From Bacillota bacterium (GTDB lineage: Bacteria > Bacillota > Sulfobacillia > Fermentithermobacillales > Fermentithermobacillaceae): 64,000 bases of DNA. A model generated the notes under the pieces. That model was not told the origin of the DNA, searched no databases, and was given only the letters and a program-made list of their open reading frames with translations. The stretch spans positions 96,852 to 160,851 of the forward strand of contig JAXGOJ010000001.1 in the NCBI GenBank assembly GCA_040767525.1, in the 5' to 3' direction. Position numbers and translations under genes: made by a program. Of the stretch, positions 1 through 64,000 are shown one piece after another (within the stretch, counting starts at the first letter, position 1; each line of letters starts with the position of its first letter).

Positions 1-577
1 CCAGGTTGAAGATGCCCCTGTGGTTGAGTGGGAGGACATGGTAGCCGTGGTTCCGAAACAGGGCCGGAATCCCAACCAAGATCACAGTAGCACGAGAAAG
101 TGAAGTGATAACCGTAACCCTGACTCCTATTGAAGTATCAGGAACGGGGTCATCGGTGTCAGGTCAGGCGTAACATTTGCACGCCTTGGCGTTTTGCAGG
201 GCATAAAGGAAGGGTTCCTGGAAACGTTCTACGTATCTTATGCCTGGATCACAGGTATTATTGGCATGATTATCGGAAAGATTGCCCCCGAAGTAACAGC
301 CTGTGGGAATAAGCCAGCTTCTTGGGAAGCAGCGAAACATGACCTGGGGCAGCTCCTCTACCTGATTGGTGCCCTTTCTGCAAACCTGGGCCTGATAAAC
401 CTCTTGCCAATTCCTGCTCTTGACGGTAGCAGGCTTTTGTTTGCAGGGATTGAAGCCATCAGAGGAAAGCCAATAGACCCTGACAAAGAAAGTTTTGTTC
501 ATTTCATCGGGTTTTTTTTGCTAATGATTCTTTTTGTCGTCATAACATACAAAGATATTCTAAGACTTATAGGGTAG
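1..577 (+). CDS. rseP: RIP metalloprotease RseP, 3' part (runs off window start; frameshifts near 70 and 150)
   Basis: C-terminal NLGLINLLPIPALDG motif and a final TM helix. Upstream PDZ-like text (VVEWEDMV.., KITVARESEVITVTLTP, GVIGV) lies in other frames. Usual rseP-ispG-polC order. Confidence 0.88.
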
Positions 578-657
578 ACTCAGAAACTTGTTTACCCTAA
601 GAAATCCTTAAATAAATAGATGTCTGCCATAATTAATGCTTTTTATAGGTGATAAGA

Positions 658-1748
658 ATGGCCCAATGTATTCGTTTGTTTAACCGGAGGCAAACCACGC
701 CTGTTAGGTGCGGGAGTGTAACCATTGGGGGAAATGCCCCAATATCCATCCAAACCATGACCAAGTGTGATACCAGGGATGTTGGGACTACTGTAGCCCA
801 GATCCAAAAAGCAGTATCTTGCGGCGCTGATATGGTTCGGGTGGCAGTGGTTAATAACGAAGATGCCAAAGCAATTGCCGAGATAAAAGAGAGTGTGCCA
901 TGCCCCATAGTTGCAGATATTCACTTTGATTACAGACTGGCACTGGCGTCTATGGAAGCCGGCGCAGATAAAGTCAGGGTTAACCCGGGCAATATTGGTG
1001 GGCGGGATTCATTGCTGAAAGTAGCCAGGAAAGCTAAATCCTTGGGTGCCGCAATAAGGATCGGTATCAATGCAGGCTCTCTGGAGAAAGACATTCTTGC
1101 CCGCTATGGGTCGCCGGGGCCGAAGCCATGGTGGAAAGCGCCAGAAAACACCTGGCGTATCTGGAGGATTACGGAATCGACGGAATAGTGTTGTCCCTTA
1201 AATCGTCCCGGGTAAGAGATACTGTTGAAGCATACAGACTCATGGCTGAATATACCCAGTGGTCGTTTCACATAGGAATTACAGAGGCAGTACCTGGGCT
1301 GCGGGCATCGCTAAGTCGGCTGCAGGAATAGGCACATTAATTGCCCTTGGAATAGGGGACACTGTAAGGGTCTCCCTGACAGAACCTTCATTTCTTGAAG
1401 TAGAAACTGCAAAAGATATTCTTCAGTCTATGGAAGCAAGACTTTTCATTCGACATAATATCATGTCCTACATGCGGGCGAACGCAAGTTGATCTGATTC
1501 CTATCGCAGAACAAGTTGCCCGGGGGCTAAGAGGGCTTAGAGTGCCGGTTAAAGTTGCTGTAATGGGTTGCCCTGTTAACGGCCCGGGTGAAGCCAGGGA
1601 AGCAGATATCGGCGTTGCTTGCGGGCGTGAAGGAGGCATTTTGTTCTCCCAGGGCAAAGTACTTGGTAGAGTAAGGAGCGATGAGATTGTAGATGCCCTT
1701 CTTGAACTTGCAGCCAGATATGCAGAATTTCCGGAGGGAGTAAAGTGA
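658..1748 (+). CDS. ispG: 4-hydroxy-3-methylbut-2-enyl diphosphate synthase IspG (at least 3 apparent frameshifts)
   Basis: Pieces in different frames: ISIQTMTK, VADIHFDYRLAL, RVNPGNIG, IRIGINAGSL, GIGDTVRVSL, ISCPTCGRT, VMGCPVNGPGEA (4Fe-4S Cys). Confidence 0.93.
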
Positions 1749-4700
1749 GCCGTATTATCGTAACACCTTCCAGTAAGGATTTTCGTCTGAGCAATATTGC
1801 TCAGGCCCTGGGCTTAGAGGAAGGCCGCATTGTAGAATGTCTTAAAGTAATGTCGATAACTGTGAACACCGAAGAAGCAGCCTGGTCCATTTCCCTTGAT
1901 GTGCATAGCGAAGAGGTATGGGCGAAACAAGCATCGTTGCTGTCACTGGATGATTTTGAGCTATGTCTGACGAGAATAGGCCAAGAGCTGAGAAACAATT
2001 ATCCTGGCTTGGAAACAGTACGCTGGGAACTTTCTGAAACTCACCAGAAACACCTGACTGAAACAACGAGCAAATCTACTGACCCAAAATTATACACACG
2101 CGACCGGCTAGGGGATAGTGTGCTCCTTGGGAGAGCCATCCGAACCCATCCTGTTCCGCTAAGTGAAATATCAGGCGGTGAAAGAGACAGCGTGACGGTA
2201 ATGGGACAGATAGTGGAAATAACTTGGAAACAGGCCCAGTCAGGAGATATGTACGGTTCTTTTGTTTTGACAGATGGATCCGGCTCAGTAGATGCAAGGG
2301 CCTTCCCCAAAGAAGGGAAGATAGACGAAATTCAGGAAGGGGCCTGGGTCCTGGTAAGAGGGCGTGCCAGAATTGACAGGCTGGATTCGGAACCTGTGCT
2401 CATTTGCAATGACATTTGCTTATCTCTTCCTGAATTAAGACAGGATGTATTCCCTGAAAAGCGGGTTGAACTGCACCTTCACACCAAAATGAGCGCCCTG
2501 GCTTCAGTTTTGGACCTGGGAAAAGCTATAGCCACAGCCGCGCGGTGGGGACACACCGCAATGGCAATTACAGATCACGGCATAGTACAAGCCTTTCCTG
2601 AAGCATTCCGCTTGGGGAAGAAGTACGGTGTTAAAATCCTATTAGGCCTCGAAGGTTACCTTGTTGAAGATGATGAGAAGGGACAAGCCTTTCACATAAT
2701 ACTGCTTGCCAGGAACAAACAGGGCCTCAGAAACTTGTATGAGCTGGTAACCTTGTCTCACCTTAAACATTTTTACAAAACACCCAGGATACCAAGGCAG
2801 CTTCTGAATGATAAGAAAGAGGGCTTGATTATTGGTTCCGCTTGCGAAGCGGGGGAACTATTCCAGGCCGTAATGGCAGGAAAAGACGAGAAAGAATTGA
2901 TGAAAATAGCCAATTTTTACGATTACCTCGAGATTCAGCCTTTGACAAATAACTCATTCCTTATAGACACAGGAGCTGTCCCAGGCGAAGAAAGCCTGAT
3001 AGAGATCAATAAAAAGATCTACGATTTAAGCAAAAAACTAAACAAACCTTGTGTAGCTACAGGGGATGTCCATTACGTAGACCCCGAAGACGAAATATAC
3101 AGAAGGGTGCTTCTTTCAGGCAAGGGCATGAGCAACAACGGAGAACGGCCTGTTCCCCTGCATTTTAGGACAACCTGTGAGTTTCTGGCGGAAGTTGAAT
3201 CCTATTTGGGCAATGAAGCTGCCAGGGAAGTTGTGATCACTAATCCTCAGGCTATAGCTGATTCAGTAGAGAACCTGGCTCCAATCCCTGAAGGTTTCTT
3301 TTACCCAACCCTTGAAAACTCTGACGAGATTTTAAGAAATCTCACGGAAAAAGGGGCATATCAGGTATTTGGTGACAATATACCTGATATGGTACGCCAG
3401 CGCTTGGACAAAGAACTTTCTGCCATCATTGGAAACGGCTTTTCCTCTTTATATCTTATTGCTATCAAAATGGTTGAAAAGTCCCTGGCAGACGGGTATT
3501 TGGTGGGCTCCCGCGGTTCTGTGGGTTCATCATTGGTAGCCCGGCTTACCGGTATTACCGAGGTCAATCCCTTCCTCCTCATTACGTGTGCCCAGAATGC
3601 CACTTAACAAGATTCATCCAGGATGGGTCATATGGGTCAGGATTTGATCTGCCTGCAATGAAGTGCCCCGATTGTGGCTATGAGCTCTTACGGGACGGCC
3701 AGGACATACCTTTTGAGACCTTTATGGGGTTTTCAGGAGAAAAAGTACCTGATATTGACTTGAATTTTTCAGGGGAAGAGCAAGGGGAGATGTTCAGGTT
3801 TGCCTCAGAATTGCTGGGAAAAAAGAACGTATACAGAGCAGGGACTATCAGCACAATTGCGAGAAAAACCGCCTTTGGTTTTGTCAAGCATTACGCCGAA
3901 GACAATGGCAAAGTATTCAGGCGGGCTGAAGAAGTCAGGCTCTCAAAAGGAATAGAGGGGGTAAAGCGTACAACAGGGCAGCACCCTGGTGGAGTCATGG
4001 TCATACCCAAAGGCATGGATGTTCTTGATTTTACACCTCTGCAACACCCTGCAGATGACAGGAACTCAGAGTCCATAACCACCCATTTTGACTACAACTC
4101 AATTTCCGGGCACCTTGTCAAAGTTGATATTCTGGGCCATGACGACCCTACTGTACTCAAAATTCTTCATGAGTTGACGGGTGTTGATCCCACTAAAATA
4201 CCTATGAACGATCCTGAAACCCTCAGACTGTTTTCAGGCGATGATCCGGATAAGGTTGTTGGCATTCCCGAATTTGGCACCAGGTTTGTCAGGAACATGC
4301 TGTCTGAAACAAGGCCAAAGTGCTTTTCTGATTTGGTCCGGATCTCAGGGCTTTCCCACGGAACAGATGTGTGGGCCAACAACGCCCGGGATCTTATCCG
4401 GGACAAAGTTGCTACCCTTGATCAAGTGATCGCCACCCGTGAAGACATATTTTTATACTTGATGACACTTGGAGTAAAGCCGGCGACGGCCTTCGGAATA
4501 GCCGAAAAAGTAAGAAAGGGAAAACCGCTTTCTAACGATGACATCAGTAGTATGAAAGCAGTATCGGTGCCTGACTGGTACATTGACTCATGCAGGAAAA
4601 TCAGTTATCTGTTCCCCAAGGCTCATGCCGCTGCATACGTCACAAACTCATTCAGAATAGCCTATTTCAAAGTTCACCATCCTCTGGCTTATTACTCAAC

Positions 4701-5133
4701 TTACTTTACCTTTGCAGGTGCATCATTAACCACAGACTTTATGTACCTGGACCCTGGCGAATGGAAAGAATACATTCAAAAAGTCAACGGTAATTCCAGG
4801 TCTACAGCCAGAGAACAAGACGTGGCAGGAGCCCTTGAACTGGCACTGGAAATGGTTCAAAGAGGATTTGCTTTTGGCCGGCATGACTTGTACGCGTCCC
4901 ATTCTGTAAGGTACATACCTGAAGGTTCCGAACTGATTCCGCCCTTTACCTCAATTCCCGGACTGGGAAACCAGGCAGCAACAGCCATTGCCGGGGCAAG
5001 AGAAATGGGTGAATTTGACTCTGTTGAAGATTTTAGAAAGAGAACGGGCCTTGGAAAGAAAATATGCGAGGCCATGAGAAAATACGGCCTATTTGATGGT
5101 CTGTCGGAAACAGCACAGTTGGCCCTATTCTGA
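1745..5133 (+). CDS. polC: DNA polymerase III alpha subunit, PolC type, without the exonuclease insertion (one frameshift near 3570)
   Basis: OB fold, PHP motifs (HLHTKMS, ITDHG, TGDVHY), GSRGSVGSS, Zn finger CPEC..CPDC, KVPDIDLNFSGE, RTTGQHPGG, YLFPKAHAAAY. Adding one C to the run in gtcaatcccttcct restores EVNPLPPHYVCPEC. Confidence 0.95.
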
Positions 5134-5182
5134 TTGGAAATTGGCCTGAAGCCAGGGTTCAGCCCCTCAGGGCCGCAGAGAA

Positions 5183-5212
5183 GCCGGCATGCAACATTGG
5201 ATGTATGCCGGC
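5183..5212. terminator. Hairpin between convergent polC and folT
   Basis: gccggcatgca / tgtatgccggc, 11-bp stem with one G-U pair. No clear U tract. Confidence 0.55.
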
Positions 5213-5227
5213 TGTTAATGATTATTC

Positions 5228-5776
5228 TTATAGGGGGGCTTGAGTTCTAAGGGCAATCCTGGATACGGGGCTATATACAGTCTTTAGGACCATAGAGTAC
5301 GTCATTATCTCAATAGCTCCGGCCACCAGCCTTGGCGGCATAATCACCCGGTAATCAAGCCCGAATATCACATGGAGAAAATAAGGGGTTAGCCCCCACG
5401 ATACAATGGCCGTTCCGCATAATACTGCAATTCCAAGATGAACAATTGAAGCCTGGGCGGCGCGTTCTTTGTTTTGCTTCGAAAGCCTGAACACAGCGCC
5501 TGGAATTGCACCCATGAGTGCCGATGACAAAGTAAAATGGGGCATATACACACCCATAGGGCTTAGCATGAAACCTGCAACATCCGAAAAGGCACCAGCT
5601 ATTGCACCATACCATGGGCCCAGGACAATTCCGGCAATTATGTTAGGCATCGACCCAAATCCAAGGCGAATTCCCTCTATTCCGCCAATGGCCAGCCTAA
5701 AAGAAGCGAATCTGGTCAAAATCACAGACAAAGCGATTAATATACCTGTCATTGCAAGAGACCGTGTTCTTTTCAC
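5228..5776 (-). CDS. folT: Folate-family ECF transporter S component
   Basis: ALSVILTRF, IRLGFGSMPNIIAGIVLGPWYGAIAGAFSD and YMPHFTLSSALMGAIPG pattern; about 6 TM helices; GTG start with GGAAGGAG RBS. Confidence 0.8.
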   Translation of the reverse strand: MKRTRSLAMTGILIALSVILTRFASFRLAIGGIEGIRLGFGSMPNIIAGIVLGPWYGAIAGAFSDVAGFMLSPMGVYMPHFTLSSALMGAIPGAVFRLSKQNKERAAQASIVHLGIAVLCGTAIVSWGLTPYFLHVIFGLDYRVIMPPRLVAGAIEIMTYSMVLKTVYSPVSRIALRTQAPL

Positions 5777-5803
5777 AAGCCCACTCCTTCCGGTTTAAAT
5801 TGT

Positions 5804-5863
5804 AGTACGCTTTTGCTTACCAGCCAACATCATATCAGATGTCAAAAACTGCTGATGCTTACT
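5804..5863 (-). promoter_or_regulatory. Candidate structured 5' leader of folT
   Basis: Nested stems seen by eye on the minus strand: AGUAAGC/GCGUACU, AUCAGC/GCUGGU, GACAUC/GAUGUU. It does not match the THF riboswitch consensus as I recall it. Confidence 0.3.
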
Positions 5864-5913
5864 TTAGCCTGGAACACTTTCCGCAAAATAGTAATGCCTA
5901 TATTTTCTGACTA

Positions 5914-5943
5914 TTGCAAAGTGGCCTGTACCAGTGATAGAAT
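5914..5943 (+). promoter_or_regulatory. SigmaA-type promoter of 6S RNA
   Basis: TTGCAA-N18-TAGAAT with an extended -10 TG. Confidence 0.6.
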
Positions 5944-5972
5944 CAAGTTGCAAAAGGCTTAAGCCTGGCAAT

Positions 5973-6152
5973 ACACCCTGCTGTGTGCGTGAATCACGGT
6001 GAAGATTGAGCCAACACCGTGACAAAGGGAGCCTGGACGCTGATGGGCGGAGTGCAGGTCGCCTTGGAGCGAAAGCACAGATGCTCACAGGAGGGCACCC
6101 ACCTGCTGAGGGCAGGTTCAATGCCTTCCGGGTTCACGGCATGGCGGGGTCT
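5973..6152 (+). ncRNA. ssrS: 6S RNA
   Basis: Ends pair (ccctgctgtgtgcgtgaa with ttcacggcatggcgggg). Firmicute 6S signature blocks TTGAGCCAACA, AAAGGGAGCCT, GCCTTGGAGCGA, GGGCACCCACCTG and GCAGGTTCAA are present. Length about 180 nt. Confidence 0.85.
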
Positions 6153-6219
6153 TGCATTCAGCACTCCAGGTGTGTTCGGTTCCTTATACAATTCACCGGG
6201 ATACAGGTGGATATACCGG

Positions 6220-6248
6220 TTGTAAACAATAAATTCCTATGCTAAACT
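6220..6248 (+). promoter_or_regulatory. SigmaA-type promoter of tRNA-Leu(CAG)
   Basis: TTGTAA-N17-TAAACT with TG extension, 12 nt before the tRNA. Confidence 0.55.
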
Positions 6249-6260
6249 ATCTTTTGACGT

Positions 6261-6347
6261 GCCGAAGTGGTGGAATAGGCAGACACGCGGTGTTCAGGGC
6301 GCCGTAGGCTCACGCCTGTGTGGGTTCAAATCCCACCTTCGGCACCA
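6261..6347 (+). tRNA. tRNA-Leu(CAG)
   Basis: Acceptor stem GCCGAAG/CTTCGGC, anticodon arm CGGTG-TTCAGGG-CGCCG, long variable arm, GGTTCAAATCC, encoded CCA. Confidence 0.97.
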
Positions 6348-6353
6348 TTTTAT

Positions 6354-6830
6354 TTACAGATTTCTCGAAAAGTGTTTATAGAAATCTTCATCGTTAAATA
6401 CAAGGAACCCATGCTCCTTCAGCAAAGCAGCAAGAACCCCGTCTCCCTCAATGAGCGTTTTCCGAAACTTGCCATCATATATTGAACCAATGCCGCATGC
6501 AGGGCTTCTTGCCTTCAAAACCGCCTTGGTACAGCCGGTCTTAAGCCCAATCAAAAGGCTTTTCCAGGCACCTAAAATGTAGTTTTCAGTGACATCGTCT
6601 CCGGCTGAATTAACCACTTTGGCTTTTCCCTGAAGTACACAGGCTCCTGTTCCACTCATAATCTCCGCAGGAGGCCGGGGAACAGGCAGGCCTCCGAGAA
6701 TCTCAGGGCATACAGGCACTGCCAGTCCTTGAGCCAGGAGTCTTTGAATGCCGGGATGCAGGCTAAGATTCCCTGTTGAACTATTGTAACGGCATTTATT
6801 ACCACATAAACAAGATGACACAAGATACAT
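6354..6830 (-). CDS. DUF523 family protein (2-thiouracil desulfurase TudS-like)
   Basis: VSSCLCGNKCRY, VPVCPEILGGLPVPRPPAEI and LKARSPACG give the conserved Cys set. ATG at 6830 with RBS. Confidence 0.85.
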   Translation of the reverse strand: MYLVSSCLCGNKCRYNSSTGNLSLHPGIQRLLAQGLAVPVCPEILGGLPVPRPPAEIMSGTGACVLQGKAKVVNSAGDDVTENYILGAWKSLLIGLKTGCTKAVLKARSPACGIGSIYDGKFRKTLIEGDGVLAALLKEHGFLVFNDEDFYKHFSRNL

Positions 6831-6879
6831 TTCAGAACTCCCCTTCGATATGGTATAACATGTACGGAGGTAGAGGGCC

Positions 6880-8100
6880 ATGTCAAAATCGAAACCAGGT
6901 TTCAGTCTAATTTTCGCATCTGTATTTGCTTTTGTCTTTCAACTGATTTTTCCTTTATTTATTGGCTATGGGACGGTACTTGCGGCACCGGAACCTCCCG
7001 AAATAGCCGCGGATAGTTACCTGCTTGCAGACCTCAAGACAGGCAGGGTGTTTATGTCAAAGGATATTGACAGCCCCCGGATTCCTGCAAGCCTTACAAA
7101 GATCATGACCTTATTCATCGCTTTTGATGAGATAGCCCAGGGAAGACTGTCTTTTGATGATGAAGTTTCCATATCAGAAGATGCCTGGCGAACCGGGGGA
7201 TCTACAATGTTCTTGCTGGTCGGAACGCAAGCAAAAGTAAGTGATTTGATTCAAGGAATTACCGTTGCATCGGGAAACGACGCATGTGTAGCATTGGCAG
7301 AGCATATTTCCGGGAACGCAACTTCGTTTGTGGATAAAATGAACCAGCAAGCACAACTCCTGGGGCTCACCAATACCCATTTCGTAGATCCCCACGGGCT
7401 TTCTGATGAAAACTCATTATCTGCACAGGATCTTCTTACCCTGGTCAGCACATACCAGGCAAGATATCCAGAAGCTCTTCAATTCCATTCACTTAAGGAA
7501 TTTACCTATACCCCTCCAGGCGAGAAGCCCATTACTCAGTTCAATAGAAACAGGCTGCTCTGGTCCTACCCGGGAGTTTACGGGCTAAAAACAGGGTTTA
7601 CTACCCGAGCAGGATTCAACATGGTTGCCCTGGCAGACAGAGACGGCTTCTCTACAATAGCTATAATCTTAGGGTCTGCCCGGGGAAAATCCATTGATGA
7701 CGGTGAAAGGGAAAGAACTACCCTTGTGACTTCAATGCTTGACTATGCATACAAGAATTTTGCCTTCGTTCAGGTGGCAGAACCAAACACCGGCATGGGT
7801 AAGGCCCGGGTGTGGAAAGGCAAGGGCAAGTGGGCCGATGCAGTAGCCCCAATTGGCCTGGGAGCGACAGTCGAAAAAGGTAAGGAAGATAAGGTGGCCT
7901 ATGAGGTAGTTCTTGATACAAACCTTGAAGCTCCGGTTGAAAAAGGCATGAAAATTGGTGAGGTAATATTTACCTGCCAAGGCCAGGAAATAGGGAGGAT
8001 GGAACTTACAGCAAGAGACCACGTTCCCAAAGGGAATTTCTTCAGAGTAGTCTGGGATCTAATAGCACGTTCATTACTAAGGGCTTTTGGCAAGGCATAA
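6880..8100 (+). CDS. D-alanyl-D-alanine carboxypeptidase (peptidase S11, DacA/DacF-like)
   Basis: Signal peptide, PASLTK (SxxK), SGN (SxN), KTG triad, PBP5 C-terminal domain. Confidence 0.92.
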   Translation: MSKSKPGFSLIFASVFAFVFQLIFPLFIGYGTVLAAPEPPEIAADSYLLADLKTGRVFMSKDIDSPRIPASLTKIMTLFIAFDEIAQGRLSFDDEVSISEDAWRTGGSTMFLLVGTQAKVSDLIQGITVASGNDACVALAEHISGNATSFVDKMNQQAQLLGLTNTHFVDPHGLSDENSLSAQDLLTLVSTYQARYPEALQFHSLKEFTYTPPGEKPITQFNRNRLLWSYPGVYGLKTGFTTRAGFNMVALADRDGFSTIAIILGSARGKSIDDGERERTTLVTSMLDYAYKNFAFVQVAEPNTGMGKARVWKGKGKWADAVAPIGLGATVEKGKEDKVAYEVVLDTNLEAPVEKGMKIGEVIFTCQGQEIGRMELTARDHVPKGNFFRVVWDLIARSLLRAFGKA

Positions 8101-8127
8101 CTCACATACCTCTTGGAGGCAAACACA

Positions 8128-9069
8128 ATGCACACCATGGTAGTTGCCCTGGGCGGAAACGCTATTTTGCAAAAGGGCGACAAAGGCACAGCAATGGATC
8201 AAAGAAGGAACATAGAAAAGACCGCAGTCCAACTCGCCAATCTTGTGCAAAAGGGCTACAAGCTGATTATCACACATGGTAATGGGCCACAGGTTGGGAA
8301 CATCCTCATTCAAAACGAAGCAGCCAGAAGTAAAGTCCCTGAAATGCCAATGGACATTTGCGGCGCTCAAAGCCAGGGGATGATCGGGTACATGCTACAG
8401 ATGTACATGCAGAATGCACTCAACAAGCGCAATCTGCAGATACCTGTTTCCACGCTTATTACCCAAACTCTGGTGGATAAAGACGACCCTGCCTTTTGCA
8501 ACCCCACAAAACCTGTGGGCCCTTTTTACTGTGAGAGCAAGTCTCAGGAAAGAGTAAGGAACTACGGAGAAACATGGATTGAAGACGCGGGACGGGGGTG
8601 GAGAAGGGTTGTGCCCTCTCCTGAACCAAAATACATTATTGAAACACCATCCATAAAAGCACTTGTGGAGCAAGGCCACGCCGTTATATGCAGCGGCGGT
8701 GGAGGAATTCCTGTTATCGTGGGCCAGGATGGATGTCTTCAAGGTGTAGAGGCTGTAATTGAGAAAGATCTGAGCGCCGAAAGATTGGCTACGTCGTTGG
8801 GAGCTGATAGCCTGCTTATCCTCACCAACGTAAATGGCGCAGCTCTGGATTATACAGCTTCAGGCCAGGTTTGGCTGGGCCGTGTGAAGATACCTGAACT
8901 TTTAGGATACCTGGCTGAGGGCCATTTTCTGGAGGGAAGCATGGGCCCGAAAGTCAGAGCAATCATAAGATTCATTCAACATGGCGGAAAATACGCAGTC
9001 ATCGCTTCTTTAGATAGGGCTGAAGAAGCAGTCAGGGGAGAAACCGGAACCATATTGACCCCTGACTGA
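8128..9069 (+). CDS. arcC: Carbamate kinase
   Basis: VVALGGNA, THGNGPQVG, GAQSQGMIGY, NPTKPVGPFY, RRVVPSP, GGGGIPV, GSMGPK. Confidence 0.95.
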   Translation: MHTMVVALGGNAILQKGDKGTAMDQRRNIEKTAVQLANLVQKGYKLIITHGNGPQVGNILIQNEAARSKVPEMPMDICGAQSQGMIGYMLQMYMQNALNKRNLQIPVSTLITQTLVDKDDPAFCNPTKPVGPFYCESKSQERVRNYGETWIEDAGRGWRRVVPSPEPKYIIETPSIKALVEQGHAVICSGGGGIPVIVGQDGCLQGVEAVIEKDLSAERLATSLGADSLLILTNVNGAALDYTASGQVWLGRVKIPELLGYLAEGHFLEGSMGPKVRAIIRFIQHGGKYAVIASLDRAEEAVRGETGTILTPD

Positions 9070-9101
9070 TCCATACAGATACATGATAGGGAATACCGAC
9101 G

Positions 9102-9127
9102 GTAGCCTCTATGTGCGCGGAGGCTAC
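9102..9127. terminator. Hairpin between convergent arcC and ddh
   Basis: gtagcctct / ggaggctac 9-bp stem. Confidence 0.55.
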
Positions 9128-9149
9128 TTAACCTAACAAGATTCCCTGG

Positions 9150-10037
9150 TTAAACCAAATTCTTGACCAGAGTTGCACGATCACCGGGTAGAAGATCAAC
9201 TGGGGGGATTTCTCCCATAACATAACACCCGGGTTCCAGGCGCATAGAGGCACGGGCCGCAGAAATCAGGATCTGGGCAGTAGCTGAAGGATTGGTAAGC
9301 CTCATCCTTAATTCGAGCAACTGATTATTGGCCGTACCTGAGCTGCCGATTCTTTCTACCTGCACACCGTGGCCGGTAACCCTGACTTTTTCCACATCCT
9401 CAACTTCGGTCACTCTTGTAACATCATGCACAAAATACGGGTCATCCTTAATCTTCCCGCTTATTTCATCGAAGTTGGCACCTTCTTCAAGCTCTATGTA
9501 AACATCCCGGTAGTGCTGTCCGTATCCTGTAGGAAGGGTCATAGAGATTGCATCTTTAACCCCGGGAATGGATTTTGCTGCCACACTATGTCCCATGCTC
9601 ATGCCCGGGCCAAAGTTCGTATAGGTAATGCCATGTGGCGCTATGGCCATGAATAACATGCGAATAACTGAGTCTGTGCCCGGATCCCATCCTGCACCGA
9701 TCACCGCAGTCCGGCCATTGTCTTTGGCATACTTGCTCAGTTTTTTCTTCAGCAAGAGCATCGAATCCCCATGAATATCGTAGCCATCGACTGTATTAAT
9801 CCCTTTGGCGAGATAGGCGGGGGCTACCGATGGAATCAGCCGGGAAGGAATGGTCAAAACAGCTACATCTACCTGGTTCAGCTCCTCAACCCGCCTGGTA
9901 AATCGAACTCCAGGGTTTTCAATGTTGCGAATCTCAACCACACCTGCAAGTTCCATGTCATTGGCCTGTCTTATACACTCTACCGCCTCTTTACCCACGT
10001 TGCCATAACCCACGACGCACACTCTGATTTTTTTCAT
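9150..10037 (-). CDS. ddh: meso-diaminopimelate D-dehydrogenase, Symbiobacterium-like type B
   Basis: VVGYGNVG, TVDGYDIHG, AGWDPGTDS, ITYTNFGPGMSMGHS, DPYF, GHGV..ER. It follows the S. thermophilum enzyme sequence as I recall it. Confidence 0.92.
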   Translation of the reverse strand: MKKIRVCVVGYGNVGKEAVECIRQANDMELAGVVEIRNIENPGVRFTRRVEELNQVDVAVLTIPSRLIPSVAPAYLAKGINTVDGYDIHGDSMLLLKKKLSKYAKDNGRTAVIGAGWDPGTDSVIRMLFMAIAPHGITYTNFGPGMSMGHSVAAKSIPGVKDAISMTLPTGYGQHYRDVYIELEEGANFDEISGKIKDDPYFVHDVTRVTEVEDVEKVRVTGHGVQVERIGSSGTANNQLLELRMRLTNPSATAQILISAARASMRLEPGCYVMGEIPPVDLLPGDRATLVKNLV

Positions 10038-10130
10038 GTCTAAGAACCTCCGAGTAGTTACTTTTCTTTGCAATTGCATTAACCTATCTATTGCCAAAAG
10101 CAAACATTCCAGGGTTCAGGATTTCTTTTC

Positions 10131-11204
10131 TTACTCACCCAATGAGGCTCTAATCACTACCTTTGCCAAATCAGGCACAAGATGAATCCACAATAACCCT
10201 TCCTCCAAACCCTCTCCATTATCGCCTATATGAAACTGGATGGGTTCTTTCAAAGATGGTTTACTCCAGGTTCCCTCACACATTACACCGTTTGAGAAAA
10301 ACAGGGCCTTTCCTTTCCCGGTAACATCCATGTCAACTTCTATGGCTTTTCCTTGGAGATATTCAGTATACACCTGCAAAAAGGCCAGGGTTTTGGGGGC
10401 GATTGATTCGCCCTTATCATTCACATGTTCCCGGCCGTTGATGAAGCGAATGTATCCTGAGTCTTCGTACCTATACTCAACCAGGTTAGGATACTTCGAA
10501 CTGTTAGAAAAGGCATACGAAACACCCAGGGCAGGTGTACCCTGTAATTCCCCGGTTGCGTAAAACTCAGGGTGAAAAGAGGCAAACCCTCGTCTGGAAG
10601 CGCCCTGTTCTATCTTAGTTATAGAAGTATACAAGTTGTCCGGGGCAGACCTGTCGTTGCTTCTCCAGAAGCATTCTCCGGCAGAATAAATCTCGTCCAG
10701 GCTCTTTGTTTTATGAGCCCTGATTATCTCAAAACTGTCTTCTGAGCCTCCACAATGGGCAAAAGGAATATCAAAGCCTACAGCTATTTGAACAAGAGGC
10801 TTTCTTGCGCTTCTCACAGGCCCGATCTTTTCCACTTTCTTATCAAACCCAGCCATAAGCCTGGTCATACCTCCCTCAGCAGGAACCTCAAAAACCACCG
10901 CCGCTTCAGAAAGGCCTGATTGAGGCCTGCCACTTGGGTTATTGCCAATACTAACCAAAAACATCCCCTCAAGAGCGTCTTCATCTGGCTCTTGAGGTTC
11001 GGCCGGGTCCGGAACAAGACTCGAGCCTGGATCCGCAGAAGGAGGCCCGGTGCTGTTGCGCCCTCGTGTGCAGCCTGAGAGGTAAAGAGAAAATAACATA
11101 AAGATCGCAAGGCTCAGGGCGGCAAAACCCATGACTTTTTTGCGATTACCTGCTTGAAGCAATCTTTGAGGCGAACTATCAGGACGCTTTGCTCTCATCA
11201 CCAT
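10131..11204 (-). CDS. DUF3048 domain protein, probable lipoprotein
   Basis: Lipobox-like LSGC, then GNNPSGRPQSGLSEA.VVFE.PAEGGMTR, IGPVRSAR and RSAPDNLY. Confidence 0.85.
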   Translation of the reverse strand: MVMRAKRPDSSPQRLLQAGNRKKVMGFAALSLAIFMLFSLYLSGCTRGRNSTGPPSADPGSSLVPDPAEPQEPDEDALEGMFLVSIGNNPSGRPQSGLSEAAVVFEVPAEGGMTRLMAGFDKKVEKIGPVRSARKPLVQIAVGFDIPFAHCGGSEDSFEIIRAHKTKSLDEIYSAGECFWRSNDRSAPDNLYTSITKIEQGASRRGFASFHPEFYATGELQGTPALGVSYAFSNSSKYPNLVEYRYEDSGYIRFINGREHVNDKGESIAPKTLAFLQVYTEYLQGKAIEVDMDVTGKGKALFFSNGVMCEGTWSKPSLKEPIQFHIGDNGEGLEEGLLWIHLVPDLAKVVIRASLGE

Positions 11205-11339
11205 AACAAAATCCCCTTTACTTAAATGCAAATAATATATGATTTGCCGGACATTGCTCTTTTCCTCTAAACCACCGGTTATTCCAAAAGACATGTCACT
11301 TACACAAAACCAAACATAGTGTTAGTAGAGGTGATTTTA

Positions 11340-12194
11340 GTGAAAACCTGGGGTATTGCTCTTGGTGCAGGGGGAATCCTTGGACTTGCCCACATCGGGG
11401 TTCTTGAAGCTCTTGAGTCTCACGGGCTCACACCCAATTTCTTAGCTGGAACAAGCGCGGGGGCAATAGTTGCCGGTGTGTGGGCTTCAGGCAAAACACC
11501 TGCTACTCTCAGAGATGAAGCCCGGCAATTGCTATTCGATGAACATGTGCCGTGGCTCCAATCCGGCGAATACCTGGTATTAAACCTCTCAAGTGCAATG
11601 GCTGTTTCGGGCCTATTGGACGGGCGTTGGTTAGAGACAATCATTGATAAGCTAACCGGCAATAAGAAACTTTCTGATATTCCAACCCACTTGTCTATCG
11701 TGTCTTGCGATCTGATATCAGGAGATACTGTGGTCTTTACTAATACAAAGTCTTATGATGTATCTTATAAGAGCAGGAGATACATCACTAATGCTTCTCT
11801 TTCTGTTGCCCTCCGGGCCAGTTCGTCTTTGCCGGGGGTTTTCGCCCCCAGGAAATTCGGCAAACATGAGCTGGTTGACGGAGGAGTCAAAGATATGGTG
11901 CCTGCATATGAAGTAAGAAGGATGGGTGCTCAGGAAGTACTTGCGGTGGATCTCGGTACCTATGCAGATCGCCCTCAAAAGGTTAAGGGGATACTTTCTG
12001 TACTTACAAGAAGTTTTAGCCTGTCTTCCCGAGAAAGAACGTTAAAACATCTTAAAAAACATGCTTCTATGACACTCCGACCTGAAGTCTGGGATATTGG
12101 CTTTCCTACACCATCGAAAATCAAGGAACTGATAGATTCCGGAAGGAATTGTGCAGAAGAAAACATGGAGCGTTGGCTTAATCTCATATCGTAA
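11340..12194 (+). CDS. Patatin-like phospholipase
   Basis: GAGGILG, GTSAG nucleophile elbow, DGG motif. Confidence 0.9.
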   Translation: MKTWGIALGAGGILGLAHIGVLEALESHGLTPNFLAGTSAGAIVAGVWASGKTPATLRDEARQLLFDEHVPWLQSGEYLVLNLSSAMAVSGLLDGRWLETIIDKLTGNKKLSDIPTHLSIVSCDLISGDTVVFTNTKSYDVSYKSRRYITNASLSVALRASSSLPGVFAPRKFGKHELVDGGVKDMVPAYEVRRMGAQEVLAVDLGTYADRPQKVKGILSVLTRSFSLSSRERTLKHLKKHASMTLRPEVWDIGFPTPSKIKELIDSGRNCAEENMERWLNLIS

Positions 12195-12256
12195 GAAAAA
12201 CATGACAGCTTCCAATCAAGACGGCTTGCACACAGGCTTCACAGGCTCAAAACCGG

Positions 12257-12285
12257 TTGACACCTGCCCAATGGAGAGGTATAGT
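12257..12285 (+). promoter_or_regulatory. SigmaA-type promoter of tRNA-Leu(GAG)
   Basis: TTGACA-N17-TATAGT. Confidence 0.7.
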
Positions 12286-12310
12286 ATAATTTGCTGATTT
12301 ACCGATGCGT

Positions 12311-12394
12311 GTCGGGATGGCGGAACAGGCAGGCGCGTACGTTTGAGGGCGTATGGGCAATCCCGTGCGGGTTCGATTCCCGCTCCCGACACCA
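12311..12394 (+). tRNA. tRNA-Leu(GAG); anticodon loop is 1 nt short as assembled
   Basis: Acceptor stem GTCGGGA/TCCCGAC, anticodon stem TACGT/GCGTA around TTGAGG (6 nt), GGTTCGATTCC, encoded CCA. Confidence 0.92.
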
Positions 12395-12560
12395 CTGATT
12401 TTAATCAGGTACCCCATTCATAACATTGGAGTAGACAGTATTCAACCCCGTAGTGTATCTAACATGCCATATATCATACGAAACACCAGCGGTTTTAAAT
12501 ATCAAACTCGACTTTGTGGTATAACATATAGTAATATTAGCAAAATGCCTATCCGGCCAC

Positions 12561-12848
12561 AGGCAATGACGGGGACGAGTAGATGGGAACTGGTATCAGA
12601 GAGCCGGCGCTTGGTGAAAAGCCTGCACTAAGCCCATTCGAATATCACCCCTGAGCCGGTAGGCCGAAAAACACAGTAAAAGCCAACCCGCCTTGCCCCC
12701 GTTAAAGGGCGTAAGAGTGAGCCGTCAGCCCGGTATACAGCTAAATGCTGAAATCAATCACCGCTGAAAACTCTGTCTACCGGCCGCGGCTAAAGTGGGT
12801 GGTACCACGGCAACTGTCGTCCCTTACCGGGGCGGTTTTTTATTTTGG
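12561..12848 (+). promoter_or_regulatory. T-box riboswitch (Ile specifier) upstream of ileS
   Basis: AGTA, AGAGA and GGTGAAA stem I motifs; specifier ATC at 12644-12646; T-box AAGTGGGTGGTACCACGG near 12793-12810; terminator cgtccct..ggggcggTTTTTT. Confidence 0.95.
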
Positions 12849-12879
12849 CCGGGCTTTTATAGAGTTGGAGGTGAGCGCC

Positions 12880-15800
12880 ATGGGAAACTTCAAACAAGTT
12901 GACCCAAAAAAGGTCGGTGATCGAAGTCGAAAACACCGTCCTTGACTACTGGAACTTGATATATCTGGCAAAAGCGTATCCATTCGGGAAGGAAAGCCAC
13001 AATTCGTATTTTATGAAGGCCCACCTACTGCCAATGGGCTTCCTGGTATCCATCACGTCTTGTCCCGAACCCTTAAGGATGTAGTCTGCCGCTACAAGAC
13101 CATGCAAGGCTACGGTTCGTCGAAAGGCAGGGTGGGATACCCACGGCCTCCCGGTGGAAATCGAGGTTGAAAAACGAGCTGGTATATCGTCCAAGCAGAA
13201 AATCGAAGATTACGGAATCGAACCTTTCAACAAGAAATGCCGCCAGTCTGTCTTCGCCTACGAAAAACAATGGCGGAACGCTCGAAAGAATAGCCTATTG
13301 GATAGATATGGATAACCCGTATGTAACTCTTGATAATGATTACGTTGAAACAGTGTGGTGGATTCTCAAGAAGTTCTTCGACGCAGGATTGATCTATGAA
13401 GGCCACAAGGTCATGCCATACTGCCCCCGTTGCGGTACTCCTCTTGCATCTCACGGGCCAGGGATACAAAAGAAGAGAGCGTGGATTCAATCTGTCAAAC
13501 TGAAAATCAAGGGCAAAGAGAACGAAAACCTTCTCATCTGGACAACTACACCCTGGACTTTGCCTTCGAACGTAGGAGTGGCTGTAAATCCTGACAATAC
13601 GTATGTCAGAGTCTCCTATGAAGGCCAGGTATATTATGTAGTCAAAGACCGGGCCATTGCTATTTTCGGCGAGAACCCCGAAATTCTTGAGGAGTTCTCC
13701 GGTAAGGAAATGGAGTTTCTCGAATATGAACAGTTGTTTCCTTTTGTGATACCTGATTCCAAAGCCTTTTTTGTGACATGTGCAGACTATGTTTCCACCG
13801 ACAATGGTACAGGCCTGGTTCACATTGCCCCTGCATATGGAGAAGATGACTACAGGGTCTGCCAGGAATACGGTTTACCCATGTTGCACCTTGTAGATGA
13901 GCGGGGCAAGTTCATAGATTCTGTCAGTGACTGGGCAGGCATGTTTGTCAAAGAGGCAGATAAGGAGATAACAAGAAAACTCCGTCGTGACGGTAAGCTG
14001 TTTGTGACTGAGCGGATTGTCCATTCTTACCCTCACTGCTGGAGATGTGACACACCGCTTTTGTATTACGCCAGAAAATCCTGGTATATTCAAACTACCA
14101 AGTTCCAGGACAGGTTGATTGCAAATAACAACAAAATAAAGTGGTTTCCGGAACACGTAGGCTCAGGCCGCTTTGGCAACTGGCTGGAAAACCTTGTAGA
14201 CTGGTCGCTTTCCCGTAACAGGTACTGGGGAACACCCCTTAACATCTGGAAATGTGAAGAATGTGGCAAGCTGCAATCTATAGGCTCCCGGGAAGAGTTA
14301 GCGAGGAGTGCCACTGAACCTGTTGACCTTGAAACTTTGGACCTTCACAGGCCTTACGTAGACAATATCTATCTTAGGTGTTCGTGCGGAGGTGCCATGA
14401 CAAGGACACCTGAAGTCATTGACTGCTGGTTCGATTCAGGTGCAATGCCTTACGCGCAGTGGCATTATCCCTTCGAACATAAAGATGATTTCCATGACCT
14501 TTTCCCTGCAGACTTCATTTGCGAAGGCCTGGACCAGACAAGAGGTTGGTTTTACTCACTTTTGGCCATATCAACATTCTTGTTTGACGAACCTGCTTTC
14601 AAGCAGGTTTTGGTCAACGATCTGGTTCTTGATAAACACGGACAGAAGATGTCCAAGTCCAAGGGGAATACAGTCAACCCCTGGGAACTCATAGATAAGT
14701 TCGGGGCTGATGCTTCAAGATGGTATCTTCTCGCAGTATCACCTCCCTGGGTTCCCACCAGGTTTGATGAAGATGGCGTGCGGGAAGTGGCCTCTCGTTT
14801 CTTCGGAACCCTTATCAACGTATATTCTTTTTTCACTATGTATGCCAACATCGATAAACTGGACCCGGCTGAAATTGATATTCAGGTTAAGGATAGGCCC
14901 GAAATAGATCGCTGGATTATCTCCCGCCTTAACACATTGGTTAAGACGGTTAATGAAAATATGCCTGGGTACGAGCTCACAAAAATCGTAAGGAGCATTG
15001 GGACATTTCTTGTTGATGAAGTAAGCAATTGGTACGTCAGGAGAAGCCGTGAACGGTTCTGGTCCAACGATTTTGATTTGGATAAGAAATCAGCATACCG
15101 TACACTTTATGAAGTGCTATTGGCCTTGTCCAAACTCATGGCCCCTTTTGCACCCTTTATCTCGGAAGATATCTACCTGAACCTTACCATGGGGAAGGCC
15201 ATGGAATCAGTGCACTTTGAAACCTATCCTGAAGCCAATAAGGCTTTAATAGACTCTGAACTCGAAGAAAGAATGGGCCTTGTCATCACTCTGGTGTCTC
15301 TGGGCAGATCCATAAGGAATAAGGTGCAGATCAAAGTAAGGCAGCCTTTGCGAAAAATAATGGTAAACAAGAAGCATCAGGGAGTATTGGGAAGTATGGA
15401 GGAGTTGGTAAAAGAAGAACTCAACGTCAAAGAAGTGGCCTACGTGAGTACTATGAGTGACTACGTATCTTACGAAGTGAGAGCAAATCTTCCTGTAGCA
15501 GGCCCAAAATACGGAAAGAATCTCAGGGCAATCATAGGAGCTTTGGGCCGTATAGATACTTCTGAGATAGCCAGAATAGTTGAAACCCGGAGCACATTCC
15601 CGGTTACAATTGATGGCAGGCAGGTGGAACTTGATAAGGAAGACATTGATATCAGGATTAAAGGCAGGGAAGGTTTCTCAGTGGAGGTTGAAAATGATAC
15701 TTTTGTGATCCTTGATGCAGAAATTGACCAGGAACTCGCCTGGGAAGGTATTGCAAGAGAGATAGTGTCAAAAGTACAGACTATGCGAAAAAACAGTGGG

Positions 15801-16001
15801 TTCGACGTAACAGACCACATCAATATGGTCATTTCGAGCAACAAGGCCGTTTTGGAATCTATTAAAAGACACGTTGATTACATTAAGGGCGATACCCTCT
15901 GCGACAACCTTGAATTGACGCCTCTTGTAATTGAAAGCGGCGATACATGGAATATTAACGGCCACAAAGCCATTATCCGGATCGAACGTGTAGTCTTGTA
16001 A
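12880..16001 (+). CDS. ileS: Isoleucine--tRNA ligase, type 2 (several indels in the first 600 nt)
   Basis: [16 protein letters not shown] (frame-corrected), [54 protein letters not shown], and an IleRS2-type C-terminus without the Zn finger. Ile T-box upstream. Confidence 0.96.
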
Positions 16002-16021
16002 CCAGGGAGAATCACAGAGCA

Positions 16022-16047
16022 GGGGAGCCATGAAAAGACGGCTCCCC
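16022..16047 (+). terminator. Hairpin after ileS
   Basis: ggggagcc / ggctcccc perfect 8-bp stem, 10-nt loop, weak U tract. Confidence 0.6.
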
Positions 16048-16078
16048 AATTGGTTTCCTTGAAAACTTTGAATACCCC

Positions 16079-16108
16079 TTGACGTCCATCCTTATCTTGC
16101 ATTATCAT
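16079..16108 (+). promoter_or_regulatory. SigmaA-type promoter of the pyr operon
   Basis: TTGACG-N18-TATCAT just upstream of the PyrR loop. Confidence 0.5.
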
Positions 16109-16132
16109 TCCTCTGGACAAGTCAATAGTGCC

Positions 16133-16228
16133 CGTCCTTTAATTTGGCCCGGCGAGGCAAAAAGGAGGCGAACCCTGATGAAAAGACGCTCTGTAGGATA
16201 GCAAGCCTGGCAGAGTCTTTTTCATTTT
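16133..16228 (+). promoter_or_regulatory. PyrR-binding loop and attenuator
   Basis: CCTTTAATTTGGCCCGGCGAGGCAAAAAGGA resembles the PyrR binding loop consensus. It is followed by the terminator aagacgctctgtagg..cctggcagagtcTTTTT. Confidence 0.85.
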
Positions 16229-16260
16229 ATGAATCTTTTTATGTCCAGGGGGATACTTAA

Positions 16261-16864
<604 letters not shown>

Positions 16865-16970
16865 TTTATCCAATCAGACATACAGTTAAAGGCAAAACAC
16901 CCCGGTCCCATGGACACAGTATGAGCATAGAAACCAGAACCAATTTTGACTTAACAGGAGGGTCATAGAT

Positions 16971-17894
16971 TTGTCGCTTCGAGGAAAAGACCTTCTATCT
17001 CTGCGAGAACTAACGGCAGAGAACATGGAATCGGTACTTTCAACGGCCCGCTCCCTGAAAGAGATTCTCTCACGTCCAATCAAGAAAGTTCCAACCCTGC
17101 GTGGAAAAGTAATATGCACCCTGTTCTACGAACCGTCTACCAGGACTAAGACATCCTTTGAACTTGCGGCAAGGTACATGTCTGCAGACACTGTCTCTAT
17201 TTCCGCGGCTACCTCATCAGTGAAAAAAGGTGAAACCCTTGCAGATACTGCCCGAAACCTGGAAATGATGGGAGTAGACTTGGTGATAATGAGACATAAC
17301 GTCTCGGGATCATGCCACTTCCTTTCAAGAGTGCTTGACATACCTGTTATAAATGCGGGAGACGGTATGCATGAACATCCCACCCAGGGCCTTTTGGACA
17401 TATTCACCATGCTGAACTATAAAGCCGGCATCAGAGGGCTGAAAGTGGCAATACTAGGGGATATCGCGCACTCAAGAGTTGCCCGTTCAAACATTTTCGG
17501 CCTTACCAAGATGGGTGCGAAAGTATCTGTGGCAGGCCCCTCAACTCTGCTTCCTCCGGAGATCGAATCATTAGGTGTAAAAGCATATGCAAGGCCGGAA
17601 GAAGCTTTGGAAGGGGCAGACGTAGTCTATGTTCTCAGGTTGCAGCTGGAGCGCCAGGCCAACAGCCTGTTTCCGTCCAGACGAGAGTATCGTGACTTTT
17701 TCGGCCTTGACAGGCAAAAACTCAGTTACGCAAAAGATGATGCCATAATCATGCACCCGGGCCCAATGAACCGGGGAGTGGAGATAGCCACAGATGTTGC
17801 CGACTCAACAAAATCAGTCATATTAGACCAGGTAACCAGCGGAGTGGCTGTGAGAATGGCAGTTCTTTATCTCATCCTGGGAGGCAGAGAGTGA
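16971..17894 (+). CDS. pyrB: Aspartate carbamoyltransferase catalytic subunit
   Basis: [55 protein letters not shown]. Confidence 0.97.
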
Positions 17895-19198
17895 TGGCAC
17901 AAAACCTACTTATCAAGGGGGGAAGGGTAATAGACCCCTCGGCACAAACTGATGAGAATCTCGATGTGCTGATACTAGATGGAAATGTTTTTAGAGTTGC
18001 AGAAAACATAACCCCTGAAGAAGACATACGGATCCTTGATGCATCTGACAAAATTGTAATGCCGGGATTCATCGATATGCATGTGCACCTTCGTGAACCC
18101 GGATTTGAATACAAGGAAGATATAGAAAGCGGCACTAAAGCTGCAGCAATGGGCGGTTTTACCGCGGTCGCATGTATGCCGAATACTGAACCTGCATGCG
18201 ATAATGATTCAGTGGTATCCAAAATTATGGAAAGAGCCAGGAAGGCCGGCCGGGTACGCGTATACCCGATTGGTACAGTGACCAAAGACAGGGCGGGAAA
18301 AGAGCTCGCTGAGATGGGTGAAATGAAGGCGGCAGGAGCAGTTGCTTTTTCTGACGACGGTTCTGCCGTAGCCAATGCTGAACTCTTGCGTTGCGCCCTT
18401 GAATACCTGAAGTCTTTCGATGCTGTGCTCATAGATCACCCAGAAGAAGAATCCCTTTCAAAAGAAGGGCAGATTAATTATGGCCTTGTTTCAACAATGT
18501 CCGGCTTAAGAGGAGTACCGGGAGAATCTGAGGAAATAATAGTAGCCCGAGATATTCTCATAACCAGGCTCACCGGTGGCCGGCTTCATCTTGCCCATAT
18601 TTCAACCAGGAATTCAGTAGACCTGATAAGGCAGGCAAAAGCCAGAGGAATTGACGTTACATGTGAAGTTACACCTCACCATCTTGTACTGACAGAAGAA
18701 ATGATTCTTGAAACAGGGTATGATACCAACACAAAAGTCAATCCACCTCTTAGGACAAGAGAAGATGTGGAAGCCCTTCAAAGAGCCCTCGCCGACGGTA
18801 CCATAGACGCCATAGCCAGTGACCATGCGCCTCACCATATTGACGATAAATGGGTGGAATACGATTATGCTGACTTTGGCATTAGCGGCCTGGAAACAGC
18901 GGTGGGGCTGGTAATAGACAAATTGGTTGCGCCAGGGCTGATTGATTGGATGAAAATGGCCGAAACCATGAGTTTGAATCCTGCAAGAATCCTGGGGGTG
19001 CCAGGAGGATCCCTCAAAGAGGGGGCTACGGCAGACATAACCATCATAGATCCTGGCTGGGAGTATTCAGTGGACCCCAGGCACTTCATGTCGAAAGGCA
19101 AAAACACCCCGTTTGCGGGCTGGCGGCTCAGAGGAGGAGCCTATGCAACTATTGTCGGTGGTAGAGTCATCATGAAAGATGGGAGATTGGCCATATGA
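17891..19198 (+). CDS. pyrC: Dihydroorotase
   Basis: [49 protein letters not shown]. Confidence 0.96.
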
Positions 19199-20025
19199 CT
19201 TCCAGGGAAATAGCCGACGTAAGAGCCAGAGTAATCTCTGTGAGCAGTGAGCGGGGCGAAGTATACAAGGCATTGTTGTATGCCCCTGAGATTGCCGGCC
19301 AGGCGAAACCTATGCAGTTCGTGAATGTAATGGTAAGAGACTCAGGAGATCCCCTGTTGAGACGACCTTTCAGCATATCGGCAATAGATCCCGGGGGTGG
19401 AACCATTGAAATAACATGGGCTGTGGTTGGACGGGGAACCAAAATAATGTCTCAATGGTGTCCGGGGCAAAGTGTAAGAATCCTGGGGCCACTGGGAAAC
19501 GGCATTGATTTGGCAGGCTTTGATAGCATACACGAACTTATCCTTGTAGCCGGCGGGACAGGCCTTGCGCCCCTCATTCCTCTGGCAACGGCAGCCCTGG
19601 AAAAGAAAACAGGCGTAAAACTTTTCTATGGAGCAAAGTCGGCCAAAGACCTCCTGGATACAATCGGGTTGAGAGACAAAGGCTGCCGGGTATACCTGGT
19701 AACTGAAGACGGCAGTGAAGGTGTTAAGGGGTTGGCCACGGACTTGCTCAACAAGCACTTAGATGATGTTGTCAGGAATGGGCACTCCCAAAATAAGGTG
19801 ATTGCAGTTGCCTGCGGGCCAAAGCCTATGCTAAACCATGTTAAGCAAACCTTGCGCAATGGCGACATTCCCCTTTTTGTTTCTCTTGAAGAACGCATGG
19901 CCTGTGGTTACGGGCTGTGCAAAGGTTGCGCCACCAGGCCTTCCGGCCCCGGGCAAGGGTATTATCATGTATGTACAGATGGCCCTGTGTTTCTCGCAGA
20001 CGATGTTGACCTGGAGAGTGAATAA
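19195..20025 (+). CDS. pyrK: Dihydroorotate dehydrogenase electron transfer subunit
   Basis: [52 protein letters not shown] (2Fe-2S). Confidence 0.95.
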
Positions 20026-20026
20026 A

Positions 20027-20942
20027 ATGGATCTGTCGGTAAATCTAGGCGGCCTTAATATCAATAACCCTGTAATTGCAGCTTCAGGCACATTCGGGTA
20101 CGGGGAGGAATACGCCAGGGCAGCAGATATAAGCTGGTTTGGTGCTGTTACTGTGAAAGGGACTACCCTACACCCGAGGAAGGAAATCCGCCCCTAGAAC
20201 CTGCGAAACCCCTTCCGGGCTATTAAACTCAATAGGGCTCGAAAATCCGGGTGCTAGGGATGTAATCGACAATAGGCTCCCCTGGCTGGCGCGGTTCGGT
20301 GTTCCCATCATAGTGAACATATCCGCTGACTCGTATGATGACTTTGCTGAGCTTGCCGGCATGTTTGCTGATTCTCCACATGTATCTGCTATAGAAGTCA
20401 ATGTTTCATGCCCAAATGTGAAGGCAGGCAGTATGGCCTTTGGGACTGACCCCAGGTCATGCTACAGGGCAACCAGGGCAGTGAGGCGTGCCTGGAACGG
20501 CCCTCTCATAGTAAAACTCACTCCCAACGTACAGGACATATCTCAAGTTGCAAGAGCGGCTACAGAAGGCGGGGCAGATGTCCTTTCTTTGATTAACACT
20601 TTGGTCGGAATGGCCATAGATATCAAGTCCAGAAAGCCCGTGCTGGGCAATGTAAAAGGAGGCCTGTCAGGGCCTGCTATCAAACCGGTGGCTCTTAGGT
20701 GCGTTTGGGAGGTTTCTCAAGCTGTCTCGGTACCGGTAATAGGTATGGGCGGAGTGTCTGATTACCGGGATGCCCTCGAATTTGTTATGGCGGGGGCATC
20801 GGCTGTGGCTCTTGGAACTGCAATATTAGTTGACCCTGCCGCTCCAAGAAAGATAGTGGGAGGGCTCAAGGAATATTGTTCTGAAGAAGGCATTGATACT
20901 CTGGAAAGCCTTGTGGGAACCGCCTGGAAATCCGGCTCCTGA
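20027..20942 (+). CDS. pyrD: Dihydroorotate dehydrogenase family 1B (frameshifts near 20180-20200)
   Basis: [56 protein letters not shown]. Confidence 0.94.
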
Positions 20943-21008
20943 ATTGTTTGGGGGGTTGTTATTACCGGATTTGACTACAGGGCGGCTTGATAAGCCCGGG
21001 AAACGACT

Positions 21009-22730
21009 TCACAGGGTCTTTACTACTACAGTTTTAGCACCTTTGTATGTTACGAAACCCGGGGGACTTCCTCCGGGTTTCTTGACATTTCCAGCGTCAA
21101 CCCAATCAACTTCTACCTTACCCGCCTCTTTGGCCTGGGATCTCTGAGCAGCAATACTTGCAGCCCAGTTCAAGAGGCCTGCAGTCAGGGCCTTGCCTGG
21201 CAGGACTCGAAGGAGCACATGGGCGCCCTTTACACCCCTGGCATGAAGCCAAATATCACCTGGTTTTCTCAAATGTCTTACAAGATACTCATTGCCCTGT
21301 GCGCTCTTGCCTGCAAATAGGATTGCTCCATCAGCACCGTGTATTATTTCAACCGATTCCATAGGGTTGTAGGAGAAAACTCTCTTGCTGCTTGGAGATT
21401 TCCTATCAGTTTTCCGCTTAGCCAGGGGAAGGCGTACGTTGGCCTCAAGGGCAATTTCCATTAGCTTTTCTTCGATAACAGACAAGCTGTCTATATGGTT
21501 TTCCTGCTCAAGCAGTGCCTCAATACAGCGCAACCCCTCAAGGTGGGTGCAAACGCCCTTTAGTGATCTTTCCAAAACCTTCTGAGTTCTCTTGAGTTTT
21601 GCAAACATTGAGTAGTACCTGCGGGCATTCTCGCCAGATGAGAACCTGGGGTCCAAAGGCACATACATTTCCTCAGGAGGGTTCCGGTAATAGTTGAGTA
21701 CTTTGATCCGGCTATGTCCTCCCGGAAGCTCCTCGCCTGTTGCGTTTATCAGCTCTGCCCAAATCCGGAAGTTTTCAAAGTCCAGGGATTTCTCCAGGTC
21801 GGCTTTTTGCGCTAGGAATTTGGACACGACTTTCCTATTAATTTTCTTATATAAAGATCTTACATGAGCCTCCAGGGCCCTTTGCTGTTCAAAATATGCA
21901 AGATAGTCTTTGTATGCTGCTGCACCCTCAAGCACAGACGTAAAGGTTTTTTTAGGACTCAAGTGGTACAAAGGAAAAACACCGAATACAGGCTCCCCTG
22001 ATTCACGCCAAAACACTCCAGGAGAAAATCTCCCGTTCATGAGACAGTCCTTTATCTCTGCCAGGCTCTCATACAGATTTCCAGCGTGGTATTTTGTAAA
22101 GGGCTGATTCTCTGATAGGCCCATTTTTGCCGCTATGCTCAAAGCCAAATCCTTTCCCATCCCGTCTATACGCGAGACTAGCCCTCTATGAGCAGGCTGT
22201 CCTGTAACACAAATCTCAGCGGCAACCCCCAACAAATCTACCTGTGACAACAGGTTGACTTTGCCGGATTTGGGCGGATAGTAACTCTCACCCAACTGAA
22301 GGCGCCGGTTTTTGGTGGAAATGGCAACCTCTGTGACTCCGTTGCAGGTCAACCCAATACCAGGGCTTCCGGCTGCATCAAAAACAAGTGTATATTCAAG
22401 AAGAGTCCCAAGAGTATCCCACCCGGTAAAATCAAAGTAAATGATTCTATCCAGGCCTTCCTGGCGTGTTCGGTGGAGAATACCTCCTTCAAGGCGGTTC
22501 CTCAGTGCCAGGCATGTTCCCGAAGGGATCTTGGGCATCTCAGGTTTTTCATTGATAAACCCAAAAAAAGGGGTATTCCGTTCAAGAGATATTACAAGGC
22601 CTCTTTTGAATTCCCTGCTCCAAAGGGAAATCAACAGGCATTTCTCCGATGGGTGATATATTTTTTGCACCTTCATAGGAAGGTATCTTTCAAGTTCACG
22701 ACGTATAGCATAAAGGGATATTCCGTCCAA
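21009..22730 (-). CDS. rqcH: NFACT family ribosome quality control protein RqcH (FbpA/Rqc2)
   Basis: MDGISL..KIYHP N-terminus, GLDRII, LDP..S..NARRYY..F.KLK coiled coil, NFACT-R GKSAQGNEYL..DIWLHARGVKGAHV. Confidence 0.88.
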   Translation of the reverse strand: MDGISLYAIRRELERYLPMKVQKIYHPSEKCLLISLWSREFKRGLVISLERNTPFFGFINEKPEMPKIPSGTCLALRNRLEGGILHRTRQEGLDRIIYFDFTGWDTLGTLLEYTLVFDAAGSPGIGLTCNGVTEVAISTKNRRLQLGESYYPPKSGKVNLLSQVDLLGVAAEICVTGQPAHRGLVSRIDGMGKDLALSIAAKMGLSENQPFTKYHAGNLYESLAEIKDCLMNGRFSPGVFWRESGEPVFGVFPLYHLSPKKTFTSVLEGAAAYKDYLAYFEQQRALEAHVRSLYKKINRKVVSKFLAQKADLEKSLDFENFRIWAELINATGEELPGGHSRIKVLNYYRNPPEEMYVPLDPRFSSGENARRYYSMFAKLKRTQKVLERSLKGVCTHLEGLRCIEALLEQENHIDSLSVIEEKLMEIALEANVRLPLAKRKTDRKSPSSKRVFSYNPMESVEIIHGADGAILFAGKSAQGNEYLVRHLRKPGDIWLHARGVKGAHVLLRVLPGKALTAGLLNWAASIAAQRSQAKEAGKVEVDWVDAGNVKKPGGSPPGFVTYKGAKTVVVKTL

Positions 22731-22804
22731 CGTAACCCACCTCGCGAATTTGAGTATACCGTTAATACCGGATTGGGTTCAATATTAAAAAGAGGTGACA
22801 GAAT

Positions 22805-23173
22805 GTGACTTTCGCGTTAGAACCGCATACCTTGCAGGAAATGGGGTTTTCTATCATAAAGCAAAATGAAGACATCATCAAGATTGTAAAAGGCCGTTGC
22901 GAAATATATATTACAGACTGTGGAACATACACAAGGTTGGAGCTTCCGGTGATCAATCTTTGGGGAAAACGTAAGAGTTCTTCGTCTTTGATGGAGTATC
23001 TCCTGGATAGAAACGGAGAACTGAACGGGCCAGGCTTTTTTGGGATTAAGGACCGGCGTATCTATTACATATCAATAATCCAAAACAACGGAAGGATTGA
23101 GGAAACAGCCCTTGAAATGCAGAGAATCATAGAGAAACTAGGCCCCAAAATCATGAACATTGCCAAGCAGTAA
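22805..23173 (+). CDS. Hypothetical protein, possibly YbjN / T3S-chaperone-like fold
   Basis: 122-aa ORF with RBS. The pattern LMEYLLDRN....GFFG resembles that fold by eye only. Confidence 0.6.
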   Translation: MTFALEPHTLQEMGFSIIKQNEDIIKIVKGRCEIYITDCGTYTRLELPVINLWGKRKSSSSLMEYLLDRNGELNGPGFFGIKDRRIYYISIIQNNGRIEETALEMQRIIEKLGPKIMNIAKQ

Positions 23174-23229
23174 CCCAGGGGCAGGTACCTGAGATGTTTG
23201 TGATACCATAAGAAAATGGGAGGGGAAAT

Positions 23230-24045
23230 GTGATCCAGCAAAGACAAAAACCCAATCTAAAGTTACTGGCTTGTGATCTTGACGGGACTCTTATTGGGCC
23301 CGATGATTACGGAATTGAGGTAGCGAAACAAACCGTGGATTCTTGCCGGAAACACGGGATTAAAGTGACAGTGGCAACTGGAAGGGCTTTCGGGGCTGCA
23401 GAAAAATATGTTAAATACCTTGGCATAGATAAGCCTGTAATAGCAAACGGAGGCGCCCTTATTGCCCGGGTGGGACAAACTCCAATCTATGAAAAAACCA
23501 TAGAAAAAGAGGTAGCCCAGGACATTGCCCTTGAGCTGAAAAGGCTCGGTTACCCTTTTTACTTCTTTGTAGGTAAACACATGTATACAGACGTGAATTG
23601 TCCGGAAACCAAAAGATACTCGGAAATTTTGGGTTACCCAATCAGGACAGTTGAGTCACTTAAGGAAATCAAAGGGCGTCCAACGGGGATTGTCCTGAGG
23701 GTGCCACCTGAGAAGGCAGATTATCTGGCAGCAAAACTGCACTCAAAATGGCAGCCGAAAACAACTGTAATTAAGAGCATGCCACACTTGCTTGAAATTC
23801 AGGCACTCGGGGTATCCAAGGCCAAGGCCCTTGAATTCCTTGCAGGTTCCATGAACATAGACAGGGAAGTGGTTCTTACCATCGGAGATGGACTCAACGA
23901 CCTGGATATGCTCATGTGGTCAGGAATGAAAGCGGCTGTTGGCAATGCTCATCAGATCGTAAAGAGAAATGTTCCATATGTGTCAAAGAACCGGTTTGCT
24001 GAAGGAGTTCTTGAGATAGTAGAGAAGTTTATCCAGGTGATATGA
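23230..24045 (+). CDS. Cof-type HAD-IIB hydrolase
   Basis: ACDLDGTLI, VATGR, IANGGALI, GVSKAKAL, IGDGLNDLDML. Confidence 0.93.
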   Translation: MIQQRQKPNLKLLACDLDGTLIGPDDYGIEVAKQTVDSCRKHGIKVTVATGRAFGAAEKYVKYLGIDKPVIANGGALIARVGQTPIYEKTIEKEVAQDIALELKRLGYPFYFFVGKHMYTDVNCPETKRYSEILGYPIRTVESLKEIKGRPTGIVLRVPPEKADYLAAKLHSKWQPKTTVIKSMPHLLEIQALGVSKAKALEFLAGSMNIDREVVLTIGDGLNDLDMLMWSGMKAAVGNAHQIVKRNVPYVSKNRFAEGVLEIVEKFIQVI

Positions 24046-24105
24046 GCATAGTAAAGATAATGAAAGCCAAAGGGCTTTGTGTAGCCGAAAGGAGGATACT
24101 GTCTT

Positions 24106-25749
24106 ATGAAAGTTCCCATAAAGGCTCCTAGAGGCAATTTGCTCAGCTGCAAGGGATGGCAGCAAGAAGCCGCCCTGCGCATGCTTATGAATAACCTCGA
24201 AAACGCGGAAAAACCTGACGAACTTATTGTATACGGTGGTACAGGTAAGGCAGCCAGGAATTGGGAATGCTACGAAGCAATAGTAAAATCCCTTAGGAAT
24301 CTTGGAGACGAGGAAACCCTCATGGTGCAATCGGGCAAACCGGTAGCTGTATTTCCAACCCACAAGTACGCACCAAGAGTGTTGATTTCCAACGCGATGC
24401 TGGTACCCAATTGGGCTACCTGGGATGATTTTTGGAATCTTGAGGCCAAGGGTTTGACTATGTATGGCCAGATGACTGCAGGAAGCTGGATATACATAGG
24501 CACCCAGGGAATACTCCAGGGCACATATGAAACCCTTGCATCACTGGCAGACAGGCATTTTGGAGGTACCCTCAAAGGTAAGTTAGTCCTAACCGCTGGC
24601 CTGGGCGGGATGGGAGGGGCCCAACCTTTGGCCATTACCATGAACGATGGTGTAGGGTTGATTGTTGAAATCGAGCGTGCCCGTATCAAGAGGCGACACG
24701 AGATCGGCTATGTAGATGTAGTAGCAAAGGATCTGGACGATGCTATTGCCATGGCCAGAAAAGCCCTGGATGAAGGCAACTCCCTTTCAATAGCCCTGGA
24801 GGGAAACGCATCTGACATCCATCCTGAACTGGTGAAACGAGGTATCATTCCGGATGTGGTAACAGACCAAACCTCGGCCCATGATCCTCTTAACGGATAC
24901 GTTCCCGGTGGCATGACTTTTGAAGAAGCCCTGGCCCTAAGGCAAAAAGATCGTGGCCGGTATGTAAAGCAATCTATGGAGTCCATGAGACGCCATTGTG
25001 AATCTATGGTTGAAATGCAAAAACGCGGAGCTATAGTATTTGATTATGGAAATAACCTGCGAGGCCAGGCCCATGAAGCCGGATTCAAAGACGCTTTTTC
25101 ATACCCGGGTTTTGTGCCGGCTTTTATAAGGCCATTGTTCTGCGAAGGAAGAGGCCCATTCAGGTGGGCTGCTCTTTCGGGAGACCCTGAAGATATTCTT
25201 AAAACAGATCAGGCAGTCCTAGAACTGTTTCCTGAAAACGCAAGTTTACGGCGCTGGATCACTAAAGCAGAAAAATCCGTGCCCTTCGAGGGTCTTCCAT
25301 CAAGAGTATGCTGGCTGGGTTACGGGGAGCGTGTTAAATTCGGCTTGAAAATTAACGAAATGGTAAGGCAAGGTGTTCTGAAAGCGCCTATTGTAATCGG
25401 AAGAGACCACCTTGATACAGGCTCTGTGGCATCGCCCTACCGGGAAACAGAGGGAATGAAAGACGGCTCAGACCCAATTGCAGACTGGCCAATCCTCAAT
25501 GCCCTGATAAACGCCGTATCAGGAGCCAGCTGGATTTCTGTTCACCATGGGGGCGGAGTTGGAATCGGACTGTCGATTCATGCAGGTATGGTAGTGGTAG
25601 CCGATGGCACTGACGACGCTGACTGGAGACTCAAAAGAGTGCTGAATACTGACCCTGGAATGGGTGTCGTCCGTCATGCCGATGCCGGCTACGAGAAAGC
25701 AATTGAAACGGCTAAACGGGGCAATATAGACATGCCCATGTTAGAGTAA
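24106..25749 (+). CDS. hutU: Urocanate hydratase
   Basis: [78 protein letters not shown]; intact 547 aa. Confidence 0.97.
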
Positions 25750-25782
25750 AAACCGTATATTTTGCTTTTGCAGAGGGAAACT

Positions 25783-25822
25783 TTTTCGAGCGCCCGACCC
25801 AAAACAGCCGGGCGCTCGAAAA
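25783..25822. terminator. Bidirectional-type terminator hairpin after hutU
   Basis: ttttcgagcgcccg / cgggcgctcgaaaa perfect 14-bp inverted repeat. Confidence 0.7.
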
Positions 25823-25910
25823 TTATTTGAAGTCCTTTGGAGGAAACACCGGGCCGGTAATAGAAAAGCGTATATGTACGCTAAGTAATCGGAAAGGCAG
25901 GCAGAGCTCA

Positions 25911-27211
25911 ATGATTAAAGATAAACTGAAAGAAACGGTTCTTAACGAGATAGACAAAAACCGGAAGAAAATCATTGATCTGGGACAAGATATAATGGCC
26001 CATCCAGAACTGGGATACAAGGAGGTTAGAACTTCAAATATCGTAAAGAAGGCTTTTTCCGAACTCAATCTTGACGTTACAGATACTTTGGGATAACCGG
26101 TGTATCAGGAGTGCTCTCTTCAGGCAAAGACGGACCTAACCTGTGCATTATGGGAGAACTTGACGCAGTTGTATGCCCGGGACACCCATATGCAGATCCT
26201 TTGACCGGGGCATACATGCCTGCGGACATAACGGACAGGTAGCCTCCATGATAGGCTCTGCAATTGGGCTTGTTGATTCAGAAGCGATGAAATACCTGTC
26301 AGGTAAGGTTACTTTTCTGGGAGTACCGGCTGAGGAATATGTGGAAGTAGAATACAGACAAAAACTCAGAAAAGAAGGCAAAATTCAGTTCCTCGGAGGA
26401 AAGCAAGAGCTTTGGCACAAGGATTCTTTGATAATGTAGATATGGCAATGATGATTCATATGGCTGCTCTGGGGCCTGATAAGAAGGTTATAGTAGGTGG
26501 GACTTCCAATGGATTTATCGGCAAACTCATCAAATACAAAGGCAAGGAGTCACATGCAGGAGCTGCGCCCCACATAGGCATAAATGCTCTTAATGCGGCG
26601 CTCCTGGGGCTTATGGGAATCCACCTGCAAAGAGAAACATTTAAGGACGAAGATCATATAAGAGTACATCCAATCATCACAAAAGGCGGAGATCTGGTTA
26701 ATGTCATTCCTGCAGACGTCAGGATGGAAACTTACGTGAGGAAAGTCCTGAAGCAATAATTGAGGCAAATAAGAGAGTAACAAGGGCCCTGAGAGCCGGG
26801 GCAGATGCCTTGAGCAATGGTTGAAATAGACGACATCCCAGGTTATCTGCCAAGGCGCAGCTGTCAATCCCTGGACGATGTGTTTAGGTACTATGCTGTG
26901 GCCTTGTTGGAGAACAGATGGTGGATACAGGCGCTCACGGTGCAGGATCGTCGGATATGGGAGACATAATGCATGTATTACCTGCCATCCATCCTTCATG
27001 CGGAGGAGCCAAAGGAGCAGGGCATTCTGAGGAATATGTAGTAGATGATCCTGAAACTGCGTATGTACTGCCGGCCAAACTACTTGCGCTTACGGCCATC
27101 GACCTTTTGTGGGGCGATGCAACCCTGGGAAAGGAAATAACAGACGAGTTTGAACCACTGATGACAAAAGAAGAATATCTGGATATGTGGGATCGAACAC
27201 TTTGCGACTAG
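25911..27211 (+). CDS. M20 family amidohydrolase (AbgB/ACY1L2-like), at least 4 apparent frameshifts
   Basis: HPELGYKE, GELDA, HACGHN, PAEE, MMIHM, GKESHAG.APH.GINAL, RVHPIITKGG, GSSDMGD spread over several frames. Confidence 0.88.
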
Positions 27212-27241
27212 AACCTGAAAAGAAGGGGGCTTGATGCCAGA

Positions 27242-29938
27242 ATGCCTGCCCAGAGATGGTTTTGGTTTCTCATCGGTATAGCTGTAGCCCTGAGCCTGGC
27301 TTCAACGGGTTTGGCCAAATTCTATACAGATGTCCTATGGTTTCATGAAGCAGGCTATAGTTCAGTGTATTGGACAGTGTTAAGGGCAAGGTGGCTTGTG
27401 GCTCTTGCAGGAAGTCTGATCTTCTTCCTGGTAGCCCTTGGCAACCTTTCAGCGGCTATCTGGGGAAGACGCGAGCTAAACATAGTGGGGGGGTTAATTA
27501 TGCCCGTGCCCATTCAAGCCCCTGAAAGAATTGCTCGCTGGATTCTGATAATTTCAGTGGTAGTCGGAGTTCTTGGAGGATTATCCGGCTATAGCCAATG
27601 GCACATTATCCTGGCTCACCTGAATTCCACTTCATTTAACATAGATGATCCCTTTTTTGGAAAAGACGTAGGTTTTTACGTTTTTAACCTGCCTTTTCTA
27701 AGTCTTTTGCAGCAGCATCTATGGGTTGCCTTTGTTGCAGCCTTGCTTTTGTCAGGAATTGTCTATTTTATGTTTGGCGATCTTCGTTTCAGCGGCAGAA
27801 GAATGCTGGTAACCCGGAGGGCGCGAATACATATTTCAATCCTTGCAGCAATTTTGTTTGCCCTGAGAGCCTGGCACTATAAGATAAGTACCTGGAACCT
27901 TATGTATTCCCCAAGAGGAGTTGCTTTCGGAGCTTCTTAGACCGACATACATGCCCAGGTTCCGGCATACAAGGGGTTAATTGTCGCTGCCATGATAGGA
28001 GCAGCTTTTTCTTTGCTCGGGATTGTCATGCGAAATTTCCGCTGGATAGGATATGCTGCTGTGGGGCTTGTAGTCATGTCATTTATTGCAGGATACGCTT
28101 ATCCCGAGTTTGTTCAACAGTTTACCGTATCGCCTAACGAAATTGCATATGAAGTACCCTTTATTGAGAAAAACATTCAATTCACCAGAGATGCTTTCGG
28201 CTTGAGCAAGATTAACATTATCGAGTATCCGGCAGATGATTCCCTGGCCAGGGAAGACATTGCAGAAAATCTCGGGACTATCAATAACCTCAGGCTCTGG
28301 GATTACAGGGTGCTGAAAGATACATTCAGCCAGGTACAGGAAATTAGAATGTACTATAGGTTCAACGACGTAGATATTGACAGGTATACTGTGAACGGAG
28401 ATCTCCGCCAGGTATTGCTTTCGCCTCGGGAACTCGACGTAAACCTGCTGCCTCCTGATGCCATAACATGGGTAAACTTGCACCTGAAATACACCCATGG
28501 TTACGGCCTGGTAATGAGTCCATCCCGGGATGTTACCCGGGATGGTATGCCCGCTTTCTACTTTATGGATGTACCGCCCAAAACAACCACTGATCTTACA
28601 CTTGGCCGGCCTGAACTGTACTTTGGAGAGCTCACAAACCATTATGTTATTGTCAACACAAAAGAACCTGAATTTGATTACCCCAGACTGGATTCTCAGG
28701 CAATAGAACCTACTTTCTATGAAGGCAATGCCGGCATTGGCCTAAACAAATTCTTGAGAAAACTTGCTTTCATGATACGATTCAGAGATTATCAGATACT
28801 GGTATCAGGTGCTTTGACACCTGATTCCAAAATGATTATGAACCGGAATATTGTAGATAGAGTAAAGACAATCGCCCCGTTTTTCCTCTACGATCAGGAT
28901 CCGTACCTTGTTTTGGCAGAAGGCAGACTGTACTGGTTCATAGATGGTTATACAGTATCTTCAAATTACCCGTATAGCCAACCTGACAGCGTTTTGAGAG
29001 TGAATTACATGCGGAATGCAGTCAAAGCGGTTGTTGACGCTTACAATGGGACAATCGCGTTCTACGGCGTAGATGAAACTGACCCGATACTGGAAACATA
29101 CCGGAAGATTTTTCCGGATTTGATTAAGCCCTTAGAGGAAATGCCCCTGGATCTACGTAAGCATATCCGTTTTCCACAGGATTTGTTTACTGTGCAAACC
29201 AGAATGCTGACGACATATCATATGACAGACCCTCACGTTTACTACAATAAGGAAGACTATTGGGAAATCCCCAAAGAGATTTACGGCAACCAAGAACAAG
29301 TGGTAGAACCCTATTTCATTGTGCTTGCATTGCCAGGGGAAACAGCAACCGAATATATTCAAATTACACCGTTTACTCCCCGGGGAAAACCAAACATGAC
29401 TGCATGGCTGGCAGTAAGATGCGACCCTGATAACTACGGGGAAATGCTTCTTTACAGATTACCGAAGGATAAGCACATACCAGGCCCTATGCAGGTAGAG
29501 TCTCTGATTGCCCAAAACCCGGGTATATCAGAGGCCATGACATTATGGGGGCAAGTCGGATCTCAGGTCATAAGAGGGAATCTCTTGACCATCCCAATGG
29601 ACGGGTCTTTTCTGTATGTAGAGCCCTTGTATATTCAAGCCGAGAAGGTAAAAATACCTGAACTCAAACGTGTCTTAATGTACGCAGGAGGCAAAGTCGT
29701 CATGGGAACTACAGTGGAAGATGCCCTAAACCAGCTATTAGGGGCCGTACCTGAAGCACCCCCTAGGCCTGAAACCGAACTCGGGGATATGGCCGGTTTG
29801 ATAGATCGGGCTAACGAACTATGGACAGAGGCCCAGGCTAAACTCGGAAACCGGGACTGGGCAGGTTATGGTGGCGCAATAGATGAACTTGGCAGGCTCC
29901 TTAGAGAACTGCAAAGACTGCAAACCGGGGGGCCATAG
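27242..29938 (+). CDS. UPF0182 family membrane protein, with an in-frame TAG at 27938-27940
   Basis: DVLWF..GY, DPFFGKDVGFY.F.LP, GAS*TDIHA, NLRLWD, YYRFNDVDIDRY, YTHGYG, DQDPYLV, NYMRNAVKAVVDAYNG. Both ORFs are in the same frame. Confidence 0.92.
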
Positions 29939-29994
29939 CCCCTTATCATGTATGGCTGTCAGTGCTACACTAGATATGGGAAGGAAGTGCAAAC

Positions 29995-31302
29995 ATGAAC
30001 GGAGCAATACATAATACTACTGTCAGCAAAGTAGATTCATACGAAAACCGCACAGTTAGCCTGAAAGGATGGCTGTACAATAAACGTTCATCAGGGAAGA
30101 TCATTTTCATTATAATCCGGGATGGAACAGGAATAATACAGTGTGTTGGCTCACGGAAAGATATAGGCGATGAGGTATTCCTGCAACTGGACAGGCTGAA
30201 TCAGGAATCATCTTTGAAAGTACAAGGGACGGTAAGACGAGACTCGAGGGCTCCTGGCGGATATGAAATTGCCATGACCAACTGTCAGATCATAAGCGAA
30301 GCATTCGAAGATTACCCTATTAGCCTGAAAGAACACGGAGTAGAGTTTTTGCTGGATAAAAGGCATCTGTGGATACGAACCCCGCGCCAAAGGGCCATCC
30401 TTAGAATAAGGGCGGAAATCGTAAAAGCTTGCCGGGATTTCCTGGATGAAGAAGGTTTTATTAACGTCGACGCCCCAATCCTGACACCTTCTGCATGTGA
30501 GGGCACAACAACATTGTTTGCCACTGAATATTTTGGGGAAGAAGCATACCTAAGCCAAAGCGGGCAATTGTATAATGAGGCTGCCATTATGTCCCTTGGG
30601 AAGGTCTACTGCTTTGGGCCTGCATTTCGAGCTGAAAAGTCAAAAACTCGCCGCCACCTGACCGAATTCTGGATGGTTGAGCCTGAAGCAGCTTTCATGC
30701 AGTTCGACGAGCTTTTGGTTTTTGAAGAAAATATGGTGGCCTATGTAATAAAGAAAGTGCTGGAAACATGTGAGTCTGAATTAGAAGAAGTCGGGAGAAA
30801 TCCTGACAGTCTGACTGCCATTGAACCGCCTTTCCCCAGAATTACATATACCGAAGCAATTGAGATGCTAAAGGGCAAGGGGATGGATATTTCCTGGGGC
30901 GAAGACTTTGGTGCCCCCCATGAAACCGAGATCGCTTCTGAATACAGCAAGCCAGTATTTGTTACTCACTACCCGACAAAAATTAAGGCCTTCTATATGC
31001 AGCCGGATCCAAAGAACCCGGACACCGTACTGGGAGCTGATCTCCTGGCCCCTGAAGGCTATGGGGAGATAATAGGCGGCGGAGAACGAATATTTGATTA
31101 CAATCTGCTTTTGGAAAGGCTTAAGGAGCACCGTCTTCCTCTGGCAGATTACCAGTGGTATCTGGATTTGCGAAAATATGGCTCAATACCTCACAGTGGT
31201 TTCGGAATGGGGATAGAACGTGTTGTGGCCTGGCTATGCGGGCTTGAGCATGTGAGGGAAACCAGCCCGTTCCCGAGGATGATCACAAGATTGAGGCCAT
31301 GA
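29995..31302 (+). CDS. asnS: Asparagine--tRNA ligase
   Basis: [63 protein letters not shown]. Confidence 0.96.
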
Positions 31303-31321
31303 GCGGGAGGGAGGTAATATC

Positions 31322-32229
31322 ATGGCCGGGGAAATTAATGATACCCGTGGGAAATTGACAGAGTTAGGCGAACGCATTAGAGCTCAAAGGGAACACCTCG
31401 GGTTATCTGTGCAGGAAGTAGAAGAACAAACCAAAATTCGCTCCAAATACCTTATGGCAATAGAAGCAGGAGAGGATAAGATAGCTCCGGGAAAAGCCTA
31501 TTTCCGGGTATTTCTTAAATCTTATGCTGACTTCTTAGGCTTCTGGACGGACTTGAGTTTTCTCGAATGTATCAGGAAATCAGTGCAAAGCCAAAAGAAA
31601 CCCGTATTGTCCGCCGGCAGGCAGTAAAAAACGGAGGAACGATAGCTGAAAGACGTGAGCTACCTCAGTACAAAACTCAACCGGAAGTTCGAAGAGCCAG
31701 GCGCCGCCGGGGGAAAGCCAACGGCAGTATGGTGACAACCATTGTCATTTTGGCCCTTATGATCGCTGTCATCTGGGGAGCTGCAAAGCTTTGGCAAGAT
31801 TACCTGCACCCGGGGCAGTCTAATGAAACTTCCGATTTGAACAACGGTGAATCTTTGGAACCCGGTCCGGAACCAGATCCGGATAAACCCGGGGTAGAGC
31901 CTGAAGACACTGTCAAAGTCGCAAGATCTGAGCCTGGCCAGGACGTCACTTTATTTGAGACCGACAAGACTCCCATGGAAATTACCCTGACTACTCTACC
32001 AGATGAAGATGTCAGATGCTGGATTAATGTGCAATCTGATGGAAAACTCGTGGTTGAAAAAACAATGGGGCCAAACGAAACCCTGGAGTTTACTGCCCAA
32101 AAAGAAATGCGAGTCAGGGCAGGTAAGCCCTGGGTCCTGACGATTATCCTAAACGGCCATGATTTTGGAACAGGAGGGCCTGTGGGGCCTGTCAAAGATC
32201 TCGTATTCCGGTACAACGAGGAAATGTAA
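31322..32229 (+). CDS. rodZ: RodZ-like HTH membrane protein with DUF4115 domain (frameshift near 31540)
   Basis: LGERIRAQREHLGLSVQEVEEQTKIRSKYLMAIEAG, then a TM helix, a Pro-rich linker and a CWINVQSDG..RVRAGKP domain. Confidence 0.85.
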
Positions 32230-32237
32230 CTACCTCA

Positions 32238-32266
32238 TCATACCTCCAATGAGTTTTCCATATGAT
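32238..32266 (+). promoter_or_regulatory. SigmaE (mother cell)-type promoter
   Basis: TCATACC-N14-CATATGAT matches the B. subtilis sigmaE consensus and spacing. It lies upstream of a dacB-like gene. Confidence 0.6.
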
Positions 32267-32305
32267 GTTCTTGATCCTCCCTAGAATCTGGAGTGGTGGT
32301 ATGTT

Positions 32306-33488
32306 ATGGTCAATTGCCGCAGGGAAAGATTAGTTGCTCTTTGCTGTATTGGAGCCGTATTGGCTTCGGTATTTTGCTCTTGTGTTCATGAGGCCTGCGC
32401 CCAAACCAAAGAGATTGTCCTGCCCCGGGTATCTGCAGAAGCGGCCATATTGCTGGAATGGCAAACAGGAACAGTGCTTTTTGAAAAGCGGGCATTCAAT
32501 AGAATGTATCCTGCCAGTCTTACTAAGATGATGACAGCTCTCATAGCACTTGAACGGGGCCGTCTTGAAGATGTGATTCAAGTATCTCAGGATGCTGCAA
32601 CCCAGGCCGGTTCTTCCATGAACCTGAGAACCGGAGACAAATTCACTCTGGAGGATCTCCTCACGGATTGATGCTAAATTCAGGGAACGATGCTGCCTGG
32701 GCGATTGCAGAGCATATGGGAAAGGGCTCTGCTAATACATTCATTGAACTAATGAATCAAAGGGCAAAGGAACTTGCGCGATAAACACCAAATTCCAGAA
32801 CCCCCACGGCCTTAGCCATCCAAATCATTACACCACCGCCTTTGACCTGGCACTCATAGCCAAAACCTGCCTCAGACACCCGTATTTTAAGAACCTTGTT
32901 GGAACTAAAGAAAAGGATGTCGTAGAAGCTGACAAGAATATAGTCATATCCCTTTACAACACCAACCGGCTGCTCTGGCTGCACCCAGGGGCCGACGGAG
33001 TAAAAACGGGAACCACCCAGCAGGCGGGCCAATGTCTCGTAGCTTCTGCAACCAGAAACGGAATGCGTCTTCTTGCAGTGGTCCTTAACAGTGAGGATAG
33101 ATGGTATGATACATCTACTCTTCTTGACTACGGCTTTGATAACTACAGGCTTGCTAAGGCAGCGTCGGCAGGCGAAACCATTGTTACCTTGCCTGTGTCA
33201 CATTCAACTGAGAAATACGTTCCGGTAATCTGCGCAAAAGACTTGCAAGCTTGTGTGCCCGCCCGGGCTTTAGGCCTAAGAATAGAAGTGGATTTGCCGC
33301 CTGTAATCAGAGCTCCATGCAGTGCAGGAACAATAGTAGGCCAGGCTACCCTCTGCCTGGGTGACCGGGCAGTAGGATACTCTGACCTCATTGCAGGCAC
33401 CTGGGCTTATCCCAGAACTCCCTGGCGTCTCATGGCACGCCTGGGGCTTTCGCTTTTCATACACTTCCGCCACCTGGGGCTCTTCTAG
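32306..33488 (+). CDS. dacB: D-alanyl-D-alanine carboxypeptidase, DacB-like (frameshifts near 32665-32780)
   Basis: [28 protein letters not shown]; sigmaE-like promoter. Confidence 0.8.
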
Positions 33489-33513
33489 AAGGAGTATTTG
33501 TCATTTACTGAAG

Positions 33514-34242
33514 TCAACGGACTCCTCTCACGAGAGCAGATAGGCTTACCATAGAAATTCCCTGGCTGTTGAGATATGTTGCCAGGCTCTCAATGTACTC
33601 GCTTCGAGGGACTATACCTTTCTTACCTATATGAATTACAAGTATGTCGCCTGGTTTTATAGACCCGCCTACTTTCGGGATTACCCTTTCGGCCTTGCCC
33701 CTTAAGACTTTGCCGTCAATAGAGCCTTTGACCGAGTAGAACCCTTGGTGAAAAGATGTATTTATTAGTTCATCATTAAAGCGGCCTGACGGCGCATAGA
33801 AAAAAGGCATAGGTTCTGTACCCAATTTTAGAATTGTTTCTCGGGCACGTGTTAGCCGGTCCTTTATTTCCTCAGGGCTTAACCGGTCCATAAACCTATC
33901 GTCAGTACCTGAAAGTCCAAGTTCGTGCCCCTTGTCCACGATTTTATTGATCAGGGTACTGTAAGCCTCTGAAAACGTGGCTGACAAGAACCAGGTGGCC
34001 TTAATTCCGGTTGATTCAAGAACATCAATGCACTCTTCCACAAGCTCCGGTTTTGCCTGAAATACTTCAACCACCACCCCAATATTCGGATCAACTGTAT
34101 TGACCCTGGTTAAAGGGGTGATTTTTGCGGCAGCACCTTTATCAGAAACCAAAACTCCTGCTCTTGCCCCGAGAACTACCAGTGCCAGAGAAAGGAACAA
34201 CACAATCCTTTGACGAATTTCAGGTTTCAAGTAGATAAGCAA
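33514..34242 (-). CDS. Polysaccharide deacetylase-fold (NodB) protein with degenerate catalytic motifs
   Basis: N-terminal TM helix; GIKATWFL, KGHELG, FFYAPSGRFN and KPGDILVIH align with NodB motifs, but TFDD and HxxxH are absent. Confidence 0.75.
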   Translation of the reverse strand: MLIYLKPEIRQRIVLFLSLALVVLGARAGVLVSDKGAAAKITPLTRVNTVDPNIGVVVEVFQAKPELVEECIDVLESTGIKATWFLSATFSEAYSTLINKIVDKGHELGLSGTDDRFMDRLSPEEIKDRLTRARETILKLGTEPMPFFYAPSGRFNDELINTSFHQGFYSVKGSIDGKVLRGKAERVIPKVGGSIKPGDILVIHIGKKGIVPRSEYIESLATYLNSQGISMVSLSALVRGVR

Positions 34243-34306
34243 GCCAAACCCTCCTTCATACATGGAATAATGGGAAAACATTGGCAATAAAATCCTCAAT
34301 TGCTTA

Positions 34307-34335
34307 TATCTATGAGGGGGAAAAACAGGGTATAA
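34307..34335 (-). promoter_or_regulatory. SigmaE-type promoter
   Basis: Minus strand TTATACC-N14-CATAGATA upstream of the deacetylase-like gene. Confidence 0.55.
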
Positions 34336-34338
34336 CAG

Positions 34339-35661
34339 CTATGAACCTAAAGCCATTTTGGATATGATTCTCTCGAGTCGCCGCTTTCTGGACATTACCG
34401 CGTTAGAAACTGGATATTTTCTTTCCTTAAGCCAGTCAGCGCACTGATTGACGAGGTTAAGAGACTTCATTATGTCGTTTTCATGAAGTTCATAATGCCT
34501 GGCCAGCCACAGGTAATCATCAACTACTGCAACACCCCTGCTTATCAGATGGTTCCAAATACCGGCCGCAGCATCCCAGTCACCTTGCTTTCTCATGACC
34601 GTAGCCAGTAATCGCATGTTTTTGAATCGTCTCTTGTCGTGGGCCGGCCTGTCCTCAAAGCAGGCCAGGGAAGTCCCAAGGCATTGCCTTGCAAGTTCCA
34701 GGCCTCCGCGACTTAAGTGAAATCTCCCAACTCCGGCCAGGGCAGAAGCATCACCGTAAGGCCTGTGCTTTCCGGAAAAAGTCAAGCCCAGAACTCTTAA
34801 GAGCCCGACCATATCCAAAATGTCCAAGAGGTTATGTTCCAGAACCGGTTCAAGAATCGAAATGTCCTTATCCTGTTCGTATATGAAGTACAGGGCAGGA
34901 ATCATATGTCCCGGAATGTCATCAACGCGGCTTGTACCGATGAAACGCTTTACAGATTCGGTCAGGCTCAGCCCATATACAGGATGTTTTCCGAGTTTCC
35001 GGACAAGGGAGAAGAGGTCTATATGGCTATCAAAGTCATGAAAGTCGTGGATGAGCCCGTTCATTATAAATCTGTTCCTGATGACCGGCATATCAAAGGC
35101 TTTGCCGTTGAAAGTGACAAGAACGCGAGAACCCTCAAGTTCCCTTGCGATCTCCTCAAGCATGGTTGCTTCACAGTCTCTTTCGCTCAAGAGAAACTGA
35201 AGGACGTGAAACTCGTCCTTCTTCCACCTGCCCAAACCTGTAAGAAACGAAACAGTACCTGCGCCAAGAAGGCCTGTAGTCTCAAGATCCAAAAAAAGCG
35301 TCTGGTTTAAACTTAGTGCATCAACTATGGCCCCTGGGTTTTCTTCTCCTGTCAAAAGCACCACAGTCTCCAAAGGCGGCGGATAGAACCAGGGAAGGGA
35401 GCCGGCAGTATAAACCGTAGTATATACGCAATAACCTTCTTTCTCAATTATCTCCGGCTTCCTGGAAGGGCGCAGGATTTCAGGTTCTGATTGCGAGCAA
35501 GTATCCTCTCCTGAAACACAGGATGAATCAACAAGGAAGCCTCCGGTCAAAGAGGGTTTCTCAAGAGAAGGCTCAAAACTATTCTTGCCTAGTGCCGCTT
35601 CTCTTGACTGGATCTCCTTGATAAGATTTCTGAGTTTTTCAACAATGTCTCTGTTAGTCAA
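34339..35661 (-). CDS. mrfB: YprB/MrfB-like DEDD (RNase H-like) exonuclease with TPR-like C-terminus
   Basis: FLDLETTGL, VTFNGKAFD, HIDL, DDIPG..IP.LY, HNLLDI; overlaps the helicase gene by 4 nt. Confidence 0.85.
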   Translation of the reverse strand: MTNRDIVEKLRNLIKEIQSREAALGKNSFEPSLEKPSLTGGFLVDSSCVSGEDTCSQSEPEILRPSRKPEIIEKEGYCVYTTVYTAGSLPWFYPPPLETVVLLTGEENPGAIVDALSLNQTLFLDLETTGLLGAGTVSFLTGLGRWKKDEFHVLQFLLSERDCEATMLEEIARELEGSRVLVTFNGKAFDMPVIRNRFIMNGLIHDFHDFDSHIDLFSLVRKLGKHPVYGLSLTESVKRFIGTSRVDDIPGHMIPALYFIYEQDKDISILEPVLEHNLLDILDMVGLLRVLGLTFSGKHRPYGDASALAGVGRFHLSRGGLELARQCLGTSLACFEDRPAHDKRRFKNMRLLATVMRKQGDWDAAAGIWNHLISRGVAVVDDYLWLARHYELHENDIMKSLNLVNQCADWLKERKYPVSNAVMSRKRRLERIISKMALGS

Positions 35662-37946
35662 ACTTGCACCTCGTCACATATGGCATCAAGGACTTGGATA
35701 GACAAGGCCTTAATACCTTCACCTACTTCCTGTTCAGGGCCGGTGCAGCCAGGGCACCCCTTACGGCACGGGCAAGATGAAATAAGCTCAAGACAAGCTT
35801 TCAAAATGTAGGGAATGACGTGAAACGCTTTCTCAGCCAACCCCACTCCTCCCGGGTAGGAATCATACAGGTAAACAGTGGGCCTTCCGTCATATGCAGA
35901 ACGAACCTCTACAGCAACTCCCAAATCTCTCTTGTCGCTCATAAGGAAAAGAGGCGCAATGTTCAGCAACACGTTAGCCAGTCCCGAAAGTATCCCGCCT
36001 ATGAAGTGGGGATCAATCTTGCCGGAAATCTCATTGGGAATACTAAACCACATGCCCTGGGTATGTAAATTCATCTCAGGCAAGCTTATTTCCCCGGATC
36101 CAAGGTTTTCATTGGTATATAGTTTGATTTTCTTGTAAACTGTTGCAAGGGCCGTCACAGAAAGTTCGCCCAATTTAGGTGTTATGGGAAGGTTGCCTGA
36201 AACTTCATCGACAGTAATAACCTTAACCCCAACAGCCAGATTGGCATCAGTATAGTAGTCTATGTCAACTTGTTTCACATATGCCTTTCTAGAAGGGTAA
36301 TCCATCTTGATTACATGGTATTGCCGCCCCTTATGCATATAAATGGCTTGCTCGTGAACTAGCATAGGGGCAGAAGCCCAATCCACTTCACCGATAACTC
36401 GCGCTTTTTGTGTAATGTCTATTACCACGAAATTGTCATTGGAAGCCGAACGCAGGCTGATACCCGCCGCGGGAAATGAATCTGACGACCAATTCCACCT
36501 GGACAGCCCCTTATGAAGAATCTTCTGCTCAGCCAAATGTTCCAAGATGTGCTCAATTTGAACTGTGCCGAGTTCAGGAGGGGAATCAGGATTGACGGTG
36601 AACGGAAGCTCGTAAGACGCACATTTTACATGCTGCCCAAGGATATACGGATTGTCCGGGTTTATGAGAGCATACTCTGGGCTCTGTTCGAAAAAATAAC
36701 CGGGATTTTTGATAATGAATTGATCCAAAGGAGACCCTCCTGCAACCAGAACAGCTGCCGACTTCCCCTGTCTTCTGCCGGCTCTGCCTGCTTGCTGCCA
36801 GGTACTGGCTATGGTGCCCGGATATCCTGCCATTAACACCACATCAAGCCTGCCTACATCGATTCCAAGTTCCAATGCATTAGTAGCTGCCACACCTATG
36901 ATATCTCCTTTACGCAATCCTTTCTCAATAGCCCTTCGCTCGTTAGGCAAGTATCCTCCACGATAGCCCTGGATTTTGCTTTTTCCGAGTTCCTTGTTGT
37001 ATGAATCTCTCAGGTACTGAACCAGCAGTTCACAAGACTTCCTGGAGCGTGCAAAGATTAAGGTTTGAATATCGTTTTTTATGAACCGGGAACCAATCTT
37101 GGACGCTGCATCTATGGAAGACTGTCTCAATGAACCGTTGGCCTTACCGGCAGGAGGATTGTAAAAGATAAAGTCTTTTTCAGCAGCAGGGGCCCCGTTT
37201 TTATCAATCAAAACCACAGGCTTTCCGGTAAGCGCCAAAGCCAATTCACCTGGGTTAGCGATTGTGGCAGAAGCCAGAATAAACTGAGGCGATGTACCGT
37301 AAAAGAGGCAAATTCGCTTGAGGCGCCTTATGACATTTGCTACGTGACTCCCAAAAACCCCTCTGTAGTTATGCATTTCGTCAATGATCACATATTTCAG
37401 TGATGTAAATAACCTTACCCATGTAGGATGATGGGGAAGAATGGCTTGGTGAAGCATGTCGGGATTAGTAATTATGATTTGCCCTGTTTCTTTCGCCAAT
37501 CGCCTCTTTTGCGTTGGAGTATCTCCATCAAAGGTAAAAGTCTTTATTGAAAGTTTTCCCATCTTGCACATATCTTCAACTTCCGCCAGTTGGTCCTGGG
37601 CAAGGGCCTTAGTAGGGAACATATACAGGGCTCGCGCGCGATTGTCCTTGAGGATGGCATCTAGCACAGGCAAATTGTAGCACATGGTTTTTCCTGACGC
37701 GGTCGGGGTTACTATGCAGATGTCCTCACCCTGCAAGGCGCGATCATAGGCTTCCCTTTGGTGAGAATAAAGAGCTGTTATGGCTTTTTCCCTCAATGCC
37801 TGTTTCAGCAAAGGGTGCAGCTCTTCAGGAATATCCAGATAATCGCCAAAAGCGGCAGGAAAATGGTGCCAGGCAGTGATACAGCTTAAAAACCTCGGAT
37901 CCTGACGCAAATCTTTCAACACGTCTTCTACGTTCCTTCTCACCAT
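35658..37946 (-). CDS. mrfA: DEAH-box helicase with DUF1998 (YprA/MrfA/Hrq family)
   Basis: PTASGKT, FPTKALAQDQ, IIDEMH, SATIANP, TNALELGIDVG, QQAGRAGRR, DSYPGGVG, CPCRKGCPGC. Confidence 0.92.
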   Translation of the reverse strand: MVRRNVEDVLKDLRQDPRFLSCITAWHHFPAAFGDYLDIPEELHPLLKQALREKAITALYSHQREAYDRALQGEDICIVTPTASGKTMCYNLPVLDAILKDNRARALYMFPTKALAQDQLAEVEDMCKMGKLSIKTFTFDGDTPTQKRRLAKETGQIIITNPDMLHQAILPHHPTWVRLFTSLKYVIIDEMHNYRGVFGSHVANVIRRLKRICLFYGTSPQFILASATIANPGELALALTGKPVVLIDKNGAPAAEKDFIFYNPPAGKANGSLRQSSIDAASKIGSRFIKNDIQTLIFARSRKSCELLVQYLRDSYNKELGKSKIQGYRGGYLPNERRAIEKGLRKGDIIGVAATNALELGIDVGRLDVVLMAGYPGTIASTWQQAGRAGRRQGKSAAVLVAGGSPLDQFIIKNPGYFFEQSPEYALINPDNPYILGQHVKCASYELPFTVNPDSPPELGTVQIEHILEHLAEQKILHKGLSRWNWSSDSFPAAGISLRSASNDNFVVIDITQKARVIGEVDWASAPMLVHEQAIYMHKGRQYHVIKMDYPSRKAYVKQVDIDYYTDANLAVGVKVITVDEVSGNLPITPKLGELSVTALATVYKKIKLYTNENLGSGEISLPEMNLHTQGMWFSIPNEISGKIDPHFIGGILSGLANVLLNIAPLFLMSDKRDLGVAVEVRSAYDGRPTVYLYDSYPGGVGLAEKAFHVIPYILKACLELISSCPCRKGCPGCTGPEQEVGEGIKALSIQVLDAICDEVQV

Positions 37947-38063
37947 CTGGATGAGTCCCTCCTAAGATAACACAACCTTATTTTTCCTGGTGATTAACCG
38001 CTCTTTATCAGGTAGTATCTTAATATAACCACGTTATGTCAAGGAAGCAGGAGGTCACCATTA

Positions 38064-38966
38064 ATGCCAAAATCTAGACACAGAAAGGTTGCTCCACTAA
38101 AACTCACGGCTACAGTCTTACTTCTCGTGACGAGTCTCCTTGTTCCTATTCGAGGTTACACAGCTCCTCTCCTTCGAACAGGGAGTTACGGGGACAATGT
38201 GGCTATGTTGCAGAAATACCTTCAAAATGCAGGATTCAATCCAGGCTATATCGACGGGGCTTTCGGCCCAAAGACCCAATCTGCAGTAATTGCTTTCCAA
38301 AGACACTCAGGCCTGGTTCCTGACGGAATCGTGGGCCCACTGACCTGGGCTGCCCTTGAAAGGGCAAACAGTATCTCAAGAGGTACAGGCCCTTTGAGGG
38401 GGAGGACAATTGTTATAGATCCAGGCCATGGAGGGCCTGAGCCCGGTGCCATATCATACTGGGGAGACAAAGAAAAGAACTTCACTCTGGATATAGCTGC
38501 CAAAGTGCGATACTACCTGGAGTCTCAAGGTGCAGTTGTGATAATGACAAGGTACGGAGACTATTCGCCAGGCAGTGACTGGCCACTACCGGCCGATGAT
38601 CTTCTCGCCAGAGTATCTATTGCCAACTCCCGGGACGCTGATCTTTTCCTAAGCATACATATCAATGCGTATCCCAAAGACCCTGGAGTATCGGGTGTCA
38701 TGGGTTTCTACCGGACTGGATCCCGGGAATCCCAAAAACTGGCCCAAGTCCTGGCAAACCGGGTATCAGGCGCAACAAACCTCAGGCTTATTGATGTTCA
38801 AACCGGCCCGTACTATGTGCTTAACCACACTTACATGCCTGCGGCTTTGATGGAAATCGGATTCATGACTAACTGGAATGATGTGAATCTCTTGAAGCAA
38901 AACTGGTTCCAGGATTCGGTTGCAAAAGGGCTGGCCAGGGGAGTAAGTGAGTACCTAGGCCGTTAA
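38064..38966 (+). CDS. N-acetylmuramoyl-L-alanine amidase with N-terminal PG-binding domain
   Basis: Signal peptide, LRTGSYG..V..LQ..L..IDGAFGPKT..DGIVGPLTW, IDPGHGG, EK, SIHINA, ALMEIGFMTN. Confidence 0.92.
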   Translation: MPKSRHRKVAPLKLTATVLLLVTSLLVPIRGYTAPLLRTGSYGDNVAMLQKYLQNAGFNPGYIDGAFGPKTQSAVIAFQRHSGLVPDGIVGPLTWAALERANSISRGTGPLRGRTIVIDPGHGGPEPGAISYWGDKEKNFTLDIAAKVRYYLESQGAVVIMTRYGDYSPGSDWPLPADDLLARVSIANSRDADLFLSIHINAYPKDPGVSGVMGFYRTGSRESQKLAQVLANRVSGATNLRLIDVQTGPYYVLNHTYMPAALMEIGFMTNWNDVNLLKQNWFQDSVAKGLARGVSEYLGR

Positions 38967-39018
38967 CCAGATCATACCAGATCCTATAGTTGAAACTGCA
39001 TATGTGGGGATGCTTGCA

Positions 39019-39056
39019 GTGCCCGCCTGATCATAACAAGGCGGGCACGTTTCTTT
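39019..39056 (+). terminator. Intrinsic terminator after the amidase gene
   Basis: gtgcccgcct / aggcgggcac 10-bp stem, then gtttctttt. Confidence 0.75.
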
Positions 39057-39233
39057 TGAGAAAGCCCATAGCCAGGCCAGGAAATCCTTGCCCTCTATAG
39101 CAAATGCAGGTTGTCTTGCTATGCTCCTCTTACCGGCCCAACTATTACCTTCGAACAACGTGGCTATCGTTGGTATACTTATGTCAACTGCCAGTATATT
39201 TTGCATTTTTACAGAAGGAGGGGAGGCGGGGCT

Positions 39234-39770
39234 ATGTCCATAAGAGATATCCGGTGGAAATATGTGCTTCTATGGGCACTGGTGATACTATCCATATTGA
39301 GCCTTGCCAATTACTCCTATCGAATCCTGGGCTTGGAAAGGCCCCTTGAAAAGAGTCTGGCACGTGATCCTGACGTTGCCTGGAGTGAAGTTACTGCTTC
39401 TCAGAATAAAACCGTCGTTAAGGTAAGCTTGAAATATGTTGAAGATCTTTCTTTGACCCATTTACGAATTGAAGAAACGGTCAAAGCGGCACTCGGTAAC
39501 AGAGATTATGAAATAGTGGTCCAGGATGTTCCCGATGAAATTTTGGAAAAGGCATATGCCTCAATTCACTATTACGTAGAAGAAGCCAGAATACGTGGGA
39601 ATTTTGGCGAAATGGCCAGGCAATCAACATCAGTATTGGAAGAAGCGGGGATAGACGACTTTAAACTTACGGTGAACCAGGACAGAATCTACGTACAACT
39701 CCGTCTTCAAAGCCACTATCTATACAAAATCATGAAACTGAAAGATGTAAAAGGAGGCACAGAACTATGA
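39234..39770 (+). CDS. Hypothetical single-pass membrane protein
   Basis: RBS GGAGG, N-terminal TM helix (YVLLWALVILSILSLA), stop overlaps the start of the next gene (ATGA). Confidence 0.75.
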   Translation: MSIRDIRWKYVLLWALVILSILSLANYSYRILGLERPLEKSLARDPDVAWSEVTASQNKTVVKVSLKYVEDLSLTHLRIEETVKAALGNRDYEIVVQDVPDEILEKAYASIHYYVEEARIRGNFGEMARQSTSVLEEAGIDDFKLTVNQDRIYVQLRLQSHYLYKIMKLKDVKGGTEL

Positions 39771-41303
39771 AGCAAAAAGAATTACTTTTGGGCGTAGGAA
39801 TAGGAGTTCTGGCCTTCCTTATTGCCCTGGAAGTAAACGTCTGGCCTGTTCTTTTACTGTCAGGCCTGGGCTACTTTCTTTACTCGTCAGGTGGACAGAT
39901 CAAAGATATAGGCAGGCGAAAAGTGGGAGCTCTGGTAGCAGAGAGCCCTAACGTTAGCTTTGGAAGATATCGGAGGCCAAAACGTAGCGAAGAGGGAACT
40001 GATTGAAGCTCTTGAGTTTTTGCGTGTCTATGAAAGCCACTAAACTCGGAATTCGCCCATTGAAAGGAATACTCCTGACAGGCCCTCAGGGACAGGGAAA
40101 ACCCTTCTGGCCAAAGCTGCGGCGAATTACACTGACTCTGTATTCATATCAGCCTCAGGCTCTGAGTTCATCGAGATCTATGCCGGGCTGGGGGCTCAAA
40201 GAGTAAGAGACCTGTTCTTAAGGGCACGGAAACTTGCCAGGGATCGTAAGAAGCCCGGAGCTATAATATTTATTGACGAAATTGAAGTTCTGGCAGGTAA
40301 GCGAGGGGCCCAGTCAGGGCACCTCGAATATGACCAGACTCTTAACCAGCTGCTGGTTGAAATGGACGGCCTGACATGTGACGCCGGTACCAGAACTCTT
40401 GTGATAGCGGCAACCAACAGGCCTGATCTACTGGACCCTGCGATCCTAAGGCCCGGGCGGTTTGACCGGACGGTAAGGGTTGATCTTCCCGATAAAGAGG
40501 GCCGTTTAGAAATACTCAGTCTTCACCTGAAGAACAAGCCCCTTTCTGGGGAGGTCAATCTGGATAATGTTGCCAGAGAAACATTCGGGTTGTCAGGAGC
40601 TCACCTTGAGAGCCTGTGCAATGAAGCGGCCATTTGCACGTTGCGCAGAGGGGGAAATAACATAACCCCGGGGGATCTCGCGGAAGCCCTGGATAAAGTG
40701 ATTCTAGGTGAAAAACTTGAAAGGCGCCCGGCAGACAGCGAAATGCGGCGGGTGTGTGCCCATGAGGCAGGCCATGCCATTGTCGCGGAAATTGCAAGGC
40801 CGGGTTCCGTTGCCCAGATCACAGTGTCCCCAAGGGGAAACGCCCTGGGATTTGTAAGGCACTCACCTAAAGAAGATAGGTACCTGTATCCCAAAGAAGT
40901 GCTGGAGGAAGAAATTCAGATTCTTCTTGCAGGAGCCGTTGCAGAAAACCTGCTGTTTGGCTCCAGGAGCACAGGAGCGGCAAATGATTTCCAAAGGGCC
41001 CTTGACATTGCCAAAAGGATCGTAATGTATGGAATGTCACCAATTGGGGTTGTGGACAGAGATACAATGTCACCTGACGTGATTGCAAAGGCCACAAACG
41101 ATATCATCAAAAAAGCCGAAATCTCGGCATCGAATGTTATCAAGAGCCACCAAGGTGTTCTCGTCAGGTTGTCCCAAAAGCTCCTTGAAGAAGAATCAAT
41201 TTCGGGTAAAGATTTGAGAGATTACCTGAACCTGCCCGGCAAACTTTCATGGAAATGGAGGAAACCACCTATCCGGAGAAGTAAAATAAAAGGAGGAGTA
41301 TAA
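39767..41303 (+). CDS. FtsH-like AAA+ zinc metalloprotease paralogue (at least 3 frameshifts near 39960-40200)
   Basis: N-terminal TM; LKGILLTGP..GKTLLAKA (frame-corrected), SEFIEIYAG, IFIDEIE, AATNRPDLLDPAILRPGRFDR, HEAGH, GAANDF. Confidence 0.9.
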
Positions 41304-41323
41304 ACTCCTTTTCCTTTTCGGGG

Positions 41324-42577
41324 GTGGTATTAGTGCAATCCGAAATCTTATCTATAGGTACCGAGCTTTTGCTGGGCGAAATTACAGATACAAATGCCCA
41401 ATATCTTTCCTCCCGCTTGAGAGATATTGGTGTAAATGTGTACAGAAGAATCACTGTCGGTGATAATCCGGCAAGGCTTATTTCTGCTTTTGAAGACTCA
41501 ATCCAAAGGGCAGACATTATTATAGCTACCGGAGGCTTAGGCCCCACTGACGACGATCTGACTGCCCACTGCCTTGCATCCGCTTTAAAGCGAAACCTTG
41601 TATTTGATGAAGAGGCTTGGGCCAGTATTGAAAAATGGTTTGCTAAACGCAAACGGCCAAGTGATCCTTCCGACAGAAAACAAGCATACATCGTATCAGG
41701 CGGATTTTTTATTCCGAATCCCTCAGGTACGGCACCGGGTCAAGGAGTCTTTTTCAACGGTAAAATGGCTTTGCTTTTGCCCGGCCCTCCATTTGAGATG
41801 AAACCAATGTTTGAAACATATGTGATCCCTCTTATCAAACAGCACTTTCATGATCTTGTCCCTATACACTACGTAAATCTTAATGTAGTTGGGCTTCCTG
41901 AATCTAGAGTCGCTGACGCTGTCAAGGACCTTATGACCAGCCACAACCCATCTTTGGCCCCATATACGGGTACAGGGCAGGTCAGACTGAGGATTGCTGC
42001 AAGGGGCCACAACGAAGCTGAGACAATGAACATGATTTCAACAGTGGAAAAAGAAGTGCGGCAGAGATTGGGCCATCACATATACGGTAAGAATGAGGAG
42101 ACTCTTGAGGAAACAATAGGGAGACTTTTAGGGAAGAAGGGACTTACACTTGCCGTAGCCGAATCTGTAACAGGAGGCCTGGTCTGCCACAGAATAACTG
42201 AGGTGCCCGGTAGCTCAAAGTACTTCAAGATGGGCATGGTTGCTTATAACCCAGGTGTTAAGGTATCAAACCTAGGCATCCGGCCCGAGGCTGTATACAA
42301 GGATGAGGCTGTAAACCAGGAGGTAGCTATGTCCATGGCCGAAAGCGTACGGCTTTTGGCAGGTGCTGACATTGGACTGGCAACTACGGGGTTCGCCGGC
42401 CCGGACGGGGGAACCGCTAATGAACCAGCAGGTACGGTTTACATAGGCATTAGCCACAAAAAGGGCACTTGTGTGGACAAAATAGTCCACCCCAGCTCAA
42501 GATCCAGGACCAAGGCCTATGCATCTTTACGTGCCCTGTACACATTGTACCGTTTTTTGACGGAACGTCACATTTGA
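41324..42577 (+). CDS. cinA: Competence/damage-inducible protein CinA
   Basis: IGTELLLGEITDTNAQYL, TGGLGPTDDDLT, GTAPG, LPGPP.EM, AESVTGG, PGSS.YF, TTGFAGPDGG. Confidence 0.95.
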   Translation: MVLVQSEILSIGTELLLGEITDTNAQYLSSRLRDIGVNVYRRITVGDNPARLISAFEDSIQRADIIIATGGLGPTDDDLTAHCLASALKRNLVFDEEAWASIEKWFAKRKRPSDPSDRKQAYIVSGGFFIPNPSGTAPGQGVFFNGKMALLLPGPPFEMKPMFETYVIPLIKQHFHDLVPIHYVNLNVVGLPESRVADAVKDLMTSHNPSLAPYTGTGQVRLRIAARGHNEAETMNMISTVEKEVRQRLGHHIYGKNEETLEETIGRLLGKKGLTLAVAESVTGGLVCHRITEVPGSSKYFKMGMVAYNPGVKVSNLGIRPEAVYKDEAVNQEVAMSMAESVRLLAGADIGLATTGFAGPDGGTANEPAGTVYIGISHKKGTCVDKIVHPSSRSRTKAYASLRALYTLYRFLTERHI

Positions 42578-42594
42578 AAGGGGATGTGAACCTA

Positions 42595-43242
42595 ATGCAG
42601 GAAAGCACTTTCAGAGGCTTTGTGGCGCTCCCGGTGCCTTCAGGTATCAAAACGTTTCTGCAATCTTTTTACGTGAAAGCCACAAAAACTTTCCCAGACT
42701 ATCGCTTTGTCCAAACAGGCAATTTGCATATTACCTTGCAGTTTTTAGGCAGCAATGTTAAGACATCCTTGATTCCGGATATCCAAACCGTGATTCAGTC
42801 ATCAGTCACCAAAACACTCTGTTTCGATGTTTCCCTTGGGAAAGCCTCAACATTTCCTGAAAAGGGCCTTCCGAGAGTCCTCTACATAGGAATTGACCGT
42901 GGGAAAGAGGAGGTTGAGCAACTGGCCCGGGACTTGCGAGCAGGATTAGAGTCTTTGGGATTCAGAGAAAACAAACCTTTTAGAACCCACATAACTGTGG
43001 CCAGACGTAAACGTCAGACTGGTTACAGAAAGCAAGGCAATGCCGGTTATAATCACTGGACAAAAGCCTTTTCTGATTTCATAACACATTATCATGATGA
43101 ATCGGCCAGTGCCCTTAATTTGCACTGGCGGGCCTCAGAAGTGCTGCTAATGGAAAGTAATTTGACCCCAACAGGGCCGGTGTACTCGGTACTGTCAGGA
43201 ATTTCATTGCCAGGCCGAACGAAGGAGCGAACATATGTGTAA
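42595..43242 (+). CDS. thpR: RNA 2',3'-cyclic phosphodiesterase
   Basis: Two HxT motifs (LHITLQFLG, THITVARR), ESNLTPTGPVY; cinA-thpR-recA synteny. Confidence 0.9.
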   Translation: MQESTFRGFVALPVPSGIKTFLQSFYVKATKTFPDYRFVQTGNLHITLQFLGSNVKTSLIPDIQTVIQSSVTKTLCFDVSLGKASTFPEKGLPRVLYIGIDRGKEEVEQLARDLRAGLESLGFRENKPFRTHITVARRKRQTGYRKQGNAGYNHWTKAFSDFITHYHDESASALNLHWRASEVLLMESNLTPTGPVYSVLSGISLPGRTKERTYV

Positions 43243-43276
43243 TTCCATTGCCCCATGTTGGAGCTGATGTTATACT
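43228..43276 (+). promoter_or_regulatory. recA promoter with an imperfect LexA (Cheo) box
   Basis: CGAAC-ATAT-GTGT at 43228-43240 (consensus CGAAC-N4-GTTC), directly before TTGCCC-N17-TATACT with TG extension. Confidence 0.5.
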
Positions 43277-43328
43277 TGACTGGGAAAGGACTGCCAGGGT
43301 TTCAAGGCGACTCTAAGGAGTGAAATAT

Positions 43329-44366
43329 ATGCTGGAAAGAGAAAAGGCCCTAGAGTTGGCGGTTGCTCAAATAGAGAAGCAATTCGGCAAAGGCTCCATA
43401 ATGAGGTTCGGAGAAGCTTCTCAGAAAATGACAGTAGACATTATTCCAACCGGTGCCCTGGCGCTGGACATTGCTCTTGGGATCGGAGGCATACCTCGCG
43501 GGCGAATTGTTGAGATCTACGGCCCTGAAGGTTCAGGCAAAACCACCGTTGCTCTGCATATTATTGCAGAAGCCCAGAGAGCGGGAGGAATTGCTGCATT
43601 TATAGACGCTGAACACGCTCTGGACCCTCTGTACGCAAACAGGTTGGGAGTTGACATAGACAACTTGCTGATTTCGCAACCCGATACAGGAGAACAGGCG
43701 CTTGAGATTGTTGAAGCCCTTGTACGAAGCGGCGCTGTTGATTGCGTCGTAGTGGACTCTGTGGCGGCTTTGGCCCCTCGTGCCGAAATCGAAGGCGAAA
43801 TGGGAGACGCCCATGTAGGCCTTCAAGCACGTTTAATGTCCCAGGCTTTGAGGAAACTTACTGCAGTAGTGTCGAAATCGAAGTCTACAACGATTTTCAT
43901 AAACCAGGTGCGTGAAAAAATCGGGATAATGTTCGGGAATCCTGAAGTGACTCCTGGCGGAAGAGCGCTGAAATTCTACTCATCAGTAAGGCTCGATGTA
44001 AGAAGAATTGAAAACTTGAAGCGAGGCCAGGAGACCATAGGCGCCAGAACTAGAGTGCGAGTTGTTAAGAACAAATTATCCCCGCCGTTTAGAGATGCAG
44101 AGTTTGACATAATTTTCGGAGAAGGGATTTCCCGGGAAGGCTCCCTCTTAGATGTAGGCGTTGCCCACAACATTCTTACCAGAACCGGAACCTGGTATTC
44201 TTACGGAGATATTCGCCTGGGGCAAGGCAAAGAAGCTGCCAGGCAGTATTTCAGGGACCACCCTGAGACGAGTGAAGAAGTAGCATCCAAAATCAGGGCT
44301 CTCTTGAATCCGAAAGACGCCGATTCTTCCAAGGCTCCAAAACCCGGTGCCGGTGATGCCAAATAA
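43329..44366 (+). CDS. recA: Recombinase RecA
   Basis: [48 protein letters not shown]; no intein or intron. Confidence 0.99.
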
Positions 44367-44374
44367 GGACACCT

Positions 44375-44827
44375 ATGGATGAATCTCTGAAAATCCTGTC
44401 AAGACGACAGGTCAGTTCAGGTCAAATGCGATTTATGCTTTCGAGGAAAGGGTTCATGCCCGGCGATATACAGGCATGTATTGAGAAATTAGAGGAATGG
44501 GGTTATCTTAACGATAGAGTCCTTGCCAGAGATATTCTGCGGGCTATAATACGTAACACCCCGTGCGGCAAGAGACGTTGCTTTTACGAACTTGAAAAAA
44601 GGCGCTTTTGCAAAGAACTTATAGAAGAATTGGTTCAAGAAGTATATTCCGGATTGGATGAACTGTGCCTTGCCCATACTGCCGCAAAGCAGTATGCAAA
44701 AGGCAAATCGCCATGGACATTGAAAGACTCAGAGCGCCTGGCCAGGTGGCTGTATCGCCGGGGTTTCACCGGAGAAACCATACTTTCGGTGGTCAGGACA
44801 TTTGGCCCGGCAGGTGACGTAGGGTAG
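44375..44827 (+). CDS. recX: Regulatory protein RecX
   Basis: LSRR, WGYLNDR, LYRRGF repeats; directly follows recA. Confidence 0.85.
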   Translation: MDESLKILSRRQVSSGQMRFMLSRKGFMPGDIQACIEKLEEWGYLNDRVLARDILRAIIRNTPCGKRRCFYELEKRRFCKELIEELVQEVYSGLDELCLAHTAAKQYAKGKSPWTLKDSERLARWLYRRGFTGETILSVVRTFGPAGDVG

Positions 44828-44895
44828 GCGTGTGATACTGGTTTATATGATTTTATACCTGGACGTTTCATGTATAGTGCTTTTGTGCACCGACG

Positions 44896-45063
44896 TATAA
44901 TCATGAATTTGATTGGACTCAGAAACCGTGGAGTAGATTGGCCTATGGTTAAGTATTCAGGCCATGTTGCGGTTTGGGGCTTAGTGCATTTATACGGGAA
45001 TAGGCTCAATTAGCCAGGTATTGATACATTTGAGCCGGTATGCCGGGCACTGCTCGGCTTTTT
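44896..45063 (+). promoter_or_regulatory. Structured leader or sRNA upstream of rny with overlapping antiterminator/terminator-like hairpins
   Basis: TATAAT at 44896; stems aaaccgtg/tgcggttt and tggcct/aggcca; ggctcaa/ttgagcc competes with gagccg..cggctTTTT. Confidence 0.5.
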
Positions 45064-45088
45064 CTGTTTACAGAGGAGGTGACAGTAT

Positions 45089-46627
45089 TTGCAGTTCTTA
45101 CCGTATATTTTATATGCATTAGGTATAGTTTTGGCGGCTGCAGCAGGATACTTACTGCGCCGCATGATAGGCGAGGCCAAAATCAAATCTGCTGAGACTG
45201 AGGCCAAAAGAATATTGGAGCAATCCACAAAGGCCGCTGAGACCAAGCATAGAGAGATTCTCCTGGAAGCCAGGGATAGTGCCCAAAAAATCAGGGATGA
45301 AGTTGACAAAGAAATGCGGGAAAGGCGTCAGGAACTACAGCGCCTGGAACGCAGGCTGATAAACAAGGAAGAGTCTCTTGAGCGAAGGCAAGAGACTTTG
45401 ATTCAAAGAGAAGAGAACCTGTCAAAACAGGAAAAATCTTTTGCCGAGAAGGAACGGATCCTTGAGGGATTGCAGGAAGAGTCCATTAGAGAACTCGAAC
45501 GTATTTCCGGACTTTCAAGAGAAAACGCCAGGGAAAAGATTCTTCAGGAAGTCAGGGATACTCTCAAAGAAGAAAGTGCAAGGCTAATCAGGGATGCTGA
45601 GGCCCAGGCCAGGGAAGAAGCAGAACAAAGGTCTCGAAGTATAGTTGCTTTGGCCATTCAAAGGTGTGCTGCTGACCATGTTGCGGAGAATACTGTCTCA
45701 GTTGTGGAGCTGCCAAGTGACGAGATGAAAGGCAGGATAATAGGGAGAGAAGGAAGGAACATCAGAACCCTTGAGACTCTTACCGGGATTGAACTCATCA
45801 TCGATGATACTCCAGAAGCTGTAATTCTTTCTGGTTTCGATCCGGTAAGAAGAGAGGTTGCCCGGCTGGCCCTGGAAAGGCTCGTGGCCGACGGCCGGAT
45901 TCACCCTGCACGTATTGAAGAAATGGTGGAAAGGGCTCAGAAAGATGTAGAGACCATTATTAAGCAAGAGGGCGAACAAGCAGCCTTACAGCTAAGTGTC
46001 CATGGACTGCACCCTGAGCTTGTTAAGTTGCTGGGAAGGTTGAGGTTCAGAACAAGTTATGGCCAGAATGTGCTCAAACACTCTGTTGAGGTTGCCCAGC
46101 TTGCCGCCAATATGGCTGCGGAAATTGGCGCTGAAGTAACAATGGCCAAACGCGCAGGGCTTCTTCACGATATAGGAAAGGCTGTGGACCACGAGGTGGA
46201 AGGATCTCACGTAGCCATTGGAGTGAACCTTCTCAGAAGGTACCGGGAATCCCATGATGTGATACGCGCCATCGAAGCTCACCACGGTGATGTTGAACCA
46301 CAGTCTGTTGAAGCATTCTTAGTCGCAGCTGCAGACGCCATATCGGCAGCGCGCCCTGGTGCCAGGAGAGAGACTCTTGAGATGTACCTTAAGCGCCTGC
46401 AAAAACTCGAAGATATTGCCAATTCCTTTGAGGGGGTAGAAAAATCCTATGCTATCCAGGCCGGCCGGGAAATCCGGATAATGGTCAAACCTGAACGCAT
46501 AGATGACCTGGGTTCAGTCACCCTCGCAAGAGATATTGTTAGACGAATTGAAAAAGAACTGGAGTATCCAGGGCAAATTAAGGTAACCGTCATAAGGGAA
46601 ACAAGAGCAGTGGGTTATGCAAAGTAA
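45089..46627 (+). CDS. rny: Ribonuclease Y
   Basis: N-terminal TM, coiled coil, KH domain ([15 protein letters not shown]), HD domain (LLHDIGK), [13 protein letters not shown]. Confidence 0.98.
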
Positions 46628-46642
46628 GATTTCACCGAATAT

Positions 46643-46680
46643 AGGCGCTGGTTGGTCGAAATCATTCCGGCGCCTTATTT
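46643..46680 (+). terminator. Hairpin after rny
   Basis: aggcgctgg / ccggcgcct with an inner tggt-cgaa-atca extension, then tattt. Confidence 0.55.
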
Positions 46681-46747
46681 GGAAAACAGTATTGGGGCAT
46701 AAGGGATGCAAAAATCCCTTATCTTAGCCCTGGGAGTTGGTGATTAT

Positions 46748-47296
46748 ATGGCTGATAATACCCGTGTTAGCAAAGGAAACCGCCGAAACACCCGTAAACG
46801 GGTTTCCCAAAAAGACATTGAAATCCTGGCTACTTTGCTGGTGGCTTTTCCCCAGGTATCAAGAGCTGTGTTTGATCCTGCAAAACGAGGGCTGAGCCTG
46901 GTGTTTCTATGCCAGGGGCCTATCAGTAAATCGAAACGTGATAGGCTGCAGGCCCTATATCTCCAGTCAATAGAGGTATATCTAGGGTTGTTGGATATAG
47001 AAGGCGGTTTTGTTCATTGCTCCTGGGAAAGCATGGATGATTTTTGCTCGTTTCAGGTGGAAAGAGACGTAGCATCACTAACTACCGGCGAACTGAGTTT
47101 GACCGCATCATTGATTTCGGAACATGTTCCGGTACTTTCGGCTGTGGATGATTCGCCTGTCAGCGAAGAAACGGATTTCTCATGGTCTGCTAAATTCTTT
47201 TTACAGGAAATGCTAGACCAGGTGAAAGAAATTCAGTGCCCAAGAAAACTCGTTGCTTTGCGCGAAGGAGAAAAAGTACTGGTATTTGATAAGTGA
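46748..47296 (+). CDS. Hypothetical protein between rny and ymdB
   Basis: 182-aa ORF with RBS and a basic N-terminus; 9 nt from ymdB; no motif recognised. Confidence 0.8.
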   Translation: MADNTRVSKGNRRNTRKRVSQKDIEILATLLVAFPQVSRAVFDPAKRGLSLVFLCQGPISKSKRDRLQALYLQSIEVYLGLLDIEGGFVHCSWESMDDFCSFQVERDVASLTTGELSLTASLISEHVPVLSAVDDSPVSEETDFSWSAKFFLQEMLDQVKEIQCPRKLVALREGEKVLVFDK

Positions 47297-47305
47297 GGTA
47301 TACTC

Positions 47306-48085
47306 ATGAATTTGCTTTTTGTCGGAGATGTGTTTGGCTCGCCGGGCCGCTCATACTTAAGAGACCTGCTTCCTGGCCTCATTCATGAATACGACGTGGA
47401 TTTTACGATAGTTAACGGTGAAAACGCTGCAGGAGGAGCCGGCCTGACTAAGGAAACAGCCAATGAACTGTTTTCTGCCGGTGTGGATATTATAACTTCA
47501 GGAAATCATATATGGGATAAGAAAGAGATCTACCCGGTTCTAGACACCGAGAAAAGGATTCTGAGGCCGGCAAACTACCCGCCAGGGATTCCCGGAAGAG
47601 GCTCAGGGGTTTTTACGGCCAAGAACAGTACCACCGTAGGAGTAATAAATATTTGCGGTAGAGTATTTTCCCCTCAAAATTTTGACTGCCCCTTTCGAGT
47701 TCTCGACAGTGAGATTTCCATGCTTAGGACTGTCACTCCGGTTATCGTTATTGACTTTCACGGCGAAGCGTCATCTGAGAAAATTGCTGCAGGCTGGTAC
47801 GTCGATGGAAAAGCAAGTGCGCTCTTCGGTACTCACACCCATGTCCAAACAGCAGACGAACTTATCTTGCCAAATGGCACAGCCTACATTACTGATGCAG
47901 GAATGACCGGAAGCTATGAAGGGATAATCGGGGTAAAACGTGACATAATTCTTAAACATTTCTTAACTCAATTGCCGGTAAGACACGTGCCTGCTAAAGG
48001 CAAAAAACAGCTGTGCGCAGTATACTGCGTGATAGACTCCCTGGGGAAGGCTGAAAAAATCCAGCGAATCCTAATTAGAGAATAA
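47306..48085 (+). CDS. ymdB: YmdB (TIGR00282) metallophosphoesterase
   Basis: LFVGDVFGSPG, NGENAAGG, TSGNHIWD, DFHGEASSEK, GTHTHVQTAD, TDAGMTG. Confidence 0.95.
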   Translation: MNLLFVGDVFGSPGRSYLRDLLPGLIHEYDVDFTIVNGENAAGGAGLTKETANELFSAGVDIITSGNHIWDKKEIYPVLDTEKRILRPANYPPGIPGRGSGVFTAKNSTTVGVINICGRVFSPQNFDCPFRVLDSEISMLRTVTPVIVIDFHGEASSEKIAAGWYVDGKASALFGTHTHVQTADELILPNGTAYITDAGMTGSYEGIIGVKRDIILKHFLTQLPVRHVPAKGKKQLCAVYCVIDSLGKAEKIQRILIRE

Positions 48086-48307
48086 GCTGGAAACCAACCG
48101 TGGCCAAAACATGGATCCAGTACAGCTAAAATTGCTTGAAATACCGCAATATCTCCTTGTCAAATACATAGATTACCATTAGAATGGAAATACACCAAGA
48201 TTCGGCAGTCCAAATTGTGACGTGTTGACAGTTGCCGCAGTTCATTTATCATAATTGGAGGGTTAACATTGGGACTAGTTAACGCAGATCGCCGAGATAC
48301 CATATCC

Positions 48308-48571
48308 GTGGATGTCCTTAAGGTCTCTTCGAAATCAAATCCTAATGCAGTAGCAGGCGCACTGGCTGGCGTTGTCAGAGAACGTGGATACGCAGAAATA
48401 CAGGGAATAGGGGCAGGGGCAATTAACCAGGCCATAAAAGCAGTGGCAATTGCACGTGGATTTGTGGCGCCCAGCGGAGTCGATCTTGTATGTGTTCCCG
48501 CGTGTACAGATATCATGATCGACGGGCAAGAACGTACAGCGATTAAGCTTATTGTGGGCCCCAGGAACTAG
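48308..48571 (+). CDS. spoVS: Stage V sporulation protein S
   Basis: MDVLKVSSKSNPNAVAGALAG, IGAGAINQAIKAVAIARG. Confidence 0.95.
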   Translation: MDVLKVSSKSNPNAVAGALAGVVRERGYAEIQGIGAGAINQAIKAVAIARGFVAPSGVDLVCVPACTDIMIDGQERTAIKLIVGPRN

Positions 48572-48593
48572 TTGATTAAGGATTTACCTGAGA

Positions 48594-49508
48594 ATGCGCA
48601 ATACCAGGACTGCTGACATTCTGCTCTCGCAAAGTTTTTGTGGGGGCAAGAACGTCTGTAATTCTGATTATTGCGATCTTCACATTCATACTACAGCCTC
48701 AGACGGGGAGTGCACACCTCACCAGGTAGTGTCTCAGGCTCGGGAAATTGGTTTGAAGGCAATTTCTCTTTGCGATCATGATACTATTTCCGGTTTTCAA
48801 GAACTTTCTCGATTGTACTTTTGCTGCAATGACGGCACTTTAGCGGCCTCAGGAGTTGAAGTCATTCCCGGGATCGAGATTAACAGTGAATGGCGGGGCA
48901 GAGAACTCCACATTCTAGGGTACTTCATTAATCCAGACGATGAAGGATTCTCTAGGATACTTGAAACACTCAGAGATTCAAGAATTCAAAGACTCTACGT
49001 GATCTTAAAGAAACTAAGAAAACTTGATGTCTTTATAGATATTTCCCGGGTGCTTGAAATGGCACAAGGAGAGTCAGTAGGCCGGCCACATGTGGCTAAA
49101 GCAATGGTTGAAAAGGAGTACGTTGGTGATATCAAGGAAGCCTTCCAGCGGTACCTTGGAATAGGCAAGCCCGGATACGCGGAACGATTCCATCTTAGCC
49201 CTATTGAATCAATAAGGGCTATCCGCCGGGCAAAGGGTGTAGCCATATGGGCTCACCCCGGGACGGCGAAGGCCGATGATCTGCTTGGTGAGCTCATTCA
49301 AAACGGGCTTCAAGGATTAGAAGTATACCACCCGGAACATGACCGTGAACTTCAGCAACAATACAAGAGGATCGCCGTGGAAAATCGCTTATTGATAACC
49401 GGCGGCTCTGATTTCCACAGTTTTTCAGACCCAGTAGGTGCTCAAATAGGAAGTCATTGGATTTCGTATGATTCTGTCCTGCATATGAAACAGCTGGCGA
49501 AAGCCTGA
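48594..49508 (+). CDS. Stand-alone PHP-domain protein (TrpH/YciV-like)
   Basis: DLHIHTTASDG, CDHDT, GIE, LHILGY, GRPHVA, AHP, GGSDFH. Confidence 0.9.
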   Translation: MRNTRTADILLSQSFCGGKNVCNSDYCDLHIHTTASDGECTPHQVVSQAREIGLKAISLCDHDTISGFQELSRLYFCCNDGTLAASGVEVIPGIEINSEWRGRELHILGYFINPDDEGFSRILETLRDSRIQRLYVILKKLRKLDVFIDISRVLEMAQGESVGRPHVAKAMVEKEYVGDIKEAFQRYLGIGKPGYAERFHLSPIESIRAIRRAKGVAIWAHPGTAKADDLLGELIQNGLQGLEVYHPEHDRELQQQYKRIAVENRLLITGGSDFHSFSDPVGAQIGSHWISYDSVLHMKQLAKA

Positions 49509-49646
49509 CTCGTACTGAAAATGGGGTGAAGCCCATTGCTTATGGAGCTATGAGACGCACCCTCGGCAGTCTATGAAGATGTTCTTTCACCAAAGGTGTC
49601 TCCCTATGGAATGTCTGATATGGAAAAGTTTCCCCGAAGGGCGGTT

Positions 49647-49691
49647 TCAGTTGCCGGGGCCCGGAACAATCCTAGGTACCCCGGCAACTGA
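49647..49691. terminator. Hairpin between convergent PHP and acyl-CoA synthetase genes
   Basis: tcagttgccgggg / ccccggcaactga perfect 13-bp inverted repeat. Confidence 0.7.
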
Positions 49692-49703
49692 GATACTTGC
49701 TTC

Positions 49704-51806
49704 TTACGCTAACTTGATTTTTACGTCAAGAGCGCTCAAACTCTTGGGATATGCAAAAATTGGGTTAATATCGAGTTCTTGTATCTCAGGAAAATCCCTG
49801 CACAGCTGAGCCACACGGGCTACAGCCTCAGAAATGGCGGGAATATCATCAGGTTCAGCACCCCTGAAGCCCTTGAGAATTGTATATGCTTTGGTCTCGG
49901 CAATCATCTCATCTACTTCGCGCTTGGTGAGGCCCGAAGCAAGCCTGAAAGAAGCGTCTTTCAGGAGGTTAACCAGAATTCCGCCTGAACCAAAGGCAAT
50001 CATGGGGCCAAAGGTTGGGTCTTTGACCATACCGATTATGATTTCGTCGCCCTTTGCCATCATTTTTTGGACTTCTACGCCATAGATCTTAGCGTCAGGA
50101 ACAGCCTTTTTAGAGTTATCCATGATGGAATTGAAAGCAGCCCTTACCTCTTCCTTAGACTTAAGGCCGACTTTGACTCCCCCGACGTCAGTTTTGTGCA
50201 TAATATCAGGAGACGAAATCTTCATGACTACCGGAAAGCCCATGTCTGATGCCTGCTTCTCAGCTTCATCCTCTGACGTGGCCAACCGGGAAGGAGCTGC
50301 TGGAATCTTGTAATGTTCTGCAACCTCAGCAGCCTCAGGGCTAAGGAGGAGGTCCCGTCCGTCTTTGCGGACCTTCTCAAATATCTCTTTGACTTGTTCC
50401 TTGTTTACATCATCAAACGCCCATTCTTCTCCATGCTCAACAGCCTTTTTCAACTCTGCAAACCTGGCCAAACCCCTTAGAGTCGCTACTGCAGGCTCAG
50501 GAAATGCATATGAGGGTACACCGTGTTCTTTCAGGTACTCAACTGCATCTTTAACTGCAGCCCCGCCTGTAAATGCTGCCACTACAGGTTTGTCTGGATA
50601 CTTATTTTTGGCCGCAACCACTACTTCAGCCACTTTATCAACTTCTATGACAGCTGTTGGGCTGAGAAGAACAGCAGCGGCGTCGACATTTGGATCAGCG
50701 AGGGCAGCATTTATGGCAATCTCATACCTATCGTAATGTGCATCGCCGATAACATCGATGGGGTTATGGATATTGGCCATAGAAGGCATCTTTTCTTCAA
50801 GCAGCTTAAGGGTCTCGTCACTGAACTGTGCCATCTGGAGCCCGCCCAGTTCAATGGCGTCAGAGGCAACAATTCCGGGCCCCCCTGAGTTAGTGATAAC
50901 AGCAACTCGTTTTCCTTTCGGAATCGGTTGAGTCGTAAAAGCATTTGCAAGGTCGAAAAGTTCTGTCATGTTGGATGCCCTGAGTACTCCGGCATGCCGC
51001 AATGCAGTCTCATATGCTGTGTCTGAACCTGCAAGTGCGCCTGTATGAGATGACGCTGCCTTGGCACCTGCGGCACTCACTCCTGATTTGAGCACAATGA
51101 CCGGAACCCGCTTGGTGGCTTTTCTTGCGGCCTTAATGAACCTTGGCCCGTCTACCACATCTTCGAGGTACAGACAGACAACCTTGGTGTTAGGATCTTG
51201 GCTGGCAATTTCAACGAAATCGGCCTCATTGAGATCGGCCTTGTTACCAAAACTCACAAACTGGCTGAAGCCCAGTCCTTCCTTGAGGCTCCAGTCCAAA
51301 ATTGCGATGCAAAGAGCGCCGCTTTGAGATACAAAAGCTATGTTTCCTTTAAGCGCCATGTTTTTCGCAAAAGTAGCATTGAAAGGGGTATGGGTGTCCA
51401 TAACGCCCAGGCAGTTAGGACCAACTATGGTCATTCCGTGCTTGCTGGCAATCTCGGCAAGCTTCTGCTCGAGCTCCCGGCCTTCCTTGCCAACCTCTTT
51501 GAAACCTGCGGTGATTACTATCATATGCTTTACTCCGGCTTTGCCGCATTCTTCGGCAACAGGAACCGATACTTTTGCCGGAACACACAGCACTGCTACG
51601 TCAATTGGCTTCCCGACATCTGTGATTGATGGGTACGCTTTTAAACCCCCAATTTCATCTTCTTTGGGGTTGATAGGATAGATGTGGCCTTTGAATCCTG
51701 AGGACTTCATGTTGTCCACCACTGCGTAGCCAATCTTACCAGGTGTATTCGATGCACCAATTATCGCAACGGATCGGGGACGCATAAGGGACATTAGATC
51801 GCTCAT
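49704..51806 (-). CDS. ADP-forming acetate/acyl-CoA ligase, fused alpha-beta (AcdAB type)
   Basis: CoA-binding PRSVAIIGAS, GPNCLG, VSQSGAL, SHTGALAG, ATP-grasp KISSPDIMHKTDVGGV, LDINP; no GNAT domain. Confidence 0.9.
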   Translation of the reverse strand: MSDLMSLMRPRSVAIIGASNTPGKIGYAVVDNMKSSGFKGHIYPINPKEDEIGGLKAYPSITDVGKPIDVAVLCVPAKVSVPVAEECGKAGVKHMIVITAGFKEVGKEGRELEQKLAEIASKHGMTIVGPNCLGVMDTHTPFNATFAKNMALKGNIAFVSQSGALCIAILDWSLKEGLGFSQFVSFGNKADLNEADFVEIASQDPNTKVVCLYLEDVVDGPRFIKAARKATKRVPVIVLKSGVSAAGAKAASSHTGALAGSDTAYETALRHAGVLRASNMTELFDLANAFTTQPIPKGKRVAVITNSGGPGIVASDAIELGGLQMAQFSDETLKLLEEKMPSMANIHNPIDVIGDAHYDRYEIAINAALADPNVDAAAVLLSPTAVIEVDKVAEVVVAAKNKYPDKPVVAAFTGGAAVKDAVEYLKEHGVPSYAFPEPAVATLRGLARFAELKKAVEHGEEWAFDDVNKEQVKEIFEKVRKDGRDLLLSPEAAEVAEHYKIPAAPSRLATSEDEAEKQASDMGFPVVMKISSPDIMHKTDVGGVKVGLKSKEEVRAAFNSIMDNSKKAVPDAKIYGVEVQKMMAKGDEIIIGMVKDPTFGPMIAFGSGGILVNLLKDASFRLASGLTKREVDEMIAETKAYTILKGFRGAEPDDIPAISEAVARVAQLCRDFPEIQELDINPIFAYPKSLSALDVKIKLA

Positions 51807-51997
51807 ATTTTCCTGCACCTTCCTCCAGCAATATTGCATAAAGAAAAACTACCATCGTTAAGTTTAACATAAAGAATCTCAGGGCGTAAACCAGCGCAAT
51901 CAGCAGAGCGTGCAGAAAGGTAAATGTTATGTAAGTAAATGGCATTCGTGGTATAATACGCCTGTAGGGTGAAAACCCAAAATGGAGGAAACGAAAA

Positions 51998-52615
51998 ATG
52001 GGAGAAATCTTCTGGTCAGACATAAGTGAAACCTTTGGTTTATCCAAATCCACCATGCGAAACATAAATAAACGGTTTGGAGACATATTGGGCATTACTT
52101 CATCCAACAAAATCCCCAAAAGCTCTTTGGGTGCAATATCCGTAATCGCCAACCTGCAGGAGCAGGGTATCCCAGATGACGAAATTGAAGTAACCCTCCT
52201 AAGCCTCAAAACTGAATCTGGCTGGCCTGATGTGGTATTGAACCGGATACAGGAACAAGGGGCAACCCTTGCTCCAGGTTTGGAGCCCTCAATCAGTGCA
52301 ATTGCCGATCAAAACACCTACAAACGTTTGACAAAAGACTTACCTGAGCCATCAGAGTATTCATGGATAGGGTGCCTTGAGAGAATCTCTCAGAACCATG
52401 AGCCCGAATGGCCGTTAAAAGAAATGTTCCTCGATCTCAGACGGGAAATCTGTTCAAGCAAAGTCTCAGAAAAAGAGCAAATACAGAGGCTTACCGAAAG
52501 TGTTGAGATCCTCGTAAGGGAAGTAAGAGACCTCAGGTACGCTCTGGTTATGGCTTCTTCACGAAAAGACAGAAAGAAGGGCCTTAGAGGCCTGTCCAGG
52601 CTGCTTACTCGCTGA
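51998..52615 (+). CDS. MerR-like HTH plus coiled-coil protein
   Basis: DISETFGLSKSTMRN HTH and L...G.P..EI pattern, C-terminal heptads, basic amphipathic tail KKGLRGLSRLL; GGAGG RBS. Confidence 0.7.
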   Translation: MGEIFWSDISETFGLSKSTMRNINKRFGDILGITSSNKIPKSSLGAISVIANLQEQGIPDDEIEVTLLSLKTESGWPDVVLNRIQEQGATLAPGLEPSISAIADQNTYKRLTKDLPEPSEYSWIGCLERISQNHEPEWPLKEMFLDLRREICSSKVSEKEQIQRLTESVEILVREVRDLRYALVMASSRKDRKKGLRGLSRLLTR

Positions 52616-53372
52616 AGCAAGCTTCACCACCGGTGGGCACTGCCTTCAGCCAGTAACTTTTGAGGACATTTCGCATCTGGTGTCTCAGGCCTGGAATGCT
52701 ATGGCCTAGTTTTGTAACCAGCACTTTCATTGATTGGCGGCAAGTAGTACCTGTAACGGAACATGCGGCAGGAACAACCGGCAGGCCCAATCTTTTTGAT
52801 GCTTTGGCTATTTTGGCTTCTTCAAGGTACAAAAGAGGCCTTATAACCTCTACCTGGGTCCGTGATAGATACGTCTTGGGCCTGAAACACCCAAACTTGC
52901 CCTGGTAGAACATGTTCAGAAACAGGGTTTCTATAGCATCATCAAGGTGATGAGCCAAGGCAACCTTGGGAATTCCCATATCCGAAGCAGTTTTATATAG
53001 GTACCCTCTGCGAAGGTTGGAGCATAATGAGCATTTGGTTTTCTTCCCTTTGTGCCTGGTAACAATCCTGGCAATGTTTGTGGCTATTACATAATAGGGT
53101 ATATTCATGCCACGAAGAAACTGCCTGATGGAATCCAGGCCTGATTCATCATACTCCCATGGTTCACCTGGATCTATGGTAATGGCCTCAAGGGAGAATT
53201 TTACCGGAGAGCGCCTTTTGATATCCGAAAGGGCCCATGCCATGAGCAAACTGTCCTTGCCTCCCGAAATACCCATGAGTATACGATCATTTGACTTGAT
53301 AAGGCTGTAGTCAGAAATGGCGGTTCCCAGGGGGCTGAATAGATCCCTGCCGAATCCCTTGACCAATGGCAT
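52605..53372 (-). CDS. ttcA: tRNA 2-thiocytidine biosynthesis TtcA family protein
   Basis: PP-loop SGGKDS, CSLCSNLRRG, ALAHHLDD, IRPL. Confidence 0.85.
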   Translation of the reverse strand: MPLVKGFGRDLFSPLGTAISDYSLIKSNDRILMGISGGKDSLLMAWALSDIKRRSPVKFSLEAITIDPGEPWEYDESGLDSIRQFLRGMNIPYYVIATNIARIVTRHKGKKTKCSLCSNLRRGYLYKTASDMGIPKVALAHHLDDAIETLFLNMFYQGKFGCFRPKTYLSRTQVEVIRPLLYLEEAKIAKASKRLGLPVVPAACSVTGTTCRQSMKVLVTKLGHSIPGLRHQMRNVLKSYWLKAVPTGGEACFSE

Positions 53373-53532
53373 GCACTCCAATAAAGAAATCCCTATACTG
53401 TATTTCAATTGTATCTGTAGTTAAGGGCGATGAAAAGCTTCTACCCCGGACGTGCAAATCCGAAACCGTTGCCCGGGGTGAGGACACATGTATCAAAAAG
53501 GATAAAATAAGACAAAGAGCGTATCCCCCTAT

Positions 53533-54738
53533 ATGGAGGTAAAGAAGTTGAACAATGAATTCCAGCAAATCCCCGGATTTGTCTATATGGATAACTCGTC
53601 GACTACCAAGCCCTACCCGGAAGTTGTAAAGGCTATGTCTTTTGTGCTAGAAGAAGGATTCGGCAACCCCTCATCGCTACATAAGATGGGGTCTGAATCG
53701 GAGAAGTTGGTAAGGCGGGCAAGGCGTTCTGTTGCATCCCTCCTGGAAGCCCGTGAAAACGAGATATTCTTCACATCAGGAGGCACAGAAGCAAATAATT
53801 GGGCTATTTTCGGAAGTTTGAGGTCAGCAGGTACCAGGATGAGACACGTGATTACCTCCTCTGTTGAACACCCCTCAATTATGGCTACAGTTGAATACCT
53901 CAAAGAAGCAGGGTATGACATTGATATTGTACCTGTTGATGAAAAAGGAAGAGTCGATCCAGCCCAGGTCATATCCAGGGTTAGGGAAGACACTTGTTTG
54001 GTTTCAATCATGCTGGTTCAAAATGAAGTTGGCACAATACAACCTTGCCGGGACATCGGAGGCCTTCTGTCCCAGATGGGCCCAAAACGGCCACGGTTTC
54101 ACGTTGACGGGGTCCAGGGCTTTGCCAGGCTTAAAATCGACGTGGCGAAGTGGGGAATTGACCTTCTGAGCGTTAGTGCACACAAGATCCACGGCCCCAA
54201 GGGAATTGGCGCCCTTTACGTTAGGAAAGGGGTTCCAATGCATCCTCTGATTTTTGGCGGCGGACAAGAGCAAGGGCTCAGATCAGGAACTGAAAACGTT
54301 CCGGGCATTGTAGGTTTCGGCATAACATGCGACATGTGGCTAAAGGACATGGATGAAGTAAGGGCAAGGCTTTTCAGGTTGAGAGACCGGCTCATTACAG
54401 GAATTACCCGAATTTTTCCCGACGCAGTCCTTCACGGCCCAAACGATGATAATTTTGCACCTCATATTGTCCATTTCTCATTTCCGGGATTCAGAGGGGA
54501 AACCATTCTTCACTTTCTAGAAAAACGTGGGGTATTTGTTTCTACAGGGTCTGCATGTTCTGCACACAAAGCTAAACCAAGCCCCGTGATACTTGCCATG
54601 GGTGGAGATGAGCGCGAAGCCTTGTCTGCTATAAGGTTTTCAATGTCGCGCTTTACCACAGAGGACGAAGTTGAGACTACAATAGCCGCCGTAGAAGATT
54701 CTTTAAAGGAACTTAAGCCCCGGCAGAATACCGGTTAA
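53533..54738 (+). CDS. iscS: Cysteine desulfurase (IscS/NifS group I; NifZ-like position before thiI)
   Basis: YMDNSSTT, GNPSSLH, FTSGGTE, HVDGVQ, SAHKIHGPKGIG, RSGTENV, STGSACS. Confidence 0.93.
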   Translation: MEVKKLNNEFQQIPGFVYMDNSSTTKPYPEVVKAMSFVLEEGFGNPSSLHKMGSESEKLVRRARRSVASLLEARENEIFFTSGGTEANNWAIFGSLRSAGTRMRHVITSSVEHPSIMATVEYLKEAGYDIDIVPVDEKGRVDPAQVISRVREDTCLVSIMLVQNEVGTIQPCRDIGGLLSQMGPKRPRFHVDGVQGFARLKIDVAKWGIDLLSVSAHKIHGPKGIGALYVRKGVPMHPLIFGGGQEQGLRSGTENVPGIVGFGITCDMWLKDMDEVRARLFRLRDRLITGITRIFPDAVLHGPNDDNFAPHIVHFSFPGFRGETILHFLEKRGVFVSTGSACSAHKAKPSPVILAMGGDEREALSAIRFSMSRFTTEDEVETTIAAVEDSLKELKPRQNTG

Positions 54739-54784
54739 TTGTGATAAAGTACTTCAGGCAATACAGTCCGAGGAGTTATTGAAG

Positions 54785-56017
54785 ATGGAAAGGTGTTCTT
54801 GATACGTTACGGTGAAATTGAATAGCCTCAAAGGCCAAAACAGAAAATACTTTGAAGATACTTTGCAAAAAAACATTCAACTTGCAATCTTAGCCATGGA
54901 TGATACCGCCTGCCATTCCCGGAGCATCAAGGTGTCCAAATCCTATGGAAGGTTTTACGTCACAGGAATCGATGCGGAAAAAGAAAAACTCTATCTTGAG
55001 ATTCTCTCGGGAATACCTGGAATTGTAGGTGTTAGCCCATCATTCGTAGTGGAAAACAGTCTGGATGCGATTAAAGCCGCTTCTATACTGTCAATTGAAC
55101 AGGCTACAGGCGAACTTTCTTCCTCTTGGGGGGAGATGGCCACAAGACTTGCTTTTACCTTTAAGATTCAGACAAGGCGCCCAAACAAAAGTTTTCCCAT
55201 AAAGTCACCTGATGTCAACAGGGAAATCGGAGGAGCAATCCTCAAAAACCTTCCAGGGCTTGCAGTAGATGTGCACAATCCAGATATTTTGCTGACTGTT
55301 GAAATTCGGCAGAGGCACACTTACGTTTACTGGGCTGAAAAGCCAGGGCCCGGCGGGCTGCCTGTAGGTGCTTCTGGCAAAGGTACACTGCTAATCTCCG
55401 GTGGAATCGACAGCCCTGTAGCAGGTTATATGGCAATGAAACGGGGCGTTGATATAGACGCCCTCCATTTTTGGAGTTATCCCATAACCGGAGAACGTGC
55501 AAGGGACAAGGTAGTTGATATCTGTAAAGTATTAAGGCGGTTTAGCCCGAAGCTCAGATTGTACGTAGCTCCTTTCACCAAAATCCAGACACAAATCATG
55601 GAAAACTGCCCGGAAAAATATCGTGTCATAATCATGAGGCGTATGATGATGAGGGTGGCGACGAGATTTAGCCGAGACATTGGAAGCAAGGCCATATTTA
55701 CAGGCGAAAATCTAGGACAGGTCGCCAGCCAGACTCTGGAGAGTCTGAATGTAATACAGGATACCGCCGGTTTTCCGGTGTTAAGGCCCCTTATCTGTTT
55801 TGATAAAGTAGAGACTATCAGGCTGGCAGAAAAGATCGGAACCTATGATATTTCCTGCCTGCCATATGAAGACTGCTGTACAGTCTTTGTTCCTAAACAT
55901 CCTGTAATAAAGCCACGTCTGGAATTGGCTATCGAAGCGGAAAAGCACCTTGCCATCGATGAACTGGTAGAAGAATGTGTTTTACACATTGAGGAAATGG
56001 ATATCAGGGCAGACTGA
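54785..56017 (+). CDS. thiI: tRNA 4-thiouridine synthase ThiI (N-terminal indels)
   Basis: LIRYGEI..LKGQNR, THUMP domain, GPGGLPVG, LISGGIDSPVA, GENLGQVASQT, RPL, PYEDCC; no rhodanese domain. Confidence 0.93.
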
Positions 56018-56108
56018 AGCAAAGTTTGTGCCCAGGCAGAAACACTCATATAATGAGAAATAGAACCACCGGCATGTTCACAAGATACATTTACGGGGTG
56101 CATAATCA

Positions 56109-57505
56109 TTGGTTTTGGACAATTCATCTCGTACTTATTTCATTGAAACCTTCGGCTGTCAAATGAACGAGAGAGACTCTCAGACCATTGAGGGACTCCT
56201 GAGAGAAAGAGGGTTTTCTCCCGCGCCAGGCGCCGAGAAGGCTGATGTTGTTGTTGTAAATACCTGTGCGGTTAGGCAGTCAGCCGAAGCAAAAGTATGG
56301 AGCAGGCTCGGGCAAATTGCAGCATCGTGCAAAAACGGAAAACTGCCCGTCATTGTACTGTCCGGATGCATGGCCCAGCTGCCTGAGACCCTGGAAAGAA
56401 TCAAGAAGCGAGTTCCGTACGTCAAAATCGTTACGGGCCCGGGCCATATTGACAGGCTTCCTGAACTCGTGGAGCGCGTGCTCCATGACAGGTCTGAGAA
56501 ACTTGTCACCGCGATTTCTCCTGCAAGATCAGAATCTCGAAGGAGTGATTCTACACAAACCCTGCCTGAAAAGCTGCCCCGGGCCAAAGTCCTGGGCGTC
56601 AGCGCGTATGTGACCATAATGTACGGGTGCGATAACTTTTGTACTTATTGTATTGTCCCTTATGTAAGAGGCCCTCAGGTATCCCGTGATCCACAGTTTA
56701 TCATTGAGGAAGTGGAGGAGCTCGTCTGTCTGGGATATACTGAGGTTACGCTTTTGGGGCAAAACGTTAACGCTTACGGCATGGATTTGAAAACCAACTA
56801 TGGATTCTCTGATCTTTTGCAAGACATAGATCAGATCCCTGGACTCAATAGGATAAGGTACTTTACCTCTCACCCCAGGGACTTCTCGAGAGATATGGTT
56901 AACACCATTAGAAACGCCGGAGCACGTTTGTGAGCATTTTCATCTTCCTGTTCAATCAGAAACGATAGAATGCTCAAACTGATGCACAGGGGGTATACAA
57001 GAGAACAGTATTTGAAACTGGTAGACTATATAAGAACTCAAATACCCGGAGCCTGTATCACAACTGACATAATCGTAGGTTTCCGGGGAAACCGATGAAG
57101 AATTCCAGGAGACTATTGACCTTGTAAAAGCTGTAGGTTTTGACGGCGCCTTTACTTTTATCTATTCACCAAGATCCCGGACAAGCTGCAGCCAGAATGG
57201 ATTGCCAAATCCCCAGAAAGGTTAAGTCCCAGAGACTGCAGCAACTTGTTAAAGTTCAAAACGAAATAACAACGACAATTAACCTGTCTCTTATAGGAAG
57301 TATCCAGGAAATTCTGGTAGAAGCGGCCCCTTGATCCCAAAATCCTGCGCATGCCAGAGGACGTACACGAACCAACAAACTTGTAGTATGTACGTCTCAG
57401 AACTCTGGAAACCGGTGATAAGGCTGAGGTTAGGATTGAAGAGGCAGGTACCTGGTACTCAAAGGCCCTTTGAATGAACATCACAATCCTGGTGAGAGGC
57501 ATTAA
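56109..57505 (+). CDS. miaB: tRNA-2-methylthio-N6-isopentenyladenosine synthase MiaB (several indels after 56910)
   Basis: [34 protein letters not shown] radical SAM motif, [16 protein letters not shown]; [14 protein letters not shown] and GRTRTNKLV in shifted frames. Confidence 0.93.
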
Positions 57506-57549
57506 ACATCATAATATGCTGAATAATAAAATTACCGGAGGGTAGAAAC

Positions 57550-60256
57550 TTGCCGAAGAATACAACCTCTATGATCTACTAATACAAGTCCCTCAAGGCG
57601 CAGTATAAAGATGCCTTACTCTTTTTCAGGCTCGGTGACTTTTACGAGATGTTTTTTGAAGATGCCGAAATTGGGTCCAAGGAACTTCGGTATCGCCCTT
57701 ACCGGCAGAGATGCCGGAAAGGGAAAAAGGGCTCCCATGGTGTGTGGCGTACCTTACCATTCGGTCGATGACTACATAAAAATCCCTGTCACAAAAGGTT
57801 ATAAAGTTGCCATATGAGCAGGTAGAGAGTTCTGCATCAGCAAAAGGCCTTGTTAGGCGGGATGTTGTACGAGTTATTACTCCCGGTACATATTGGGAAG
57901 GGGCAGAGAACACCTCTTCCAGAGCTATGTCACTCGTAATCTATCCCCAACATGGGTCCAGTGTACCAGATTGACTCAGTGGGATTGTGTTCATGCGATC
58001 TTTCCACAGGAGAGATCTTGCTGTGTTCGTTTGATGAAGACCCTGATGACAAAAACGGGAACCTGATTCAAAGCAGACTCATAGACGAACTATCCCGTCT
58101 CTTGCCAAAAGAATGTGTGTTTCCTGTAGGCTTTAAAGGGACAAGCCTCTTTCAAGCAATATTGAAAAACCTGCCTGGAGTGTTTACGAGTTTCCTGGAG
58201 GACGAGACGTTCCAGAAAGACAATTACAGCACAGTTTTGTCCCGCTGGAAACTAGGGGAAATATCACGCGCTGCTCACAAAGCAATCTCAGGCCTTTTAG
58301 TATACATAGAATCCACTCAAATGGTTGAACTGAGCCACCTGAAAAAGCCCAACCTCTACCTCAAAGACACCTTTCTGGAATTGGACCACTCAACCAGACG
58401 AAACCTTGAACTGACTGAAAGGCTTCATGGGGGAGTCTACGGATCCCTTACCTGGGTATTGGATCAATGCTGCACCTCTATGGGCTCCAGGTTATTGAAC
58501 CAATGGATAGAACGCCCGCTGAGAGAACCTCAGATGATTCAGGAAAGGCTCTCAGCAGTAGACGAGATTTACAGCAGCTCTTTGCTAAGAAGCAATTTGC
58601 GCAATTCACTTTCCGGTATCAGAGATTTGGAAAGACTGGTCACCAAGATCGCCTATAAAACATGTAATGCCAGGGACTTAACAGCAATTGCATCTTCTTT
58701 GGAGAAAGTACCTTCTTTGAAAAAGGAAATGAGCGGCGTATCATCCCAGCTGCTCAGAAAAATACTTGGAAATCTAGACGAAGTCCCCGAGGCAACCAAT
58801 GCAATCAGGCAAAGGATAGTCGATGATCCACCTGTGTCCGTAATGGAAGGCGGACTAATCCGGCCTGGATACAGTCAGGAAGTCGATGACCTGAGAGACC
58901 TGTCCACAGGTGGCAAGAAATGGCTCATGGAGCTCGAGGCCAGAGAAAGGGAGAGGACGGGAATTAGATCCCTCAGAGTAGGTTATAACAGGGTATTTGG
59001 TTATTACCTGGAAGTAACCAGAGCAAACCTGAGCCTGGTACCAGACAATTACATAAGAAAACAAACCCTTGTCTCTGCTGAGAGGTTCATTACACCTGAA
59101 CTCAAGGAAAAGGAAACATCAATTCTAGGGGCTGAAGAAAGGCTTTTCAAAGAAGAATACAGGCTTTTTAGTGAATTACGTGATCTAGTGGAATCTCATA
59201 TAAGGAAGATTCAGCAAACCGCTGTGGCCGTCGCCCAGATAGATGTGCTTTGCAGTCTTTCTGAAGTAGCCAGCCTTTATGGATACGTCAAACCCGAAAT
59301 TTCTGAAAACGGCCCCATAATTATTAAAAAAGGCAGGCACCCTGTTCTTGAAAGGGTGCTTCCTCCAGGAAACTTTGTCCCAAATGACCTTGTGTTGGAT
59401 GATAAAGAAAGCTTATTGATAATAACCGGCCCGAACATGGGAGGCAAATCTACATATTGCAGACAAGCTGCCCTTATAGTGCTTATACTAAATGGGTTCT
59501 TTTGTGCCGTGCAAGTCTTGCTCAGTATCATGCGTAGACAAGATCTTTGCCCGGGTAGGCGCATATGATGATCTGGTGCTCGGCCAGTCCACTTTCATGG
59601 TGGAAATGAACGAAGTGTCCAGAATCCTGAGAAACGCCACACCCAAAAGCCTGGTAATACTTGATGAGATAGGGAGGGGTACAAGTACTTTCGATGGCCT
59701 ATCTGTAGCATGGGCAGTCGTAGAGTACCTGGCAAATGAGAACGCTGTAGGCGCCAAAGGACTCGTGGCTACCCATTATCGTGAGCTGACTTTGCTTTCT
59801 GACTTGAAACCGGGAATCGCTAACTATCATGTAACAGTTAAAAAATCAGGCGACGACATTGTTTTTCTTAGAAAAGTCACCAAAGGAGTGGCTGAAGGAA
59901 GTTTTGGAATTGACGTAGCTTATATGGCAGGATTACCTTTTGAAGTTGTCAGCAGGGCAAGGGAAATTCTCCACGGACTTGAAACAGAAACCCGGAAAGG
60001 CTCCGGTTCCAGGAAAGGGATACTGGGAAGTGTGGCTTCCAGAAGTACAGGCTCATTGGCCGTGTCCGGGATCTCAGGACAGCCCCTCTTGTTTGGATTT
60101 TCAAGCCCCGAACAACAAGAATCCTTTCCGGAAGAGTACAAAGAAGTAATATCCGAAGTCCAAGCACTGGACATAAATCATACAACGCCTCTTCAAGCAT
60201 TAGAGATCTTGTATTCCTTTAAGCAAAAGTTAAATGAGAAGGAGCATGGTAAATAA
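57550..60256 (+). CDS. mutS: DNA mismatch repair protein MutS (in-frame TAA at 57580, several indels to 57950, and one near 59490)
   Basis: [76 protein letters not shown]. Confidence 0.95.
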
Positions 60257-62083
60257 ATGTCCCCTTTAATCATAAAACTCGATCCTCTGGTCTCCAGTCA
60301 AATTGCAGCAGGTGAAGTGGTGGAGCGCCCTGCATCAGTTGTAAAGGAACTCATAGAGAATTCTATAGATGCAAAAGCCAAAAGAATATCTATTGAGATA
60401 CTCACAGGAGGCCTTGAGCTTATAAGAGTTTCTGATGATGGCATAGGTATGGCCCGGGAAGATGCCCTGTCTGCCATTGAGAGATTTGCCACGTCCAAGA
60501 TTTCCTCTGTGAATGACCTGGAGAATCTTCAAACCCTCGGGTTCAGGGGCGAGGCCTTGCCCTCGATTGCGTCATGCTCTAAGTTCACCATGGAAACCAG
60601 AGCCCAGGAGGCTGAGTCAGGGGTTTCCCTGTACGTCGAAGGGAGAAACGTCGTAAGAGTGACAGACAAGGGGCTTCCTGCCGGGACAACCATTACGGTA
60701 AGGGATCTGTTTTTCAATACCCCGGCCCGCCTCAAATTCATGAAATCCAAAAGCCGGGAAAGGGATGCTGTCATTGAAACAGTGGAGAGGCTAGCCCTTG
60801 CATGGCCCTCAATTGGCTTTACCCTGAGATCCCATGGAAAAGTGGTATTTCACACCCCGGGAAACGGGCTGGAAAATGCCCTTACAAACATCTTCGGCCC
60901 CGAGACTGCTCAATCATTGCTGGAAGTCTCTTGTGAATATGAGCAGGGAGTGAGAATCCAGGGCTACATAGGCATGCCCAGAATCTACAGAAGGACAAGA
61001 GATCGGCAGATCTTCTCGGTAAATCGTCGCCCTGTAAGAAACTCTCTACTGGGATGGGCCATTGATTCTGCCTATTCAGGGTTATTACCTCCAAGGACCT
61101 ACCCGGTCGTAATTCTTGAGATCACAATCGCCCCGGAGCAGATTGATGTAAATGTGCATCCTGCAAAAACTGAAATAAAGTTCAGAAATGAAAGGCAACT
61201 CCGTCAAGTTGTCGCTGACAGTGCAAGACAAGCCCTCCTGGGAGCAGGTTACCTAAGCGGCCCTCATTTAAAGGAATCCCGGGCACCGGGGCCCGTGTCC
61301 GCGCCCTGGTACCCTTGGAGTTCAGAAAAGGAATCCTGTGAACAGGTTGTTTTCCCGTATCCTGCCCAACCTGGTACACGTGGTACAGCAAAGATTCCCA
61401 GGTGGCAGAAAAATGGGACTAATTCTTCAAGAGTCTTCAGAGAGCCCTTTGGGGTACACCCTGATTCAAGTGGCCAATCAGGTGCAAATCCCCAGGACAG
61501 CAGCAATGAACTTCCACAAGGATGGGAGTATTTGGGCACCCTTGAAAATACATATGTTCTGGCCAAGACCGAAGACTCACTGCTTATCATAGATCAGCAT
61601 GCCCTTGCTGAAAGCCTTGCCTATCTATCGCTCTTAAATGGGGAAAGCGGCAGACAGGAACTTTTGATCCCTGAGATCATGAGCCTTGAGCCCAAAGAGG
61701 CCGCTCTTTACGAAGAATACGCCGGCGCCCTGGAGAAGGTTGGCTTTTCAACAAGGGCAATCGGCACAAGAACTGTGTCAGTAACCCAGGTTCCACTTAT
61801 TTTAGGAAAATCACTTCCTCCAGATTCCCTAAGGGAGATTCTGCTGTCATTTTCCGGTGAAACAGAAAAAGACGTCTCGCCTGAAAGGCTTCTTGCAAGA
61901 GTTCATTTGGCCACTGCAGCGTGCCATGGATCTGTCAGAGGAAATGAGGCTCTCGCCAGAGAAGAAGCAGTGGCCCTTATAAACGATCTTTATCTTAATC
62001 CCTCAGCCAGGATTTGCCCTCACGGCAGGCCCACTGTATACCAAATGCTTTACAGCGAGATTCAAATATTTTTCGGACGTTAG
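60257..62083 (+). CDS. mutL: DNA mismatch repair endonuclease MutL
   Basis: IAAGEVVERPASVVKELIENSIDA, DDGIGM, TLGFRGEAL, IDVNVHPAKTE, DQHALAE, ACH, CPHGRP. Confidence 0.97.
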   Translation: MSPLIIKLDPLVSSQIAAGEVVERPASVVKELIENSIDAKAKRISIEILTGGLELIRVSDDGIGMAREDALSAIERFATSKISSVNDLENLQTLGFRGEALPSIASCSKFTMETRAQEAESGVSLYVEGRNVVRVTDKGLPAGTTITVRDLFFNTPARLKFMKSKSRERDAVIETVERLALAWPSIGFTLRSHGKVVFHTPGNGLENALTNIFGPETAQSLLEVSCEYEQGVRIQGYIGMPRIYRRTRDRQIFSVNRRPVRNSLLGWAIDSAYSGLLPPRTYPVVILEITIAPEQIDVNVHPAKTEIKFRNERQLRQVVADSARQALLGAGYLSGPHLKESRAPGPVSAPWYPWSSEKESCEQVVFPYPAQPGTRGTAKIPRWQKNGTNSSRVFREPFGVHPDSSGQSGANPQDSSNELPQGWEYLGTLENTYVLAKTEDSLLIIDQHALAESLAYLSLLNGESGRQELLIPEIMSLEPKEAALYEEYAGALEKVGFSTRAIGTRTVSVTQVPLILGKSLPPDSLREILLSFSGETEKDVSPERLLARVHLATAACHGSVRGNEALAREEAVALINDLYLNPSARICPHGRPTVYQMLYSEIQIFFGR

Positions 62084-62168
62084 CCCCTATGCAACATCTT
62101 GGGCTTTAACGTACGGTATAATAGAGCTTGAATCCATCTGCAATCTTGGTGAAAGAAGGATATCCATT

Positions 62169-63101
62169 TTGACGAAAGTTCTCATTGTCACCGGGCCTAC
62201 AGCCTCGGGAAAATCCAGATTAGCCCTGGATCTTGCAAGGATATACCCAATAGAGGTGATATCTGCAGACTCAATGCAGGTTTATCGATATATGGACATC
62301 GGCACCGATAAAGCTACACTGGAAGAAAGAAAGACAGTACCTCATCATCTGATAGACATAAAGGATCCTGACGAAGCCTGGAGTGTAGAAGAATTTCAAC
62401 AACGTGCCCGGGTAGCAATTAATGATATCTCAAGCAGAAACCGCCTTCCTTGCATAGTTGGAGGTACCGGCTTTTACATACGGGCCTTGCTGTATGATTT
62501 TCCTCTGGAGGACGCCCCCCCTAACCCGGAATTTCGACACCGGATGAAGGCACTGGCAAAACTGAAAGGTAGAATTACTGTTCATGAAATGCTTAGAAAT
62601 ATCGATCCAGAATCATACCAAGGCCTCCATCCCAACGATCTTAAGCGGGTGATACGTGCAATTGAGTATTATCAGGCAACAAATAGGCCGATTTCTGCAA
62701 GGAAACATCAGGCCCGGTGTAGTATATATGATGCTATGATGATAGGCCTTGAGTGGAAACGTCAAGAACTTTACGAAAAGATCGAGAACAGAGTTGAAGA
62801 GCAATTTCAACGTGGGTTGATAAATGAGGTCAAAAACCTCATGAAAATGGGATATACCAGGGATCTTCCCAGTATGCAAGGGATTGGCTATAAAGAGGTG
62901 TGCTGGATGCTTGAAGGCCTTATCACCGAACCGGAAACCAAAGAAATTCTGAAGCGTAACACCAGACGATTTGCGAAAAGACAGTTTACATGGTTTGCCA
63001 GAGAAGAAGGAATAATATGGTTGCCATTTGGCAAGCATACATCTCAGAGCAAACTGTTGAATCAAGTCCAAATTCTAATCGATGACTGGCTTCTGGCATA
63101 A
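62169..63101 (+). CDS. miaA: tRNA dimethylallyltransferase
   Basis: GPTASGKS, SADSMQVYRYMDIGTDK, VGGTGFY, RVIRAIE, TRRFAKRQFTWF. Confidence 0.97.
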   Translation: MTKVLIVTGPTASGKSRLALDLARIYPIEVISADSMQVYRYMDIGTDKATLEERKTVPHHLIDIKDPDEAWSVEEFQQRARVAINDISSRNRLPCIVGGTGFYIRALLYDFPLEDAPPNPEFRHRMKALAKLKGRITVHEMLRNIDPESYQGLHPNDLKRVIRAIEYYQATNRPISARKHQARCSIYDAMMIGLEWKRQELYEKIENRVEEQFQRGLINEVKNLMKMGYTRDLPSMQGIGYKEVCWMLEGLITEPETKEILKRNTRRFAKRQFTWFAREEGIIWLPFGKHTSQSKLLNQVQILIDDWLLA

Positions 63102-63157
63102 GCATGTAGAACCCGAAAATACATGTGACTATCGGAGGACAACTGGAGGGAACTAAC

Positions 63158-63439
63158 GTGAGTGCGAAAAATGTGATAAACCTTCAAGATGGTTTCTTAA
63201 ACCAGATCAGAAAAGAAGGCATCCTCACTACGGTATACTTGGTTAATGGGTTCCAGTTAAAAGGCCTCATCAGAGGTTTTGACAATTTCACAGTGCTCCT
63301 TGATGTAGACGGAAAGCAAATGCTTATCTATAAGCATGCGATTTCAACAATCAATCCTATTAAGCCGGTAAATCTTTCAGATCAAAGGGACAAAGAAGCT
63401 GATACCGGAACGCCCCAGGAAGATACGTCCGAAAAGTAG
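63158..63439 (+). CDS. hfq: RNA chaperone Hfq
   Basis: [39 protein letters not shown]; miaA-hfq synteny. Confidence 0.97.
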
Positions 63440-63612
63440 TGCCTTTATAGCAGGCAGAATTCTTGCGGCCGCACGACACGGCCTTTTTGTGACTGCCCTG
63501 ACCGGACTGAAGTATTCGGATCTGTCAGGAGACTTCTGCCTCGCGAGCATGAAAGCTGCATAGTTGGGTACACTCCTCCATGTAGGCGGTCGTAATAGGG
63601 AGGTGAAGGCAC

Positions 63613-63828
63613 ATGCCCAAAGATCCGGTATGCGGTATGGATGTTAGGGACGATAAGACGGGAATCAGATCTGATTTCAGGGGACAAACCTATCATTTCT
63701 GCTCAGACAGGTGCAAAAGCACTTTCGACCAGGATCCGCAGCATTACGCAAACCTCAGATATGACAACAGAACTGATAGGCAAAGCAGAAACAGAAACAA
63801 GGGCCAGGACGACAGGCCGCTCCGGTAG
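63613..63828 (+). CDS. Small YHS-domain protein
   Basis: KDPVCGM, GQTYHFCS..C...F..DP..Y; GGAGG RBS. The true end could be 63931 if there is an indel. Confidence 0.85.
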   Translation: MPKDPVCGMDVRDDKTGIRSDFRGQTYHFCSDRCKSTFDQDPQHYANLRYDNRTDRQSRNRNKGQDDRPLR

Positions 63829-63947
63829 AGTCGCAAGAGTACCGGTGGCGGCGAAAAAGTCCCGGACAGGGGGGCACCCCGCAATACATGCATTACAGGT
63901 GCCGAAAAAGAGGCATCCGGCGTTCGTTTAAGTAAGTCAAATTTGAG

Positions 63948-63987
63948 CAGCCGTGGTTCCGCCGAAGTCAGGGGCCACGGTTGTTTT
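63948..63987 (+). terminator. Intrinsic terminator
   Basis: cagccgtggttcc / ggggccacggttg 13-bp stem followed by TTTT. Confidence 0.7.
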
Positions 63988-64000
63988 ACTTCCGGCACTA

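Follow-up and report, generated by a model that had tools for sequence, protein, structure and literature searches.

The polC gene described here lacks, cleanly and in frame, the DnaQ-like proofreading exonuclease that typical PolC-type replicases carry within their PHP domain. It lies in the window, as we call the whole stretch of 64,000 nucleotides that was analysed, and is the single chromosomal orthologous polC of an uncultured anaerobic-digester member of the Bacillota, for which the closest relatives with a name carry the label Candidatus Fermentithermobacillaceae. Taken together, we consider it very probable that the gene encodes an intact, orthologous PolC of 1129 amino acids, that the exonuclease was lost in the ancestor of the order, and that a frame break and an alanine at residue 253 are consensus errors of the assembly; proofreading would then probably be left to the metal site of the PHP domain.

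Domain order and the junction in the PHP domain

The gene occupies positions 1745–5133 on the plus strand, as do all of its features given below, and codes for a C-family DNA polymerase III alpha subunit of the PolC type with 1129 amino acids if a single one-base assembly error is allowed for. As assembled, it is split into two open reading frames, namely (i) one of 620 amino acids (1745–3607) that comprises a short N-terminal domain, the OB fold, the PHP domain and the first part of the Pol3 core, and whose 3' end is an out-of-frame tail followed by a stop codon; and (ii) one of 515 amino acids (3586–5133) with the zinc finger, palm, fingers, HhH motifs and the C-terminal QLALF clamp motif. 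The Pfam order of the joined product (OB, PHP, Pol3 core, fingers, tandem HhH) is that of the PolC type, with the OB fold (PF01336, residues 150–223, 2192–2413) located on the N-terminal side of the PHP domain, which Pfam and the alignment place at residues 242 to about 452 (2468–3100). The CPEC...CPDC zinc finger, the PDIDLNF and KVDILGHDD motifs of the palm (3751–4128) and the beta-clamp binding motif QLALF (5116–5130) are conserved across the relatives, as expected for PolC, and the catalytic aspartates D670, D672 and D795 are invariant in their alignment.

When compared with NF001688, the NCBIfam equivalog model of PolC with 1445 positions and a curated cut-off of 873 bits, the two fragments from the window obtain 499.9 and 788.8 bits. 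The artefactual break in the frame keeps each of them under the cut-off, whereas the intact orthologues of the order reach 1130–1221 bits. The gene is located in a conserved rpsB-tsf-pyrH-frr-uppS-cdsA-dxr-rseP-ispG-polC block, and a profile search found no second PolC in the host genome or in the relatives.

The sequence-only reading had claimed that the exonuclease is missing without any disturbance of the frame, and the model comparison bears this out. The NF001688 match consists of the segments 201–409, 611–913 and 912–1444, and model positions 409 and 611 correspond to neighbouring codons of the gene (C1:98911–99528 for positions 201–409, then C1:99529–100425 from 611 on), so that positions 410–610, i.e. 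the roughly 200 residues of the DnaQ-like exonuclease, are absent in frame. Likewise, Pfam detects no RNase_T domain in the polC product. The PHP domain instead passes directly from GLEGYLVED into FHIILL, and the peptide that had been quoted as unbroken, GVKILLGLEGYLVEDDEKGQAFHIILLARN, is indeed found at 2627–2716 (residues 295–324). Within it, the junction proper, EGYLVEDDEKGQAFH (2651–2695), was delimited by NF001688 and the alignment and runs from E303 to H317, two metal ligands of the PHP domain that are separated by a linker of 13 residues. Three exonuclease-bearing PolCs from other families of the class show 188–198 additional residues at this point of the alignment, where the protein described here has none inserted, and in all 17 aligned exonuclease-less relatives the linker is about as short. 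The clean in-frame absence of the exonuclease is thus real.

An AlphaFold2 model of the polC product (40 homologues, mean pLDDT 84.9) predicts the junction as a tight and confident beta-hairpin with strands at residues 297–307 and 316–322 (pLDDT 85–88). The best fold match is the PolC of Geobacillus kaustophilus (3F2B/3F2C; target TM 0.92–0.93, rmsd 3.0–3.1 Å, 48% identity), which in the form of PDB entry 3F2B is also the best sequence match; an alignment to this protein, which had been suggested as a check, crosses the junction unbroken (E 6.6e-115). The N-terminus is modelled as one compact alpha/beta unit (residues 1–101, 1745–2047; predicted fold and Pfam), followed by a disordered linker (107–123). 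Even with the threshold raised to E = 10, no Pfam family matches the first 148 residues, and neither NI nor NII is found there. Since the PHP domain starts at residue 242 as compared to 337 in another exonuclease-less PolC that contains both NI and NII, the host protein's N-terminal region is about 95 residues shorter, in agreement with the short N-terminal domain that had been proposed from the sequence.

Independent contigs and errors of the assembly

When the frame-joined protein was used as the query of a database search, an intact protein of 1129 amino acids (P0003) was retrieved that differs from it at residue 253 only. P0003 is encoded on 21 other contigs, including the 234-kb contig L153 of the same species, and these contigs derive from at least seven runs. 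The length of about 1,130 residues predicted for the frame-corrected product is therefore matched by a naturally uninterrupted gene. Eight of these independent contigs, again from at least seven runs, were fetched, and all eight carry the same junction. Only two sites set the polC gene of the window apart from all of them, and neither had been recognised as an assembly error in the sequence-only reading. At 3569–3571, the window has a run of three C where the eight contigs have four, which is the source of the apparent frameshift; at 2502, it has a C in place of an A, so that the codon of the third PHP metal ligand (2501–2503) reads GCT (Ala253), as opposed to GAT (Asp) in all eight contigs and all relatives. 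Alanine occurs only in the host assembly, and Asp253 is invariant in every relative examined. Judged by this comparison with other assemblies, both the frame break and Ala253 are assembly artefacts. A programmed frameshift can be dismissed, as the frame is uninterrupted in the eight contigs and as the gene is collinear, without any shift, with its counterpart from the same genus (77% DNA identity; one gap of a single base within 3389 nt). The face-value interpretation of Ala253, a PolC devoid of any proofreader, is wrong.

Errors of this kind are frequent in the MAG. Over the 15.1 kb that window positions 1–15142 share with L153:8250–23390, we counted 35 mismatches and 22 indel events, i.e. 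roughly one indel per 700 bases. The indels are mostly 1–5 nt in length (largest 15 nt), and several of the differences are found at homopolymers or in GCCCTG/CCCTGG contexts (window positions 299, 1297, 1448 and 2502). In a comparison with the same-genus genome, the frame is broken in 32 of 180 long genes of the MAG, dnaE and a DinG-like gene among them, and from these counts we estimate that a gene of 3.4 kb would be expected to contain a frame break about half the time. Any finding from the window that depends on one residue or on a "frame-corrected" gene consequently needs to be checked against contigs such as L153. In a scan of metagenome contigs with the window protein, all matches were to distant relatives of no more than 52% identity, and their match spans are long enough for an exonuclease.

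Some further differences between the window and L153 lie outside polC. Directly upstream, ispG (gcpE, 649–1748) appears as several short open reading frames with indels at about 1119, 1297 and 1448, and is a single gene of 364 amino acids in L153. Between the minus-strand open reading frames 5228–5776 and 6354–6881, the window contains a 15-nt insertion, TCGGTTCCTTATACA, at 6176–6190, which could be either a strain difference or an assembly artefact. The GIHH signature of IleRS at 13045–13056 is also present in L153 (L153:21115–21444), and this motif is hence not an assembly error.

Given an assembly that is demonstrably rich in errors, one might ask whether the missing exonuclease itself results from a collapse or deletion in the MAG, with the real gene still carrying the domain. 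We regard the probability of this as negligible, since the identical junction occurs in eight independent contigs and throughout the order wherever the match is unbroken, and since the observed errors are mostly indels of a few nucleotides and include no losses in the range of 600 nt. It would also be conceivable that polC is decaying in the host population, such that the frameshift and the D253A exchange are genuine and DnaE1 has taken over replication. Both lesions are present in the sequence of the window, and some genomes of the same class (G028–G031 and G037) show no PolC match. However, the remaining protein is identical to the intact version found on 21 contigs, about one in six long genes of the MAG is broken in the same manner, the lost base lies within a homopolymer, and the substitution falls into a CCCTGG context of a kind at which indels recur in other parts of the window; decay therefore appears very improbable to us. 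Finally, the gene could represent an extra, accessory or mobile-element copy, with a canonical exonuclease-bearing PolC hidden in the 25% of the genome that was not assembled, and one additional PolC copy without exonuclease is indeed on record in Thermotogae (Timinskas et al., PMC3919608). The position of the gene within the conserved frr-uppS-cdsA-dxr-rseP-ispG-polC neighbourhood argues against this, as do the relatives that are 90–98% complete, including the single-contig genome G003, which possess only the exonuclease-less PolC, and such a second copy can hardly be expected. An intact chromosomal PolC from which the exonuclease is truly absent is thus the reading that we follow below.

Distribution in the order and the PolC tree

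PolC was found in all 36 species genomes of the order, which represent 10 genera and two families. In 31 of these 36 genomes the large NF001688 match starts at model position 610–614, and in the other five, the genome of the host included, the matches are broken by contig ends or by frame breaks of the assembly. Accordingly, no exonuclease was found at this place in any genome of the order with an unbroken match, and the suspicion that the state would be lineage-wide rather than unique to this organism is borne out both by these genomes and by the literature (PMC3919608). The uninterrupted polC reading frames in the order mostly encode 1135–1220 amino acids. The relatives carry the labels Bacillota bacterium, Eubacteriales or Ca. 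Fermentithermobacillaceae, the last of which NCBI assigns to the class Ca. Fermentithermobacillia.

In the PolC tree, the order forms one exonuclease-less clade with 100% SH-aLRT support, placed among PolCs of the clostridial type. From our point of view, the most plausible course is a loss of the DnaQ-like exonuclease from the loop of the PHP domain that took place in an ancestor of the entire order and would have left behind the hairpin of 13 residues. Across the sampled Bacillota, four changes of the exonuclease state are needed, of which at least three are forced by well-supported branches of a tree whose deep branches are only weakly resolved. The idea of one single ancestral loss shared by all exonuclease-less Bacillota is consequently unsupported, and the loss in this order may have been independent of that in other exonuclease-less PolCs.

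Five genomes of the same class (G028–G031 and G037) gave no model match of PolC strength. The first four show only matches of DnaE strength or to the exonuclease domain (about 1e-35 to 1e-38), and G037 has a single weak match to the PolC model (2.4e-21). This pattern could reflect either a heterogeneous class or the loss of PolC in some of its families.

Candidate proofreaders and comparison with known systems

The question arises how an enzyme of this architecture would be proofread. The sequence-only reading had named three options, namely the PHP site of the polymerase, a separate epsilon-like subunit, or no proofreading at all. The first of these fits best. The nine ligand positions of the PHP domain are H244, H246, D253, H278, E303, H317, C367, D441 and H443, and the resulting motif HHDHEHCDH, which has the form HHDHEH[C/H]DH expected of a PHP proofreading exonuclease with all nine metal ligands, is complete in P0003, in 17 of 17 aligned exonuclease-less relatives and in all 107 exonuclease-less database matches. 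Owing to the error at 2502, the motif appears in the assembled window as HHAHEHCDH. Since the exonuclease-bearing relatives in the same search also retain all nine ligands (13/13), this conservation is not specific to the exonuclease-less state, and a structural or other role of the site is possible. One exonuclease-bearing relative has a degraded motif, HHNSEHCDH, with two ligands lost.

As a partner polymerase, the host encodes a DnaE of the DnaE1 type, located outside the window on contig C27 (about 11800–15000, minus strand). Its best model matches are NF005298 and NF004226 (1094.5 bits for the latter, with a cut-off of 1002), all nine PHP ligands could be read in it by eye, and the co-occurrence with DnaE1 is that of the known exonuclease-less PolC subgroup. 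The frame of this dnaE is lost after about 849 residues, and the remainder is spread over other frames, consistent with assembly errors. For the separate epsilon subunit we found no support. A PF00929 search of the host genome and seven relatives found no stand-alone DnaQ, with the reservation that the host genome is about 75% complete and a small exonuclease could be missed there. The sole RNase_T domain in the host and six relatives (93–99% complete) forms the N-terminus of a DinG-like protein of 860–950 amino acids, and RNase_T is missing altogether from the exonuclease-less relative G036 (92% complete). In the host, the DinG-like protein is encoded outside the window on contig C12 (about 24800–27300) and shows a weak Helicase_C_2 match; its gene is interrupted by one TGA and one TAG codon, probably further errors of the assembly.

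One could therefore imagine that this DEDDh domain, as the sole candidate in the genome, proofreads in trans. Its DxE, HNxxFD and Hx4D motifs are intact in most relatives, and a precedent is cited in a recent survey, according to which DnaE3 is proofread in trans by the exonuclease of PolC (PMC12926913). The domain is, however, fused to a large helicase-like protein that resembles the DinG of many Bacillota with an exonuclease-bearing PolC, G036 lacks it altogether, and no small epsilon-like protein was found. A DEDDh enzyme is hence an unlikely source of proofreading, and we give this possibility only a small chance. It may also be that exonuclease-less PolC is not proofread at all. We rank the PHP site of PolC itself first among the sources and, as far as the retained ligands can tell, hold it to be somewhat better than an even bet. 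The polymerase would then carry out 3'-5' proofreading at its own trinuclear metal site, similar to DnaE1 of Mycobacterium tuberculosis and Pol III alpha of Thermus, and the PHP site of the host's DnaE1 may add to this as a second proofreader in trans. That the PHP domain serves as the only cis proofreader of the PolC-type replicase across the entire order is a view towards which we lean slightly.

To our knowledge, exonuclease activity of a PHP domain has been demonstrated for no PolC. If the proposed role is true, the exonuclease-less PolCs of this order and their cultured cousins would provide a natural system for a first such demonstration, and the repeated loss of the DnaQ insert, with at least three changes of state, would show that the insert is dispensable as long as the PHP site stays active. 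With the PHP domain as the sole in-cis nuclease candidate of the replicase, the 36 species would represent a natural experiment, and their order-wide state supports the notion of PHP as the ancestral proofreader.

PolCs of this kind have been described before. In the survey of Timinskas et al. (2014, NAR 42:1393, PMC3919608), 86% of the PolCs had the typical architecture, whose hallmark is a DnaQ-like DEDDh exonuclease inserted into the PHP domain, and 6% were without the insertion but are still counted as variants of PolC. The latter belonged, with one exception, to Clostridia and Negativicutes, and they always occurred in systems of PolC and DnaE1 and had a conserved PolC PHP site (PMC3919608). 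The protein described here resembles them in that it combines the PolC architecture minus the exonuclease with a DnaE1 rather than a DnaE3 partner and a conserved PHP metal site. A survey from 2026 that maps PHP and DnaQ proofreaders reports that clostridial systems usually have three of them (PMC12926913). Among cultured organisms, our searches retrieved exonuclease-less PolCs from Neomoorella thermoacetica (1214 aa), Thermanaeromonas toyohensis (1210 aa), Paradesulfitobacterium (1229 aa) and Thermanaerosceptrum (1238 aa), from which the host protein differs in that it is about 49–53% identical and belongs to a different, uncultured order.

The crystallised G. kaustophilus PolC construct of Evans et al. 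from 2008 was reportedly engineered to lack the N-terminal and exonuclease domains, and the natural PolC of the host resembles this engineered form (3F2B, 3F2C, 3F2D). In contrast to the host protein, native G. kaustophilus PolC has an exonuclease and a longer linker, and one of its PHP ligands is changed (GNVHY compared to GDVHY in the host); it is reported to show no PHP exonuclease activity (PMC5636811). Proofreading by the PHP exonuclease is known from DnaE1 of M. tuberculosis and from Pol III alpha of Thermus, which share the nine-residue trinuclear site HHDHEHCDH with the host PolC and have no need for a DnaQ partner, and in M. tuberculosis DnaE1 mutation of the aspartate equivalent to D253 abolishes the exonuclease (PMC5636811). 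Both are, unlike the host PolC, of the DnaE1 type with another domain order. It has further been noted that the loop which normally carries the exonuclease in PolC adjoins the PHP active site (PMC5636811). Overall, the exonuclease-less PolC is a kind of replicase known since 2014 to which the present analysis adds nothing categorically new, and it extends this kind to an uncultured order and to a shorter N-terminus.

Follow-up and report, generated by a model that had tools for sequence, protein, structure and literature searches.

The window analysed here, that is, the whole 64,000-nucleotide stretch of DNA, comes from a 1.85-Mb MAG which is 75% complete. Of its named relatives the nearest are MAGs of 'Candidatus Fermentithermobacillaceae' recovered from anaerobic digesters. 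Members of class DTU015 (Ca. Fermentithermobacillia) are predicted to be thermophilic anaerobes that live as scavengers and ferment peptides, amino acids and N-acetylglucosamine (PMC10215811). On the minus strand of the window an intact open reading frame, here named ddh, was found to run from an ATG at 10037-10035 to a stop codon at 9152-9150. The start codon is backed by homologues, in which the same Met is used, and a Shine-Dalgarno sequence precedes it. A scan for a promoter and terminator of ddh revealed no sigma-70-like promoter and no convincing terminator. The gene and its immediate surroundings are as follows.

9150..10037, minus strand: ddh (stop codon included), encoding a 295-aa type-II meso-diaminopimelate dehydrogenase, assigned from TIGR01921, PF16654, 3wb9 and the AF2 model.
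10047..10051, minus strand: GGAGG, ribosome-binding site (Shine-Dalgarno), 9 nt 5' of the ATG at 10037, read from the sequence.
10131..11294, minus strand: DUF3048 gene (PF11258/PF17479), upstream of ddh and separated from it by a 93-nt gap.
8113..9069, plus strand: carbamate-kinase-like gene (PF00696), convergent with ddh and downstream of it.

The ddh product matched the TIGR01921 equivalog model with 277.9 bits against a cut-off of 180.6, the alignment spanning protein residues 1-295 and profile positions 1-324, and the Pfam profile PF16654 (DAPDH_C) with 69 bits against a cut-off of 30. In a HMMER search of solved structures the best relative was the meso-diaminopimelate dehydrogenase (DAPDH) of Symbiobacterium thermophilum, StDAPDH, the prototype of type II (3wb9/3wbb/3wbf; E=8e-102, 54% identity to 3WB9), with five further type-II entries ranking after it. 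Type-II matches covered E-values from 1e-102 to 1e-74, while the type-I enzymes of C. glutamicum, U. thermosphaericus and C. tetani reached only 1e-33 to 1e-24. The protein is of the short form (about 300 aa) and lacks the two dimerisation helices of type I. Residues were compared column by column in a MAFFT alignment of 231 sequences, a sample built on the best 120 database homologues and 109 genome loci. Two motifs were located in this way.

9840..9848, minus strand: P64-S65-R66, equivalent to StDAPDH P69-T70-R71 and containing the type-II Arg (HMMER and MAFFT).
9588..9599, minus strand: S147-M-G-H150, equivalent to StDAPDH S151-M152-G153-H154, substrate/catalytic loop (MAFFT).

The type-II Arg, which lies in a P-[ST]-R motif, was conserved in 227 of the 231 sequences. 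When the substrate and catalytic residues of StDAPDH were listed from two published descriptions (PMC7424261, PMC7084900), all 11 of them (D92, W121, F146, S151, M152, G153, H154, T171, R181, H227 and N253, StDAPDH numbering) were identical in the query. Every homology and active-site test applied places the ddh product in the DAPDH family and, within it, in the type-II (StDAPDH-like) subfamily, as a reading made from the sequence alone (hereafter the sequence-only reading) had proposed under the name type B. Nothing in the aligned residues suggests decay or neofunctionalisation of the active site, and the protein is predicted to deaminate meso-DAP oxidatively and to carry out the corresponding reductive amination.

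The cofactor-binding region was compared with that of StDAPDH using both alignments and a structural model, and the following features were placed in it.

9993..10010, minus strand: G10-Y-G-N-V-G15, dinucleotide-binding motif at the beta1-alphaA turn (sequence and model).
9936..9956, minus strand: Rossmann strand beta-2, residues 28-34, including ELAGVV (DSSP on the AF2 model).
9930..9935, minus strand: E35-I36, in place of the 2'-phosphate-binding R35-R36 of StDAPDH, predicted NAD(H) determinant (HMMER and MAFFT alignments, clade conservation).
9927..9929, minus strand: R37, a basic residue two positions past E35, possibly retaining a contact to a 2'-phosphate (clade alignment).
9825..9827, minus strand: V71, equivalent to StDAPDH Y76, lineage background (HMMER and MAFFT).

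Codon 35 is GAG at 9935-9933 (Glu) and codon 36 is ATT at 9932-9930 (Ile). Once the numbering of StDAPDH had been adjusted for the 6-residue tag carried by the 3wb9 chain, HMMER aligned residues 1-39 of the query to it without a gap, placing E35/I36 on the native R35/R36, R66 on R71 and V71 on Y76. MAFFT alignments of 231 and 332 sequences reproduced these column assignments. The codons to which the sequence-only reading had assigned E35 (9933-9935) and V71 (9825-9827) were thus the correct ones, and E35 lies within, not outside, the cofactor-specificity position. The AF2 model of the ddh product, computed from an input alignment of 80 sequences, had a mean pLDDT of 93.9 and superimposed on 3wb9_A with a TM-score of 0.95 and an rmsd of 1.6 A (Foldseek, E=1.9e-43). 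Secondary structure in the model comprised beta1 at residues 4-9, alphaA at 13-24 and beta2 at 28-34, so that E35 is the first residue past beta-2, 20 residues after G15; residues G10, G12, N13 and G15 of the GYGNVG motif were nearly invariant among homologues.

In Rossmann enzymes the classical NAD-determining position, where beta-2 ends at its C-terminal side some 18-20 residues past the GxGxxG motif, is held by an acidic residue. The side chain of such a residue is electrostatically unfavourable beside a 2'-phosphate, although exceptions among Rossmann enzymes exist. In StDAPDH the C2-phosphate of NADP+ contacts Arg35 and Arg36 (PMC7424261), and Arg-Arg was present in all six type-II structures inspected (S. 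thermophilum, P. gingivalis, P. timonensis, B. thermozeamaize wild type and mutant, and 8i78; the 311-aa 24xh/24xi were left out), one of them solved with NADP+. Of the residues that bind the 2'-phosphate of NADP after beta-2 (R35/R36 in type II, T35/R36/R37 in type I), the ddh product lacks the type-II pair and has E35-I36 instead. The triple mutant R35E/R36V/Y76V of StDAPDH, which the sequence-only reading had cited as an engineered cofactor-switch set, proved to be real: a switch from NADP(H) to NAD(H) is described for it, in a paper that gives no NADP(H) kinetics (PMC5542762). Judged by its sequence, the ddh product is a member of the family by descent and chemistry, yet one without the cofactor determinant written into EC 1.4.1.16. 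Because E35 falls on the 2'-phosphate-binding R35, first after beta-2, and because the pair of Glu and an aliphatic residue matches the engineered mutant, the enzyme probably prefers NAD(H), a prediction that we consider well founded.

Val71 does not share in this signature. In the Y76-equivalent column V was found in 73, T in 46, I in 27 and Y in 24 of the 231 sequences, and V, I, L, M or T also occurred in Arg-Arg enzymes; as the alignment stands, V71 is not specific to the clade described below and is not part of a linked cofactor signature. Of the NAD(H)-type fingerprint put forward earlier, the E35/I36 site is therefore supported and the valine, as lineage background also seen in Arg-Arg enzymes, is not.

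R-R accounted for 177 of the 231 residue pairs at positions 35/36, E-I for 23 and E-V for 18, and few sequences had any other pair. The E-[IV] sequences, referred to here as the E-type clade (30-32 distinct proteins), carried E35 in 32 of 32 distinct members and only I (18) or V (14) at position 36, while the lowest pairwise identity inside the clade was 62%. The loop that follows, residues 37-42, has been rebuilt: the clade consensus is E-[IV]-x-D-V..P with a 1-residue deletion, where the sister group has R-R-A-V-G-E-N. Position 48 is basic (K/R) in the E-type clade and T in the sister group. Both GAA and GAG are used for E35 in different genomes, a pattern that an assembly artefact cannot explain and that points to purifying selection acting on this amino acid; from this comparison E35 is a feature kept by selection and no accident.

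These observations suggest, and we consider this probable, that ddh encodes a functional biosynthetic type-II DAPDH in which the cofactor pocket has been remade from an NADP type to an NAD type, so that the enzyme prefers NADH or uses it efficiently. Position 37 bears on an alternative according to which cofactor use was broadened and not switched, Glu35 admitting NADH while Arg37, possibly with Lys16, still binds the 2'-phosphate. Among the 32 clade members this position is L in 17, R in 8 and C in 4, the window protein having R; E. coli DapB, which is dual-specific with an adjacent Glu38/Arg39 pair, offers a precedent, and the DAPDH of N. massiliense, which uses both cofactors, shows that a relaxed natural enzyme of this family exists. 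However, Arg37 is not conserved, with L or C in most of the clade, the canonical phosphate ligands R35 and R36 are both lost, and the engineered E/V mutant was described as switched, not broadened (PMC5542762). We regard a dual-cofactor enzyme as an unlikely explanation, and note that Arg37 might retain some affinity for NADPH and so give use of both NADH and NADPH in the window enzyme. The switched, NAD-type pocket remains our preferred reading of the clade.

In a tree that included the specificity loop, the E-[IV] sequences formed one clade of 32 proteins with a support of 0.91, nested in an Arg-Arg background; its sister was an Arg-Arg group of 39, and the joint support of the two was 0.99. 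The loop was dropped from a second tree to avoid circularity. There the E-type sequences still lay in the same well-supported clade, of 69 members, as two groups (24 and 6) whose separating node had a support of 0.47. A single switch to the E-type would be the simplest reading, and two switches or a reversal are also possible on the loop-free tree.

The chromosomal surroundings of ddh were compared between E-type genomes and Arg-Arg relatives from the sister family and another genus. The DUF3048 gene upstream of ddh is kept in both kinds of genome. The carbamate-kinase-like gene, a conserved neighbour that marks the locus as orthologous, was found at E-type loci L002-L005, L090, L103-L105, L107-L110 and L112 and at Arg-Arg loci L091, L096 and L101. 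The arrangement DUF3048-ddh / carbamate-kinase-dacA as a whole was common to E-type genomes and the Arg-Arg relatives L091, L096, L101 and L093, indicating that the E-type gene is the positional orthologue of an ordinary ddh and not a new paralogue. A DAP/lysine operon around ddh was looked for in sister genera, and all that emerged was a loose proximity of ddh to dapF, the two being separated by DsbD and thioredoxin genes. Pfam annotation of the genes around ddh identified PolC, an ECF S-component, a D-Ala-D-Ala carboxypeptidase (dacA), IleRS and pyrB, all of housekeeping or cell-wall function, and no transporter or catabolic genes.

The source genome contains one copy of ddh and a solitary dapB; dapF, lysA and DapL were not found in this 75% complete assembly. 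Since a same-genus genome that is 95% complete has both dapF and lysA, a minimal pathway without dapF, lysA and DapL was dropped as a candidate, the lack of dapF and lysA was attributed to the incomplete assembly, and conclusions on the pathway were drawn from relatives only. A ddh match was present in 23 of 24 sampled relatives of the GTDB family, being split in two pieces in one of them (G013). In ddh-bearing family members the best scores to the LL-DAP aminotransferase model were 207-307 bits, which correspond to generic aminotransferases. A bona fide DapL (508 bits, beside dapF) occurred in one family genome only, the one without ddh. In most other families of the class DapL adjoins dapF and ddh is absent, and DapH of the acetylase route was absent from all 41 genomes. 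On this gene inventory Ddh is the sole recognisable step from tetrahydrodipicolinate to meso-DAP in the GTDB family, which points to a biosynthetic role. The persistence of dapF in most family members may leave room for an unrecognised LL-DAP route.

The sequence-only reading had suggested a possibly catabolic enzyme, and some points favour a catabolic NAD+-linked dehydrogenase that would, during fermentation, oxidise meso-DAP or other D-amino acids drawn from peptidoglycan or necromass. Catabolic dehydrogenases usually pass their electrons to NAD+, dapF is retained in the family, the substrates of type-II DAPDHs include several D-amino acids and 2-oxo acids, and the organisms of DTU015 are predicted to live by scavenging, with peptides, amino acids and N-acetylglucosamine as fermentation substrates (PMC10215811). 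Against this, ddh is present as a single copy in the source genome and sits at the same locus as the Arg-Arg ddh genes of which it is the positional orthologue. The complementary distribution of Ddh and DapL, together with the absence of DapH, makes Ddh necessary for meso-DAP, and its neighbours (dacA, IleRS, pyrB, PolC) include no transporter or downstream catabolic gene. To our knowledge no established route degrades tetrahydrodipicolinate onward, which also counts against such a role. A catabolic function is accordingly disfavoured, and we consider it very unlikely. That the enzyme should still prefer NADP(H), its rebuilt loop (residues 37-42, with the clade-specific K/R at position 48 where the sister group has T) binding the 2'-phosphate through other residues and Glu35 being structural only, is even less probable in view of the Rossmann-fold rule that an acidic side chain where beta-2 ends disfavours this phosphate, of the same E/aliphatic replacement having switched StDAPDH (PMC5542762), and of the Arg-Arg pair in all six inspected type-II structures, including the one with NADP+.

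If ddh does encode an NAD-type biosynthetic enzyme, as we favour, its product would supply meso-DAP for peptidoglycan and lysine by reductive amination of L-2-amino-6-oxopimelate (tetrahydrodipicolinate). Loss of the two guanidinium groups of R35 and R36 would remove the clamp on the 2'-phosphate. Glu35 would repel NADP(H) and form hydrogen bonds with the 2'/3'-hydroxyls on the adenine ribose of NAD(H), and, as in the engineered mutant, Ile or Val at position 36 would pack on the face of the adenine. The reaction would then be driven by NADH, which we take to be the abundant reductant in strict fermenters of high-ammonium digesters, and reliance of such organisms on their NADH pool is probably the physiological reason for the change. 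The residue change probably arose within an Arg-Arg lineage at an unchanged chromosomal locus and has been retained by selection in a clade of thermophilic anaerobic fermenters (class DTU015).

Among full-length representatives of 50%-identity clusters drawn from 1.8 billion proteins, Glu at position 35 was found in only about four clusters (E-L, E-Q, E-P and E-I); the remaining representatives had the type-II R-R or the type-I [TS]-R-R. In 122 sequences from the Syntrophomonadaceae the pairs were R-R in 50, Q-P in 13, E-P in 11, E-Q in 7, D-P in 6, E-L in 5 and E-K in 4, and named cases include Syntrophomonas zehnderi (E-P), S. curvata (E-K) and S. erecta (Q-V). Like the window enzyme, those that have lost the pair are type-II DAPDHs occurring naturally in Bacillota of anaerobic digesters, and R35-R36 is replaced in them, often with Glu or Asp at position 35. 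They differ in forming a branch of their own outside the E-type clade in the tree, with about 50% identity to the query, and in having mostly Pro, not Ile or Val, at position 36, with E, D or Q at position 35. As judged from these alignments, the loss of Arg-Arg in the Syntrophomonadaceae is a second, independent and larger radiation than the E-[IV] clade. It is possible, and we propose this only tentatively, that several thermophilic, strictly anaerobic lineages of fermenters and syntrophs have independently moved the essential one-step synthesis of meso-DAP from NADPH to NADH, among them the DTU015/Fermentithermobacillaceae-like E-[IV] lineage and many Syntrophomonas with [EDQ]-P.

Isolated sequences without Arg-Arg were also noted in a Lachnospiraceae MAG (D-A) and elsewhere. 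Scattered E, D or S variants that pairwise tblastn had returned from Bacteroidota and Verrucomicrobia were discarded, being mostly gap artefacts that read Arg-Arg in the multiple alignment.

In the searchable literature DAPDHs are treated as NADP+-dependent, as reflected in the EC entry, in wild-type StDAPDH and in the NADP+-favouring enzyme of N. massiliense, and both of the enzymes described as 'NAD(P)' exceptions are Arg-Arg. No natural NAD-preferring DAPDH turned up in a search of this literature, in which the coverage of subscription papers is incomplete, so that absence is not proof. The cost and instability of NADPH limit D-amino-acid synthesis by DAPDHs, for which reason groups have engineered the use of NADH, with low activity so far. 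The ddh product is a natural variant of a known enzyme, probably NADH-preferring and biosynthetic. Should several lineages indeed have moved meso-DAP synthesis to NADH, their enzymes would be the first meso-DAP/D-amino-acid dehydrogenases of natural origin to prefer NAD(H), and those of the E-type clade would be NADH-dependent D-amino-acid dehydrogenases that are both thermostable and efficient and surpass the engineered mutant. A natural NAD-type clade from thermophiles with a co-adapted loop would supply ready-made scaffolds for biocatalysis, and would serve as a natural experiment on the extra changes that accompany a cofactor switch. It would also show that an essential anabolic step in cell-wall synthesis can shift onto the NADH pool in fermenters, and, taken with the complementary pattern of Ddh and DapL, would sharpen pathway annotation for this uncultured class.

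Two natural DAPDHs, those of Numidum massiliense and Thermosyntropha lipolytica, are described as 'NAD(P)+-dependent' (Akita et al. 2020). Both resemble the window enzyme in being thermostable type-II enzymes of Bacillota reported to accept NAD+. For the N. massiliense enzyme (NmDAPDH), NADP+ is favoured 260-fold in kcat/Km and the Km for NAD+ is 890 mM (Akita et al. 2020), and R36-R37 is retained (PMC7424261). The T. lipolytica sequence (P0164) reads GVVRRSSS, which rules out an acidic residue 35 in that enzyme. Both are thus Arg-Arg proteins, and neither has the acidic fingerprint of the window enzyme.

StDAPDH itself shares with the ddh product 54% identity, the same length class with two small indels only, the GYGNVG motif, and the type-II Arg (R71, here R66). 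It differs in having R35-R36 and Y76 where the ddh product has E35-I36 and Val, and the beta2-alphaB loop is 5 residues shorter in the ddh product. Wild-type StDAPDH has zero activity with NADH (PMC7084900), and type-II DAPDHs accept several D-amino acids and 2-oxo acids (PMC7084900, PMC7424261).

The engineered R35E/R36V/Y76V enzyme, named M-StDAPDH, is an NAD(H)-dependent D-amino acid dehydrogenase for which 0.55 U/mg was reported with NADH on 2-oxobutyrate, an NAD-dependent formate dehydrogenase serving as its coupling partner (PMC5542762). Like the window enzyme it has Glu at position 35, a beta-branched aliphatic residue at position 36 and Val at the Y76 position; residue 36 is Ile in the window enzyme, and 14 of the 32 clade members share the Val of the mutant. 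The mutant is man-made on the StDAPDH scaffold and of low activity, whereas the window enzyme is natural with a predicted cofactor use, and its clade carries additional loop changes that appear to have co-evolved with the switch, namely the D38/V39 consensus and the 1-residue deletion.

Across the relatives sampled in the class (G001-G040), Ddh and a bona fide DapL, the latter encoded by a dapL adjoining dapF, almost never occur in the same genome. The family to which the window belongs uses Ddh without DapL, and its only ddh-less member, G020, carries dapL-dapF instead, while the majority of the other families in the class have dapL-dapF and are missing ddh. DapH, the enzyme of the acetylase route, was found in no genome of this class-wide sample. 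Most genomes of the window's family which have Ddh and no recognisable LL-DAP-forming enzyme still keep dapF, and G001, from the same genus, has two copies. The dapB of the window's own genome (L119:5868-6707, contig 7) is a solitary gene; its product has a 30-residue insertion past the GxGxxG helix and a second beta strand which ends in Asp (..IICGVD).

The following features of the window were recorded at the ddh locus and in the PolC region:
10131-11294, minus strand: DUF3048 gene, co-oriented with ddh and directly upstream of it, the gap being 93 nt
9102-9127: perfect 8-bp inverted repeat, GTAGCCTC ... GAGGCTAC, with a 10-nt loop
1745-5133, plus strand: PolC-like DNA polymerase III alpha, which reads as a pair of overlapping ORFs (1745-3607 and 3586-5133), an apparent frameshift

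The pairing of the DUF3048 gene with ddh was also observed at L002, L004, L090, L091, L093, L096, L101 and L103-L105, and its conservation across genera and across cofactor types hints at a link to the cell envelope or at co-transcription. On the other side of ddh, the inverted repeat sits in the gap separating ddh from the carbamate-kinase-like gene that converges on it; the repeat received no score in the terminator scan because its loop is longer than 8 nt and no T-run follows it.

The ddh of one family member, G013 (L115, G013:C5:148969-149866), is present as two neighbouring pieces covering profile positions 1-168 and 191-323, reflecting either a frameshift or pseudogene, or else an assembly error. 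P0253, a 295-aa representative homologue, has D-L-G-D where the invariant S-M-G-H catalytic loop is expected and K-Q at positions 35/36, the cofactor-specificity pair, and may be an inactive or re-purposed relative of the DAPDHs.

Other residues at positions 35/36 were also found in genus g7, where two related 299-aa DAPDHs which do not fall within the main E-type clade (L111/P0101 and L113/P0103) have H-S and E-I, and form a further small set of variants without Arg-Arg. A large group of type-II DAPDHs lacking the Arg-Arg pair was found in the Syntrophomonadaceae (P0122-P0241), with E-P, Q-P, D-P, E-Q, E-L or E-K in its place; examples are the enzymes of S. zehnderi (P0150), S. curvata (P0191) and S. 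erecta (P0176). The loss of Arg-Arg in these Syntrophomonadaceae enzymes is independent.

Follow-up and report, generated by a model that had tools for sequence, protein, structure and literature searches.

A conserved recX-rny spacer element with the predicted properties of a zipper-type transcription attenuator in an uncultured Bacillota family

In an uncultured Bacillota lineage, the spacer between recX and the RNase Y gene rny may be a cis-acting transcription attenuator of the zipper type, which would gate read-through from recA-recX into rny. We give this model-based reading a probability of about one half, and all of its support is comparative or computed. Comparison across related genomes indicates that the recX-rny element itself is real, conserved and uncatalogued. 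RNase Y is the enzyme that initiates most of the mRNA decay in Gram-positive bacteria, and, to our knowledge, almost nothing is known about the control of its level outside Bacillus subtilis.

The DNA analysed, referred to as the window, is a stretch of 64,000 nt from an assembly of 1.85 Mb with 48% GC and 75% completeness. In this window, cinA, a 2'-5' RNA-ligase-like gene, recA, recX, rny, an ORF of 196 amino acids and ymdB follow one another on the + strand, and all elements described below are on the same strand. The recA gene lies at 43320-44366 and is followed by the recX CDS at 44375-44827, which was taken from the ORF list, contains the Pfam domains RecX_HTH1 and RecX_HTH3, and ends in a TAG stop codon (44825-44827). 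After a gap of 261 nt, rny (45089-46627) encodes an RNase Y of 512 amino acids with the Pfam domains RNase_Y_N, KH_1 and HD. Its start codon is TTG (45089-45091), its ribosome-binding site is AGAGGAGGUGA (45072-45082) and its Shine-Dalgarno (SD) motif is AGAGGAGGTGA. The recA-recX-rny order is near-universal across the Bacillota. The 196-aa ORF between rny and ymdB (46706-47296) is without a Pfam match and is also called as a gene in public contigs of the same species. The frame of a small ORF inside the gap (44870-45013, 47 aa) is broken by gaps of 1, 2 and 5 nt in the same-genus alignment. The family of the source genome comprises 33 species genomes in nine genera, labelled g1, g2 and so on, with g1 as the genus of the window, and the rny loci of 40 relatives and of the remaining family members were compared. 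The leaders of same-species contigs have a single-base difference and are therefore uninformative for this comparison. The region 44828-45100 folds better than shuffled sequences (-87 kcal/mol, z = -2.7).

A terminator scan of the + strand from recX to rny returned exactly one terminator-like site. This is the intrinsic-terminator-like hairpin GCCGGGC-ACU-GCUCGGC at 45042-45058, followed by five uridines at 45059-45063 (TTTTT in the DNA), which was also recovered by pair counts and by a covariance model. A sequence-only reading of this DNA had proposed a terminator-like hairpin here in the register gagccg..cggctTTTT (45032-45063). The hairpin proved to be real, conserved and more than a chance occurrence, but the proposed register is not the best one, which is GCCGGGC/GCUCGGC at -10.7 kcal/mol. 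The terminator is located about 215 nt after the recX stop, and only 8 nt separate its U-run from the SD motif of rny. There is no room for a promoter in these 8 nt, and rny must therefore be transcribed through the hairpin. By scan, the hairpin and U-run are present in 24 of 26 sequences; the distance from their end to the start codon is 27-31 nt in all but one of the 24, where it is 45 nt. Across 34 sequences, 92% of the cells of the terminator stem are paired and four pairs have changed on both sides, compared with 27-54% paired cells in slid controls. A covariance model, R1, was made of the 3' box, the hairpin, the U-run and the SD. In a search set of 210 genomes of the class, R1 matches once per genome and always just 5' of rny, in 32 of the 33 family genomes, in all three sister-family genomes and in one further family. 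A generic repeated terminator or MITE was rejected on these grounds, and also because the hairpin with its U-run is found once before rny and at one unrelated genomic site. Pairing between the U-run and the SD, both of which are constrained in sequence, amounts to only three consensus pairs.

The spacer as a whole is predicted to fold as a rod that is closed by a long imperfect duplex between its two ends (44835-62 and 45014-41). A long-range helix closing the whole gap is present in the minimum free energy (MFE) folds of all leaders. It consists of two parts that are found in the RNAalifold consensus of g1 and g6. In helix A, the 5' strand AUACUGGUUUA (44835-44845) pairs with the 3' strand UGAGCCGGUAU (45031-45041) at a probability of 0.99, and this 3' strand directly abuts the terminator hairpin. 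In helix B, AUACCUGG (44855-44862) pairs with CCAGGUAU (45014-45021) at a probability of 0.98. Helix B is kept in all nine g1 and g6 sequences, with UA/UG and AU/GU changes. Helix A has a covariation score of 0.218, compared with 0.123 +/- 0.022 for shuffled sequences (none of 500 reaches it) and 0.05-0.14 for slid partners, and in the same test 73% of cells are paired versus 29-47% in controls; the rows of this test were anchored only on the CUGG and CCAG motifs. The score is 0.365 after the addition of three further rows (g4, the sister family and the g6 genome L013), which were placed by fit and represent other sequence versions of the duplex. In six genera with the CUGG/CCAG type, the position of the 5' strand relative to the recX stop is -19..+19, and the 3' strand is in every case immediately adjacent to the hairpin. 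In total, four unrelated versions of the duplex occupy homologous positions: CUGG/CCAG and three replacements of both strands, namely CUUAGCGAGA/UCUCGCUGAG in g4, GGCUGAAAACG/CGUUUUCAGCC in the sister family and CGGCUUU..UUUUAG/CUAAAAAGCCG in L013. The rod interior (44863-45013) is strongly folded and variable. Alignments show that neither its sequence nor its structure is kept between genera, and that it is poorly conserved even in the same genus. Both strands of the duplex must be part of one RNA, and the functional transcript would therefore start upstream of the recX stop.

In genus g2 (L010-L012, L014, L117), the terminator has two tiers, and the 3' box CCAGAUA itself makes up its lower 5' arm. 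These genomes also have a conserved anti-SD, CACCUCC, in the small hairpin UUGGAG-CAC-CUCCAA at about 55 nt before the rny SD. In MFE folds this anti-SD and the rny SD are paired over the intervening terminator, suggesting a further, translational level of control in this genus.

Mutually exclusive pairing is predicted where the closing duplex meets the terminator. The upstream strand, or zipper extension, covers 44798-44834, and in the antiterminator fold its part 44819-44832 (GU.GGGUAGGC.UG) pairs with 45044-45058, thereby covering the 5' arm, the loop and the 3' arm of the terminator. The last recX codons and the TAG stop lie inside this 5' strand of the predicted antiterminator, with the stop codon paired to 45050-52. 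When the terminator is enforced, 44798-44833 folds into a weak imperfect hairpin of its own. In the full-length fold the two states are about equal, the free MFE (antiterminator) being -85.4 and the terminator-enforced fold -85.0 kcal/mol, with a P(terminator) of 0.37. In folds of the growing transcript, helices A and B form once 45041 has been made, and the upstream strand holds the terminator 5' arm with a probability of 0.97-0.99 before the 3' arm exists. Masking of 44810-44839, as by a ribosome, brings P(terminator) to 0.99. A mask over the recX tail and stop likewise gives a P(terminator) above 0.9 in g1, g2, g5, g7 and parts of g6, g8 and g9, and a control mask of equal size elsewhere has no effect in the lineages that are restored by the recX-stop mask. 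In 7 of 10 lineages, the native 5' region puts P(terminator) far below the values obtained with shuffled 5' regions (median 0.9-1.0); the lineage-mean shuffle-rank sum is 2.6 versus 5.0 expected (one-sided p about 0.005, by our own calculation). In g7, the extension also covaries with the terminator loop, as UGAGCC/GGCUCA in L016 versus CAAGCC/GGCUUG in L023.

The strength of the predicted competition differs between lineages and tests. As an isolated duplex, the recX-stop region with the terminator is not above random windows in g1 (fraction 0.18), and this test is clear only in g7, two of three sister-family genomes, L013 (g6) and L118 (g8). P(terminator) also shifts with the chosen window, from 0.05 to 0.95 in L005 and from 0.39 to 0.97 in L017. 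In the thermodynamic model, the competition is absent in g3, g4 and most of g6. A second candidate antiterminator, located inside the recX codons, may be coincidental. This is GCCCGGCA at 44804-11, a perfect 8-nt complement of the terminator 5' arm UGCCGGGC (45041-48), which is found only in g1 and is contained in the codons F-G-P-A.

The sequence-only reading had also proposed a terminator/antiterminator switch, but from other parts. The kind of device that it named agrees with the predicted mutually exclusive pairing; its antiterminator does not, as the competing strand is not ggctcaa/ttgagcc and lies outside the interval it had assigned to the switch, at the recX stop (44819-44845), as an extension of the closing duplex. 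All strings that it cited are present where it placed them, including the arms of a nested hairpin, aaaccgtg 44923-30 / tgcggttt 44968-75 (six Watson-Crick pairs and two G-U pairs) and tggcct 44939-44 / aggcca 44959-64, and the supposed competing helix ggctcaa 45003-09 / ttgagcc 45030-36. In the full leader, these three helices have probabilities of 0.39, 0.42 and 0.00, and in a transcript from the promoter it had proposed they reach at most 0.03. They are absent from the g1 and g6 RNAalifold consensus and are broken without compensation in L002. The covariation analysis that it had suggested for rny upstream regions supports the closing duplex and the terminator, which covary, but not the proposed helices, which are not conserved.

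In the attenuator reading, the terminator (45042-63) stands directly after the closing duplex, and rny would be reached only by polymerases that pass it. Once formed, the duplex would zip on, and the strand 44819-32 would capture the 5' arm and loop of the terminator during their emergence. With this arm captured, no terminator would form and the polymerase would continue into rny; with the upstream strand unavailable, the terminator would form and transcription would stop. The upstream strand may be blocked by its own weak hairpin, by a ribosome finishing recX, by a bound factor or by cleavage, and a small input could flip the switch because the two states are near-isoenergetic. The functional transcript is expected to start upstream of 44819, most likely at the recA promoter (43248-76), which is favoured because no conserved promoter is seen at the recX end in the family.

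The leading candidate signals are recX translation and RNase Y activity. That the attenuator serves as a feedback or insulation device, with one of these two physiological inputs acting on the recX-stop strand, is doubtful. In the first case, ribosomes finishing recX would cover the strand, so that translated, SOS-driven recA-recX transcripts would terminate before rny and untranslated or uncoupled transcripts would be read through into it. In the second case, RNase Y would cut the nascent leader near its 5' end, the antiterminator strand would be lost and the terminator would be switched on. The main mRNA-decay nuclease would then autoregulate at the level of transcription. The antiterminator strand of the sister family, at +45..+70, is beyond the reach of a ribosome at the recX stop, and translation is therefore not a universal signal.

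The alternative that survives best, although it is unlikely, is that the spacer is a processing or stability element. The duplex (about 25 bp over 30 nt in g1) would then be cut by RNase III, or its flanks by RNase Y. Cleavage would separate the recA-recX mRNA from the rny mRNA, the hairpin would serve as a 5' stem-loop blocking RNase J1, and ribosomes would be recruited by the U-run together with the very strong SD. This is consistent with the predicted stability of the duplex (44834-63 with 45013-42, -29.8 kcal/mol), with the RNase III domain encoded in the genome and with the constant distance of 27-31 nt between the hairpin and the start codon, which corresponds to the edge of the 30S footprint. 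In addition, the 5' UTR of B. subtilis rny is cleaved by RNase Y itself, and trimming by RNase J1 proceeds as far as a ribosome bound at the same very strong SD (PMC10303841). However, a hairpin with five uridines is a terminator regardless, so read-through would still need explaining. In g5, g7, g8 and g9, the duplex is also a poor RNase III substrate, being interrupted and continuous over only 8-13 bp, and the RNase III gene of the assembly is split by stops. The sole RNase III domain match (PF14622, at C3:116284-116666) extends over two frames with in-frame stops, which may be due to a frameshift, an assembly error or a pseudogene. Processing and attenuation are not mutually exclusive.

It is quite unlikely that the hairpin is simply an ordinary, unregulated recA-recX terminator beside rny, with constitutive leak-through and a spacer without a switching role. 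The almost universal recA-recX-rny order in the Bacillota fits this, and several other classes have GCCGAG...CUCGGC hairpins with U-runs in the interval from recX or recA to rny; the thermodynamic model also gives a stable terminator for g4, g5 and most of g6. Three features would be left unexplained, namely the placement of the terminator about 215 nt from the recX stop and 8 nt from the rny SD, the covarying spacer ends with their four sequence versions, and the lowered P(terminator) with the native 5' region compared with shuffles.

Transcription from within the spacer has to be considered as well. The sequence-only reading had taken TATAAT at 44896-44901 as a promoter, from which an independent sRNA of about 155 nt, or a 5'-UTR-derived sRNA, could be made, with rny transcribed by read-through. 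Such an sRNA is improbable. The hexamer is weak as a promoter and has no -35 box, it reads TAATAA/TAGTAA in a same-genus genome, and TATAAT is no commoner in the window than chance (19 observed versus 27.6 expected). A transcript from it (start 44908) would terminate with a probability of 0.99 and have no competitor, as an sRNA would. In several genera, weak promoter-like TG-n-TAnnnT motifs are found repeatedly within the rod, +55..+90 from the recX stop. Starts at these positions would also count against the attenuator, because the antiterminator strand would be missing from such transcripts. A perfect CTTGACA-N17-TAnAAT is present at the recX stop in other Bacillota and is predicted to give rise to a leader of about 170 nt with a strong terminator at its end. 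On the other hand, the interior between the promoter and the terminator is conserved neither in sequence nor in structure, of the two conserved duplex strands, one would belong to the sRNA and the other to DNA not co-transcribed with it, and in g9 the promoter-like block itself pairs within the RNA (AUACUCG/CGAGUAU).

Promoter candidates were also found further upstream. One inside recX, TTGCCA-16-TATAAT at 44523-44550 (11/12 match), was rejected: it coincides with the codon string V-L-A-R...A-I-I, and its -10 element is lost in a same-genus genome, where it reads AATGGT. For recA, a plausible promoter is present at 43248-76 (TTGCCC-17-TATACT with a TG extension). The region upstream of recA (43227-43276) also contains an imperfect LexA/Cheo-like box, CGAACATATGTGTA; a perfect GAAC-N4-GTTC was not found anywhere in the window.

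Known RNA families do not account for the element. With the Rfam 15 covariance models, 43000-47000 gave nothing relevant at E <= 10, including RF00013 and RF00040, which bears out the earlier remark that no named attenuator family applies here. At the gathering score, only a T-box, a 6S RNA (5972-6154) and two tRNAs were found in the whole window, and our literature search yielded no description of an attenuator between recX and rny. The rod shape with its closing stem and the promoter-like hexamers in the interior might suggest a second, divergent 6S-like RNA. This is extremely unlikely, since 43000-47000 has no RF00013 match even at E <= 10, the interior lacks conservation, and 40 of 41 related genomes have one canonical 6S RNA each at another location. 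The canonical 6S RNA of the window (RF00013, 87 bits; 5972-6154, + strand) is followed by a tRNA (6261-6344) and adjoins a 'folT leader' that was flagged at 5790-5870 by another first-stage note.

The closest known parallel to the proposed attenuator is cATT of pLS20 and related conjugative plasmids, a zipper-type attenuator (Gonzalez-Alvarez et al., NAR 2026, PMC13401043). For cATT, in vitro transcription, mutagenesis and SHAPE have shown the layout compared here, the near-equal energies of its two states and an antiterminator that forms by default (PMC13401043). The layouts agree in a weak upstream stem-loop (SL-2 in cATT), a long imperfect stem-loop and an intrinsic terminator before the first gene. 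In both, an upstream segment is complementary to the terminator's 5' stem and its loop, and the long stem extends into the antiterminator, which for the rny leader is a prediction. The two states also have similar free energies, and the antiterminator is predicted to form first during transcription. The likeness is one of architecture only, known here from computation. Whereas cATT is found at the head of a conjugation operon on a plasmid, the rny leader is chromosomal and precedes a housekeeping RNase gene. Also, unlike in cATT, its upstream strand overlaps the stop of the translated recX gene, which makes the ribosome a possible input. Ribosome-mediated attenuation of the trp-leader type depends on the position of the ribosome, which decides the fold. 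In a similar way, the model predicts that a ribosome at the stop of the upstream ORF would make the antiterminator's 5' strand inaccessible and so favour the terminator. However, the 'leader peptide' would here be the 150-aa RecX, the terminator lies about 215 nt downstream and there is no codon-based sensing. The trp-leader geometry also fails in the sister family, where the strand is out of the ribosome's reach.

Leader-based control of decay enzymes has been described in other bacteria. The leader of B. subtilis rny is 164 nt long and AU-rich, and the gene is transcribed from a sigma-A promoter of its own (Korobeinikova et al. 2023, PMC10303841). Cleavage by RNase Y occurs mainly in the 5'-terminal 50 nt of this UTR and also in the first 100 nt of the ORF (PMC10303841). 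The B. subtilis leader and the leader in the window have in common the gene, the length of the leader, an exceptionally strong SD (AGAGGAGGUGA) and an expected control of RNase Y through its own leader. In B. subtilis this control consists of mRNA decay and RNase J1 trimming, and no terminator/antiterminator has been described (PMC10303841). In the window, by contrast, the terminator and the closing duplex dominate the leader and no promoter is evident. A more distant parallel is the 5' UTR of Escherichia coli rne, Rfam family RF00040. Autoregulation of RNase E occurs through a hairpin in this leader (cited in the discussion of PMC10303841). The rne and rny leaders are both long and structured, and each precedes the gene of the main decay-initiating endonuclease, the level of which it is thought to set. 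The enzymes and RNAs are unrelated, however, and the rne leader acts on mRNA decay and not on termination.

Structured rny leaders are also observed outside the order. Among 67 diverse Bacillota rny loci, 13 show a terminator-like hairpin at no more than 60 nt from the SD, and the stem is often the same GCCGAG/CUCGGC. In eight loci from other Bacillota classes (L027, L028, L030, L036, L038, L066, L067 and L090), a perfect CTTGACA-N17-TAnAAT overlaps or follows the recX stop. The leader predicted from it is about 150-200 nt long and ends in a strong terminator, at a distance of 15-94 nt (mostly 15-51 nt) upstream of the rny SD. In two of these, L028 and L067, the first 25 nt or so of the predicted RNA pair with the terminator 5' arm, and P(terminator) is 0.00-0.01 versus 0.92-0.98 with shuffled 5' ends. 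The Lachnospiraceae have a different rny leader, which is short and highly conserved: TTGACA-N17-TAtAAT is followed by GUACAAUGAAAAYUAAAUAAGGAGGUGCUCCUGUG, in which the SD is enclosed by an AGGAG/CUCCU hairpin extending to the start codon (L045, L051-L054, L057, L059-L062, L064, L068-L070, L076, L078, L083, L084, L087, L094 and others). A related block, UGAAAAYUWAAUA, is located before the SD in Tissierellales and Clostridiaceae.

If rny is indeed transcribed by read-through only, control of the RNase Y level in this family becomes directly testable. The spacer, whose motif is absent from Rfam, would then be a chromosomal, housekeeping-gene case of the zipper-type attenuator, a device described only in 2026 for conjugative plasmids (PMC13401043). 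In addition, the decay machinery would be linked in its expression to the SOS-controlled recA-recX unit.
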